From positions 14,694,001 through 14,758,000 of the forward strand of contig OZ024753.1 of NCBI GenBank assembly GCA_964016885.1: DNA of 64,000 nucleotides. The letters run 5' to 3'. The notes beneath the pieces are model-generated. The model saw nothing but the letters and a program-made list of their open reading frames with translations, had not been told where the DNA came from and made no database searches. Source of the stretch: Eledone cirrhosa. Taxonomy: Eukaryota. Within the stretch, counting starts at the first letter, position 1, and every line of letters starts with the position of its first letter. Both the position numbers and the translations under genes were made by a program. Positions 1-64,000 of the stretch are shown in pieces.

Positions 1-402
1 TCTTTGGAATATTGTTAATCAATTTTTTAGTAATCTAAAATAAAATAAAATTTTTAGTAATCTGATATAAAAATCAGTAGTATATTGAAAAATGGAAAAA
101 TAGGGTGGCGGGGCGTTTCGTTATTTCGAGGGACAAAAGGGGGCGTTTGGACTAAATGGGTTGAGAACCTGTGCTCTAGATATACAGTCCTCGTAGGGGG
201 GGGGGGGAGATACATATCCTAATGTGGACGTCCCTTCTAACCCATGCAAGTATGGAAAAATGGACGCTAAACAGTGATGATATATATATATATATATATA
301 TATGTTAGAAAGAGATGGTGTCCAACGGCTAAGCTCTTGCCATTTTGTCACTTAATTTGAGACTATATAATAAGTGAGCTCGCAGCTGAAGTTAGGCTCT
401 AA

Positions 403-1316
403 TCTATATATATATAAAACTGAGGATGTCTGTCTGTGTGTGTGTGTGTGAGTTCGAATCCCTAAAACTCGAGAACCACCCAACCGACTGTTTTCAAACT
501 TTACACATGTAATACGTATGTTTCAGGGAGTGTTCTGAGCAAAAATTTTCAAATTTTCAATGCCCTAGGGACTGCATTAGGCGATTTAGCGATTTCGCTC
601 TGCAATTCTTAGTCTTTCTCTTTTTAGATAGACACATACATATAACGTCGCGCCCTTATAATATCTGTCTGTATGTCTGCCTATCTGCATTACGTCACTT
701 CCCTGACAATGTCTGTCTGTGTGTGTGTGTCTGAGTCTGAATCCCTAAAACTAGAGTACCCAACCGATTTTTTAAAAACTTTACATGTGTATTACTAATG
801 TTTCAGGGACTGTTATGCATATGAAAAAATTCAACTTTCTTTATCTCCTTTTTTATACCGCATTTGGTGAAAAACTACGTTTTTTAAGATATTTAGGGGA
901 TTTTTGAGGCGTTACGTCAGACCGATTTCCTTGAAATGTATTAGTCAGTCTCTTCTTCATACCGTAAGCAAAGAAAATCCAATTTTCTTATGGATGGACT
1001 AGGGCCCGCATTAGGTGAAAAACTTCATTTTTTCAGCTTCTTAGGGCTTTTTGGAGGCGTTACATCTAGCCGATTTTCCGAAAATTTAAAGGCATATTAT
1101 GCACATATTTTCTTGATCTCCTAGGGCCCGCATTAGGTGAAAACCTGCAATTTTCCTGCTTCATCGAGGAAAATGTTAAAGATTATCCAGCCATCAAAGT
1201 ATTTGGTTTATTTTCTTTACATATTGTCCAGGCATGCAGTTTTTCCACGATTAGGTCTGTTGGCGGCCTGCGTTCCAAAATACCTTATCCCGTGCAACGC
1301 CGGGTACCACTGCTAG
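403..1316 (+). mobile_element. Non-autonomous Helitron
   Basis: 5' A|TCTATATATATAAAAC with internal GTCT/GT microsatellite. 3' CCCG-tgcaacgc-CGGG hairpin followed by CTAG|T. A/T insertion site with no TSD. Confidence 0.82.
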
Positions 1317-1520
1317 TAAGATATAAAATTCAATTAACGATGTTTACTATTTTTTCAATTCACAGGGAAAATCTTATTTTCTGGTATGTTTACATGCCTA
1401 CATAGTAGATATGTGTATAAATATATACACATTGCTGCTGTCTCAGTTACACACACTGTATTAATACAGATATAACTTTATTACACACTTTGGCTGCTGG
1501 AACACTGATTAATATAAATA

Positions 1521-1554
<34 letters not shown>

Positions 1555-1699
1555 AATAAATATATATATATATACATACATATATATACACATACATATA
1601 CATATATACATACATATAGACACACATATACATATATACATACATACACACATATACATATATGCATACACACACACATATACATACACACATATACAT

Positions 1700-1741
<42 letters not shown>

Positions 1742-1744
1742 TTT

Positions 1745-2086
1745 CATTTCATCATCATTTCATTTTACGTCCGCCTTTTCCCTGCTTGCAAGGGTGGGAC
1801 GGGAACTGATTCTGGCTTGATTTCTACAGCTGGATGCCCTTCCTAACACCAACCTCATTTACAGTGAGTGCTGGGTGCTTTTTTTCCGTGGTGCCTACAC
1901 GACCACTTTGCAGTGGAATGATATGGACCCCAGTCCCTATCATCTCATTTCTACAGCTGAGTAAACTGGAGCAATGTGAAATAAAGTGTCTTGCTCAAGG
2001 AAACAACACATCCCCCGGTCTGAGAATTGAACTCACAACCTTTCGATTGCAAGGCCAATGCTCTAACCACTAAGCCATGTGCCTCC
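1745..2086 (-). mobile_element. SINE family A (tRNA-like head, CCTTGAGCAAGACACTT body, RTE-derived tail)
   Basis: A/B boxes TGGCTTAGTGG and GTTCAATTC. Near-identical copies at 34655-34989, 36484-36811, 40286-40630 and 53296-53640. Confidence 0.88.
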
Positions 2087-2107
2087 ATATATATATATTT
2101 GTATATA

Positions 2108-2652
2108 TAACTTAAACTTTGATAACTTTGACAGGTTTCGGCCAGTATTGGCCCAGGCCATATCTAACTTAATAACACCACCTGGCAAAATCTCTCAAAT
2201 CAGGATTTGGGCACTATGGCCCACTCAAGTAGCGAGTTATTGTTTACGGGGATATATCCGGGTGTAGGAGGTTTATCCGGGATTTCTTGAAGGAATTTGT
2301 CCAAAGACTTCTTGAACTTTATGGGGTCTGTTTCCGTTTTAATGTGTTTTGGTGTAATGTTGAAGAGGGTGGGGCCAATTGAGGTGAAATAATTGTGCTG
2401 TATTGTTGTTATGAGATGGAAGTTTGATTTTTTGTTGTGGGCGGATAGCACGGGCCCAAGCCTTGGGTGTACCTTAAAGGTGATGCCAACACTATTTGGG
2501 CCATCATTTTGGCAAAGCTGATGGAATATTTTTCGCACCATGCAGATAATGTAGCGTTCGTAGCGGTGCTGGAGAGAATAAAGGTTGAGTTTTACTAGTC
2601 GACCCCAATAGTCAAGGCCTGACATGCCATCTATCTTTTTCATGATTGACCT
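2108..2652 (-). mobile_element. 3' fragment of a CR1/L2-group LINE
   Basis: Peptide LDYWGRLVKLNLYSLQHRYERY...GPTLFN...FKKSLDKFLQEIPDKP is typical of CR1-group C-termini. Ends in a stem-loop and AAAGTT-type tail repeats. Confidence 0.8.
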
Positions 2653-2654
2653 AT

Positions 2655-2706
<52 letters not shown>

Positions 2707-2906
2707 GTTATTCCGGGTTGAATCGGAGGTAACCACAGTAAGTAAGGTACTCAATACATAGCAGAGTATAAAAGTTTTAATATAGATGAGATTCTACAGG
2801 ACTAGAACTGTTTCATTCTTTAGAAATGACCTACACCCATCCCACTCCCCACCCTCTCCTACCACTTGTAGAGACCTATAAATACCATTTTTATTTTTTG
2901 ATACCC

Positions 2907-2957
2907 AGATTCCTGATGATTTCTAAAGAATGAAACAGTTCTAGTCCTGTAGAATCT
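2907..2957 (+). ncRNA. Type I hammerhead ribozyme motif (family 1)
   Basis: AGATTC-CTGATGA-tTTCtaaaGAAt-GAAA-CAG ttctagtc CTG-TA-GAATCT. Perfect stem I, intact core, predicted cleavage after GUA (2951). Confidence 0.8.
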
Positions 2958-3080
2958 CACCTATATTAAAACTATATATATATATATATATACGTAGGTC
3001 CCGGGTTGAGTCGGGGATAACCACAGTAAGTAAGGTACTCAATACATGGCAGAGTAAAAAATTTTTTATTGTATAGAAGG

Positions 3081-3131
3081 AGCTTCTACAGGACTAGTAC
3101 TGCTTCATTCAGATGAAATCTTCAGGAAGCT
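3081..3131 (-). ncRNA. Type I hammerhead motif (family 1; GAAG core variant)
   Basis: AGCTTC-CTGAAGA-tTTCatctGAAt-GAAG-CAG tactagtc CTG-TA-GAAGCT. Compensatory stem I change relative to the 2907 copy. Confidence 0.7.
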
Positions 3132-3709
3132 GGGTGTCATATTAAGTTCTGGTATTTATACATTTAGGTAGTGGTAAGGGAGGGGTGGTGGCTGGAGGGG
3201 GCGGGGGGGGGGGGGGGGGAATTGTTTGGGGTAGGATGGTATTTAGATACACAGGACCACAACATAGCACAGGCCGTTTTTTCTTTGGGGAGTGGTCAAT
3301 TAGCCAGAGTGCTTTTTTGAAATAAATAAATAAGTAAATAAATAAATATATATATACATATACATACACATATATATACATATATATATATATATATACA
3401 TACACATATATATACATATATATATATACATACACGTTGAAACAGCCACCTGATCACTGTCCAATTATACATAATTTAGTTTTCAGTAAAGTAAATTGTT
3501 CTTTAACATTCCTGAGGTTGAAGTTTAAATGTAATGGAAATGAAACCAAATCTATGTATTTCTCATAGGTTAAACTACAGGATTAACTTAAGCTGTTTTA
3601 ATCCGGATTATATAAAACATCCTTTCATTGCAACACTAATCACCACTAATGATGCCAGCTGTATTAGCAATGTAGACTTTGCTAATTACTATGGCTGAAA
3701 TATACAAAT

Positions 3710-3831
<122 letters not shown>

Positions 3832-4051
3832 AGAAGTGTAAGTCAACAGGTTAACATTAACTTTGTTTATTCATATTCGCTGTAATATATATTTTGGTGA
3901 TAACCATTATTCAACAGCTATGACCTCATCAGACAGATAGAACTTTTTAAAATTACTCCCGAGTAAACAGACCCACCTGCACACTTCATTGAGTGCTCTA
4001 CCTTGCATACTGAAGTGTTGGTAACCAACCAACAAATACTCAAATATATAT

Positions 4052-4230
4052 ATATAGGAAAATGTTTGACCCCTGACGGCAGAGCTAAAGCCGTTTTGAC
4101 GGCTATTTCGACGGCTTGAGCTCTGCCGTCGAGGTCAAACATTTTCCTATTACCCACTCTACTACCCTAAGTATTGAGTACTCTGGTGCGTTATGGTCCA
4201 TCTGGTTCCTTACCACACCTCCTTCATTAT
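4052..4230. mobile_element. Short (TA)n-flanked fold-back repeat (related copies 37615-37736, 52538-52780)
   Basis: Arms ATAGGAAAATGTTTGACC...GACGGCAGAGCT and AGCTCTGCCGTC...GGTCAAACATTTTCCTAT. Shared body GATGGACCATAACGCACCAGAGTA. Confidence 0.7.
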
Positions 4231-4942
4231 ATATATATACCATATACAATGAATGTTTCAAATAAACTACAAATTCCTTCTTATATATGTGTGAAGGTAT
4301 GCAGTTTAGTAGTTAGAGCATTGAGCTCACAATCATAAGTTTGAATCTCAAACTGTGTGATGCATTGTGTCCTTGGGCAAGTCACTTTATTTCATATTGC
4401 TCAGTCTACTCAGCTGTAGGAATGAACTGTATTGATTTTTGCCTTTTCTATGGACAACATCATGACGTGAAGAAGGAAGGCTGCTGGTCTTCTACAAATA
4501 CATTTTGCCCAGGCTTGTGCCTCAGAGGGGAACCTTGCAGGTACAACATCATTGTCAAGTATCTATATATAAATTTCTGTGATTCTGTCACAACATGTAA
4601 AGAGAGAGGAGTAGTTTTATTACCTCATACTACCCCTCTTTATGACTGCGTGAATGTATGTGTGTTGAAAAGGAAGGAAGGGGACGGTGAAAAATCTATG
4701 CTGTGTGTGAGTGTATGTATTTGTGTATGTAAATGTATGTATGTGTGTGTGTGTGTGTGTGTGTGAATGTATGTCTAAGTGTGTATTTTTGTAAGTGTGT
4801 CTGTGTTTGCGCATTTATATTCATATACTCATACATATAAATGTATACACACATACACGTCAGCATATGGAAACAAATTCTAGTGACTGAAAGGATTGGA
4901 ACCAGTAAAGACATCCAGTTATAGAACATTATAGAACACTAC

Positions 4943-5121
4943 TTGGCAGTATCGGTAGAGGGTCGGGCGCCATGCTTTGCAGCACAGTTACGTCCCTTTA
5001 CAGACTGAGTTCAAATCCTGCCGAGGTTAACTTTGCCTTTCATCCTTACGGGGTCGATAAAATAAAGTACCAGTAATACACTGGGATAATTGCTGGCCTT
5101 GTGCCAAAAGTAGAAACAATT
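4943..5121 (+). mobile_element. SINE family B (tRNA-like head plus Nin/Deu-like GCCTTTCATCCTTACGGGGTCGATAAA domain)
   Basis: TSD ATTATAGAACACTAC. About 20 full or partial copies in the window, e.g. 11042-11225, 14405-14615, 21833-22019, 23313-23500, 26647-26829, 36825-37013, 39983-40166, 45406-45585, 46110-46297, 50275-50459, 61296-61482. Confidence 0.9.
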
Positions 5122-5940
5122 ATAGAACACTACATTACCTAGCTGTAGGACACATGATGAGCCCTTTTAAAGGGCCCTCAAGTTAAATGCCTGGCATTAA
5201 AACGGTAATTGCAGCGGCTTTTTTAAATGATGAAACCTAAAATCTTCCCAATTCCACAGTGAAATCTGAAGACTGACCTAAGAGAATTTTGGTTAAAAGT
5301 TTCAAGTGTGACTTTATTTTTAATTGAATTTCTGAAATTTGTCTTCGTTTCATTTGCTGATGCCATGTGATAATTCTATTAAAACTGAACTAACAACTAC
5401 AACAAAAGGATGGAAATAACAAACTACATAAAACAAACATCATCATCATCATCATATTACATCCACTTGATGATGATAACGATGTTTGTAATATATTTCT
5501 TTAAAACTAACTAATTCAATTAAAACAATGAAACACAAATAAAACACAAATAAAACAACAACAATAACTAACAATGGTGATTGATTGGTTGATTATTTTT
5601 ACAAATCAGAGATATCGTGATCAATATTAGAATCTGAGTTAACTAGCTATAACCCTTCCATTGATGATGTTCTTGTGAATATATCTTCTCTAATGGTGAC
5701 AAGACATACTACAGAGTGGTGTGTGATCAGTGAGCTGGACAGACAGACACATAGATAGATAGATAAAGAAAGAAACTGAAAGATATATAGCGAGACTTAC
5801 AGATAAAGAGGGAGAGATTGACAGATATAGCTAGCTCACTTTCCTAGAGATTAAGTTACTCATGAATATATATCATTTACAGAAACAAAATGTTGCTGCA
5901 ATCTGATCTGCGGATTTGGGCTTGCTCAGATTTAGAACCC

Positions 5941-6145
5941 TCCATGTCTTGAGACACGAGGTAGCCAAAGTGCTCCAATGACCAAGGTCAGTTATATCTA
6001 TCAATACATCCCATGTCTTGAGACAGATGAGGCAGCCAAAGTGCTCCAATGACCACGGTCAGTTACATCTATCAATATATCCCATGTCTTGAGACACATG
6101 AGGCAGCCAAAGTGTTCCAATGACCATGGTCAGTTACATCTATCA
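5941..6145. repeat. Three tandem ~70-bp repeats
   Basis: CCATGTCTTGAGACA...GCCAAAGTG...CAATGACC starts at 5942, 6011 and 6082. Confidence 0.9.
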
Positions 6146-7432
6146 TTACAATATTCTGGTCAGTTGCATCTACCAATATATCTATCAATACATGGGCCTG
6201 CATGTGTTTGAAATTAAAATCTATGCAGAATTTTGTTTTCGATCTTGCACAGAGCAAAAAACGAAATTCAATAATGAGTTTCATTTTAGACATATGAAAG
6301 GCCATAGTAACTAATTAAACTAATTAAGTTAATTAACACCTAAAGTTATCAAACAGTTGGCATACCCCCCCCCCCCCCCCTTACACCTAGTTCTGATACA
6401 AAATGGTGTGTTTTAAAGCATTTATATTTATCTAAAAACTTTCCATCATAATTTAATGTAAAAATATTTGTTATGTTCCAAATACTAGCTTAATGGTTTT
6501 TGATTTAGGCACTAGGTCAAAACGTTTAAAGGTGGAGAAAGTTAATTAATTCGATCCCAGTGTGTTATAGGTTATAGGTATATTATTGACCACATAAGGA
6601 TGAAGGGAAAAACTAACCTCGAACGTAAAGGGCTATAACTCTATGCTGCAAAGCATATTGTCCGACCCTCTACTGATACCATCAATTCATCACCCTAAAT
6701 ACCAGCTTAATAATGAAAAAATTAGGTATATTATTAAATCATTCTAAATTCTTTGAATTGATTGCTAATCAAGCAGGGTTTTTTTTTTTTATTTGAATTA
6801 TGATTATGATGATTTTAGATAAATATAATAAAAGTATTTATATTTATCTAAAATCATCTATCATAATTTTATGTAAGAGCCTTTGTTAAGTTAAGTTCTA
6901 AACACCAACTTAATAATGAAAAAGTAGTTTATATAACTAAATCCTGCCTAATCTTTGATTAATTTCAAAATTAACTGAAAATCTTCAATTAAAGTAGTTA
7001 AATCATAGGTTATCTAAGGGTTAAAATGTTTATATTCCTCTAAAATCCATCCATTGCAATTTCAAGTAAGAGACTTTATCAAGTTATATTCTAAACACCA
7101 TGTTAATGAGAAATTCATGCAACTGAATCCCTCCTAATTCTAACCAATTTGTGTCCTGTAGTCCTTACTTTTCCCCCTCCCTTTTCTCTCTTTTATGGCA
7201 TTTATAGTTCTTTCCAATAGTGCTCTCTTTTTCTGTAAGTTTATATAACTCTACTACAAAATAATATTCTCTATTGTTTTCAGCATTATATAAAAAATAT
7301 CAGAGGCAGTGTCTTTCATTAGAAATAAGATCATGAAAGGGTTAAAGACATACAGTGTCTTTCATTAGAAATATGGTTAGCAAAGGGTTAAATTTTAGTT
7401 GTTGGTTAAACATAGACAGAATGAAACACGAA

Positions 7433-7487
<55 letters not shown>

Positions 7488-7747
7488 TTAATAATAATAA
7501 TATATATATATAGATATATAGATATATAGATAGAGAGAGAGAGAAGCTGGTAGCAGATCAAGCAAACCAACAATGTAAGCTGTTTATGAATTGTGGTTAG
7601 TTAGCACTTTACCTTCTGATGTGATGACAGGCAGAGAAAAAATAGAATAAAAATGAAAAAAAAAAAAAAATAATAATAATACAATACAATAGTCACAATA
7701 TTAGCATCCAACTTTGTTGAACATTTTAAAGAAATTAAAACTCTGTT

Positions 7748-7785
7748 ATATACATATATATATATAGTATGTGTGTGTATATATG

Positions 7786-7850
<65 letters not shown>

Positions 7851-7912
7851 GTATATATATATATATATGCAGATATATATATATATATATATGCATTTAT
7901 ATATGTATATGT

Positions 7913-7946
<34 letters not shown>

Positions 7947-7984
7947 GCATATATATATATATATGCATTTATATATGTATATGT

Positions 7985-8020
<36 letters not shown>

Positions 8021-8275
8021 GCATGTATATGTATATATATATATATACATATATATATATGCATATATATGTATATATCTGTATATATATATGTGTATAT
8101 ATATATGTGTATCTATATGTGTATCTATATGTGTATATGCATATATGTGTATATATATATTTATATATGTATGTATATATATATACACACACACTATATA
8201 TATATATATATATATATATATGCATATGTGTTTATATATGTATGTATATATATATACATATATACATTCACACAG

Positions 8276-8328
<53 letters not shown>
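7748..8328. repeat. Mixed (TA)n/(TG)n microsatellite
   Basis: Direct reading. Similar tracts at 1510-1740, 16041-16335, 22089-22340, 31584-32354, 34990-35490 and 62803-63143. Confidence 0.95.
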
Positions 8329-8330
<2 letters not shown>

Positions 8331-8400
8331 CTAAGATAAAGCAATAGAGATCAGGCAATATTTATAGCTGTAATAGGAAACCAAATATGAGAAAGAGGAG

Positions 8401-10660
8401 ATGAGAGAGAAAGGGTAAGATGTGTGAGAGAGAAAGATAAAGAGGAGTGAGAGAGAAATGGTAAGATGTGAGAGAGAGAAAGATAAAGAGGAGTGAGAGA
8501 GAAATGGTAAGATGTGAGAGAGAGAAAGATAAAGAGGAGTGAGAGAGAAAGGGTAAGATGTGAGAGAGAGAAAGATAAAGATGTGAGAGAGAGAAAGATA
8601 AAGAGGAGTGAGAGAGAAAGGGTAAGATGTGTGAGAGAGAAAGATAAAGAGGAGTGAGAGAGAAATGGTAAGATGTGAGAGAGAGAAAGATAAAGAGGAG
8701 TGAGAGAGAAAGGGTAAGATGTGAGAGAGAGAAAGATAAAGAGGAGTGAGAGAGAAAGGGTAAGATGTGAGAGAGAGAAAGTTAAAGAGGAGTGAGAGAG
8801 AAATGGTAAGATGTGAGAGAGAGAAAGATAAAGCGGAGTGAGAGAGAAAGGGTAAGATGTGAGAGAGAGAAAGTTAAAGAGGAGTGAGAGAGAAATGGTA
8901 AGATGTGAGAGAGAGAAAGATAAAGAGGAGTGAGAGAGAAATGGTAAGATGTGAGAGAGAGAAAGATAAAGAGGAGTGAGAGAGAAAGAGTAAGATGTGT
9001 GAGAGAGAACGATAAAGAGGAGTGAGAGAGAAAGGGCAAGATGTGTGAGAGAGAAAGATAAAGAGGAGTGAGAGAGAAAGGGCAAGATGTGTGAGAGGGA
9101 AAGATAAAGAGGAGTGAGAGAGAAAGGGTAAGATGTGTGAGAGAGAAAGATAAAGAGGAGTGAGAGAGAAAGGGTAAGATGTGTGAGAGAGAAAGATAAA
9201 GAGGAGTGAGAGAGAAAGAGTAAGATGTGTGAGAGAGAACGATAAAGAGGAGTGAGAGAGAAAGGGCAAGATGTGTGAGAGAGAAAGATAAAGAGGAGTG
9301 AGAGAGAAAGGGCAAGATGTGTGAGAGAGAAAGATAAAGAGGAGTGAGAGAGAAAGGGTAAGATGTGTGAGAGAGAAAGATAAAGAGGAGTGAGAGAGAA
9401 AGGGTAAGATGTGTGAGAGAGAAAGATAAAGAGGAGTGAGAGAGAAAGGGTAAGATGTGTGAGAGAGAAAGATAAAGAGGAGTGAGAGAGAAAGGGCAAG
9501 ATGTGTGAGAGAGAAAGATAAAGAGGAGTGAGAGAGAAAGGGTAAGATGTGTGAGAGAGAAAGATAAAGAGGAGTGAGAGAGAAAGGGTAAGATGTGTGA
9601 GAGAGAAAGATAAAGAGGAGTGAGAGAGAAAGAGTAAGATGTGTGAGAGAGAACGATAAAGAGGAGTGAGAGAGAAAGGGTAAGATGTGTGAGAGAGAAA
9701 GATAAAGAGGAGTGAGAGAGAAAGGGTAAGATGCGTGAGAGAGAAAGTTAAAGAGGAGTGAGAGAGAAAGGGTAAGATGTGTGAGAGGGAAAGATAAAGA
9801 GGAGTGAGAGAGAAAGGGTAAGATGTGAGAGAGAGAAAGATAAAGAGGAGTGAGAGAGAAAGGGTAAGATGTGAGAGAGAGAAAGATAAAGAGGAGTGAG
9901 AGAGAAAGAGTAAGATGTGTGAGAGGGAAAGATAAAGAGGAGTGAGAAAGAAATGGTAAGATGTGTGAGAGAAAAAGGGTAAGAGGAGTGAGAGAAAAAT
10001 GGTAAGATGTGTGAGAGAAAGGGTAAGATGTGAGAGAGAGAAAGATAAAGAGGAGTGAGAGAGAAAGAGTAAGATGTGTGAGAGGGAAAGATAAAGAGGA
10101 GTGAGAAAGAAATGGTAAGATGTGTGAGAGAAAAAGGGTAAGAGGAGTGAGAGAAAAATGGTAAGATGTGTGAGAGAAAGGGTAAGATGTGAGAGAGAGA
10201 AAGATAAAGAGGAGTGAGAGAGAAAGAGTAAGATGTGTGAGAGGGAAAGATAAAGAGGAGTGAGAAAGAAATGGTAAGATGTGTGAGAGAAAAAGGGTAA
10301 GAGGAGTGAGAGAAAAATGGTAAGATGTGTGAGAGAAAGGGTAAGATGTGAGAGAGAGAAAGATAAAGAGGAGTGAGAGAGAAAGAGTAAGATGTGTGAG
10401 AGGGAAAGATAAAGAGGAGTGAGAAAGAAATGGTAAGATGTGTGAGAGAAAAAGGGTAAGAGGAGTGAGAGAAAAATGGTAAGATGTGTGAGAGGGAAAG
10501 GGTAAGATGTGTGAGAGAAAAAGGGTAAGAGGAGTGAGAGAGAGAGGAGTGAGAGAGAAATGGTAAGATGTATGAGAGAGAAATGGTAAGAGGAGTGAGA
10601 GAGAAAGGGTAAGAGGAGTGAGAGAGAAAGATAAAGAGGAGATGAAAGAGAAAGATAAGC
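8401..10660. repeat. Purine-rich ~43-bp minisatellite with a 159-bp higher-order block
   Basis: Unit GAGAGAAAGGGTAAGATGTGTGAGAGAGAAAGATAAAGAGGAGT. Variant AGAGTAAGATGTGTGAGAGGG recurs at 9907, 10066, 10225 and 10384. Confidence 0.95.
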
Positions 10661-11637
10661 AGAGTGAGAGAAAGAAAGAGATATCAAACTACTTACATGG
10701 ATTCTTAACATTTATACAGCAACAGTAACAACAATAACAACAGCAGAGAAGAATATAGAAGTGTGCTTTTAAAATGAATGGTTTCTACTGACTTATTCTA
10801 TTAATAAATAAAATATATTTGGTTTTAAACCTTTAGTTACCAGCCCGGCCAAATCCCTCTCTGGTTCCATAAAACCCCCCATTTGAATATTTTCCAACAT
10901 AATTTTACATAAGACCCTTTCATTAAGTTACTATCTTAGTAATGAAATAATAATTTTAGTAAATCCCTTGAAATTCTTCATTAATTAATTAAGATAGAGT
11001 GTGTTTCATTGGAAATGTGATCATGACACTGTTAAGTATATAATTGTTTCTACTTTTGGCACAAGGCCAGCAATTATCCCAGTGTATTACTGGTACTTTA
11101 TTTTATCAACCCCCGTAAGGGTGAAAGGCAAAGTTAACCTTGGCGGGATTTGAACTCAGAATGGCAAAGGCCGTAACTCTATGCGTCAAAGCATGGCGTC
11201 CGACCCTCTACCGATACTGCCAATCTCCCACACATTAATTAGTGTTAAATATATAATATATGATATATACATATTAATACATATCAAAAGCCATTACTTG
11301 TTGGAGGGATGCACATATTAAATATTAAAAAAATATTATATGTATATACATATATGAATATCTGTAGAGCAGTATAGGGTAAGATAGTGCTCTATCCATT
11401 AAAGAGCTATATATTTATTTAGTAAGGATTCAACACGTTATTTATATGGGTTATCTAGTGATATCATTCAGAAATCAATGTTTACATGATATTGCATGAC
11501 TGAATCCAGGAGAATGTTAATATCATTTGTTGAACGTATCCTGTATAAAATGGCAGATAACTCAAACACTGTGTAATATTGTTAGAAATTAGCTACACAC
11601 ACAGACACACACATATATATATATATATTTATATATA

Positions 11638-12904
11638 CAGGGTGTAGACAATATTTGTTTGCAATTTTCAACTGCTAATTTCATGCAAATTTTTTTTACA
11701 TTTCCATTATTTATTTTCAGAATAATTGATTATGAATAATTTTGAACCTCCAAATTTGTGGAAGAGACACAGAGTTCTTCTTGGAATCTGCGCCAAGAGG
11801 ACAAATAAGGAAATTTCAGACTTTCTCAGTGTCAGCAGGAGAATGGTGGAAAAGGTCAGAAAGGAATTGGAAGATTCAGGATTCGACTATGAAGCAACAT
11901 CAGAGAGGAAAACACATGATCGACGATCTGACTCCCTCAGAAGCCCGAGTTCGTCACTGAAGATCAGGATATCATCAACAATGAAACTAGCAAGTCGATG
12001 CGTGCCATTGCAAGGGAGAAAGGCGTGGATGAAAAGCTCATTAGGCTGGTGGTACATGAAGACATACGCTACGTTTCATACAAGATGAGGAAAGGACAAT
12101 TTCTTTCAAAGGCGATGCAAGAAAAGCGACTGAAGCATGCAAAGAAGCTGATCAACAAGTTGAAACACCCACTGGAGCGAGACATGTTGTGGTTTTTCTC
12201 CGACGAGAAAAACTTCTGCCAAGACCAGAAGATCAACTCCCAGAACAACAGGTGGCTCACTGTCTCATCCAAAGACGTGCCCAGAGTCATGCAGACAAAG
12301 TTTCCAGCGACAACATTGGTCTTAGGTGTCGTCAGCAGTCAAGGTGACCTCATCCCACCTCACTTCTTCCCTGAGGGCCTCAAGCTGAACACCGATGGCT
12401 ACATCCGCATTTTGAGCGAGGTAGTAAAGCCCTGGATCGACTAGGTAGCTGCAGGTAGGTCGTACGTGTGGCAGCAAGACTCAGCGCCCTGCCATACCAG
12501 CCAAAAGACCCAAGCCTGGCTGTCAACGAACTTCGTCGACCACACTTCACCTGACATCTGGCCTCCCAGCTTGCCTGACTGCAACCCCCTCGACTTCTTT
12601 GTGTGGGGCGCAGTGGAACGAGACACCAACAGATCTAGCTGCAATACGAAAGCCGATCTGAAGGTCAGGATCACAAGTGCCTTTAGGAGCCTAAGTTGGG
12701 GGATAGTGACGAAGGCTTGTAGCCGGTTCCGAGGCCACCTTGAGGCCGTCATCAAAGCCAATGGCGGGTTTATCGAGTGAGATCGAAAGAACAAGTCATG
12801 AAGACAAACTGACCCAAGTTTGATAAATATATCTTAAAAAATAAAACTACTGTGTTATTTTTTCTTAGACAGTAATCTTGCGAACAGATATCGTCCGCAC
12901 CCTG
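11638..12904 (+). mobile_element. Tc1/mariner DNA transposon, DD37D (maT) family, full length
   Basis: TA TSDs. ~27-bp imperfect TIRs CAGGGTGTAGACAATATTTGTTTGCAA and (reverse complement) CAGGGTGCGGACGATATCTGTTCGCAA. Confidence 0.93.
11732..12780 (+). pseudogene. Disrupted DD37D transposase
   Basis: HTH-like N-terminus, FFSDEK, WQQDSAP, PDCNPLD with 37 residues between the second and third D. Frameshift near 11940 and in-frame TAG at 12442-12444. Confidence 0.92.
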
Positions 12905-13052
12905 TATATAAATTTGGTTGGGCATCCACCTGTAAAAATCCCAGCCAAATTTACTCCTCCATCTGATCAAGGTACAGCACCACCAATCTGGCCTGACTTA
13001 TCTCATGACATGGACGACCCATCTAACCCATGCAAGCATGGAAAAATAGAAG

Positions 13053-13098
<46 letters not shown>

Positions 13099-13224
13099 AA
13101 AAGCTGTTTTAATGGCTGTTCTAGCAATTCGTTTTCTCATTTTTATGTGTATGTATATATATATATTTAACATAGAAATGGCTTCTACAGGACTAGAACT
13201 GTTTCATTCGGAAGAAATCATCAG

Positions 13225-13275
13225 GGCTTCCTGATGATTTCTCCCAAATGAAACAGTTCTAGTCCTGTAGAAACC
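13225..13275 (+). ncRNA. Type I hammerhead motif (family 1), back-to-back with an inverted partial copy at 13180-13224
   Basis: GGCTTC-CTGATGA-tttctcccaaat-GAAA-CAG ttctagtc CTG-TA-GAAACC (one stem I mismatch). Confidence 0.68.
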
Positions 13276-16037
13276 ATTTCTATATTAAATATTTATACTC
13301 TGCTATGTATTGAGTACCTTACTTACTGTGGTTACCCCCGACTGGACCTGGGATAAACATCTCTCTCTCTCTCACTCTCTCTATATATATATATATAGAT
13401 ATACCCCTCCAATCCCCATGCAACTCCTCCTCCCTAGCCTCAAGTCCACACTGAAAGTGGTTGTGTATGTATGTGTCATGACAAAAGCGCTCACCCCATG
13501 CTATAAAGTGGTTGTTGTTAGGAAGAACATTCAGCGATAGAAAACTTGCCAAAGAAAGGGTTAGGAGCATCCTTCATTTTATGTCAAAAGAGTACAACTT
13601 CTCCCTTGCACTTGATAGAATATATAATGAAATTGAAGCAAAATACAGACCCCTTGGCCTGTCAGAGGTCAGTAGCCCTGTTTCAGTACTGATCTGGTCT
13701 ATGTAAACCCATCCAACCCTTGCTAGCAGAGAAAACAGATATTAAACAATGATGATGATAAATATATTCACACATGCCCACACAGACATATTTAGTTTGC
13801 ATTACAAGTTAATGTGGTGTTGTTTTAACCTCTCCTCGAATGAAACAATTGTAAATATACGACTACTTTCATCCAATATATCCTTCAGTTATTTGTCTGC
13901 TGTCTTTTTGCCTATTGGACAATCCTTCTAAGGCTATCACATATATTCATAACCCTTGCATTACATATTTCAAATCATTAAAAAAAAAATTATCAAGATT
14001 TTGAAGAGATTTATCTCTTTATTAATTTGACATTTAGAGCATAACTTAACAAAGGTTCTTACATAAAATGATAGTTTCTGACTTAGGCAAAAGACTGAGA
14101 AACTTTTGGGGAGGAAAAAGTTGATTAAATCAACCGCAGTACTTTATTTTAGCGACCCTGTAAGGATGAAAAGCAAAGTTAACCTTGGCAGGATTCGGAC
14201 TCAGAATGTAAATGCCCAGAATTAATGCTTCAAAGCATCAAACGTTCTGACATAGAGTAATGATTGATGATCTTAACCCTTAACCCTTTTCATTACCATA
14301 TTTTGTATGAATGACACTACCTATGATTTTCAAATTTTTTAGGAAATTATCAAGAATTTGGAAGGATTTAATAATATAACTTTCACATTATAATGTTTAG
14401 TAAAGGGTGATGGATTGGCAGAATCAGTAGAGCATCGGACACCATGCTTTGCAGCATAGAGTTACGGTCCTTTACGTTCTGAGTTCAAATCCCGCCAAGG
14501 TTAGCTTTGTCTGTCGTCCTTATGGGGTCGATAAAGTAAAGCACCAGTAATGTACTGGGGTTGATTTAATCTACGTTCCTCTCCATTGCTGGCCTTATGC
14601 TTAAAGTAGAAACAGTTATTATATTTAGTAATATAACTTTTTCATTATTAACCCTTTAGCATTTAAACCCGCTGCATCTGTCCAAACCAGTCAGAACTGG
14701 CCACTCATACTGATGTTATGGTGTTGTTCTCAAAATAAATAACATCAAAATCTCATAGCTTTGATATTATGTGAGAGAATTATGAGATATAAAGCCTTTA
14801 CCATGAAAATATAATTGTTTCTACTTTAGGCACAAGGCCAGCAATTACCCAGTGCATTACTGGTACTTTATTTTATCGACCCCGTAAGGATGAAAGGCAA
14901 ATAATAGTATATATAATGTAATGTAAATGCTAAAGGGTTAAGTTGGTATTTGGTTTTTACATAAAATTATGATAGAAGGATTTTAGGGAAATATAAAATC
15001 CCTTTAAAATAAATAGTTTTTTTATCATAAAAAGATGTGGACTTGTGTGTATGTATGTGTGTCTGTGGAGGGGAAAATATGGACTTGTATGTGTGTGCGT
15101 GTGTGTGTGTGGAGGAGAGGATGTGGGCGTGTGTGTGTGTGTATGTGTGTGTGGAGGGGTCAATGTGGGCTTGTGTGTATGTGTGTGTGTGTGGGGGGAA
15201 GATGTGGGCTTGTGCATGTGTGCATGTACATGTGAATGAGAGAGAGTGTGTGTGTGTGTGTGTGTGCACGTCTGTGTGTGCATGTAAGTGTGTGGATATA
15301 TGTGTGAATGTGTGTGTGTGTGCGTCTGTGTGAGCATGTATGTGTGAATGAGAGAGTGTGTCTGTGTGTGCATGTGTGTGTTCGCAAGTAGATGTGTGGA
15401 TGAGAGAGTGTGTCTGTGTGCATGCAGATGTGTGAATGAGAGGGTGTGTGTGTGTGTGTGCGTGCACATATGTGTGTGCATATATGTGTGAATGAGAGTG
15501 TGTATGTGTGTGTGTGTGTGCGTGCACATATGTGTGTGCATATATGTGTGAATGAGAGTGTGTATGTGTGTGTGTGTCTGTTTGCGTATACAGATGTATT
15601 AAAACATACATGTGTACGTATGTGAGAAAAAGTGTTTTATGACAATATTTCATTATGATTTTCAAATGATTAATTGTAATATAAAAGTTAACCCTACAAC
15701 AGCAAAACCATTGCAACAAGACAGCCAATAATATGTAAAGTGAATCTAAACTATTATAAAGTAAGAAGTGCAGGACTGCGTACAGTTTATAATTTTTTAT
15801 CCCATTAGTAAAATAAGTGGTGGGTGCTATTTTTTCGTGGCGCCTACACGACCACTTTGCAGTGGAATGATAGGGACCCCAGTCCCTATAATCTTATTTC
15901 TACCGCTGAGTAAACTGGACCAATGTGAAATAAAGTGTCTTGCTCAAGGAAACAACACATCACCCGGTCCAAGAATTGAACTCACAACCTTTCGATTGCA
16001 AGCCCAATGCTCTAACCACTAAGCCATGCACCTTCAT

Positions 16038-16206
<169 letters not shown>

Positions 16207-16240
16207 ACTCCTGCGTTTGTCTGTTTTCTGTTATTCCGAA

Positions 16241-16338
<98 letters not shown>

Positions 16339-17986
16339 TCTTCTTTCCCAAGTATTTAGCTGAATAGGGTCTTAAATAAATCCTAATTTAAAGGTGGTTG
16401 TGCTGGTGACACAAGAAAAAGCATCTGATCCACCCTGTAAGGTGGTTGTGCTGGTGACATAATAAAAAGTGCCAAGTCCACACTGCAATGTGGTTGGTCT
16501 TAGGAAAGGCATCCAACCGTGAAGAACAAGCCAAAATACAGATCTGTATGGGCATGATGTTGTCTTTGAACTGGACTTGTCTCATAACGTTACAACCCAT
16601 TTAACCTATGCAAACATCGAAAATGGACGTTAAATGATATATATATATATATATATATATATAGTATAATGTGGGTAACAATAAATATTACCCAGTTACA
16701 AGTATGAAAATAGCCCAATGTAAATTACCAAGTATACTACAGAGTCAAAATCTAAACTATAATAAAGTAAGGAGTGCGGTACTGCGAACGGTTTATAATT
16801 TTTTATCCCATTAGTAAAATAAGTTGGATTACTTTGAATAAATAATGAATGAATGTTACATAATTTATCTACTAAATTTCGTGACTGGTGATTAAATATA
16901 TTTTGTTTATTTAAAGATTCAATTATTTAAAATTTCTGAAATGTCAACACTTTCGGTTGGCCGTCGCTTAAATAAACATACTTATTTTCTGTCACAAATT
17001 TTCTCCTTATGCAGTTTATATATAATATCGTCTTTTTAAAGTATCATGGATTACTTTACTGATTACATAAGACAGTGTAACACAGTCTTTGTTCAATTTC
17101 TATGTATTATATATTGTCAATTACAATTTTATTTGATGTATCATATCTACATGTATATATACCTGCGTATAATATCAATATACACACTACACTTGCTAGC
17201 AGAAAACCACCCGAAGGGTGGTTTTCTGTTAGTACAATATAAATGGCAATCAAAGAGTGTTTAAAACATTTAATCACTGGCAATCAAAGAGTGTTTAAAA
17301 CATTTAATCACTTACATTTATATTGATATATGTATATATATATTTTTAAATGTTGACTAGTTTCAGTCTCGTGACTAGTTTCAGTCTCGTGACTAGTTTC
17401 AGTCTCGTGACTGCAGCCATACAGAGAGACTGCCTTGAAGGGATTTTAGTCCATCATATTGATTGACTTTTTTAAATCTGGTATTTATATTTTCTATCAA
17501 TTGCTGAACTGCTAAGTTACAGTACATAAACAGTTAACATCAGTACAGACATGAATAAACATGTAAAAACACATATATATATACATTATACACAAGCACA
17601 TTCTCACACAAATGGACACATATATATATATACACATTTATATATACACACCAACACATATATATACACACACACACAAACATTTATGTATATACACACC
17701 AACATACACATATATATGTACACATATATACACACACACATATGTGTATACATATATATATGTGTTTACCATTGTTTAGACAGAGAGAAAGGGCCAGCAT
17801 TCACTACCTATTAAAGGGTTCTGAGTTTGGAGGTAAGTAGGCCTAAACAGGACACCTGGCCCAAATGTTTGCCACACACTCTGCTAAAGGTAAGGTCCAA
17901 GAGGCAACATTAACCCTTCAATAATCAAACCGGCCCAAACTGGCCAGAATTCTCTACCGTTTCTGTTGAAACTGGCTGGTTTTCTG

Positions 17987-20900
17987 TATATATAATTTAG
18001 TATATATATATTTTAGTATATATATAATTTAGTATATATATAATTTAGTATATATATAATTTAGTATATATATAATTTAGTATATATAATTTAGTATATA
18101 TATAATTTACTATATATATAATTTAGTATATATAATTTAGTACATATATAATTTAGTATATATAATTTAGTATATATAATTTAGTATATATATAATTTGG
18201 TATATATATAATTTACTATATATATAATTTACTATATATATAATTTAGTATATATATAATTTAGTATATATAATTTAGTATATATATAATTTAGTATATA
18301 TATAATTTAGTATATATATAATTTAGTATATATATAATTTAGAATATATATAATTTAGTATATATATAATTTAGTATATATAATTTAGTATATATATAAT
18401 TTAGTATATATATAATTTAGTATATATATAATTTAGTATATATATAATTTAGTATATATAATTTAGTATATATATAATTTAGTATATATAATTTAATATA
18501 TATAATTTAGTATATATATAATTTAGTATATATATAATTTAGTATATAATTTAGTATATATAATTTAGTATATATAATTTAGTATATATAATTTAGTATA
18601 TATATAATTTAGTATATATAATTTAGTATATATAATTTAGTATATATATAATTTAGTATATATATAATTTAGTATATATATAATTTAGTATATATATAAT
18701 TTAGTATATATATAATTTAGTATATATATAATTTAGTATATATAATTTAGTATATATATAATTTAGTATATATATAATTTAGTATATATATAATTTAGTA
18801 TATATAATTTAGTATATATATAATTTAGTATATATAATTTAATATATATAATTTAGTATATATATAATTTAGTATATATATAATTTAGTATATATATAAT
18901 TTAGTATATATAATTTAGTATATATATAATTTAGTATATATATAATTTAGTATATATATAATTTAGTATATATATATAATTTAGTATATATATATAATTT
19001 AGTATATATATAATTTAGTATATATATAATTTAGTATATATATAATTTAATATATATAATTTAGTATATATATAATTTAGTATATATAATTTAGTATATA
19101 TAATTTAGTATATATAATTTAGTATATATATAATTTAGTATATATAATTTAGTATATATATAATTTAGTATATATAATTCAGTATATATATAATTTAGCA
19201 TATATAATTTAGTATATTTATAATTTAGTATATATATAATTTAGTATATATAATTTAGTATATATATAATTTAGTATATATATAATTTAGTATATATATA
19301 ATTTAGTATATATATAATTTAGTATATATATAATTTAGTATATATATAATTTAGTATATATATAATTTAGTATATATATAATTTAGTATATATAATTTAG
19401 TATATATATAATTTAGTATATATAATTTAATATATATAATTTAGTATATATATAATTTAGTATATATATAATTTAGTATATAATTTAGTATATATAATTT
19501 AGTATATATATAATTTAGTATATATATAATTTAGTATATATATAATTTAGTATATATATAATTTAGTATATATATAATTTAGTATATATAATTTAGTATA
19601 TATATAATTTAGTATATATATAATTTAGTATATATATAATTTAGTATATATATAATTTAGTATATATAATTTAGTATATATATAATTTAGTATATATAAT
19701 TTAGTATATATATAATTTACTATATATATAATTTAGTATATATATAATTTAGTATATATATATAATTTAGTATATTTATATAATTTAGTATATATAATTT
19801 AGTATATATATAATTTAGTATATATATAATTTAGTATATATATAATTTAGTATATATATAATTTAGTATATATATATAATTTAGTATATATATATAATTT
19901 AGTATATATATAATTTAGTATATATATAATTTAGTATATATATAATTTAATATATATAATTTAGTATATATATAATTTAGTATATATAATTTAGTATATA
20001 TAATTTAGTATATATAATTTAGTATATATATAATTTAGTATATATAATTTAGTATATATATAATTTAGTATATATAATTCAGTATATATATAATTTAGCA
20101 TATATAATTTAGTATATTTATAATTTAGTATATATATAATTTAGTATATATAATTTAGTATACATAATTTAATATATATATAATTTAGTATATATATAAT
20201 TTAGTATATATATAATTTAGTATATATAATTTAGTATATATAATTTAGTATATATAATTTAGTATATATATAATTTATATATAATTCAGTATATATATAA
20301 TTTAGTATATATATAATTTAGTATATATAATTTAGTATATATATAATTTAGTATATATATAATTTAGTATATATATAATTTAGTATATATATAATTTAGT
20401 ATATATAATTTAGTATATATATAATTTAGTATATATAATTTATTATATATATAATTTAGTATATATATAATTTAGTATATATAATTTAGTATATATAATT
20501 TAGTATATATAATTTAGTATATATATAATTTAGTATATATATAATTTAGTATATATATAATTTAGTATATATATAATTTAGTATATATATAATTTAGTAT
20601 ATATATAATTTAGTATATATATAATTTAATATATATAATTTAGTATATATATAATTTAGTATATATATAATTTAGTATATATAATTTAGTATATATATAA
20701 TTTAGTATATATATAATTTAGTATATATATAATTTAGTATATATATAATTTAGTATATATATATAATTTAGTATATATATATAATTTAGTATATATATAA
20801 TTTAGTATATATATAATTTAGTATATATATAATTTAATATATATAATTTAGTATATATATAATTTAGTATATATAATTTAGTATATATAATTTAGTATAT

Positions 20901-21689
20901 ATAATTTAGTATATATATAATTTAGTATATATAATTTAGTATATATATAATTTAGTATATATAATTCAGTATATATATAATTTAGCATATATAATTTAGT
21001 ATATTTATAATTTAGTATATATATAATTTAGTATATATAATTTAGTATACATAATTTAATATATATATAATTTAGTATATATATAATTTAGTATATATAT
21101 AATTTAGTATATATAATTTAGTATATATAATTTAGTATATATATAATTTAGTATATATAATTCAGTATATATATAATTTAGTATATATATAATTTAGTAT
21201 ATATAATTTAGTATATATATAATTTAGTATATATATAATTTAGTATATATAATTTTGTATATATAATTTAGTATATATAATTTAGTATATATAGTTTAGT
21301 ATATATATAATTTAGTATATATAATTTAGTATATATATAATTTAGTATATATATAATTTAGTATATATAATTTAGTATATATATAATTTAGTATATATAA
21401 TTTAGTGTATATATAATTTAGTGTATATATAATTTAGTATATATATAATTTAGTATATATATAATTTAGTATATATATAATTTAGTATATATATAATTTA
21501 GTATATATAATTTAGTCTATATAATTTAGTGTATATAATTTAGTATATATAATTTAGTATATAATTTAGTATATATATAATTTAGTATATATAATTTTAT
21601 ATATAATTTAGTGTATATATAATTTAGTCTATATAATTTAGTATATATATATAATTTAGTATATATATAATTTAGTATATATAATTTAG
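17987..21689. repeat. 3.7-kb AT-rich satellite (ATTTAG(TA)3-6)n with ~900-bp higher-order duplication
   Basis: The rare variant cluster (TTCAG, TTAGCA, TATTTA) recurs at ~19180, ~20080 and ~20965. Confidence 0.95.
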
Positions 21690-22139
21690 AAACCAAAGCC
21701 CTCACTGTATTTTTGACCAAAGGAATTTTAGGCTGATAGAGGGGTTTAGAGCATGTAGGTCAATACTTATCTTTTTCCATTTCTTAGAGGGTTCTAAACC
21801 CCATTATCAGACTAACCCCATTATCAGACTAAGGGCGGTGGATTGGCAGTATCGGTAGAGGGTCGGACGCCATGCTTTCCAGCATAGTTACGTCCCTTTA
21901 CCATCTGAGTTCAAATCCCGCCGAGGTTGACTTTGCCTTTCATCCTTACGGGGTCGATAAAATAAAGTACCAGTAATGCACTGGTAATTGCTGGCCCTGT
22001 GCCTAAAGTAGAAACAATTATCAGACTAAAATTTATTTAGTCAAAAATATGGTGAGGGCTTCTGTTTCTAATTACAAACTTGCTCACTGTTTCAAAACTA
22101 ACTTACTTATATATATGTATATATATATGTGTGTGTGTG

Positions 22140-22170
<31 letters not shown>

Positions 22171-22264
22171 GCATATATATATACACACATACACACATAT
22201 ATATATATACACACACATACACATATATATACACACATACACACATATATATATACACACACAT

Positions 22265-22307
<43 letters not shown>

Positions 22308-23527
22308 TATACACATATATATATATATATATACACATACATAGAGAGAGGAGGAGAGAAAGAGAGGAGGGGGAGAGAGATAAAGGAGAGAGAGAGGGAT
22401 AAAGTGATGATCAATAATTTGAATTGATTGTGAGTGAAGTTCAGGCAAATCTTATTAATGAAACCAGTGATCGATTGAACACCTTTAAGACCAGGTAAAC
22501 AAGAGTTATACAAAATACCCCCGCCCCCCTCATATTCCAGGTAGATCTGTCGTCTCAGAAATAACAAGTAGCTATAAACTTTTCTTTTATGGTCGTTGTT
22601 AATCCTCAGGTAAGTTTAATCAAGTTGATCAATGATCAAAGACATTCGAGGTGTGACCATGCTATTTTAATTTCTAGATGTAATGTGTCTAGAACTAGTA
22701 AGGTCAGCTGAAATGTTCATAAGCTGACCAAGATACTCTCATGGAATGACCAAATGAGGTTTGTTTTTCAACATAGTCAACAGAAAGAAACAATGCAGTT
22801 ATTAATAAGAAGAGTTGATATTAATGCATGCAAGATTTCACAGCACTAGCATCACTCCTTCATAGTCAACCGATGAACGTTTTAGCTAACCCTTGAACAT
22901 TATTCAAAACACCTTTCATATTTTAAGATAGTAGGGTGTGATTTAAGAAAGCTTTTGCTGCTATTTCTTTCATCTCAAGTTACTCCAGAGATGTCCCATC
23001 TAGTCTCAGCCATGTTCGAACAAACCTGTTATGAAAATCATTCCAGTCACAATCCTCTTTTAAGCTATATTATATCTCAAATTACTTTATCTAATATGGA
23101 GGTCTTCATTTTGTTTTTTTTATATTTAAGATTGTTAAGTGTGTTCAAGGTTAGCTTTGCCTTTCCTGCAGTCATGGTTGATAAAATTTACCAGTTTAGA
23201 ACTGGGGTCGATTCTTGTGTAAAATTCTTTCATGGATGTTAGTTCGTTACTGGGGAGAAACATTTTTTAGGGGTGTTATAAAATATATTTTAACCAAATA
23301 TATTTTATAACACGGTGGTGAATTGGCATTATCAATAGAGGGTTGGACGCCATGCTTTCTAACATAGTTACGTCCCTTTACGGTTTGAGTTCAAATCCCG
23401 TCGAGGTTAACTTTGCCTTTCATCCTTACGGGGTCGATAAAATAAAGTACCAGTAATGTACTGGTTTATTGCTGGCCTTGTGCCAAAAGTAGAAACAATT
23501 ATTTTTGTTTTATTATTAATAAAACAA

Positions 23528-23926
23528 GGGTGGTGATTGGCAGTATCGGTAGAGGGTCGGACGCCATGCTTTGCAGCACAGAGTTACGGCCCTTTACGGT
23601 CCGAGTTCAAATCCCGCCGAGGTTAACTTTGCCTTTCATCCTTATGGGGTCGATAAAATAAAGCACCAGTAACATATTAGCGGTCAACTTTCCCCTCCCT
23701 TGAAATTACTGGTCTTGATCCTATAGTAGAAATATTATGGAGGTGGATTGGCAGTATCAGTAGAGAGTCGGACGCCATGCTTTGCAGCAAAGAGTTACGG
23801 CCCTTTATGGTCTGAGTTCAAATCCCGCCGAGGTTAACTTTGCCTTTCATCCTTACGAGGGTCGATAAAATAAAGTACCAGTAATACACTGGGATAATTG
23901 CTGGCCTTGTGCCAAAAGTAGAAACA
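23528..23926 (+). mobile_element. Head-to-tail dimer of SINE B flanked by a single TSD
   Basis: ATTATTAATAAAACAA at 23512-23527 and 23927-23942 brackets two monomers. Confidence 0.72.
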
Positions 23927-24602
23927 ATTATTAATAAAACAAAAAAATTACAAATAATGTCCAAATTTTTCTGGGGACCACCAAAATTTTCACTTGAACC
24001 ACCGGTGGTTCACAGACCTCCGGTTGCCAATTGCTGGACTAGAGTAATATGCAATAAAGTGTCTTACTGAAGGACAGATTGTGCTTCCTGTTTTGGGAAT
24101 CAAACTCATGACCTTGCAATCATGAGCCAAACAGCTTAACCTCATGTCTTCACAGCCTCTAACTAAATGATCAATTTTTACGTTTTTTTTAAATTTTTTT
24201 TTTATAAAACACAAAAGTCCGGTTAATTTATATTTTAAATAGATTTACCTGATAACCTTTTATGTTCCCCATTAACTACAATGATATTTCACTTATTGAC
24301 CTTTAATGCCCCCTAAGGATTTAAGTTTCCTCCCTCCCTTCCCACCATAGACAGAAATAACCCTCTCTACTCGTTAAATCAATGATTGCTAAGTGGTATG
24401 GTTCACCCCTACCCCCTCTCTCAAATCAAAAAAGATATCATCATCATCATCATCACTGTTACCCATCCCCTCTGCTCTATCTCTCTCTCTCTCACTATAT
24501 ATATATATCTTTCTCTCTCACTATATATATATATCTTTCTCTCTCACTATATATATATATATATATATCTTTCTCTCTCACTATATATATCTCTTTCTCT
24601 CC

Positions 24603-24646
<44 letters not shown>

Positions 24647-24891
24647 TTCTCTCTCACTATCTCTCTCTCTCTATATATATCTCTTACTCTCTCTCTCTCC
24701 CTATCTCTATATATATCTCTCCCTTGCTCTCTCTCTCTCTCTTACTCTCTCACTATCTCCCTCTCTCTCCCTATCTCTATATATATCTCTCCCTTGCTCT
24801 CTCACTATCTCTCTCTATATATATATATATCTTACTCTCTCTCTCTCCCTATCTCTATATATATCTCTCCCTTGCTCTCTCTCTCTCACTA

Positions 24892-24922
<31 letters not shown>

Positions 24923-24980
24923 CTTACTCTCTCTCTCTCCCTATCTCTATATATCTCTCTCCCTTGCTCTCTCTCTCTCA

Positions 24981-25012
<32 letters not shown>

Positions 25013-25199
25013 CTTACTCTCTCTCTCTCCCTATCTCTATATATCTCTCCCCTCTCCCTTTCTAAGGAATAGAAACGAGAAACTAACGTTATTCTCCAAA
25101 CTTCAGTCTTTCTGCCATAAAACTTAATGCAAAGTTGATTTATGTTTTCCGGATAAAAATTTATAACAAATGCATTTCTGTATACATACATATACACAA

Positions 25200-25935
25200 A
25201 CAGCCTCTTGTGCATACATATACACACACAGCCTCTCGTGCATACATATACACACACAGCCTCTCATGCATACATATACACACAGCCTCTCATGCATACA
25301 TATACACACAGCCTCCCATGCATACATATACACATACATACACACACAGCCTCTCATGCATACATATACACATACAGCCTCTCATGCATACATATACACA
25401 CACAGCCTCTCTCATGCATACATATACACACACAGCCTCTCGTGCATACATATATACACACAGCCTCTCATGCATACATATACACACACAGCCTCTCGTG
25501 CATACATATACACACACAGCCTCTCATGCATACATATACACACACAGCCTCTCGTGCATACATATATACACACAGCCTCTCATGCATACATATACACACA
25601 CAGCCTCTCGTGCATACATATACACACACAGCCTCTCATGCATACATATACACACACAGCCTCCCATGCATACATATACACACAGCCTCTCATGCATACA
25701 TATACACACAGCCTCCCATGCATACATATACACACACATACATACACACACAGCCTCTCATGCATACATATACACACACAGCCTCTCATGCATACATATA
25801 CACACACATACATACACACACAGCCTCTCATGCATACATATACACACACAGCCTCTCATGCATACTTATACACACACAGCCTCTCATGCATACATATACG
25901 CACATATACATAGATACACAGTCTCTCATGCATAC
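25200..25935. repeat. ~26-28-bp minisatellite CAGCCTCTCATGCATACATATACACACA
   Basis: Direct tandem reading. Confidence 0.92.
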
Positions 25936-26456
25936 ATATACACATACATACACAGTCTCTCTCACACATACATACATACACAGTCTCTCTCACATACATA
26001 TATACAGTCTCTCATATACATAACATCCCACACATACTCATATATACAGCATCACACACATTCTCGCACACACACTCACATATACAGCATCACACACACA
26101 TGCACATAAGCACCATCGCACACACACACACACATATATACACACACTCTCTCGCATAAACACAGCATCACACATTCTCACACACATTCTCACACACTCA
26201 CATATACAGCATCACACACACACCACGCACACACACATATATACACAATTGGCAACATCTACACATCCACAAACACACACACAAACGCACACACATCCAT
26301 TCACATACATATACAAATGGTAATATACACACACACACACACACACACATACATACACATACACACATGGCAACATCCACACACACATTTTCAAAGCAAT
26401 TGTCAGACATTAAGTTCTGCTGCCACATGTACAGCTTGGCTTTAAAGTGGTCATGT

Positions 26457-26501
<45 letters not shown>

Positions 26502-26904
26502 GGGCAACATCCAAACACACATACACACATACACACAAACAAACATACACACACACACACACACACACATACACACACAAAAGGGCAACATCCACACACA
26601 CTTTTGGAGCAATTGTAAGATATAAAGTTTTACAGCCAAAGGTAATAATTGTTTCTACTTTTGGCACAAGGCCAGCAATTATTCCAGTATATTACTGGTA
26701 CTTTATTTTATCGACCCCGTAAGGATGAAAGGTAAAGTTAACCTCGGCGGGATTTGAACTCAGATCGTAAAGGGACGTAACTATGCTGGAAAGCATGTCC
26801 GACACTCTACCGATACTGCCAATTCACCGTGTTCAGTTTGGTTTTAAAGTGGTCATGTGACATTTTGATTACTTTCCTGGAAGAATCCAGGAAAGGAACC
26901 ACAA

Positions 26905-29389
26905 TCTCTGGAGAGATAAGACTTTTCTGTGGAGAGAGAGAGATGAGTTTTCTGTGGAGAGAGATATGACTTTTCTATGGAGAGAGATAGACTTTTCTGT
27001 GGAGAAAGAGGAGTTTTCTGTGGAGAGAGATATGACTTTTCTATGGAGAGATATAGACTTTTCTGTGGAGAGAGATAGACTTTTCTATGGAGAGATATAG
27101 ACTTTTCTATGCAGAGATATAGACTTTTCTATGGAGAGATATAGACTTTTCTATGAAGAGAGATAGACTTTTCTATGGAGGGAGATAGACTTTTCTATGG
27201 AGAGATATAGACTTTTCTGTGGAGAGAGATAGACTTTTCTATGGAGAGATATAGACTTTTCTATGGAGAGATATAGACTTTTCTATGGAGAGATATAGAC
27301 TTTTCTATGGAGAGATATAGACTTTTCTATGGAGAGATATAGACTTTTCTATGGAGAGATATAGACTTTTCTATGAAGAGAGATAGACTTTTCTATGGAG
27401 GGAGATAGACTTTTCTATGGAGAGATATAGACTTTTCTATGGAGAGATATAGACTTTTCTATGGAGAGATATAGACTTTTCTATGGAGAGATATAGACTT
27501 TTCTATGGAGAGATATAGACTTTTCTATGGAGAGATATAGACTTTTCTGTGGAGAGATATAGACTTTTCTGTGGAGAGAGATAGACTTTTCTATGGAGAG
27601 ATATAGACTTTTCTATGGAGAGATATAGACTTTTCTATGGAGAGATATAGACTTTTCTATGGAGAGATATAGACTTTTCTATGGAGAGAGATATGACTTT
27701 TCTATGGAGAGAGATAGACTTTTCTATGGAGAGAGATAGACTTTTCTATGGAGAGATATAGACTTTTCTATGGAGAGATATAGACTTTTCTATGGAGAGA
27801 GATAGACTTTTCTGTGAAGAGAGATAGACTTTTCTATGGAGAGAGATAGACTTTTCTGTGGAGAGAGAGATGTGTTTTCTGTGGAGAGAGATATGACTTT
27901 TCTATGGAGAGAGATAGACTTTTCTGTGGAGAGATATAGACTTTTCTATGGAGAGATATAGACTTTTCTATGGAGAGAGATAGACTTTTCTATGGAGAGA
28001 GATAGACTTTTCTATGGAGAGAGATAGACTTTTCTGTGGAGAGAGATATGACTTTTCTATGGAGAGATATAGACTTTTCTGTGGAGAGAGATATGACTTT
28101 TCTATGGAGAGATATAGACTTTTCTATGAAGAGAGATAGACTTTTCTATGGAGAGAGAGATATGACTTTTCTGTGGAGAGATATAGACTTTTCTATGGAC
28201 AGATATAGACTTTTCTATGGACAGATATAGACTTTTCTATGAAGAGAGATAGACTTTTCTATGGAGAGAGATAGACTTTTCTATGGAGAGAGATAGACTT
28301 TTCTATGGAGAGATATAGACTTTTCTATGGAGAGATATAGACTTTTCTATGGAGAGAGATAGACTTTTCTATGGAGAGATATAGACTTTTCTATGGAGAG
28401 ATATAGACTTTTCTATGGAGAGAGATAGACTTTTCTGTGAAGAGAGATAGACTTTTCTATGGAGAGAGATAGACTTTTCTGTGGAGAGAGAGATGTGTTT
28501 TCTGTGGAGAGAGATATGACTTTTCTATGGAGAGAGATAGACTTTTCTGTGGAGAGATATAGACTTTTCTATGGAGAGATATAGACTTTTCTATGGAGAG
28601 AGATATGACTTTTCTGTGGAGAGAGAGATGTGTTTTCTGTGGAGAGAGAGATGTGTTTTCTGTGGAGAGAGAGATGTGTTTTCTGTGGAGAGAGATATGA
28701 CTTTTCTATGGAGAGAGATAGACTTTTCTGTGGAGAGATATAGACTTTTCTATGGAGAGATATAGACTTTTCTATGGAGAGAGATATGACTTTTCTGTGG
28801 AGAGAGAGATGTGTTTTCTGTGGAGAGAGAGATGTGTTTTCTGTGGAGAGAGAGATGTGTTTTCTGTGGAGAGAGATATGACTTTTCTATGGAGAGATAT
28901 AGACTTTTCTATGGAGAGAGATATGACTTTTCTATGGAGAGATATAGACTTTTCTGTGGAGAGAGATATGACTTTTCTATGGAGAGATATGACTTTTCTG
29001 TGGAGAGAGATAGACTTTTCTATGGAGAGAGAGATGTGTTTTCTGTGGAGAAAGATATGACTTTTCTATGAAGAGAGATATGACTTTTCTGTGGAGAGAT
29101 ATTGACTTTTCTATGGACAGATATAAACTTTTCTATGGACAGATATAGACTTTTCTATGAAGAGAGATAGACTTTTCTATGGAGAGAGATAGACTTTTCT
29201 ATGGAGAGATATAAACTTTTCTATGGAGAGAGATAGACTTTTCTATGGAGAGAGATAGACTTTTCTATGAAGAGAGATAGACTTTTCTATGGAGAGAGAT
29301 AGACTTTTCTATGGAGAGAGATAGACTTTTCTATGGAGAGAGATAGACTTTTCTATGGAGAGAGATAGACTTTTCTGTGGAGAGATATA
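26905..29389. repeat. 2.5-kb 22-bp minisatellite AGACTTTTCTATGGAGAGATAT
   Basis: Direct tandem reading, roughly 110 units. Confidence 0.96.
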
Positions 29390-29842
29390 TTTGAAATTTT
29401 ATTTCACTTTTACATCACAGAAGAAAATAACAAAAACAACAAATAACAAAACAGCCTTCTAGGATTTTTTCCACCATCACCACTGCTACCACCATCACCA
29501 CCACAGCCACCACCACTACCACTGCCACCACCACTGCCACTGCAACCCTCACTGCTACCACCACCACCACCACTGCCACCACTACTGCCACCCCCACCAC
29601 TCTAATAAACAGCAACAACAATAGCACCACCACCAGCCTCACAAACATCACCACACACACACCAAAAAAAGCACATCATTTTAACTTTCAGCCCCACCAT
29701 AAAACAAACACTTCTTAAGATCTGTTCTGGTTAAATGCCATTATCAGATTATATAAAACACTTTCCTTAATATTTGCCAGTTTTAGAAACATAAGAATTT
29801 CCTTTTAGATCAGCCGAACAATTAAAAAGCATCTCTGTTATG

Positions 29843-31410
29843 ACATCATCATCATCACCGTTTTACATCCATTCTTTCACGCTAGCATGACTAAGATGGG
29901 TTGTCCTGTTGTGAGCAGTGTCCAGTGGGCTAACCTTGTCTTGCTCATACAGGGAACTGATTCTGACTTGATTTCTACAGCTGGATGCCCTTCCTAACAC
30001 CAACCAGTTTACAGTGAGTGCTTTTTTCCCGTGGCGCCTACAGTCCACTTTACAGTGTGGGCTGGGTTTCTTTTTTGCCGTGGCACCTCCACGACCACTT
30101 TGCAGTGGGTGGGTGGGGTTTCATATTGTCTATATGCTTCAGCTTTGGCTTGTTCCTGTGGGGGTTTGGGTCTTCTGTATTACTGCGTGACGTCAGATGT
30201 CACGGTCGTGTGTCATTGCCCTTGAGAATTGGGTAAGGTCAGCCTTTATCACCTCATCTCAGGTCTTCCTTACAATTCTGTAATTCTCCTTTTTCACCCT
30301 AAATAGTTAGTTTGTGAAACACATGGCTTGCTAGTTAGGGTAATTTTGTGCCCTAAATAGTTAGATTGTACAACTCTAAATTGCCTTTTTTTAGTCATAC
30401 ACATCTTGAACGGCTTTGCTAAATTTATATTTTAATGAAAGGTCTTTTAGCTTCCAGACCTTTCTTTTCCACACCTTCCTATCTGTCTCATTCTTTCTCT
30501 TGTTTACTGAGATGTCACTAACGACTAACCTATGCTGTGGGGTACATTCTTCCCCGGGGTATGCCTTAGTATTTGACACCATCTGTCTGTCTCACTGTCT
30601 AACTAGCAGGAAGTCAATCTGGCTTATGTGCTCGCCAGATCTGTAGGTTATTAGGTGGTTGGTAGGCTTCTGGAAGTTAGTGTTGCAAATGGTTAGTGCA
30701 TTTGCATCACAAACTTCAAGAAGCCTCACTCCTTCTTCATTTCTTGAGCCGTAACCATGCCCACCATGTACCCCTGTGTATCCATCCTGGAGCTGTCCAA
30801 CATGACCAGTGAAGTCCCTTGCTATTATAACGATGTCTCCATTCTCTGTCATTGCGGCTGTTTGTAAAAGTTGCTTGTAAAAGCAGTCTTTCTCTACTTT
30901 AGCTAGGCCTGCCTGGGGAGCATAGGCAGAGATGATTGTCATTAGTCTCTTGCCTACAACTAATCTAAGCTTAATTATTCTATTACTAACTCTAACTACC
31001 TCTATTGTCTTATCGATCCATCTCTCAGCCAGTAATATGTGTTCCCGCCCCCCACCTAACCCATCATCATTACCCACCCAGAAAAGCTTATAACTACGAT
31101 GTTTGCCTGCGATTAATCTTGCAGAGGCACCTCTCCATCTCACCTCTTACATGCAGCAGACATCCACATGCCTTCTCTCCAGCATCTCCGCTATCTCACC
31201 AGATCTACCTGTGAGAGTGCCAACATTAAGTGTGGCAACTCTGAGATGCGACTTCTTGTTCTTTTTCCTGTTGTGATTGCTTGATGACGGTCGTGGGGTT
31301 CTCACACATGGCCTCACCAGCCACCCCACTACGGTGCGCAGCCCTAACATGGTTAGTGTTATTGCTGTTGACGCAGTTGTTGCGATTCTTATTTGTTGAG
31401 CTCATAATTT
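29843..31410 (-). mobile_element. Internally deleted RTE LINE (endonuclease joined to extreme 3' end)
   Basis: EN peptides (VATLNVGTLTGRSGEI, SAYAPQ, SQIDFLL) fuse near 30270 to DEVIKADLTQ, the 3' UTR and the (GAT)n tail. Confidence 0.8.
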
Positions 31411-31754
31411 TGGCATTTATTGTACTGGTTGGATGCCCTTCCTAACACCAGAACCACTTTACAGCATGGACTCGGTGCTTTTATTCGTGCCACCTGCAAT
31501 AGAGTGGTTTTCTTACTGGACTCAGGGGCCCTCTTTACCCCTTCATTTTACAGCAGGGACTGGGTGCTTTTATTTGTGCCACCATATATATATATATGTA
31601 TGTATATATATATATATGTATGTATATATATATATATATGTACATATATATATATATGTATGTATATATGTACGTATATATATATATGTATGTATATATG
31701 TATGTATATATATATATGTATGTATATATGTATGTATATATATATGTGTGTATG

Positions 31755-31787
<33 letters not shown>

Positions 31788-32133
31788 ATATATATATATG
31801 TATGTATATATATATATATGTACATATATATATATATACATACATATATATATATATATATACATACATATATATATATATATACATACATATATACATA
31901 CATATATATACATATATATATGTATGTATATATATAAATATATATATATGTATGTATATATATAAATATATATATATACATACATATATACATACATATA
32001 TATATACATACACACATATATATATACATACATATATACATACATATATATACATATATATATGTATGTATATATATATATAAATATATATATATATATG
32101 TATGTATATATATAAATATATATATATACATAC

Positions 32134-32166
<33 letters not shown>

Positions 32167-32303
32167 CATACATATATACATACATATATATATATACATA
32201 CAAATATACACATACATATATACATACATATATATATATACATACATATATACATACATATATATATATACATACATATATACATACATACATATATATA
32301 TAC

Positions 32304-32346
<43 letters not shown>

Positions 32347-32356
32347 CATATATATG

Positions 32357-33995
32357 ACAAATGGCTTGTGAGAGCTATACAAGCCATGTATAAAGAAACA
32401 GTCAGCAAGGTTAGAATTAACAACGAATATAGTGAAGAGTTAAGCGTAAAAGTTAGTGTCCATCACGGCTCTGTTCTTAGCCCCCTACTATTTATTATTG
32501 CCCTTCAGGCTATAACAGAGGAGTTCAAGACAGGCTGCCCATGGGAACTCCTATACGCAGACGACCTGACACTCATAGCGGAATCAATGACCAAACTAGA
32601 GAAGAAATTCCAAACATGGAAGCACGGCCTAGAATCAAAAGGCCTTAAAATTAACCTGGCTAAGACTAAAGTTCTAGTTTGTAGGAAAGAAAATAAGGCG
32701 GCAGTCCCTTCCGGGAAATGGTCATGCTCAGTGTGTAGGAAAGGCGTAGGTAGAAACTCCATTTTATGTCCCAAATGCAAAGTATGGGTGCATAAAAGAT
32801 GTAGTGGGATCACAGGTAAGCTAACTAAGAACATAGATTTTACATGTGGTCGGTGCTCTGGTGCAATAAGTAGCAGCAAGTGCCCACAAAATACTAGCTC
32901 TTTCAATTGCACAGAGGGTTCTATAGAAATAGTGGACAGCTTCCGTTACCTGGGTGACAAAATCAGCAGTGGGGGAGGGTGCTCTGAAAGTACAGTAGCT
33001 AGAGTCAGAACTGGATGGAAAAAGTTCAGAGAGCTTATACCACTATTAGCCACTAAAGGGTTCTCCCTAAAAATGAAAGGCAGGTTATACGATGCCTGCA
33101 TACGAACGGCAATGCTGCATCGCAGTGAGACCTGGGCATTGTGTGCAGAGGATATACGCAGACTAGAGAGGAACGAAGCTTGCATGCTCCGCTGGATGTG
33201 TAATAGTAATATACGTGAACGGCTAAGCATAAACAAACTAAGGAAAAAATTAGAAATAAGAGGGATCAGATATTGATTACTCGAGAGAAGGCTACGTTGG
33301 TATGGTCACGTGATGCGCATGAAAGACGACAGCTGTATAACAAAGTGCAGGGCAATAAAGATAGACGGTAGCCACGGAGTAGGCAGACCCAGAAAAACCT
33401 GGGACGACATGATAAATTCCGACCTCACACGCTTACACCTCTCCAAGACAATATCACTGGACCGAGACCTTTGGCGGTACTCAGTAATAGAGAAGACCCG
33501 CCTTACCTAAATATAAAGTAAAACCTACTACAGTCAGTAGGCATCTCTATCAAAACACACCCCCGTCCCACCACCCCCACCCCATCCACACCGCCCCTTT
33601 CAATGTAAAGTTATGTTGGTGTCACAACATCCAGGCCGAAACAAATAAGATCGTGTAGGTGTCACGACAAAAAAACACACAGTCCACGCTGTAAATATGG
33701 CCGTGTAGGCAACACGGTAAAAAGCTCCCAGCCCCACACTGTAAATGTGGTTGGTGTTAGGAAGGGCATCCAGCTGTAGAAAACCCGCCAGACAGTCCAC
33801 GCTGTAATGTGGCCGTGTAGGCAACACGGTAAAAACCTCCCAGCCCCACACTGTAAATGTGGTTGGTGTTAGGAAGGGCATCCAGCTGTAGAAAACCCGC
33901 CAGACAGTCCGCCTCAAGTGGGAAAACTCCCGTCCAAACCCATGCAAGCGTGGAACACAGACGCTAAACCTTGATCATGATGATGATGATGATGA
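32357..33995 (+). mobile_element. 5'-truncated PHD-RTE LINE (related subfamily)
   Basis: ORF 32368-33276 with YADD and PHD finger (32725-32856), premature stop, then 3' UTR and (GAT)n. Confidence 0.92.
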
Positions 33996-33998
33996 TAT

Positions 33999-34237
33999 AT
34001 GGTGGTTGCCAACTCGTTTTCGAGTACAGCCACTACTTTATATCCATGTAGGAGAACCCCTACCGATGCGCTGAATGAGTGTGACTTTTTAGTCCAGCCA
34101 GCGACTTGAAAACTCTGGTACAAACACTACACTTGTGACAATTATTGACACATAGTGCTGTGCCCATGGTACCATGTGACGACAAGTGTAGCGAGATCTC
34201 CAGATATAAAGCAATGCCTGTGCCGTGAAGCTTTTAT
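33999..34237 (-). mobile_element. ~240-bp 3' end of a C2H2-finger RTE (near-identical copy at 45791-46029)
   Basis: Minus strand encodes HKCSVCTRVFKSLAGLKSHTHSAHR* followed by the tail GTACTCGAAAACGAGTTGGCAACCACCAT. Confidence 0.75.
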
Positions 34238-34986
34238 AGTGAGCAAAGGCACTGCACTCTCTTAACCAAGATGATATTTACCAAAAAGAAGAACAAGTCA
34301 ACATCATTGGACACCATCAGGGTTGCAGGTGTTATATCAGAGTTTTCCTTCTCCTAGAATTCTGCCTTGACAAAGACTAAGGGATCATCTCTCCCGGTGA
34401 TTTTGGATGGTCATTGACTCTTAAGAGCTCCTTTGCTCTTTGACAGGTTTTGTTTTTAGTCCTGCAGGATGTCCAAAGTCACCCTCCTAACCAAGAAACC
34501 TTGGTAGCGTTGCCAGTTTAGGTCGCCAACAACCTGACCATGAGACAGGTTGGACTGGGATACATGTTACCAGTAGCACCAACTGGTGACCTGATATATA
34601 TATACATACATATATATATACATATATACATATATATACATATATTATCATTATCATCATCATCATTTTACGTCCACTTTTCCCTGCTTGCAAGGGTGGG
34701 ACGGGAACTGATTCTGGCTTGATTTCTACAGCTGGATGCCCTTCCTAACACCAACCTCATTTACAGTGAGTGCTGGGTGCTTTTTTGCCGTGGCACCTCC
34801 ACGACCACTTTACAGTGGAATGATATGGCCCCCAGTCCCTATCATCTCATTTCTACAGCTGAGTAAACTGGAGCAATGTGAAATAAAGTGTCTTGCTCAA
34901 GGAAACAACACATCACCCGGGCTGAGAATTGAACTCACAATCTTTCGATTGCAAGGCCAATGCTCTAACCACTAAGCCATATGCCT

Positions 34987-35133
<147 letters not shown>

Positions 35134-35602
35134 TAATATACATATACATACATACATAATATATATATACAGCGGACGTAAAATGATGATGATGATATAT
35201 ATATATATATAAATATATTCATATATATATACATACATAAATATATTCATATATATATACATACATAAATATATTCATATATATATACATACATATTTAT
35301 ATATATACATATATATACATTCATATATATATATATACATACACATATATATATATATACATAAATATATTCATATATACATACATAAATATATTTATAT
35401 ATATATATACATACATATTTATATATATACATATATATACAATATATATATACATTCATATATATATACACACACATATATATATAACTATATATATAAC
35501 ACTTCGGCGCCGCTAGTCACAGCACGTGCTGTTTTAGCCATACGATGATGCCCTCCCACTGGCTGGGCGGGCAGGCCGATATATGTATTTACATATATAT
35601 GA

Positions 35603-36370
35603 AGGCTTCAAAAGGCTTCTCCCTCAAAATGAAAGGCAGACTGTATGATGCGTGTATCCGAACAGCGATGTTGCATGGTAGTGAGACCTGGGCGCTGAAG
35701 GTGGAAGACTTACGTAGATTAGAGAGAAACGAAGCCTGCATGCTCCGATGGATGTGTAATAGTAATATACGCGAACGACAAAGCATAGATGAATTGAGAG
35801 AGAGACTGAGCATAAGAGGAATCAAATGCTGTGTGCAGGAGAGGCGGGTGCGCTGGTATGGACATATGATGCGTACGAAGGATAACAGCTGCATAAAAAG
35901 GTGCAGAGCACTAGAAGTCGATGGAAACCGCGGAGTGGGGAGACCCAAGATGACCTGGGATGAGGTGATAAAAGCCGACCTTACCCAATTACACCTCTCA
36001 AAGGCGATGACACACGACCGTGACCTCTGGCATCACGCAGTAATACAGAGTACCCGACCTCCCATGGGTACAAGCTGAAGCATATAGACAATATGCCCCC
36101 ACACACCCCACTGCAAGGTGGTCGTGGAGGTGCCACGGCAAAAAAGCACCCAGCCCACACTGTAAGGTGGATGTGTAGGCACCACAAAAAAGCACCCAGC
36201 ACTCACTGTAAATGAGGTTGGTGTTAGGAAGGGCATCCAGCTGTAGAAATCAAGCCAGATCAGTTCCTGTATGAGCAAGGCATGGTCAGCCGACCAGACA
36301 CTGTCCACAACAAGACAACCCGTCTAACCCATGCTAGCGTGGAAGAACGGGTGTAAAAGGGTGATGATGA
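35603..36370 (+). mobile_element. 5'-truncated copy of the intact RTE LINE
   Basis: KGFSLKMKGRLYDACIRTAMLHGSETW...RPPMGTS is nearly identical to 59612-60079, plus the same 3' UTR. Confidence 0.95.
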
Positions 36371-37092
36371 AGTATTTCCGTAGAAAGGGTGAAGGAAAAG
36401 TGCTGTATGTATACTACGGAGCTATTTAATTATAATATATTTATTATAACATAAATAAATATATATACATATATACATATATATCATCATCATCATCATT
36501 TCATTTTACGTCCGCTTTTCCCTGCTTGCAAGGGTGGGACGGGAACTGATTCTGGCTTGATTTCTACAGCTGGATGCCCTTCCTAACACCAACCTCATTT
36601 ACAGAGAGTGCCGTGGCACCTCCATGACCACTTTACAGTGGAATGATAGGGACACCAGTCCCTATCATCTCATTTCTACAGCTGAGTAAGCTGGAGCAAT
36701 GTGAAATAAAGTGTATTGCTCAAGGAAACAACACATCACCCAGTCTGAGAATTGAACTCACAACCTTTCGATTGCAAGACCAATGCTCTAACCACTAAAC
36801 GATGTGCCTCCATATATATATAATAATTGTTTCTACGTTATGCACAAGGCCAGCAATTACCCAGTGCATTACTGGTACTTTATTTTATCGACTCCGTAAG
36901 GATGAAGGGCAAAGTTAACCTTGGTGGGATTTGAACTCAGAATGGCAAGGGCCGTAACTCTACACGTCAAAGCATGGCGTCCGACCCTCTACCAATACTG
37001 CCAATCCATCGCCCTTATATATATAAATATATAATAATAATAGTAATAAACGAACAAAATATACTTTATATCATTATTTTATTATATAGATT

Positions 37093-37453
37093 TTGACCTC
37101 TGGCGTCACGCAGTAATACAGAAGACCCGAGCCCCCACGGGTACAAGCAGAAGCATATAGACAATATGCCTCACACCCTCCCACTGCAAAGTGGTTATGG
37201 AGGTGGCACCAAAAATCACCCAGCCCACACTGTAAAGTGGACATGTAGGCGCCACGGAAAAAAAGCACCCAGCACTCACTGTAAATGAGGTTGGTGTTAG
37301 GAAGGGCATCCAGCTGTAGAAATCAAGCCAGAATCAGTTCCCGTATGAGCAAGAGAAAGCCTGCCAACTGGACACTGCCCAGAACAGGACAACCCGTCTA
37401 ACCCATGCTAGCATTGAAGAATGGACGTAAAACAGTGATGATGATGATGATGA
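37093..37453 (-). mobile_element. RTE LINE 3' end fragment; reads in the same (+) sense as the 60020-60387 tail
   Basis: GACCTCTGGCGTCACGCAGTAATACAG...GGAAGGGCATCCAGCTGTAGAAATC...(GAT)n. Confidence 0.6.
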
Positions 37454-37585
37454 TTTCGAATATGTAAAGTTTTATGTATAACATAAAGCAAAACGTGCAC
37501 TCAGATAAAATACATAGAAAGTGTATAATTTTTTTCCTGATATGCTGGTAGACAAACGAACCGGATAGATGGGTAACCACCAAGC

Positions 37586-37618
<33 letters not shown>

Positions 37619-38269
37619 ATGAAGGAGTTGTGGTAAGGAACAAGATGGACCATAACGCACCAGAGTAATACTCAATGTCCAGAAATAGTCTGTCGAAACG
37701 GCTTGAGCTCTGCCGTTGGGGTCATACATTTTCCTATATATATATATATATAGTTCAAGGAAACAACAAAGAGAGGTGCAAAAAGTCTTATTAGTTTTAC
37801 GCTTTATATTGGAAAGAGGAAAGAACATTTGACATCTCGGGTTTAAGGCCTTCTTCAGGAGTACAAATAGAGACAGGATCACAATGGAGAAACAGAAAAA
37901 AAGGTCCAGTAAAGACAAAAGACATCGAATATGTGAAGGCAAGTGGCTTATTGTTAGAGAGCTGGATTGACAATCATGAGGTTGTGAGTGTAATTCTTGA
38001 ACATGGGGATGCATTGAGTCCTTGAGCAAGTCACTTTATTTCCTGTGGCTTGAATTAACAGACAAAATATTAACAAATAGATGCACACCCATACACACGT
38101 TCATTTATTTGTGTAAGTATGCATTTATTTATGTATATGTGTATATACAAATATGTATGTATGTATAAGTATGTATACATATGCGTATATTTACTCCAGG
38201 ACAATATTTTATCCATATTTAAACGGTAACATTTGACTTAAATCTCATATAAAATACAAAGAAGCTTAC

Positions 38270-38270
38270 T

Positions 38271-38301
<31 letters not shown>

Positions 38302-38698
38302 CCACTATCATCATTACCACCATCATCAATATCATCATCACCACCATTACCACCACCATCAATATCATCATCACCACCATTACCACCACCATCACCACCA
38401 TTACCACCACCATCAATATCATCATCACCACCACCATTACCCCCAACATCACCACCACCATCATCACCACCACCATTACCACCACCACCACCATCATCAC
38501 CACCACCATTACCACTACCACCACCACCACCACCATTACCACCACCATCATCACTACCACCGTTACCACCACCACCATCATCATCACCACCACCACCATC
38601 ATCACCACCACCATCACCAACACCATCACCACCATTACCACCCCCACCATCACCACCACCATCACCACCATTACCACCACCACCACCACCATCATCAA
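38270..38698. repeat. (CAC/CAT)n trinucleotide tract
   Basis: Direct reading. Comparable tracts at 29472-29660 and (GAT)n at 41602-42102. Confidence 0.93.
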
Positions 38699-41600
38699 CA
38701 AAAATGTAGTAAATCTTTATATACATATGTGTGTGTGTGTGTGAGTGTCTTTCTGTGTGAGTGTGTTTGCTTGTGTGTGTGTGTGTGTGTGTTTGCTTCT
38801 GTGAGTGTGTTTGCTTGTGTGTGTGTGAATGTGTTTGCTTGTGTGTGTGTGTTTGCTTGTATGTGTGTGTGTGTTTGCTTGTATGTGTGTGTGTTTGCTT
38901 GTGTGTGTGTTTACTTGTGTGTGTGTGTATGTGTGTTTACTTGTGTGTGTGTTTACTTGTGTGTGTGTGTGTGTGTGTTTACTTGTGTGTGTGTGTGTGT
39001 TTGCTTGTGTGTGTGAGTGTGTTTGCATGTGTGTGTTTTTGCTTGTATGAGTGGGTGTGTTTGCTTGTAGGTGTGTGTGTGTTTGCTTGCGTGTGTGTGT
39101 GTGTTTGCTTGTATGTGTGTGTTTGCTTGTATGAGTGTGTGTGTGACTGTGTTTGCTTGTATGTGTGTGAGTGTGTGTTTGCTTGTATGTGAGTGTGTCT
39201 ATCTATGTATCTGTATATTTATCTGTTATATTACCATATCCTCAGACCAGGGCCACTAATCTCTCTCTCACCAAATATTGCCTTTTGCTGGAGTCTGTTT
39301 GGAGTAAATTACTTGGAGTAGTTTTAAAGAATTTTATCTTGAGGGCAAAAAGATTTACATAAGATACTTAAACATTAATTTCATGTTAATGACTAATTGA
39401 AATATTTTTAATCATCAATAAACACAACCTTCCAATAATCATGTGTCTACTTTTGGCACAAGGCCAGCGATTACCCCAGTGTATTGCTGGTACTTTATTT
39501 TATCGACCTCGGTGGATCTGAACTCAGAACGTAAAGTGATGTAACTCTATGCTGTAAAGCACGGCGTACGGTACTTCCAATAATAAGTGTTTCTAATTTT
39601 GGCACAAGGCCAGCAATTACCCCAGTGTATTGCTGGTACTTTATTATATCGACCCCGTAAGGATGTTACACAAAGTTAAACTCGGCGGATTTGAGCTCAG
39701 AACGTAAAGCGACGTCACTTTATGCTGTTAAGGATGGTGTCTGACGCTCTACCAATACTGCCAACCACCGCCCAATAATAATAATAAACAAAACAGACAA
39801 ATAACTATTTATAATCCTCTCTTTATGAATATGGCAACCTTTTTAATGATGTTTTTTCCTTTAAAACAATTTCCCCTCCAGCAATGAAGCCACATTGGCA
39901 GATAGTAATGGATTAGATTCTTGAAGGATTATTTTTCTTTTACATTTGCAATTTGTGAAATTTGATGAATAATAATAATAATAATTGTTTCTACTTTTGG
40001 CACAAGGTCAGCAATTACCCAGTACATTACTGGTACTTTATTTTATCGACCCCGTAAGGATGAAAGGCAAAGTTAACCTTGGAGGGATATGTACTCAGTC
40101 TGTAAAAGGACGTAACTATGCTGCAAAGTATGGCATCCGACCCTCTTCCCATACTGCCAATCCACCTTCTGATTTAGGCAAAAGGCCAACAATTTTGGGG
40201 GACGCAAAAGGCAAATAAATCAACTCCAGTGCGTTACTGGTATTTTATTTTATCAACCACGTAAGGATGAAAGGCAAAGTTAACCTCATCATCATCATCA
40301 TCATCATTTTTACGTCCACTTTTCCCTGCTTGCAAGGGTGGGACGGGAACTGATTTTGGCTTGATTTCTACAGCTGGATGCCCTTCCTAACACCAACCTC
40401 ATTTACAGTGAGTGCTGGGTGCTTTTTTGCCATGGCACCTCCACGACCACTTTGCAGTGGAATGGTATGGACCCCAGTCCCTATCATCTCATTTCTACAG
40501 CTGAGTAAACTGGAGCAATATGAAATTTAGTGTCTTGCTCAAGGAAACAACACATCACCCGGTCTGAGAATTGAACTCACAACCTTTCGATTGCAAAGCC
40601 AATGCTCTAACCACTAAGCCATGTGCCTCCATATACTTGAATATAAGTGGAGGAATATGTGATCCCCCCCCAAAAAATCGATGGTAGAATGCAGGAGGGG
40701 TTGGGTTGTATTCAGGGTCAGTTTTTTGTTGATTTTCACCAACTTCAAATTCTACATAAATAAGGTTTGGGCATAAAATAGTGGGGTCGGCTTATATTCG
40801 AGTATGTATGGTAGTTATCTGACTAGCTTAGTCTCAAACCATGATGACACTTCCATCCAATATTAGCATGGAAAGTGATGATGATGATGATATTTATTGT
40901 GTAGAGATTCCGGTGATGGTGGAGCAGGGTAGGTTTAAAGTCTAAAGTCTGTCTCAACCCCTGAGTCTTATCAGGCTGGTGCTACCCCAGTTTCCATGGT
41001 GTTAAGCGACCAAGAGTACAAAAACCTGCCCCCCCCCCCCTAGATAGGACACCACTCCTTCACATGGTTAAACACCCAGATATTGCTGGTAATCATTTTC
41101 AGCTGAGTATACTGGAGCAACATGAAATGAAGAGTTTTGCTCAAGAACAACACACAACCCAGCCCAGGAATTGAACACACAACATTACAATTGTAAGTCC
41201 AACACCCTTACCACTAGGATAGGAGTGAGACACATTTGTAGGGAGAGAATGTTAAAATATGTCTTTCTCATTTACAGTTGAGTTTTTGTGGAGTTTTCAT
41301 GTAGGTTTCTGATTTACAGAAAAGATTTGCAATTCTTTCATTAATTTCATTAGTTTTATTTATTTTATTAGTTTTGTTAGTTTTATTTATTTTTATTAGT
41401 TTTGTTAGTTTTATTTATTTTTATTAGTTTTGTTAGTTTTATTTATTTTTATTAGTTTTGTTAGTTTTATTTATTTTTATTAGTTTTGTTAGTTTTATTT
41501 TATTTCTACAAGTTAATTGTTATTCCAATTAGTTTCAAGAAGCATACTGTGGAAGGAACAGAACTTTAACGATGAAACATTTATATATTAATTATGCGGA

Positions 41601-41643
<43 letters not shown>

Positions 41644-41645
41644 CA

Positions 41646-41676
<31 letters not shown>

Positions 41677-42463
41677 CAATGATGATGATGATATAATATG
41701 ATGATGATGATGATGATGATATAATATGATGATGTTGAAAATGGCAATGGTGATGATGATGATAATGATATAATATGATGATGAGGATGAAAATGATGAT
41801 GATGAAAATGGTGATGATGGTGATGATGAAAATGATGATGATGAAAATGATGATGAAAATGGTGATGGTGATGATGATAATGATATAATATGATGAGGAT
41901 GAAAATGATGATGATGAAAATGGTGATGATGATGATGATGAAAATGGTGATGATGAAAATGATGATGATGAAAATGGTGATGATGATAATGATATAATAT
42001 GATGAGGATGAAAATGATGATGATGAAAATGGTGATGATGATGATGATAAGGATGACGACGATAGTGATGATATCATATAATAATGATGGTGATGATGAT
42101 GACTGACAATGCTCCTGCTGCTGTACAAATGACCTGCGGCCTTATGGCAATAATTACTGACAGAGCTTGTTGTAGTTATCTTCTCTGCAATAGTTTTCAA
42201 TAATTTTTGTTATGTTTGTGTTTCTTTAAATAATGACTACCTTGAAAAAGGAATAGTTTTTGTTTACCATTCTATTCGTTTCAGTCATGTGACTGAGCTG
42301 TGCATGCTGGGACACTGCCTTAAAGACAAAATATATTCACTCTAATATTTACTATTTCATGTCTGCCACTGTTTTATTGATCTCTTTTTGTCAAACCACT
42401 AAGTTATCGGACACTAACAGATATTGATTTACTCTTAAACATACATTCATTCATACACACACA

Positions 42464-42505
<42 letters not shown>

Positions 42506-42584
42506 TATCCTGATGTTTTCCAAAAGTAACGGTTGCATTTTGAAAGGGTATGTCAATGTTTATTTATAAAACTGGTATATATTG

Positions 42585-42649
42585 TATTTTGTCTGATGAA
42601 GGCATACTATAATTTAACTTAGTATCCTTGAAATATGTATAATGAAATA
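42585..42649 (+). ncRNA. Minimal type I hammerhead motif (family 2)
   Basis: TATTTTGT-CTGATGA-AGG c ATACTA..TAGTAT c CTT-GAAA-T atgt A-TA-ATGAAATA. Confidence 0.7.
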
Positions 42650-43813
42650 AATATGGTTTTATAAATATAGTTTCCATTTGTTAATATCGTATATATATAT
42701 ATATATATATCATCATCATCATCGTTTAACGTCCATCTTCCACGCTTGCATGGGTTTGGACGGGAGTTTTCCCACTTGAGGCAAGATTGGTTGTCCTGCT
42801 CGTATAGGACTGTCTGGCGGGTTTTCTACGGCTGGATGCCCTTCCTAACACCAACCACATTTATATATATATATATATATATGCAGAAGTTATATTTAAT
42901 TTGTTGGGATTCCAACAAACTTAAAAGTTTATAACTGCTATAGACCACTCAACAGATTACTGGAGTAAATACACAATATATTAATAAATGGACACTATAT
43001 TTATAAAACCATAATTATTTTATTATATATATTTCAAGGGTGACTAAGGCAGTCTTGGTGCGCTATGAACTCCAACCAAAATTCATCTCATTTCTACAGC
43101 CGAGTAAACTGGAGCAATGTGAAATAAAGTGTCTTGCTCAAGGAAACAATACATATATATCCAAAATTAAATTAAGGGTGTCATGTCTGAGAGACATGCG
43201 CCATATCCACTGCAGAATATGTTCAAAGATTCCAATGAATAGATCCGAGCATTTTATGCCAAGTGTGCTTACACACTTTACAAATTATTCCCTGTGATTG
43301 TTTCATGTGTTTATTTTATATATATATCTATATGTCAATCAATTTCTAGTTGATATATACATATATATTTAAAACACAAATTTAAATTTTGTAAACCAAA
43401 ACAATGCGTTATGAAGAATGTTAAATTGCCAAGATAAAAGAATCTTACCTTAGCAAATTTAACGATCCCAAATATTTTCAGGTTTAAAAGCCAATTATCA
43501 AGAGAGTAACCCTATGAGAGACTTAAAGCATTGGGCTTACACTAGTGAGGTTGTGAGTTCGATTTGCTGACCGGCCTGTGTGTTGTTTTCTTGAGCAAGA
43601 CACTTTATTTCACTTTCCTCCAGTTCACTCAGCTGTAGAAATGAGTTGTGACATCACTGGTGCCAAGCTGTATCAGCCATTGCCTTTCCCTTGGACATCA
43701 TTGGTGGCATGGAGAGGGAAGACTGGTATACATAGGTGACTGATGGTCTTCCACAAACAACTTTGCCTGAACTTTCTAGGTGCAGAGCCCATGGTCATTC
43801 ATGACATGAAGGG

Positions 43814-43922
<109 letters not shown>

Positions 43923-44115
43923 ACACAGTAAAAACCTCCCAGCCCCACACTGTAAATGTGGTTGGTGTTAGGAAGGGCATCCAGCTGTAGAAAACCCGCC
44001 AGACAGTCCTATGAGAGCAAGACAATCACTCTTGCCTCAAGTGGGAAAACCCCCGTCCAAACCCATGCAAGCGTGGAACACGGACGTTAAACGATGATGA
44101 TGATGATGATGATGA

Positions 44116-44176
<61 letters not shown>

Positions 44177-44420
44177 GGAGGTGAGTTTTATTGTAGTACA
44201 ATAAAGCAATGCAGATATCGGATAAGAAGCACTCTACAGTTTGTAGGACTGGAATATACATAATATATACACAAATGTTATTGCATGATGATATTTGTTT
44301 TTGAAATGCGCATAATAAAATACATGGAACTCTTTTAACCATCTTTTGATCTTATATATATATATATATGTATATATCAATGATATTAATAAATGGAAAC
44401 AATATTTATAGAACCATATT

Positions 44421-44482
44421 TATTTTATTATATATATTTCAAGGGTACCAAAAGTTTTGGTACGCCCTCATCAGATAAAATA
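44421..44482 (-). ncRNA. Minimal type I hammerhead motif (family 2), sense to the SK pre-mRNA
   Basis: TATTTTAT-CTGATGA-GGG c GTACCAAA act TTTGGTAC c CTT-GAAA-T atat A-TA-ATAAAATA. Perfect 8-bp stem I. Confidence 0.8.
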
Positions 44483-44555
44483 CAAAATTTGTTTTATAAA
44501 TGTTGACATACCCAAGAAACCTGACCTTATCGGTTCAGGTTCAGTTTGGATAGTG

Positions 44556-45672
44556 AAAGAAAACTTTCAAATCTTTAGAATGAATATGTAAATGAGGTTG
44601 AAACATAAGGCTGAAAAGAGATTGTTATATTTAGACGCTAGGTAAATTTAAATAATTATTAGGATAATTTATAAAGGAAGAAGAAAAACGAGAGGCTAAT
44701 ATTAATTCAAGAAAAAATTACAGTTAGAAATACACTATTATCTTTGTCTTTCATCCTTACGGGGTCAATAAAATAAAGTACCAGTAATGCACTGGGTAAT
44801 TGCTGGCCTTGTGCCAAAAAGTATAAACAATTATTAAGATAAAATTGTATGGATCATATCAATGATGGTGTGAGGAGAGTGATATAATTATATTTAATTA
44901 TTTAATTATATAATCATATATAAAAATATTTAAATTATCTATCTAGTGAAAATAACAACATATATACTCACCAAAAATATTTATATAAATACTTATATAA
45001 ATAACCTGTTGTAATATAATAAACTAAAATATACTTACAACCTTAAATTAAATATACTTATAAATATTATCTATATAATATCATAACTCATAATTTGAAT
45101 AAATCCAATAACTAGTTGTATATCTTAATTTTTAAAAATTTTACCTTGGTATTCTACCGCTTCAACACATTTTTAACTCTCATATTATTTTATAGATACT
45201 ACCAAAATATATAATTAAATAATTAAATATAATTATATCACTCTCCTTACACCATCACTGATATGATCCATACAATTTATCTTAATAATAATAGTGTATT
45301 TCTAGCTATAATATTTTCTTGTATTAATATTGGTGTCTCTTTTTTCTTCTTCCTTTATAAATTATCCTAATAATTATTTAAATTTACCTAGCATCTAAAT
45401 ATAACTGTTTCTACTTTAGGCACAAGGCCAGCAATTACCCAGTGCATTACTGGTACTTTATTTTATCGACCCCGTAAGGATGAAAGGCAAAGTCAACCTC
45501 AGCGGGATTTGAACTCAGATCGTAAAGGGACGTAACTATGCTGGAAAGCATGGCGTCTGACCCTCTACCGATACTGCCAATCCACCTAGCATCTAAATAT
45601 AACGATCTTTATTCAGCCTTCTGTTTCAACCTCATTTACATATTCATCCTAAATATTTGAAATGTTTCTTTC
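44556..45672. repeat. Long inverted repeat with ~270-bp arms, each interrupted by SINE B
   Basis: 44556-44911 is the reverse complement of 45209-45672 once the SINEs are removed. The right SINE has a 20-bp TSD, ACCTAGCATCTAAATATAAC. Confidence 0.85.
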
Positions 45673-46310
45673 GTGTGTGTGTGTTCATTAATTCTATTTA
45701 TTCTTTCATGTCTGGCACTTTTTTTATTGATTTCTTTTTGTCAAACCACTAAGTTATGGGACATTAACAGATAGAGATATACACTTAAACATGGTGGTTG
45801 CCAACTCGTTTTCGAGTACGGCCACTACTTTATATCCATGTAGGAGAACCCCTACCGATGCGCTGAACGAGTGTGACTTTTTAGTCCAGCCAGCGACTTG
45901 AAAACTCTGGTACAAACACTACACTTGTGACAATTACTGACACATAGTGCTGGGCCCATGGTACCATGTGACGACAAGTGCAGAGAGATCTCCAGATATA
46001 AAGCAATGCCTGTGCCGTGAAGCTTTTATTTGTCTCCTTCTTTTGTGCCCCTCTGGCTAATAAAGAAACATATCTATATATCTATCTATCTATATATAAT
46101 AATATAATAATTATTTCTACTTTTGGCCCAAGGCCAGCAATTTCCCAGTGCATTACTGGTACTTTATTTTATCGACCCCCTAAGGATGAAAGGCAAGGTT
46201 AACCTCGGCAGGATTTGAACTCAGATCATACAGGGAGGTAACTCTATGCTTCAAAGCATGGCGTCCGACCCTCTACCGATACTGCCAATCCACCGCCTTA
46301 TAATAATATA

Positions 46311-46481
46311 ATAATACAAGGATGATTTGTTAAGCCTTCATTACGTTTATTGCTTGGTGACACGCGTTTCGCTATAGATTAGCTCAAGGTTTGATCTGTA
46401 TTGATCTGGTCCAATAATAGCAAAACGCACGTCACCAATCAATAAACGGAATGAAGACTTAACAAATCGTCCTTGTATTAT
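46311..46481. mobile_element. MITE-like fold-back element with ~60-bp arms
   Basis: ATAATACAAGGATGATTTGTTAAG...CGTTTCGCTA and TAGCAAAACG...CTTAACAAATCGTCCTTGTATTAT. Confidence 0.75.
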
Positions 46482-48944
46482 ATATGTCAGGTCACCAGTT
46501 GGTGCTACTGGTAACATGTATCCCAGTACAACCTGTCTCATGGTCGGGTCATTGGCGACTAAACTGGCAACCCCACCAAGATTTCTTGGTGAGGAGGGTG
46601 ACTTTGGACATCCTGCAGGACTAAAAACGAAACCTGTCAAAGGGCAAAGGGACTCCTGGGAGCTCTTAGAGCTCTTGGAGTCAATGGCCATCCAAAACCA
46701 GCACGGCCCGCCGAAAGGCGCTGCAGTGCCGGAAAAGTCACATTCCCTGATGTTACTTCCTGCTACTAGTATGCTGGTAAGCTAGTACAACGTATCTCCA
46801 GACGGATAGAGTGGGTCCGTAGCTTTGGTTAGCGACTACTCTAGTGCTTGCAACACGAACAATTAGGGCGAGGGTATAAATGCCAGGTTGGTATCTGGCG
46901 CCGGGTAACCCACCACACGGAGGAGAAAGCACCTTTTTCAAGACTTGGCTGTCAAATTCTTTCACATGTGTGTAGTAGTGGCGCCCACACACATTATTAG
47001 CTATTTGAAAAGATGATGGATTTCGCAACTGACTGCACCAGGGTTCCTGTCCCTCAGGGAACCACACTATATGGGATACCTGTTGATATAGGTCCAACCC
47101 CTGCTTTCCCGGGTCCTGTTTCTGATCATAATGATCTCTAGGGATACGGGAATCAGTAGACGGGACCTGGGGGCAGCGATGGGTGACAGGGAATTCTGGG
47201 GCATGAGGGTGAGATCCATCATCTCGACAGTAGTCGAAGAATGATGATGATGATGATATATAATACACTCTGTCTATCTCTACACCTCGCCACTGACGTG
47301 AACCTAAACATGGAATGCTCACCTGGGTGAACCTACAGTAACCTCACATTACACCCCCTGTATATATATATATATATATATATACAGGGGGTGTAATGTG
47401 AAGTTTTCTTTTTTCTTTTCACTTCATAAACCTTGTTTGTAAATAACATTATTCTTTCTGCACTATTTCTTTAACATGAGCAATGCCACCATTCTACACC
47501 AATACATATTATTATCATTTGATAATGCATAATAATGCTGAAACTGGTAATAGACAATTATTAAATATATAAATAAATAAATAAATAAATGCCATTTTTA
47601 ATTAATAAATAAATCAACTAATACCTTAACACTTCACACAAAGTAAAATATTTCGTTTTAATAATTTTCTAACCCAGAAAAAAGAGAGAAAGAATTAAAA
47701 AAGGAAAAAAATATATTTTTCTTCCTAATAATCGTCTTTTTCTCCGTTTTCATATATATATAAGAAAGTTAGGGCTCTAAGACTGAGCTCTTGTCATTTC
47801 AACAACAAATTCCGGTGTGGTTAGCTTTACCTTTTATCCTTATTGAGTTGATAAAATAAAGTACCAGCTATGCACTGGGGTAATTGCTGGCCGGCCTTGA
47901 CTTTTTCTCCCCTCCCCCAAAATTGTTGGCCTTGTGCCTAAATCAGAAACCATTATTCCTGATAAATATCCATCAAAAAACTTCTAATATGAATTTCATA
48001 AGAAAATATTATTTTTTTCACAATGGTCTTACAGTCATGGGTAGAAGCGTGGCTGTGTGTTTATGGGGTATGTTTTGAAACCACATGGTTTTATTTTCAC
48101 TCCTATATGTCATCTTGGATAAGACAGAAACTACAGCAACCTCTATGTATTTGACCATGTGAACCACTTTTTTTAAAAAAAATCTTCTTTATACCTCCAT
48201 TGCCTCATGTTTTGCTCTTTCTTGTTTTCTCTCTTTGTTGCTCTCTTGACTTCATTTGTTAACTATCTAAAGTCTGTGTAAGCCAAAAGGTTCATTTGGT
48301 CAGCACTTATCCCGGTTTCATGGCGTGAAGCAGCTGTGAGTACAAGACTCTCCCCAGGACAGGACACCAGTCCATCGCAGGGTTAAACCTCCAGCTTTAG
48401 CTGGTACTCATTTTCAGCTGAGTATACGGGAGCAACGTGAGATGAAGTGTTTTGCTCAAGAACACAACACACAACCCAGGAATCGAACCCACAACTTTAT
48501 GATCATAAGTCCAACACTAGGTCACGTGTCTCCACTTATTAACTATAAGGAGTACTAAATACTCCCTCTAGTCTATCATGGCTTACTAACACTATGTATA
48601 TATGGTTCCATAACCACTGAGAGAGTTGTAGGGGCACTGTTTTGACATACAGTATTTCTAGGGCATTCTTTTAAACCTGGCAGAGCCAGGTCTGAATACA
48701 ACAGATTTCTTCCAGAGCAGGACAAAGAGTGAGAAAATGGAAATGACAAAGAGATATAGAGGAAGAAACGAACCACGTACTAGACTAGTACTATTTATAT
48801 GTGTGTGTGTGTGTGTGTGTGTAAAAGGTAAACAGAAATAACAACACAATCCGTACAGTATATGGAAGAAATATATTAAGTTAACGCTTCAAATATATAT
48901 ATATACACACACACACACATGTATGTATGTATGTATATTTACAT

Positions 48945-50190
48945 CCAATATCGAACCTCAGGCGCTTTGCTGCAAAACCAAAAGTATTTACGTCAATCAT
49001 AAGAGACCTCTTGTATGCAGATGATTGCGATCTTGTAGCACACAGAGATTGATATGCAGCACATTTTGAATTCATTTTCTGATGCTTGCACTGCCCTAGG
49101 ATTGACTGTCAGTCTCAAGAAAACTGTCGTCATGTACCAACCTGCCCCTGGTAAACAGTACAGTGAACCAAATATCTATTTGTATGGTAAACGACTTGGA
49201 GTGGTTGATCAGTTTATCTACCTGGGAACCACTGTCAATTGATGCAGCAACCTTGATAATGAAATTCCACTCAGGATTAGGAAAGCAAGCGATGCTTTCA
49301 GAAAGCTAGAAAGGTGACTCTGGGGTCAGCGAGACATATGCAAGAAGACAAAGGTAAAGGTGTACAAGGCATGTGTGCTCTCTTCTCTTCGTTATGCCTG
49401 CGAGACCTGGGTCAGATATCGACACCACCTTAAACAATTGGAGCATTTCCATCAGATGTGTCTCAGATGGATCCATGGCGTTCACTGGAGGGACCACATC
49501 AGTGTGGTCGAGATTTTGGAAAGCTCTCTATGTGACAGTATAGAAGCTCTTGTGCTTAAGCAAAGACTCTGTTGGAGTGGTCACCTTGCCAGGATGAAGG
49601 ATTCTAGAATACCAAAACAACTCTTTTATGGATAGTTAGTTAAAGAAAAACGACATCCACATAACCCCAAAAAGAGGTATATGGATTCGTTGAGAATCTC
49701 TTTGAAAGACGCTAACATCTCTGCTGATACATGGGAAAATCTTGCTGCTGATCGTAATAAATGGAGAAAAACTGTATATGAGGGAAAAAGTTGCCTTTGA
49801 GGCATCTCGAATTGCATACAAGAAAGTAAAGCGGGATGTGAGGAAGGGCATTGCTGTTGCACTTTCAGACGGAGAGGGTCCTCCTATGGTGCTGGCATGC
49901 AGCATTTGTGTGAGACTCTACCTTAGCAAAGTTGGACTCGAAAGTCATCTTCGCAGTCATAAAGTGAGACCAGTGGTTGACTACCAGGCTGCTGTTGGAG
50001 ATGCTACTCATCATGCTTGCCAAACATGTGGTAGAGAATGTAAATCAGCAGGAGGGCTCAAACAACATGCAAAAGTACATGATCTCCAACCACAGCCGGC
50101 TATTCCCAGTAAATGTTTTGGTTGCCGACTCTGTGCAAGACATTTTAGATCATTGGCTGGGCTAAACAGCCACATTTGATTGCAGCGCTG
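48945..50190 (+). mobile_element. Degenerate 5'-truncated BovB-like RTE LINE with three C-terminal C2H2 fingers
   Basis: LLYADDC, FIYLG, ACETW, RLCWSGHLARM, then CSIC..HLRSH, CQTC..HAKVH, CRLC..H. Several stops and frameshifts. Probable tail displaced to 50950-50990 by SINE insertions. Confidence 0.88.
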
Positions 50191-51031
50191 TTAGTTGCTA
50201 TCGTGTGTGTGTGTGTATGTGTGTATAGATGTGTGTGTTTGTGTATATATATATATATTATTATTATTATTGCTGTGGATTGGCAGTATTGGTAGAGGGT
50301 CGGATGCCATGCTTTGACATATAGAGTTACGGCCCTTGCCATTGTCAGTTCAAATCCCGCCAAGGTTAACTTTGCCTTTCATCCTTAGGGGGTCGATAAA
50401 ATAAAGTACCAGTAATGCACTGGGTTATTGCTGGCCTTGTGCCTAATGTAGAAACAATTATTATTATTGCTGTTGTTTGGATTTGCAGTATCGGTAGAGT
50501 CGGACACCATGCTATGCAGCATAGTGTTACGTCCCTTTATGGTCGGAGTTCAAATCCCGCCGAGGTTAACTTTGCCTTTCCTCCTTACAGGGTCAATAAA
50601 ATAAAGCACCAGTAATGCACTGGGGTTGATTTAATCAACTTTTCCCTCCCCGACTTGTGCCTATACTTGAAATCATTATTATTATTGTTATTAATGTCGT
50701 TACCAGTAATACACTGGGATAATTGCTGGCCTTGTGCCAAAAGTAGAAACAATTAAAGGCGGTGAATTGGCAGTATCGGGAGAGGGTTGGACGCCATGCT
50801 TTTCAGCATAGTTACGTCCCTTTACGCTCTGAGTTCAAATCCCGTTTAGGTTAACTCTGCCTCTCACCCTTACGGGGTCGATAAATAAAGTACCAGTAAT
50901 GTACTGGATGCCAAAAGTAGAAACAATTATTATTATTTTTTTTTTTTCGTGCAATGGCCATACTCGATAACGAGGGGGCAGCCATCATATATATATATAT
51001 ATGTGTGTGGGTGTGTGGGTGTGTGTATGTG

Positions 51032-51064
<33 letters not shown>

Positions 51065-51620
51065 GTTAGTATTACCTCCACCCTCACATCTTTATACATA
51101 CACTTACTCACCACCACCACTATTATCAACTATTGTATCCTGTACTTATATATATATATTTTTTCTTATTTTTTTTACTTTTTACATCTCTAACTTCTTT
51201 ACCTCTTTATCATTATATTTTATTATTGATCTTATTATTTTGATTTTACGCTGTATCTCTATATATACCATGTCATATGTGAGTTCTCTAGTATTCTGAG
51301 GATTTGATCAGAGGTAAACACTGTATTTAAGGTCGAGTGATGCAACTTCGAATGATTAGCGGCATCTAGACTCGCCTGATCAATGAAACAATTGTTAATA
51401 CTTGAAATAAAGCCCCTTGTTGTACAGCCGACCATGTTATTCTTCATTCTTTCACTGTCTCTCTCTCTCTATATATATATGTATATATGTATATATATAT
51501 ATATGTATGTATGTGTGTATATATGTATGTATGTATATATGTGTGCGTATATATATATATATATATATATATATAAGTTTAGGAATAACCAAAGAGTGCT
51601 TAGAAATACATTGTTTTATT

Positions 51621-51667
51621 AGCTAACAGTGTTTCATCCATACCCTATGGCAGGAATCATCAGAGCC
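51621..51667 (-). ncRNA. Minimal type I hammerhead motif (family 3)
   Basis: GGCT-CTGATGA-tTCC TGCC atag GGTA t GGAt-GAAA-C act G-TT-AGCT followed by AATAAAA. Confidence 0.62.
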
Positions 51668-52488
51668 TATTAACAAGCCGAAACTATATATATATATATA
51701 TATAGTTTTGTCTTGTTAATAGGCTCTGATGATTATATATATATCATCATCATCATTTTACGTCCGCTTTTCCCTGCTTGCAAGGGTGGGACGGGTCTTA
51801 TTCAGCACAGCATCTCTCCACTCGTCACGGTCCCTCGTCATCTCCACCGTGAGCTTCAATGATCTGAGGTCTGTTCTCACCACCTCCGCCCATGTTTTTC
51901 GTGGTCTATCTCTACCACGTCTTCCTTCAACTATATATATATATGTGTGTGTATATATATATATAATACTTCATTTTCTTCTCAAATCTGTCAGTGTTCT
52001 CATTGTAATATAACTACCAAGACATGGTTATATACGGTTTATGTGGGTGTAGTTGTTATTTCTGTTGTAATTGTTATTGGTGTCATTGTTGTAGTTGCAG
52101 TTACTTTCTCTGACCTAACTTCAAAAGCTGCGTGTAATAGGAGTGGTACTAAGTACTCTGTAGGGAGAAGTATTGGCATAGCTGTGTGGTTAAGGGGTTT
52201 GCTTTCACTATCATGTAATTTCAGGTTCAATCCCACTGTATAGCATCTCAAGCAAGTGTGTTCTACTATAGCTTGGACTTGACCAATGCCTTGTCATTGA
52301 AATTTGATAGAGGGAATTTGCCAAAGTCTGTCATATATATATATGACAGACTTCATTGTGTCTGGCCTCTATAATATATATTAATTGCTCTGGTCTTCCT
52401 TTAGTCCATTGAGCACTTGCCGCATATCTCGAAAATTGGGTTTTGCTTTGTTTTTGGCCACCGTCGAAATACGATCTCGCTGAAATTA

Positions 52489-52539
<51 letters not shown>

Positions 52540-53013
52540 CAAAGGAGGTGTGGAACCAGATGGACCATAACACACCAGACTACTCAATACTTAGGGTAGT
52601 AGAGTGGGTAACAGGAAATAATTCAAGACCCCGACCGCAGAGCTCAAGCTATTTTGACGGCTATATATATATATAACAAAGGAATTGTGGTAAGGAACCA
52701 GATGGACCATAACGCATCAGAGTCCAGAAATAGCCGTTGAAACGGCTTGACCTCTGCTGTTGGGGTCATACTTTTTCCTATATATATATATATATATATA
52801 TTTTAAACTTTATTTTATCATTAGTTAAGGCTCTATTGATTTTTCCCTGGATTTCACTAAATTCTGTGGATGAATCTATATCCTGATTCTCTTTGAGATG
52901 AGTTTGAATTATTTTTCCCACATCTTACGTTAACTATTTTTCCCATTTTGACGCTATAGTCACTTATATACTATGGAATACTGTTGGCTTTTCTCTACAA
53001 TGTTTTCTATACC

Positions 53014-53068
<55 letters not shown>

Positions 53069-53295
53069 AGGTTTTTTTACAAAATGAAAAAAAAACGAAG
53101 TGCCCTACACGAGTGAAAGTATAAGGAAAAAAGATGAAATCGAAAATGCAACGAGTCTTATTTAAAAAAAAAAAAATATTTATTTAGTTCCTTTACCGGT
53201 TTTACAGTTCTTGTGCTTTTCAAAAGTAGAATTGAGATGGAGGGTTTGTGGTTTTTCTCTCACACACACACACACACATATATATGTATATATAT

Positions 53296-53637
53296 GGAGG
53301 CACATGGCTTAGTGGTTAGAGCATTGGCCTTGCAATCGAAAGGTTGTGAGTTCAATTCTCAGACCGGGTGATGTGTTGTTTTCTTGAGCAAGACACTTTA
53401 TTTCACATTGCTCCAGTTTACTCAGCTGTAGAAATGAGATGATAGGGACTGGGGTCCCTATCATTCCACTGCAAAGTGGTCGTGGAGGTGCCATGGCAAA
53501 AAAGCACCCAGCACTCACTGTAAATGAGGTTGGTGTTAGGAAGGGCATCCAGCTGTAGAAATCAAGCCAGAATCAGTTCCCGTCCCACCCTTGCAAGCAG
53601 GGAAAAGCAGACGTAAAATGAAATGATGATGAAATGA

Positions 53638-53640
<3 letters not shown>
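53296..53640 (+). mobile_element. SINE family A, full length
   Basis: tRNA-like head GGAGGCACATGGCTTAGTGGTTAGAGC...GTTCAATTC. Tail shared with the RTE 3' UTR. Confidence 0.9.
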
Positions 53641-53684
<44 letters not shown>

Positions 53685-53710
53685 TACTTGTCTATACCAT
53701 ACTAATTCAA

Positions 53711-53765
53711 ACTGCCTGAAGAGGTCACAGCCAAAGATGGCTGTCACTGAAATATATATAGCAGT
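53711..53765 (+). ncRNA. Minimal type I hammerhead motif (family 2-like architecture)
   Basis: ACTGC-CTGAAGA-GGT c ACAGCCA aaga TGGCTGT c ACT-GAAA-T atat A-TA-GCAGT then AATAAA. All stems intact. Confidence 0.83.
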
Positions 53766-53809
53766 AATAAACGAAGCTACATTTTAATCATTTGACTTTT
53801 ATTTAACTT

Positions 53810-53841
<32 letters not shown>

Positions 53842-53851
53842 TTAATATATA

Positions 53852-56698
53852 TTTAAGGCTTACTACCCTGTCTTTAACCTAATTCATTCAATCTGAAAAT
53901 ATTGAAGAGATAAGACACTTTGCCATTCTTCTCTGCTAAAATGTACCACTAGAGCTGATTCAAATTTTCCCAGCCAGCCATCCACCTAATCTACGAAGGT
54001 ATTTTAGCCTACATATTGTCGTTAATATTATGATGTTCCCTGCTGTATTAGCGTTAAATTTTCCCTGCTGTATTAGCGATAAATTTTCGAGGGTTTCTCT
54101 TAGTAGCTTTTTCATGTCGTTAATATTATGATGTTCCCTGCTGTATTAGCGTTAAATTTTCCCTGCTGTATTAGCGATAAATTTTCGAGGGTTTCTCTTA
54201 GTAGCTTTTTTCATGACGTTATTATTGTTAATTTTACTGATGTAGTATTAACTTATTAACTTGGATATTTACCATGCGGTATTCTAATCCTATTGTATCT
54301 CTCTCAGTTCCTACCCCCCCCCCCCCCTCTATGCACTTCTTTAAGGCTTACTACCCTGTCTTTAACCTAATTCATTCAATCTGAAAATATTGAAGAGATA
54401 AGACACTTTGCCATTCTTCTCTGCTAAAATGTACCACTAGAGCTGATTCAAATTTTCCCAGCCAGCCATCCACCTAATCTACGAAGGTATTTTAGCCTAC
54501 ATATTGTCGTTAATATTATGATGTTCCCTGCTGTATTAGCGTTAAATTTTCCCTGCTGTATTAGCGATAAATTTTCGAGGGTTTCTCTTAGTAGCTTTTT
54601 CATGTCGTTAATATTATGATGTTCCCTGCTGTATTAGCGTTAAATTTTCCCTGCTGTATTAGCGATAAATTTTCGAGGGTTTCTCTTAGTAGCTTTTTTC
54701 ATGACGTTATTATTGTTAATTTTACTGATGTAGTATTAACTTATTAACTTGGATATTTACCATGCGGTATTCTAATCCTATTGTATCTCTCTCAGTTCCT
54801 ACCCCCCCCCCCCTCTATGCACTTCTTTAAGGCTTACTACCCTGTCTTTAACCTAATTCATTCAATCTGAAAATATTGAAGAGATAAGACACTTTGCCAT
54901 TCTTCTCTGCTAAAATGTACCACTAGAGCTGATTCAAATTTTCCCAGCCAGCCATCCACCTAATCTACGAAGGTATTTTAGCCTACATATTGTCGTTAAT
55001 ATTATGATGTTCCCTGCTGTATTAGCGTTAAATTTTCCCTGCTGTATTAGCGATAAATTTTCGAGGGTTTCTCTTAGTAGCTTTTTCATGTCGTTAATAT
55101 TATGATGTTCCCTGCTGTATTAGCGTTAAATTTTCCCTGCTGTATTAGCGATAAATTTTCGAGGGTTTCTCTTAGTAGCTTTTTTCATGACGTTATTATT
55201 GTTAATTTTACTGATGTAGTATTAACTTATTAACTTGGATATTTACCATGCGGTATTCTAATCCTATTGTATCTCTCTCAGTTCCTACCCCCCCCCCCCT
55301 CTATGCACTTCTTTAAGGCTTACTACCCTGTCTTTAACCTAATTCATTCAATCTGAAAATATTGAAGAGATAAGACACTTTGCCATTCTTCTCTGCTAAA
55401 ATGTACCACTAGAGCTGATTCAAATTTTCCCAGCCAGCCATCCACCTAATCTACGAAGGTATTTTAGCCTACATATTGTCGTTAATATTATGATGTTCCC
55501 TGCTGTATTAGCGTTAAATTTTCCCTGCTGTATTAGCGATAAATTTTCGAGGGTTTCTCTTAGTAGCTTTTTCATGTCATTAATATTATGATGTTCCCTG
55601 CTGTATTAGCGTTAAATTTTCCCTGCTGTATTAGCGATAAATTTTCGAGGGTTTCTCTTAGTAGCTTTTTTCATGACGTTATTATTGTTAATTTTACTGA
55701 TGTAGTATTAACTTATTAACTTGGATATTTACCATGCGGTATTCTAATCCTATTGTATCTCTCTCAGTTCCTACCCCCCCCCCCCCCTCTATGCACTTCT
55801 TTAAGGCTTACTACCCTGTCTTTAACCTAATTCATTCAATCTGAAAATATTGAAGAGATAAGACACTTTGCCATTCTTCTCTGCTAAAATGTACCACTAG
55901 AGCTGATTCAAATTTTCCCAGCCAGCCATCCACCTAATCTACGAAGGTATTTTAGCCTACATATTGTCGTTAATATTATGATGTTCCCTGCTGTATTAGC
56001 GTTAAATTTTCCCTGCTGTATTAGCGATAAATTTTCGAGGGTTTCTCTTAGTAGCTTTTTCATGTCGTTAATATTATGATGTTCCCTGCTGTATTAGCGT
56101 TAAATTTTCCCTGCTGTATTAGCGATAAATTTTCGAGGGTTTCTCTTAGTAGCTTTTTTCATGACGTTATTATTGTTAATTTTACTGATGTAGTATTAAC
56201 TTATTAACTTGGATATTTACCATGCGGTATTCTAATCCTATTGTATCTCTCTCAGTTCCTACCCCCCCTCTATGCACTTCTTTAAGGCTTACTACCCTGT
56301 CTTTAACCTAATTCATTCAATCTGAAAATATTGAAGAGATAAGACACTTTGCCATTCTTCTCTGCTAAAATGTACCACTAGAGCTGATTCAAATTTTCCC
56401 AGCCAGCCATCCACCTAATCTACGAAGGTATTTTAGCCTACATATTGTCGTTAATATTATGATGTTCCCTGCTGTATTAGCGTTAAATTTTCCCTGCTGT
56501 ATTAGCGATAAATTTTCGAGGGTTTCTCTTAGTAGCTTTTTCATGTCGTTAATATTATGATGTTCCCTGCTGTATTAGCGTTAAATTTTCCCTCCTGTAT
56601 TAGCGATAAATTTTCGAGGGTTTCTCTTAGTAGCTTTTTTCATGACGTTATTATTGTTAATTTTACTGATGTAGTATTAACTTGGATATTTACCATGC
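53852..56698 (+). repeat. Six tandem ~486-bp monomers, each with a 98-bp duplication containing a 25-bp duplication
   Basis: Units start TTTAAGGCTTACTACC at 53852, 54340, 54826, 55312, 55800 and 56281. They differ mainly in poly-C length; the last unit diverges at ~56698. Confidence 0.97.
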
Positions 56699-56959
56699 GA
56701 CCCTCAGTTCCTACCTCACAATTTCCCTCCCCCCCCACCCCCACACACCACCATAGTCTATTCGACCAATCAAACCTAGCATGCCATTTCCACTGCTGCT
56801 GCTGCTACTACCTGCCTAACTAACTCTCTCCTCCTCTGGCGCATCCCAACACACCCTGCCATTACCCCACCACCACTGTCCTTCTAGCCCTCAATTTTCC
56901 CACCGTTATGGATGGATGAGCTGGGAATACACGAGCAACTCTGAATCAATAGATGAAAT

Positions 56960-59900
56960 ATGAATCTGCGAGCTACCAAGCACCCACGTGAAGCGCCAAC
57001 CCAGAGACCCTCCCCTACGAGTGTCGACAAATGCCCAAAACTCCGAGTTGGTACCATCAATGTAGGCTCAATGAAAGGAAGAGCAGGAGAAATCGTAGAA
57101 ATGCTAGAGCGAAAGGAAGTTGATGTATGCTGTGTGCAAGAGACTAGATGGAGAGGAGGGTCTGCTAGAGTCCTTGTAGGAAAAAGCCAGTGCTACAAAT
57201 TTTTCTGGGTGGGAAATGACGATGGGATGGGTGGTGTAGGTATACTATTAGCTGACAAGTGGGTAGATAAAGTAATCTCAGTGTACAGGGTAAATGCAAG
57301 AATCATTAAACTCAGACTAGTCCTGAATAAGACAATTACCACAATAATATCAGCTTACGCACCCCAATCGGGGCTGCCAGACGAACTTAAGGATAGGTTT
57401 TACGAGTCCCTAATACACACTACTGCTCTAACAGACGACAAGGACTTCCTAATCATTGCAGGAGATTTTAACGGACACGTAGGTAAACACTGCGACGGCT
57501 TCAATAGAGTACATGGAGGCCATGGAGTTGGCACAAGGAATGAGGAAGGATTCAGACTTCTAGAATTCTGCGACGCCAATGACATGTCGATATGTAACAC
57601 AAACTTTAAAAAACCCGACAACCACCTGATCACCTATAGATCAGGGGAGCACTCTAGTCAGTTAGATTTTATCCTCATCAGAGGACGTGACAGATGGACG
57701 GTCGTAAACACAAAAGCCTTCCCTAGTGAGGAATGTACATCCCAACATAGCTTAGTTGTCAGCGACCTCACGGTCAGAACTAGACGAGCCCTGAAACAGA
57801 GGCCAACCTGGAGAAGAAAGATCTGGAAGCTGAAAGTCCCCTCAACCAGTAACAGATTTAAAGATATTTTACTCAACGCCTACGACAGTAAAGAAGAACA
57901 GATAGAGACATTTAACGTAGAAGAGAACTGGGAGTTCCTAAAAAATAACTTACTAGAGGCGACGGATGAGGTTTGTGGCTGGAGTAAGACCTCAAGCAGG
58001 AGGAGAGTGACTTGGTGGTGGAACAATAAGGTAGATGAAGCAGTCAAGGCCAAGAGACAGGCATGGAAAGAATGGAAGAACGGGGGGAGCAGGGTACATT
58101 ACATAGAGACCAAGAGGGAAGCTAGGCGACAAGTATACTTAGCTAGGAGGGAAGCAGAGGATAGAAAATTCAAGCATGTTTTACAACGTGAGGACCAGAA
58201 ACAGGAGGTATTCAAGATTGCGAGGCAGTGTGTCAGAGATAGTTGTGATGTCATTGGAGAGAAGTGTATCCGGAATGATAAAGGTGAGCTTGCCCTCACA
58301 AGTGCTGAGAAGAAAGATGCATGGAAGAGTCATTATGATAGATTACTAAATGAGGAGAATGCATGGGAAGAAGAGACCCTACCCCACGTAGACCCTATAG
58401 AGGGACCAGCAGTACAAGTCAGCGGCAGCGTAGTAAGTAAGGCAATCAGAGATATGAAGATAGGGAAGGCAACCGGTCCATCGGGTATAGCTGCCGAGAT
58501 GCTGAAGGCATCTGGGTCTGTAGGTCACACTATAACCACACGTATCGTTAACCAGGTAATACTAGAGGGGGCCATACCAAAAGATTGGTGCAGTAGCATC
58601 ATTGTCAACTGCTACAAAGGTAAAGGCGATGCACTAGATAGAGGAAACTATAGAGGTATAAAGTTGATGGACCAGGTCATGAAAGTAACAGAAAGAGTTA
58701 TAGCACAGCTGATTAGGGACCGGGTGAATATAGACGAGATGCAATTTGGGTTTGTTCCAGGGAAAGGCACCACTGATGCGCTCTTCCTTGTGAGGCAATT
58801 ACAGGAAAAGTACCTAGCTAAAAGTAAGCCACTCTACTTGGCATTTGTCGACCTTGAGAAAGCCTTTGACAGAGTTCCACGTGCAGTAATCTGGTGGGCT
58901 CTTAGAAAACTAGGAGTAGATGAATGGCTTGTGAAAGCGGTACAAGCCATGTATAGGGGAGCAGTCAGCAAAGTTAGGATTGGCAATGAGTATAGCGAGG
59001 AATTTAGCGTACAGGTTGGGGTCCACCAGGGCTCTGTTCTTAGCCCTCTCCTGTTCATCATAGTCCTGCAGGCAATAACGGAGGAGTTTAAGACCGGATG
59101 CCCATGGGAACTCCTGTATGCTGATGACCTCGCACTCATAGCTGAATCTATGGTAGAACTAGAGAATAAATTCCAAACCTGGAAGCAGGGACTAGAGAGA
59201 AAGGGCCTCAAAGTCAACATGACAAAGACTAAGGTCCTTATAAGTAGACGAGAAAACAGAACCCAGATCCCCTCAGGGAAATGGCCTTGCTCAGTATGTA
59301 GGAAAGGTGTAGGTAGGAACTCCATTCTTTGCCCCAAATGCAAACAATGGGTACACAAGAGATGTAGCGGGATCTCAGGAAGCTTAATTAAGAATGTAGG
59401 ATTCACATGCAGCAGCTGTGCTGAAACAGCAAGCAAACAGCCACAGGAAACAAGTACCACCAATCTCTGGGAGGGCCCTGTAGAAACAGTAGACAGCTTC
59501 TGCTACCTAGGTGACCGAATTAGCAACGGAGGTGGGTGCTCAGAAAGTACAATAACTAGGGTAAGAACGGGATGGAAGAAGTTTAGGGAACTACTACCAC
59601 TGCTAGCTGCAAAAGGCTTCTCCCTCAGAATGAAAGGCAGACTGTATGATGCGTGTATCCGAACAGCGATGTTGCATGGTAGTGAGACCTGGGCGCTGAA
59701 GGTGGAAGACTTACGTAGATTAGAGAGAAACGAAGCCTGCATGCTCCGATGGATGTGTAACAGTAATATACGTGAACGACAAAGCATAAATGAATTGAGA
59801 GAGAGACTGAGCATAAGAGGAATCAAATGCTGCGTGCAGGAGAGGCGGTTACGCTGGTATGGACATGTGATGCGTATGAAGGATGACAGCTGCATAAAAA

Positions 59901-60079
59901 GGTGCAGAGCACTAGAAGTTGATGGAAACCGCGGAGTGGGGAGACCCAAGATGACTTGGGATGAGGTGATAAAAGCCGACCTTACCCAACTACACCTCTC
60001 AAAGTCAATGACACACGACCGTGACTTCTGGCGTCACGCAGTAATACAGGGTACCCGACCTCCCATGGGTACATGCTGA
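56960..60079 (+). CDS. RTE LINE polyprotein (APE endonuclease + reverse transcriptase + PHD finger), 1039 aa
   Basis: EN motifs TINVG, VQETRW, SAYAPQ, GDFNGH, QLDFIL, SQH. RT motifs FVDLEKAFDRV, QGSVLSP, YADD, YLG. C4HC3 finger at 59288-59419. No stops. Confidence 0.96.
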   Translation: MNLRATKHPREAPTQRPSPTSVDKCPKLRVGTINVGSMKGRAGEIVEMLERKEVDVCCVQETRWRGGSARVLVGKSQCYKFFWVGNDDGMGGVGILLADKWVDKVISVYRVNARIIKLRLVLNKTITTIISAYAPQSGLPDELKDRFYESLIHTTALTDDKDFLIIAGDFNGHVGKHCDGFNRVHGGHGVGTRNEEGFRLLEFCDANDMSICNTNFKKPDNHLITYRSGEHSSQLDFILIRGRDRWTVVNTKAFPSEECTSQHSLVVSDLTVRTRRALKQRPTWRRKIWKLKVPSTSNRFKDILLNAYDSKEEQIETFNVEENWEFLKNNLLEATDEVCGWSKTSSRRRVTWWWNNKVDEAVKAKRQAWKEWKNGGSRVHYIETKREARRQVYLARREAEDRKFKHVLQREDQKQEVFKIARQCVRDSCDVIGEKCIRNDKGELALTSAEKKDAWKSHYDRLLNEENAWEEETLPHVDPIEGPAVQVSGSVVSKAIRDMKIGKATGPSGIAAEMLKASGSVGHTITTRIVNQVILEGAIPKDWCSSIIVNCYKGKGDALDRGNYRGIKLMDQVMKVTERVIAQLIRDRVNIDEMQFGFVPGKGTTDALFLVRQLQEKYLAKSKPLYLAFVDLEKAFDRVPRAVIWWALRKLGVDEWLVKAVQAMYRGAVSKVRIGNEYSEEFSVQVGVHQGSVLSPLLFIIVLQAITEEFKTGCPWELLYADDLALIAESMVELENKFQTWKQGLERKGLKVNMTKTKVLISRRENRTQIPSGKWPCSVCRKGVGRNSILCPKCKQWVHKRCSGISGSLIKNVGFTCSSCAETASKQPQETSTTNLWEGPVETVDSFCYLGDRISNGGGCSESTITRVRTGWKKFRELLPLLAAKGFSLRMKGRLYDACIRTAMLHGSETWALKVEDLRRLERNEACMLRWMCNSNIRERQSINELRERLSIRGIKCCVQERRLRWYGHVMRMKDDSCIKRCRALEVDGNRGVGRPKMTWDEVIKADLTQLHLSKSMTHDRDFWRHAVIQGTRPPMGTC

Positions 60080-60690
60080 AGCATATAAACAATATGCCCC
60101 CCCCCCCCCCCACCGCAAGGTGGTCGTGGAGGTGCCACGGCAAAAAAGCACCCAGCCCACACTGTAAAGTGGACGTGTAGGCGCCACGAAAAAGCACCCA
60201 GCACTCACTGTAAATGAGGTTGGTGTTAGGAAGGGCATCCAGCTGTAGAAATCAAGCCAGATCAGTTCCTGTATGAGCAAGGCATGGTCAGCCGACCAGA
60301 CAGTGCCCACAACAGGACAACCCGTCTAACCCATGCTAGCGTGGAAGAACGGACGTAAAACGGTGATGATGATGATGATGATGATGATTTAATATAGAAA
60401 TGGCTTCTACAGGACCAGAACTGTTTCATTTCAAGGAAATCATCACAAAAGCCCTGAAATATTTATACTCTGCTATGTTTTGAGTACCTTACTTACTGTG
60501 TTTAACCCTGATTGAAACCAGGACACACACACACACATATATATATACGTTTAAATTTGGTGGTTCACCACAGGGTAGAATTGGTAATTCTTCTATCTTA
60601 ACCAGGATATAATATTAGGAAAGCACTCAACATTACGCAACTCATTCATCTTTGATGTTGAATCACGTTGGTGGTGCGGGAACGGAGTTA

Positions 60691-60877
60691 AATATTATAT
60701 TATAGAGTAAAATGACAAGAAGCTGAACAGGCTGAATTCCTTCAAATATACACCTTATGATGTCACTAGGTTCATACGTAACCTGGCCACTGAAATGTGT
60801 ATAATGTTTGGAGGATAAAAATTTGAAGGAATTCCACTTGTTCAACCTCATGTCATTTTACTCTATAATACAATATT
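60691..60877. mobile_element. MITE-like element with ~55-bp terminal inverted repeats
   Basis: AATATTATATTATAGAGTAAAATGACA...GAATTCCTTCAAAT and ATTTGAAGGAATTC...TGTCATTTTACTCTATAATACAATATT. Confidence 0.75.
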
Positions 60878-61511
60878 ATATATAATTAATCTGAGTATGT
60901 GTTGGTCTCTCACTGACACTTCAGTATGCAAGGGGGAGCACCCGACAAAGTGCGCAGGTGGGTCTGTTTTTATATCATCTTCATCATTTTTTAGATCTGC
61001 TTTCTCTACCAGCAAGGGTTGGATGGGTTGCCATAGACCAAATCAATACTGAAGTGGGGCTGCTGATCTCCCAGATATGCCAGGAATCTGTGTCTTGCTT
61101 ATTTATGCATGACTGCGTCTTCAACTGAGTGCACACGAGAGGTTGTCATTTGTTCCATTCAACTGATGTATCCTCCCAACCCTGTGTGTCGCAAGCTTTC
61201 TATGGCTGATGTGATATATAATATATTATGTCGTGTGATATATAATATATTATTGTCATGTGCGATATATAATATATATTATTTATGATATATATAATTG
61301 TTTCTACTCTAGGCACAAGGCCAGCAATTACCCAGTGCATTACTGGTACTTTATTTTATCGACCCCGTAAGGATGAACGGCAAAGTCAACCTCGGCGGGA
61401 TTTGAACTCAGATCGTAAAGGGACGTAACTCTATGCTTCAAAGCATGGCGTCCGACCCTCCACCGATACTGCCAATCCACCATGATATATATAATATTCC
61501 CTATAATGACT

Positions 61512-62800
61512 ATAGGGAAGAGTTTAGTAATTTGGGGTCCACCAGGCTTTATTTTTAGCTCTTTACTGTTTATTATCGCCCCCAGAGTATAACAAAAGAG
61601 TTTAAAACAGGCAGCCCTATGGAATTCCTGTATGCCGATGATCTAACTCTCATAGCTGAATCTATGTCAAAACTAGAGAAAAAACACATGACCTGGAATC
61701 AAAAGGTCTTAAAGTCAACTTTACAAAGACTAAAGTCCTAGAAAGTAAAAAGGAAAACAAGGCCTAATCTCTTCTGGTAAATGGACCTGCTCTGTGTAGG
61801 AAAGGCGTGACTAGAAATTCCATCCTCTATCTCAAATGCAAACTAGAGGTACACAAGAAATGTAGCGAGATCTCAGGTAGGCTAGCAAAGAAAATAGGTT
61901 TTACCTGTGGGCATTGCACAGGAGCAGTAAGCATCAAATGCTCACAGGAAACAAGTTTTATCAAATTCATAGAGGGTTTTGAACAAGCAGTCAACAGTTT
62001 CTGTTACCTGGGTGACCAAATTAGCGGTGGAGGTGGTTATTCCAAAAGTACAGTAACCAGAGTGAGAATGGAATGAAAAAAGCTCAGGGAGCTGCTACCA
62101 CTGCTAGCTACAAAACGTTTTACCCTCAGAATGAAGGGTAGATTGTATGTGTGTATACAAATAGCAATACAGCATGGAAGTGAGACCCGGGCATTGTGTA
62201 CAGAGGACCTATGTAGATTGGAAACTAATAAAGCTTGAATGATCTCATGGATGTGAAATATACATCAATGGAAAAATTTAATGAACTGAGAAGGAAATTG
62301 GGCATAAAATGGATTAAGTGCAGTGTGCAGGAGAGAAAATTGTGCTGTTATGTTCATGTGATGCATATGAAAGAAGATAGCTGCATAAAAAAGATGCAGG
62401 GCGATCAAACTTTATGGAAGCTTTGGAGAGGGAAGACCTAGTAATGCTTGGGATGAGGTGATAAAAGCTAACCTCACACAATTTCACCTCTCAAAGTGGG
62501 TGGGTTACATGACAAAAGCACTGTCCACACCTTGTAGTGTAATCATGTAAGTGGCATGACAATAAACGCCCAGTCCACCCTGTAAAGTGGTTGTGAAGGA
62601 GTCATGACAAAAGCACCTAGTTCAACTTATAAAGGGTCATGCTGTAAATGAGGTTGGTGTTAGGAAGGGCATCCAGCCATACAAACCAGACCAGCAACAG
62701 TTCTGTATGAGCAAGACATGGTCACCTGATGTGACTTCTCTCACAGCAGGACAACTCGTCTAACCCATGCTAACATTGAAAAATGTGTATTAAACAGTGA
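61512..62800 (+). mobile_element. Old degenerate PHD-RTE LINE 3' fragment
   Basis: LYADDL, RNSILYLKCKLEVHKKC..FTCGHC, FCYLGDQIS with multiple disablements. RTE 3' UTR. Confidence 0.88.
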
Positions 62801-63029
62801 TTATACATATATATATATGTGTGTGTGTGCGCATGTGAGTGTGTATGTATGTATGTATATATATATAGATAGATATATATATATAGATATATATATATAT
62901 ATGTATATATATGTATGTATATATATATGTATATATAGATATGTATATATATATATATGTATGTATATATAGATATGTATATATAGATATGTATGTATGT
63001 ATATATAGATATGTATATATATATGTATG

Positions 63030-63084
<55 letters not shown>

Positions 63085-63354
63085 GTATATATATATGTAT
63101 ATATATATATATATATACATATATATGTATGTATATATATATACCCTATGTAACATGATATATAATATAATATGTATGATATATATAACATATATATTCC
63201 CCTGACACATAATATACAACATATGCTATATACGAGACCTTCCTAATATAATACAACATTATAACAAAATACATGTATTGAGTTTGTAGCAAGAAAGTAA
63301 TACAAGTGACAGACATTAAATAAATGATGTGGAAATAAGAGGTATTGAACTCAC

Positions 63355-63490
63355 CATAACTCCTGTTGCAATTGCTATAGCCCGTCCACAATATGTGTTA
63401 GGCACAATATCACCGTAACCAATGGAGAGGAATGTTATAGAGATCATCCAGAGAGAATTTAGGATATTGGCATGTTTTGTATCATGGTAA
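63355..63490 (-). CDS. KCNN: Internal exon of a small-conductance Ca2+-activated K+ channel (SK/KCNN family): pore helix, GYG filter and start of S6
   Basis: 136-nt exon bounded by tttccAG and GTGAGT. Translates [45 protein letters not shown], matching the SK signature [22 protein letters not shown]. Boundaries (R|YHD ... GxM|) correspond to the vertebrate KCNN exon as I recall it. Confidence 0.96.
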
Positions 63491-63567
63491 CTGGAAATAG
63501 AGAATATTGTAAGCATTAACAATGTGGTTTAAAATAAAGGTCAGCATGAATACATATACAAGTGTCT

Positions 63568-64000
63568 TTGGGGTAACATTACTTGATAGAGTGGGTAGCT
63601 CGGAGATCAGAGAGTCACACCAGGTAGAGCCACTATTTCTACAAATTGAGAGATCACAGCTCTGATACTATGGGCATGTGGTTAGAATGTCTCAGGAAAG
63701 AATCACTAGACAGGTTTGTAGCTCAGAGATCAGAGAGTCACTCCAGGTAGAGCCACTACTTCTACAAATTGAGAGATCACAGCTCTGATACTATGGACAT
63801 GTGGTTAGAATGTCTCAGGAAAGAATCACTAGATAGGTTTGTAGCTCAGAGATCAGAGAGTCACTCCAGGTAGAGCCACTACTTCTCAGAATTGAGAGAT
63901 CACAGCTCTGATACTATGGACATGTGGTTAGAATGTCTCAGGAAGGAATCACTAGATAGGTTTGTAGCTCAGAGATCAGAGAGTCACTCCAGGTAGAGCC
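63568..64000 (+). repeat. 123-bp tandem repeat derived from an Expander/Rex3-like RTE C-terminus (runs off the window)
   Basis: Units start at 63595, 63718, 63841 and 63964. Peptide SSEIRESLQVEPLLLQIERSQL*YYGHVVRM. Confidence 0.85.

Follow-up and report, generated by a model that had tools for sequence, protein, structure and literature searches.

Short, mostly head-to-head insertions with a variant type I hammerhead in (TA)n runs of Eledone cirrhosa, likely of the Penelope type

The described systems closest to the elements reported here are the EN+ Penelope-like elements (PLEs), Poseidon_Ac (PAc; Frangieh et al. 2024, PMC11167929) and the metazoan non-LTR retrozymes. EN+ PLEs share with our family a type I hammerhead near the 3′ end of the insertion, an inverted 5′-truncated partner copy and a one-sided tail (PMC4209133, PMC8557442, PMC3846280). 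A (TA)n insertion bias is described for the EN+ PLE clades with a Zn-finger linker (PMC8557442), and Neptune, Hydra and Naiad have the same (TA)n target as the family studied here. The metazoan min-HHR of PLEs has a long helix II, a bulged base after position 9, G10.1-C11.1 and no or a tiny helix III (PMC4209133). In PAc, which has an AT-rich target, the tail is the stretch between two fixed internal start sites of the reverse transcriptase (RT) downstream of the hammerhead, a layout like ours; its ribozyme requires the PAc protein, and insertion in vitro can proceed without the ribozyme (PMC11167929). Metazoan retrozymes, especially axolotl HHR_Amex2 (PMC7229834), resemble our family as non-coding type I repeats with a U.U pair at the base of helix II and a palindromic loop III that allows dimers, and their mobilization by PLEs has been proposed. 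HHR_Amex2, with U10.1-U11.1 present, cleaves better as a dimer (PMC7229834), and the same pair is known in active hammerheads (PMC3088659). How PLEs form head-to-head inverted copies, and what their hammerheads do, are open questions in this field (PMC8557442, PMC11167929).

We analyzed a window of 64,000 nucleotides of Eledone cirrhosa DNA (assembly GCA_964016885.1, contig OZ024753.1, positions 14,694,001 to 14,758,000, forward strand). A type I hammerhead descriptor gave six matches in the window, three in the studied family, at 2907–2957 (+), 13225–13275 (+) and 3081–3131 (−), and three in other families; the mean in 60 block-wise dinucleotide shuffles was 0.05 matches. The hammerhead motifs of the studied family are real and not chance matches. 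A covariance model made from five copies found six in the window, adding 13180–13230 (−), 60402–60453 (−) and a partial copy at 2789–2832 (−); the five copies used to build the model match it by construction. Beyond these six known copies it gave only four weak matches (E 0.048–0.91). An intact type I core (CUGANGA, GAAA and UH in type I order) is present at 2907 (+), 13225 (+) and 13180 (−).

The preliminary description, which was made by reading the letters, had listed complete cores at 2907–2957, 3081–3131 and 13225–13275. The first of these stands in full: the hammerhead at 2907–2957 (+) has a helix I of 6 bp (6/6 paired), CUGAUGA, a U.U pair plus a 3-bp helix II, GAAA, and a helix III of 4 bp with an 8-nt loop holding CUAG, with the predicted cut after 2951 (H17). 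The second, at 3081–3131 (−), reads GAAG (A15.1G) with A at position 7; its core is damaged rather than complete, and its activity is probably impaired. At 13225–13275 (+) the core is complete, but only 5/6 pairs of helix I and two pairs of helix II can form. The core at 60402–60453 (−) is indeed degenerate: it carries C3>G and a surplus base, and its loop III reads CTGG. The partial inverted copy proposed at 2789–2826 is genuine; 2773–2827 matches 2919–2973 at 54/55 bases. One core had been overlooked: 13180–13224 (−) stands head to head with the hammerhead at 13225 (+). Loop III keeps CTAG in five of the six copies and not in the other, so that its constancy was claimed too broadly, whereas the U-U at 10.1/11.1 is constant as described, with U at both positions in 6/6 copies.

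The term minimal does not suit these ribozymes, which depart from the metazoan min-HHR consensus in having a short helix II and a helix III of 4 bp; in place of the min-HHR features given above they have the U.U pair plus 3-bp helix II, no extra base, and the 4-bp helix III. The metazoan retrozymes differ as well, with a helix III of 2 bp plus a tetraloop compared with 4 bp plus an 8-nt loop here. In a search of the whole window Rfam returned a tRNA-like match only, with no hammerhead family at the gathering score; the best Rfam hammerhead for the studied family was Hammerhead_3, with 12.8 bits where the gathering score is 48.5 (E 2.1). Matches to Rfam miRNA families arise from palindromes and TA repeats and were discarded. 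The window also holds tRNA-like heads of SINE-type repeats, some of them in tandem, at 15964–16033 (−), 23317–23884 and 50256–50624. As judged from its sequence, the studied family appears to be a new family of a known element class, with a variant hammerhead fold missed by Rfam.

Other hammerhead elements in the window were noted. A second family, of the classical min-HHR type with a long helix II, an extra base after position 9 and a TATATA/TATGTA loop III, lies between TA runs at 42503–42690 (+), 44378–44520 (−) and, partially, 42880–43050 (−); its copy at 42503–42690 (+) also looks two-armed. A third, minimal hammerhead element at 53710–53815 (+) lies between TA runs directly before a 486-bp tandem array (53852–56683), the units of which contain no hammerhead by the descriptor. 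At 51575–51735 (−) lies a core resembling a hammerhead, in which helix II has a U.U at its base and a UH is not clearly recognizable; a short (TA)n run separates its 5′ part from a mirror copy, in a geometry opposite to that of the studied family.

The window copies belong to four insertions: A (2706–2973), B (2993 to at least 3320), C (13164–13358) and D (60387–60527). A, C and D are head-to-head arm pairs, and B shows one arm. In A, the left arm (2706–2827, −) runs from A9 of the hammerhead through the 3′ half of the ribozyme and a full tail to what we call the long end, at (TA)n; the right arm (2830–2973, +) consists of a C-rich upstream region, a TATA-like box and the complete hammerhead, and ends without a tail at the short end, again at (TA)n. 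The visible arm of B (2993–3320, −) contains about 190 nt of repeated upstream sequence, a TATA-like box, the hammerhead and the tail, and terminates with the long end at (TA)n. In the window, a G run upstream of B (3192–3237) exceeds that of a matching contig of the public run X4 by about 35 nt. The tail-less arm of C (13164–13225, −), with its core intact, begins on the final base of the helix I 5′ strand, and its tail-bearing partner (13225–13358, +) begins at base 1–2 of helix I; the two are identical at 56/60 bases. In D, the tail-less arm (60387–60456, −) holds the degenerate hammerhead and abuts an (ATC)n run, and the tail arm (60457–60527, +) is without a ribozyme, being truncated or having lost it by deletion. 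The arms of one insertion share subfamily marks (54/55 in A, 56/60 in C), so they likely had the same RNA or the same subfamily as their source.

In all three two-armed insertions the tail is on one arm only, and the other arm stops about 21 nt past the cut site; the long and short ends are 69–70 nt apart (A and C), compared with the 30–40 nt tails reported for PLEs. This pairing of arms with a tail on one side is the diagnostic feature of the insertions, and it had escaped the preliminary description. The body of about 90 bp to which all the hammerheads were said to be linked is this tail of about 70 nt. It is located on the 3′ side of the ribozyme, had been given as the reverse complement, and is found on one arm per insertion only (4/4), being absent from the arms at 2907, 13180 and 60402. 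The proposed preference for (TA)n was borne out by the mapped ends, five of seven of which are within 10 nt of a (TA)4+ run, compared with 15% of the window. Among the seven window arms a start within helix I is clear in two (C left and C right), with the short arm of D likely a third. A left starts at A9 and the tail arm of D past the ribozyme; A right and B begin upstream of the predicted RNA start described below. The insertions are non-coding across the roughly 330 nt seen; the ATGs in ribozyme and tail meet stops within a few codons, in contrast to PAc, whose ORF starts inside the hammerhead (PMC11167929).

Two hairpins are predicted in the tail. Hairpin H1 (2748–2768, −), with 5 bp and an 11-nt loop, begins about 6 nt after the short end, and its stem is invariant in 4/4 tails. 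The terminal hairpin (2712–2727, −), with 4 bp and an 8-nt loop, lies just inside the long end; 16/16 cells are paired in the four tails with two compensatory changes, a result reached by 39/500 shuffles and thus not significant alone. A second copy of a tail hairpin, with a tandem junction, was considered in 3221–3320 and rejected: its similarity to the tail was not significant (equalled in 89/1000 and 697/1000 shuffles), the window sequence there is not that of most reads, and none of the listed loose ends enters the tail.

Helices I, II and III can all form, with 6, 3 (after the U.U) and 4 pairs in copy A. Over the five copies 89% of the cells are paired, compared with 32–49% when the alignment is slid. 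Three variants of helix I retain 6/6 pairs. Covariation of stem I, asserted earlier, is visible as double changes at two pairs, but in five copies it is not significant alone: 29/500 shuffles did as well for cells and 206/500 for pairs. The minimum-energy prediction for the monomer is not the hammerhead fold, and in the context of the tail the helix probabilities are near 0. A predicted hairpin covering the cleavage site (2948–2965, +) would compete with helix I; a hairpin of 5–8 bp over the cut site was predicted in 6/6 arms, in folds made without a shuffle control.

The potential for cleavage as a dimer, also raised in the preliminary description, fared unevenly. Self-pairing of the helix III strand has a predicted energy of −12.8 kcal/mol, which was reached by 17/1000 shuffles, and co-folding of two copies gave helices I and III between the molecules, the arrangement of a dimeric hammerhead, with helix II out of register. 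The gain of the whole ribozyme on dimerization, however, was not above that of shuffles (155, 51 and 189 of 300). The dimer potential of the ribozyme is thus modestly supported by these models.

The arms that keep upstream DNA contain the TATA-like box TATAAATA, a predicted promoter element. In insertion A it is at 2877–2884 (+), with its first T 30 nt before base 1 of helix I, and in insertion B at 3153–3160 (−), with its first T 29 nt before that base; the background probability that a 5-nt slot holds the box is about 0.002. Because the upstream regions of A and B are related (1/1000 shuffles), the spacing counts as one observation. We take this spacing to put the start of RNA polymerase II at about the first base of helix I, and the bases at that predicted start in A are compatible with a pyrimidine-flanked initiator. 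The position indicated by the TATA spacing appears to coincide with that of the junction cluster, and this is the one testable addition of the analysis. A rotifer pLTR is reported to have a TATA plus an initiator-like motif (PMC3846280); the Drosophila Penelope promoter is TATA-less (PMC2377424). Our search for literature tying Penelope hammerheads to a TATA and a transcription start, which covered few subscription papers, found none.

Related copies were sought in public sequencing runs, namely X1 and X4 (organism A, partial matches) and three RAD runs with the same species label. Runs X5–X19, whose shares were small, were left aside, and no RNA run was among the matching runs listed. Aligned to 2993–3192 were 4233 contigs of X1, 186 of X4, 4595 reads of X20 and 4674 of X21. 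The family is abundant, with thousands of related records having the same two ends beside TA repeats. Among the loose ends listed, TA-rich ones before 2998–3001 correspond to the long end (451–871 reads per row) and those before 3072 to the short end (467 and 487 reads). The loose ends that lie behind 3110, in 522 and 717 reads with an agreement of 0.61–0.64, run through the remaining core into a second, opposite hammerhead; the joint is within the helix I 5′ strand, as it is in insertion C. This junction consensus from RAD reads represents few loci, of unknown number and unevenly sampled, and the RAD libraries were apparently cut at AATT, a motif that also occurs within the consensus. The listed opposite-strand joints are scattered, over 3107–3128 on one side. 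Positions 3128 and 3301, where many molecules end, coincide with AATT and were read as library cut sites and not as biology.

The variants in these records fall mainly, among those listed, in loop II and the outer pairs of helix I. In the 40 of 84 variant rows listed, the ribozyme variants concern loop II, loop III, position 7, helix I and C3; loop II variants are frequent, at 30–72% per position. One helix I pair varies on both sides (32% at 3083, and 72% of 259 reads at 3129), the two changes being unphased. C3>U was found in 94/1064 reads, near where arms break off. The A15.1G of insertion B is a rare variant, as 4904/4980 RAD reads carry the canonical A there. Upstream of the core the depth drops, partly from divergence between subfamilies. 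The far-upstream region of B (3221–3320) is a repeat in its own right, present in 62 contigs of X1, and is connected to the G-rich sequence that precedes the ribozyme; one 201-nt contig of X4 appears, from its equal length and depth, to span both. No link from 3221–3320 into the tail was present among the loose ends listed (8 of 10 rows).

The parent element was sought in the window. EN+ PLEs carry an RT/GIY-YIG ORF; no PLE domain was found for the studied family in 11 of the 91 window ORFs of at least 100 aa, including the ORFs beside the insertions, and no tandem monomers were seen in the window. A 1040-aa ORF at 56957 was rejected as parent because its APE-type endonuclease and RT make it a LINE. 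That LINE, at 56957–60079 (+), holds the only RT ORF among those tested that looks intact, and has a PHD finger inside its C-terminal part, and a fragment at 32308–33276 has the same RT and PHD domains. The family may be non-autonomous, as was proposed earlier, but the parent could also be a PLE that bears pLTRs: we give about an even chance to a parent that is a non-coding unit mobilized in trans and somewhat less than even to the pLTR of an autonomous PLE. These two candidates are close, since animal retrozymes are argued to derive from pLTRs (Li, Clavereau and Pollet, bioRxiv 10.64898/2026.07.22.740005). Scans of metagenomes with the ribozyme pattern and with the tail pattern gave 0 matches each. 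Four phage contigs from a viral scan were set aside as judged convergent: their motif is arranged as type III and agrees with the studied family in no more than core and helix II. In these contigs (L001–L004, IMG/VR) the type III hammerhead-like motif is at 1977–2027, immediately ahead of the start of an ORF, and its helix II likewise consists of a U.U plus 3 bp; it scores 19.5 bits against a gathering score of 48.5, and the likeness is likely convergent.

The explanation that we favor, and consider reasonably probable as a whole, is that a PLE reverse transcriptase and endonuclease likely inserted these short and non-coding units, most of them head to head, into (TA)n. Insertion of the PLE type is in itself very probable; the layout, the read ends and the TA flanks support the earlier view of a ribozyme-bearing retroelement family of Penelope type that favors (TA)n. 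The parent would be transcribed from a TATA/initiator promoter, and its RNA would start at about the first base of helix I. The PLE enzyme would nick both strands of a TA run, and two cDNAs would be primed from two fixed internal RNA sites that lie some 21 and 91 nt beyond the cut site. From the 5′-most copy of these priming sites the enzyme would run off the RNA 5′ end, and the two short cDNAs would be joined head to head inside helix I, giving palindromes like C. The location of some arm junctions within the helix I 5′ strand suggests a reverse transcriptase running off the RNA 5′ end; to this run-off, with joining of the short cDNAs inside helix I, we give just short of an even chance. Because A right and B carry the promoter region, they would need a longer template, a downstream repeat unit or a 3′ pLTR. 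The ribozyme was probably under selection in the parent lineages. It would cleave mainly as a dimer or with the help of a protein, and most genomic copies would be promoterless and inert.

The same PLE-type insertions could have acquired their head-to-head junction by fold-back, self-priming or microhomology at the start of the core, in a manner unrelated to the RNA 5′ end. Self-priming on the antisense template has been proposed for palindromes at inverted rotifer PLE junctions (PMC3846280), and such a mechanism would accommodate both the identical letters at the junctions of C and D and the several arms that start elsewhere than helix I. It does not account well for the outer ends: in 3/3 two-armed insertions each arm has its own fixed end site, the tail being present on one arm and missing from the other, and C and D differ in which arm carries it, so that two priming events fit better than one fold-back. 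The TATA spacing, moreover, points to the same place as the junction cluster. We therefore regard a junction of this origin as unlikely. Quite unlikely, in our judgment, is that the copies are truncated remains of a classical tandem non-LTR retrozyme, with a monomer of about 300–400 nt that was excised by two ribozymes, circularized and copied round the circle. The unit seen in B, of about 290–330 nt, is near that size, no ORF signal is present in the roughly 190 nt upstream of its ribozyme, and the U.U of helix II is as in axolotl HHR_Amex2; yet the window has no tandem copy, the studied copies being, unlike the metazoan retrozymes, mostly short two-armed fragments. Neither do the reads favor a circle, because no listed loose end joins the far-upstream region to the tail (8 of 10 rows) and the long-end loose ends listed are TA-rich, and no look-alike was found among indexed tandem arrays.

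It is very improbable that the insertions are DNA palindromes of a MITE-like or satellite-like kind, whose hammerhead match has been inherited as a relic without a role. They are palindromic and TA-flanked, the monomer is not a hammerhead by folding energy, and core or helix is damaged in most window copies, as such a relic would allow. Their outer ends, on the other hand, are unequal because of the one-sided tail, and their inner junctions vary, unlike terminal inverted repeats; a ribozyme without a role also fits poorly with three helix I variants that keep 6/6 pairs and with listed variants that are mainly in loops. The PLE-type explanation remains the one we prefer. We would add to it, as a doubtful extension, that the palindromes are twin strong-stop products, arising by double priming near the capped 5′ end of the RNA and run-off at the start of helix I, and that the ribozyme, at the very 5′ end, is a self-decapping switch turned off by the hairpin over the cut site and on by dimerization.

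In the main texts of the literature on octopus hammerheads we found nothing on the studied family, a description of which may exist in supplements or in Repbase/Dfam. The element class, the U.U helix II, dimeric cleavage, the tail and the (TA)n bias have all been published, so that the finding itself is ordinary for the field. The ribozyme variant shows that Rfam-based counts overlook abundant animal hammerheads. The thousands of very short two-armed copies offer a direct test of dual priming with run-off against self-priming, and a run-off joining inside helix I would help to explain how mirrored PLE copies form. If the strong-stop extension is true, the junctions would map both the RNA 5′ end and the step that makes the inverted copies of PLEs.

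Follow-up and report, generated by a model that had tools for sequence, protein, structure and literature searches.

LINEs with internal or upstream promoters shed 5′ sequence at each jump. A locus in the genome of Eledone cirrhosa raises the question of how this loss might be made good. At this locus, a probable RTE-type LINE carries a tandem array upstream of its open reading frame (ORF). Is the array a captured satellite or the element's own 5′ end, and could it hold a promoter? Mouse L1 offers a precedent: in the parts of that literature drawn on here, promoter monomers are lost in daughter copies and then regained (PMC10620060; PMC6454616), and daughters, which have 0.6–1.8 fewer monomers than their donors, are less active (PMC10620060). 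The window analysed here is the whole stretch of 64,000 nucleotides at positions 14,694,001 to 14,758,000 of the forward strand of contig OZ024753.1 (GenBank assembly GCA_964016885.1), and copies elsewhere in the genome were used for comparison.

Layout of the element

The full element lies on the forward strand of the window (Table 1). A preliminary description had counted six near-identical units of ∼486 bp placed directly 5′ of an intact endonuclease-reverse transcriptase ORF. Five complete units of that kind are present, distinguished from one another by nothing but the length of the poly-C tract and a single SNP. The sixth departs from them by one further SNP and is missing the 3′ spacer segment as well as an 8 bp duplication; it is therefore a terminal unit of a separate form and not another identical copy. 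The ORF is indeed intact, but a tether separates it from the array. Each monomer is made up of segment A, which is ∼165 bp long, a pair of 98 bp repeats with an internal 25 bp duplication, segment B, the spacer segment and the poly-C tract. Tandem Repeats Finder (TRF) agrees with the nesting of 25 bp within 98 bp within 486 bp first described, returning a period of 486, 5.8 copies and 99% matches along with the nested repeats.

Table 1. Features of the LINE and its target site (positions within the window)
Feature	Position	Strand	Remarks
Probable RTE-type LINE, full layout		+	Array, terminal unit, tether, ORF, 3′ UTR and tail, inside a 10 bp target-site duplication
Target-site duplication, 5′ copy	53840..53849	+	ATTTAATATA, after a (TA)n run
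Five complete monomers	53852..56280	+	487-type (488, 486, 486, 488, 481 bp)
Unit starts	53852, 54340, 54826, 55312, 55800, 56281	+	
3′-terminal variant monomer	56281..56713	+	433 bp; the same form closes C-type arrays genome-wide
Tether	56714..56959	+	246 bp, unique, C-rich, 52% GC, 5 ATGs; separates array and ORF
Single intact ORF	56960..60079	+	1039 aa
Protein domains	in ORF 56960..60079		AP endonuclease aa 32-266; reverse transcriptase aa 557-761; PHD finger aa 777-820
3′ UTR	60080..60363	+	
(TGA)n tail	60364..60388	+	
Target-site duplication, 3′ copy	60387..60396	+	ATTTAATATA, runs on into the interrupted inverted-repeat element
Uninterrupted target inverted-repeat (MITE-like) element	13160..13350	.	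Outside the LINE

Pfam recognizes Exo_endo_phos, RVT_1 and PHD domains in the ORF, and the element contains no second plus-strand frame of at least 150 aa. The PHD finger follows the RT core (window 59288-59419) and is also found in many of the 120 homologues listed, so it marks a wider lineage. Within the spacer segment, a stretch repeated in every unit (54278-54308 in the first) resembles what we take to be a splice-acceptor pattern, with a branch-like word, a pyrimidine tract and CAG. An older subfamily (described below) has CGG instead, and 5′ ends do not cluster at this site.

The target-site duplication reported around array and ORF was recovered as 10 bp on both sides, a word that includes the 9-mer noted before. 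When the element is removed in silico, the (TA)n run rejoins the inverted-repeat element. The rejoined flanks had been said to match the uninterrupted copy of this element: the right arm, on the minus strand, has the duplicated word without a mismatch, and the left arm is one base off within that word. Another copy, at C1:61.5 Mb, has a 7 bp target-site duplication and splits an older ORF. Among 16 copies with non-TA flanks (pair L056/L057 excluded), detectable duplications average ∼4 bp versus ∼3 bp for mismatched pairs, and most of these 16 are thus without a clear duplication. A (TA)n-rich flank is present in 29 of the 47 fetched copies having both ends, with several others in minisatellites, which suggests that the LINE family prefers (TA)n-rich targets. 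Eleven consecutive sampled copies (L125-L135, G000:C1 7.5-9.6 Mb) sit in or beside one short-period host satellite, a local insertion hotspot.

Other repeats share the window. Part of the 3′ UTR (60160-60272) is common to short dispersed repeats near 1800-1915, 34700-34817, 40340-40460 and 53467-53583, which are probably SINEs or truncated relatives moved by the LINE family. LINE remnants at 35605-36370, 30441-33500 and 61505-62804 comprise one 5′-truncated family copy of 95% identity and older related fragments of 65-76%. Unrelated long homogeneous tandem arrays occupy 8402-10671, 17987-21690, 26911-29389 and 63595-64000 (periods 46, 16, 22 and 123).

A LINE family with the array as its 5′ end

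Exact-pattern searches of the genome counted 1598 unit junctions, 408 array-tether junctions, 1966 mid-ORF words and 5114 ORF-end words; reversed controls gave zero throughout. About 400 very young copies carry the array, which may amount to a fraction of a unit or run to as many as 61 units, in line with the variable monomer number that had been anticipated. A search with the monomer returned 210 matches (39 scored of 536 candidates), and the 150 listed fall into 23 loci. As the preliminary description had supposed, they sit at element 5′ ends: apart from the window, all 22 loci among the matches listed lead into the same element body (one without the tether, one with an internal deletion). 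On contig C1, the first 100 unit-junction matches form 33 arrays, and all 33 lead into the element. An exact tether junction lies within ∼2.1 kb downstream in 29 of these (lists compared by eye), and in the remaining 4, which were fetched, the body is intact and the junction is a variant one. Conversely, 7 of the 36 tether junctions in the same range of C1 have no listed unit junction, and all 7 have monomer sequence upstream. The array was thus mobilised together with the element, as had been proposed.

Copies selected through the ORF tell the same story from the other end. Of the first 100 mid-ORF matches, 20 lie in array-bearing copies, and the first 40 of the other 80 were fetched. An alternative 5′ UTR was rejected, as a different common 5′ end was found in none of these 40 copies without an exact tether junction (0/40). 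Their 5′ limits fall in the ORF (25) or the tether (8), or the sequence runs on into monomer sequence (7), and any DNA shared upstream is monomer-derived, host satellite or one duplicated pair. In the 40 best matches to a tether and ORF-start query (40 scored of 1784), array-derived DNA spans 25-14,443 bp (median ∼950, 8 above 5 kb), although the query included the terminal unit's last 14 bases and the copy set is biased accordingly. The tether is common to all full copies except L080, which has a deletion, and the (TGA)n tail is present in the window copy and in the fetched copies. Among 57 5′ flanks there is one common pair, a local duplication; that pair aside, no transduced host flank was seen at the 5′ end. 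Three full-length array-bearing copies (L108-L110, G000:C1 421.10-421.13 Mb) lie within 22 kb, and two of them, ∼6.8 kb apart and similar in layout, are possibly a local duplication.

The array is therefore the LINE family's own 5′ end and not a captured satellite. An independent satellite, transduced at the 5′ end as the preliminary description had allowed or serving as a LINE insertion target, would fit the satellite-sized arrays at some loci. It is already contradicted by the absence of any free array in 33/33 and 22/22 loci, by the position of the array only 5′ of the body, always closing in the same terminal unit, by the linkage of monomer type to ORF SNPs and by the homologous unit that precedes older subfamilies; we give it almost no weight. 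Nor is it at all probable that the unit numbers are an assembly artefact. The window units do differ mostly by homopolymer length, but locus-specific unit types, SNP patterns and junctions recur in >50 loci. Unit numbers are nonetheless those given by the assembly, and the exact counts of the longest arrays are exempt from this argument.

Monomer types are inherited with the ORF

Across 53 bodies, most of them picked for closeness to the window copy, the median distance from the majority is 4 substitutions in 3.7 kb, and an ORF of 1030 aa or more is retained in 45 of the 53. Their monomers come in types of ∼410 (T), 487, 509 and 607 bp, with internal expansions of the 98-mer. An ORF SNP ∼2 kb downstream of the array is carried by 16/16 T-type copies versus 1/27 C-type copies (Fisher p 6e-11; 10 copies too short to type excluded). 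Similarly, the monomer SNP C98G is found in all units of 5/5 copies carrying a second ORF SNP, and in 2/22 other C-type copies. The array is thus inherited together with the ORF. Co-inheritance is not strict, given these two C98G copies, the presence of the 487-type on two ORF haplotypes and the chimeric copy L043. The 98 bp sub-repeat also expands by itself within units (L045 on G000:C359, L037, L072 and L077), with up to 15 copies in one L037 unit and a several-kb run in L045.

An older subfamily with a short 5′ end

Older copies are ∼96-98% identical across tether and ORF, and their homologous unit is ∼320 bp long, without the 98 bp duplication. The older junction word gave 9 exact matches, all single, versus 97 old-type tether junctions, although exact words undercount diverged older copies. 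Upstream of the unit, a partial unit of 35-133 bp stops short of segment A in 7 of the 9 (one of the others is rearranged, one ambiguous). Since this subfamily has one ∼320 bp unit and a 35-133 bp overlap, long arrays look derived. Copies of intermediate age (99.0-99.5%) already bear arrays, of up to ∼15 units in L107.

Segment A has diverged far more than its surroundings. It differs from the young unit at 25/145 (L111), 23/123 (L141) and 25/130 (L146) sites, or 17-19% (L139 and L113, truncated within A, were left out), whereas fourfold ORF sites in the same copies differ at 4/175, 3/174 and 5/178, or 2-3%. Tether divergence in older copies is 4-5%. Segment A could be changing fast, or an older A could have recombined onto younger ORFs.

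Arrays also grow at the insertion site

At C2:403.8 Mb, the longest array stretches over 34,657 bp and comprises 61 units; one host satellite flanks it on both sides. In L021, L024 and L047, the 5′ junction is duplicated along with host flank. Host flank inside some duplications, together with arrays of up to 34.7 kb, indicates that arrays also grow where they have inserted. Variants recur at an 8-unit spacing in the 61-unit array and at a 6-unit spacing in L048. A higher-order repeat based on unit length alone was discarded for the 61-unit array: the periodicity of its length classes is equalled in 837 of 5000 shuffles and so is not significant. The sole sign of block duplication there is the spacing of SNPs. 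Of 24 loci whose arrays number at least three units, 4 show a segment A SNP that is private to the locus and shared by all its units, the terminal one too, and 2 have private SNPs in the terminal unit only, where private means unseen in 45 scored loci out of about 400.

These patterns bear on whether arrays might instead be built during insertion, the reverse transcriptase reaching the end of a redundant RNA, jumping back to the match in the terminal unit and recopying. The terminal redundancy of 35-133 bp in older copies would permit this, the four arrays with the terminal unit's private SNP in all units are what it predicts, and the 6-unit periodicity of L048 is in phase with the 3′ end. Even so, duplications that include host flank require a pre-existing insertion junction, a single reaction could hardly produce 34.7 kb of mixed unit types, and older copies are equally redundant yet have no long arrays. 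Construction during insertion is accordingly improbable.

A putative promoter in the monomer

The young monomer has 36% GC, 11 CpG and 10 ATGs, and it contains no GCCATnTT (YY1 site). With 10 ATGs per monomer, long transcripts would translate poorly. Young 5′ ends are ragged within the array: 54 mapped ends (one duplicate excluded, 2 ends unmapped) spread across the unit as expected from segment lengths (chi-square p 0.41), and a local cluster at 173-206 coincides with TA-rich microhomology. With no sharp peak, the truncation points of the young family do not support a single start site; in the older subfamily, 7 of 9 ends lie 35-133 bp above the junction. A ribozyme in monomer or tether was likewise rejected. 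Rfam returned four matches on 55800-57100, all below family cut-offs (best E 0.7), and neither strand of monomer or tether has a hammerhead core or HDV loop word in the form that we presume for these motifs.

We favour, with somewhat better than even confidence, a reading in which the units of the array, itself inherited with the ORF and variable in length, hold the element's putative promoter, which each jump would shorten and tandem duplication would restore. Because the array is the only conserved 5′ sequence, with no carried host flank and no ribozyme, a monomer promoter is the most economical reading. The low GC content, the missing YY1 word, the 10 ATGs per unit and the missing truncation peak count against it. 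Transcription would start inside a monomer. Target-primed reverse transcription would then copy the tether, the terminal unit and some upstream units, and would mostly stop prematurely where AT-rich sequence shares microhomology with the (TA)n target. Units could be regained in DNA through slippage or unequal exchange, since the outermost partial unit overlaps the next. In this history, an older form with one unit and a short overlap would have given rise to long arrays, the longest of which may become satellite-sized blocks, still joined to an intact element.

The array could also be a passenger. The promoter would then lie in host DNA or in the tether, and a 5′ duplication that arose by chance would expand neutrally in a genome prone to tandem duplication. 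The unit is AT-rich and without a known promoter motif, the young family has no truncation peak, and the many unrelated tandem arrays in the window make neutral growth plausible. Against this stand the lack of a 5′ transduced host flank in 57 flanks, the lack of a ribozyme to trim read-through RNA, the retention of unit and junction through older and younger subfamilies, and a segment A that evolves ∼7 times faster than fourfold ORF sites. A passenger array is on the whole unlikely, though far from negligible.

The promoter reading can be taken a step further, to a version that we consider speculative and would place well short of an even chance. The terminally redundant 5′ end of ∼1.3 units may be a one-sided, LTR-like answer to promoter loss. 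Segment A would act as an upstream promoter firing in the segment after A, and the RNA would carry the next copy of A. The overlap would let reverse transcriptase or DNA repair restore the upstream copy. The young subfamily would have lost a brake on this rebuilding, and host silencing would drive the fast evolution of segment A.

Relation to known elements

The element is probably an RTE-type LINE, a label resting on anatomy rather than on a tree with reference elements. It has the expected single ORF with AP endonuclease and RT and no ORF1, a short simple-repeat 3′ end, (TGA)n, and short target-site duplications (10 bp in the window, 7 bp at C1:61.5 Mb). The C-terminal motif of the ORF presumably resembles that of RTE/BovB. 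Naming the clade through homologues failed, as the names were uninformative: the homologues share 45-55% identity, many have the same PHD, and none carries a clade name. Comparisons with published systems draw on parts of the cited papers, including an account of RTE insertion signatures (PMC6007223).

Lepidopteran RTEs (PMC2887409) and RTE-2_OV of Octopus vulgaris (PMC9115989) likewise have one ORF with AP endonuclease and RT, a simple-repeat 3′ tail, short target-site duplications and many 5′-truncated copies. Their 5′ UTRs are plain (276 bp and ∼600 nt, respectively), unlike the array described here. The 3′ UTR with tail is ∼310 bp in the Eledone element, versus 14 bp in HmRTE-e01 (PMC2887409) and ∼600 nt in RTE-2_OV (PMC9115989). 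RTE-2_OV encodes 1109 aa with a C2H2 finger (PMC9115989), whereas the ORF here encodes 1039 aa with a PHD finger. The portions of the octopus papers PMC9115989 and PMC13282606 used here describe no 5′ array, and the word 'tandem' is absent from the main text of the former.

The closest likeness is to mouse L1Md A, Gf and Tf. As far as the cited portions go, these share variable-number 5′ tandem monomers, a tether, a truncated outermost monomer and monomer subtypes, with more monomers in younger subfamilies and rare very long arrays of 50 monomers (PMC6454616, PMC9022269, PMC10620060, PMC5381506). The monomer and tether design known from mouse LINE-1 recurs here in a retrotransposon group that is probably unrelated. 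The differences are substantial. The Eledone element has a single ORF and no ORF1, so it is not a two-ORF L1. Its monomers are AT-rich, without the CpG richness or YY1 site of mouse monomers, and the 98 and 25 bp repeats nested within them expand in their turn, with 2 to 15 or more copies in a unit. Truncation points form no sharp peak, arrays can be as long as 34.7 kb, and the promoter is putative.

Other elements have arrived at partial parallels. The A-modules of Dictyostelium TRE5-A occur in tandem, and retrozymes are tandem monomers. In the parts of the literature cited, the A-module measures 200 bp, lies in the 5′ part of the non-LTR element TRE5-A and is active as a promoter, but that element has two ORFs and targets tRNA genes (PMC3159450). 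Fungal FoTeR and MoTeR also concentrate variable tandem repeats upstream of a non-LTR RT ORF; these repeats are short and heterogeneous (∼0.4-1.4 kb in all) and belong to telomeric elements with a restriction-like endonuclease, whereas here there is one large monomer (PMC12857005). The ribozyme-headed RTE Perere-3, compared here alongside retrozymes, is an RTE with an answer to the 5′-end problem (PMC8501958), though no ribozyme match was found here. A monomer array at an RTE 5′ end was not found in the literature covered; most subscription journals, Repbase, Dfam and supplements were outside its scope.

Implications

Even in mouse L1, the mechanism by which lost tandem 5′ monomers return is described as unclear in the part of the literature cited (PMC6454616). 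A single Eledone genome holds ∼400 near-identical copies, typed variants, an older 1.3-unit form and arrays of up to 61 units, which together make the origin, loss and regrowth of such monomers readable in one genome. The family suggests that monomers of this design also evolved in a lineage that is neither L1 nor mammalian. Such 5′ ends would be collapsed in short-read assemblies and in consensus libraries. The family also provides a direct route from the 5′ end of a LINE to satellite-sized arrays. If the one-sided, LTR-like version of the promoter reading is true, every young insertion can seed a satellite.
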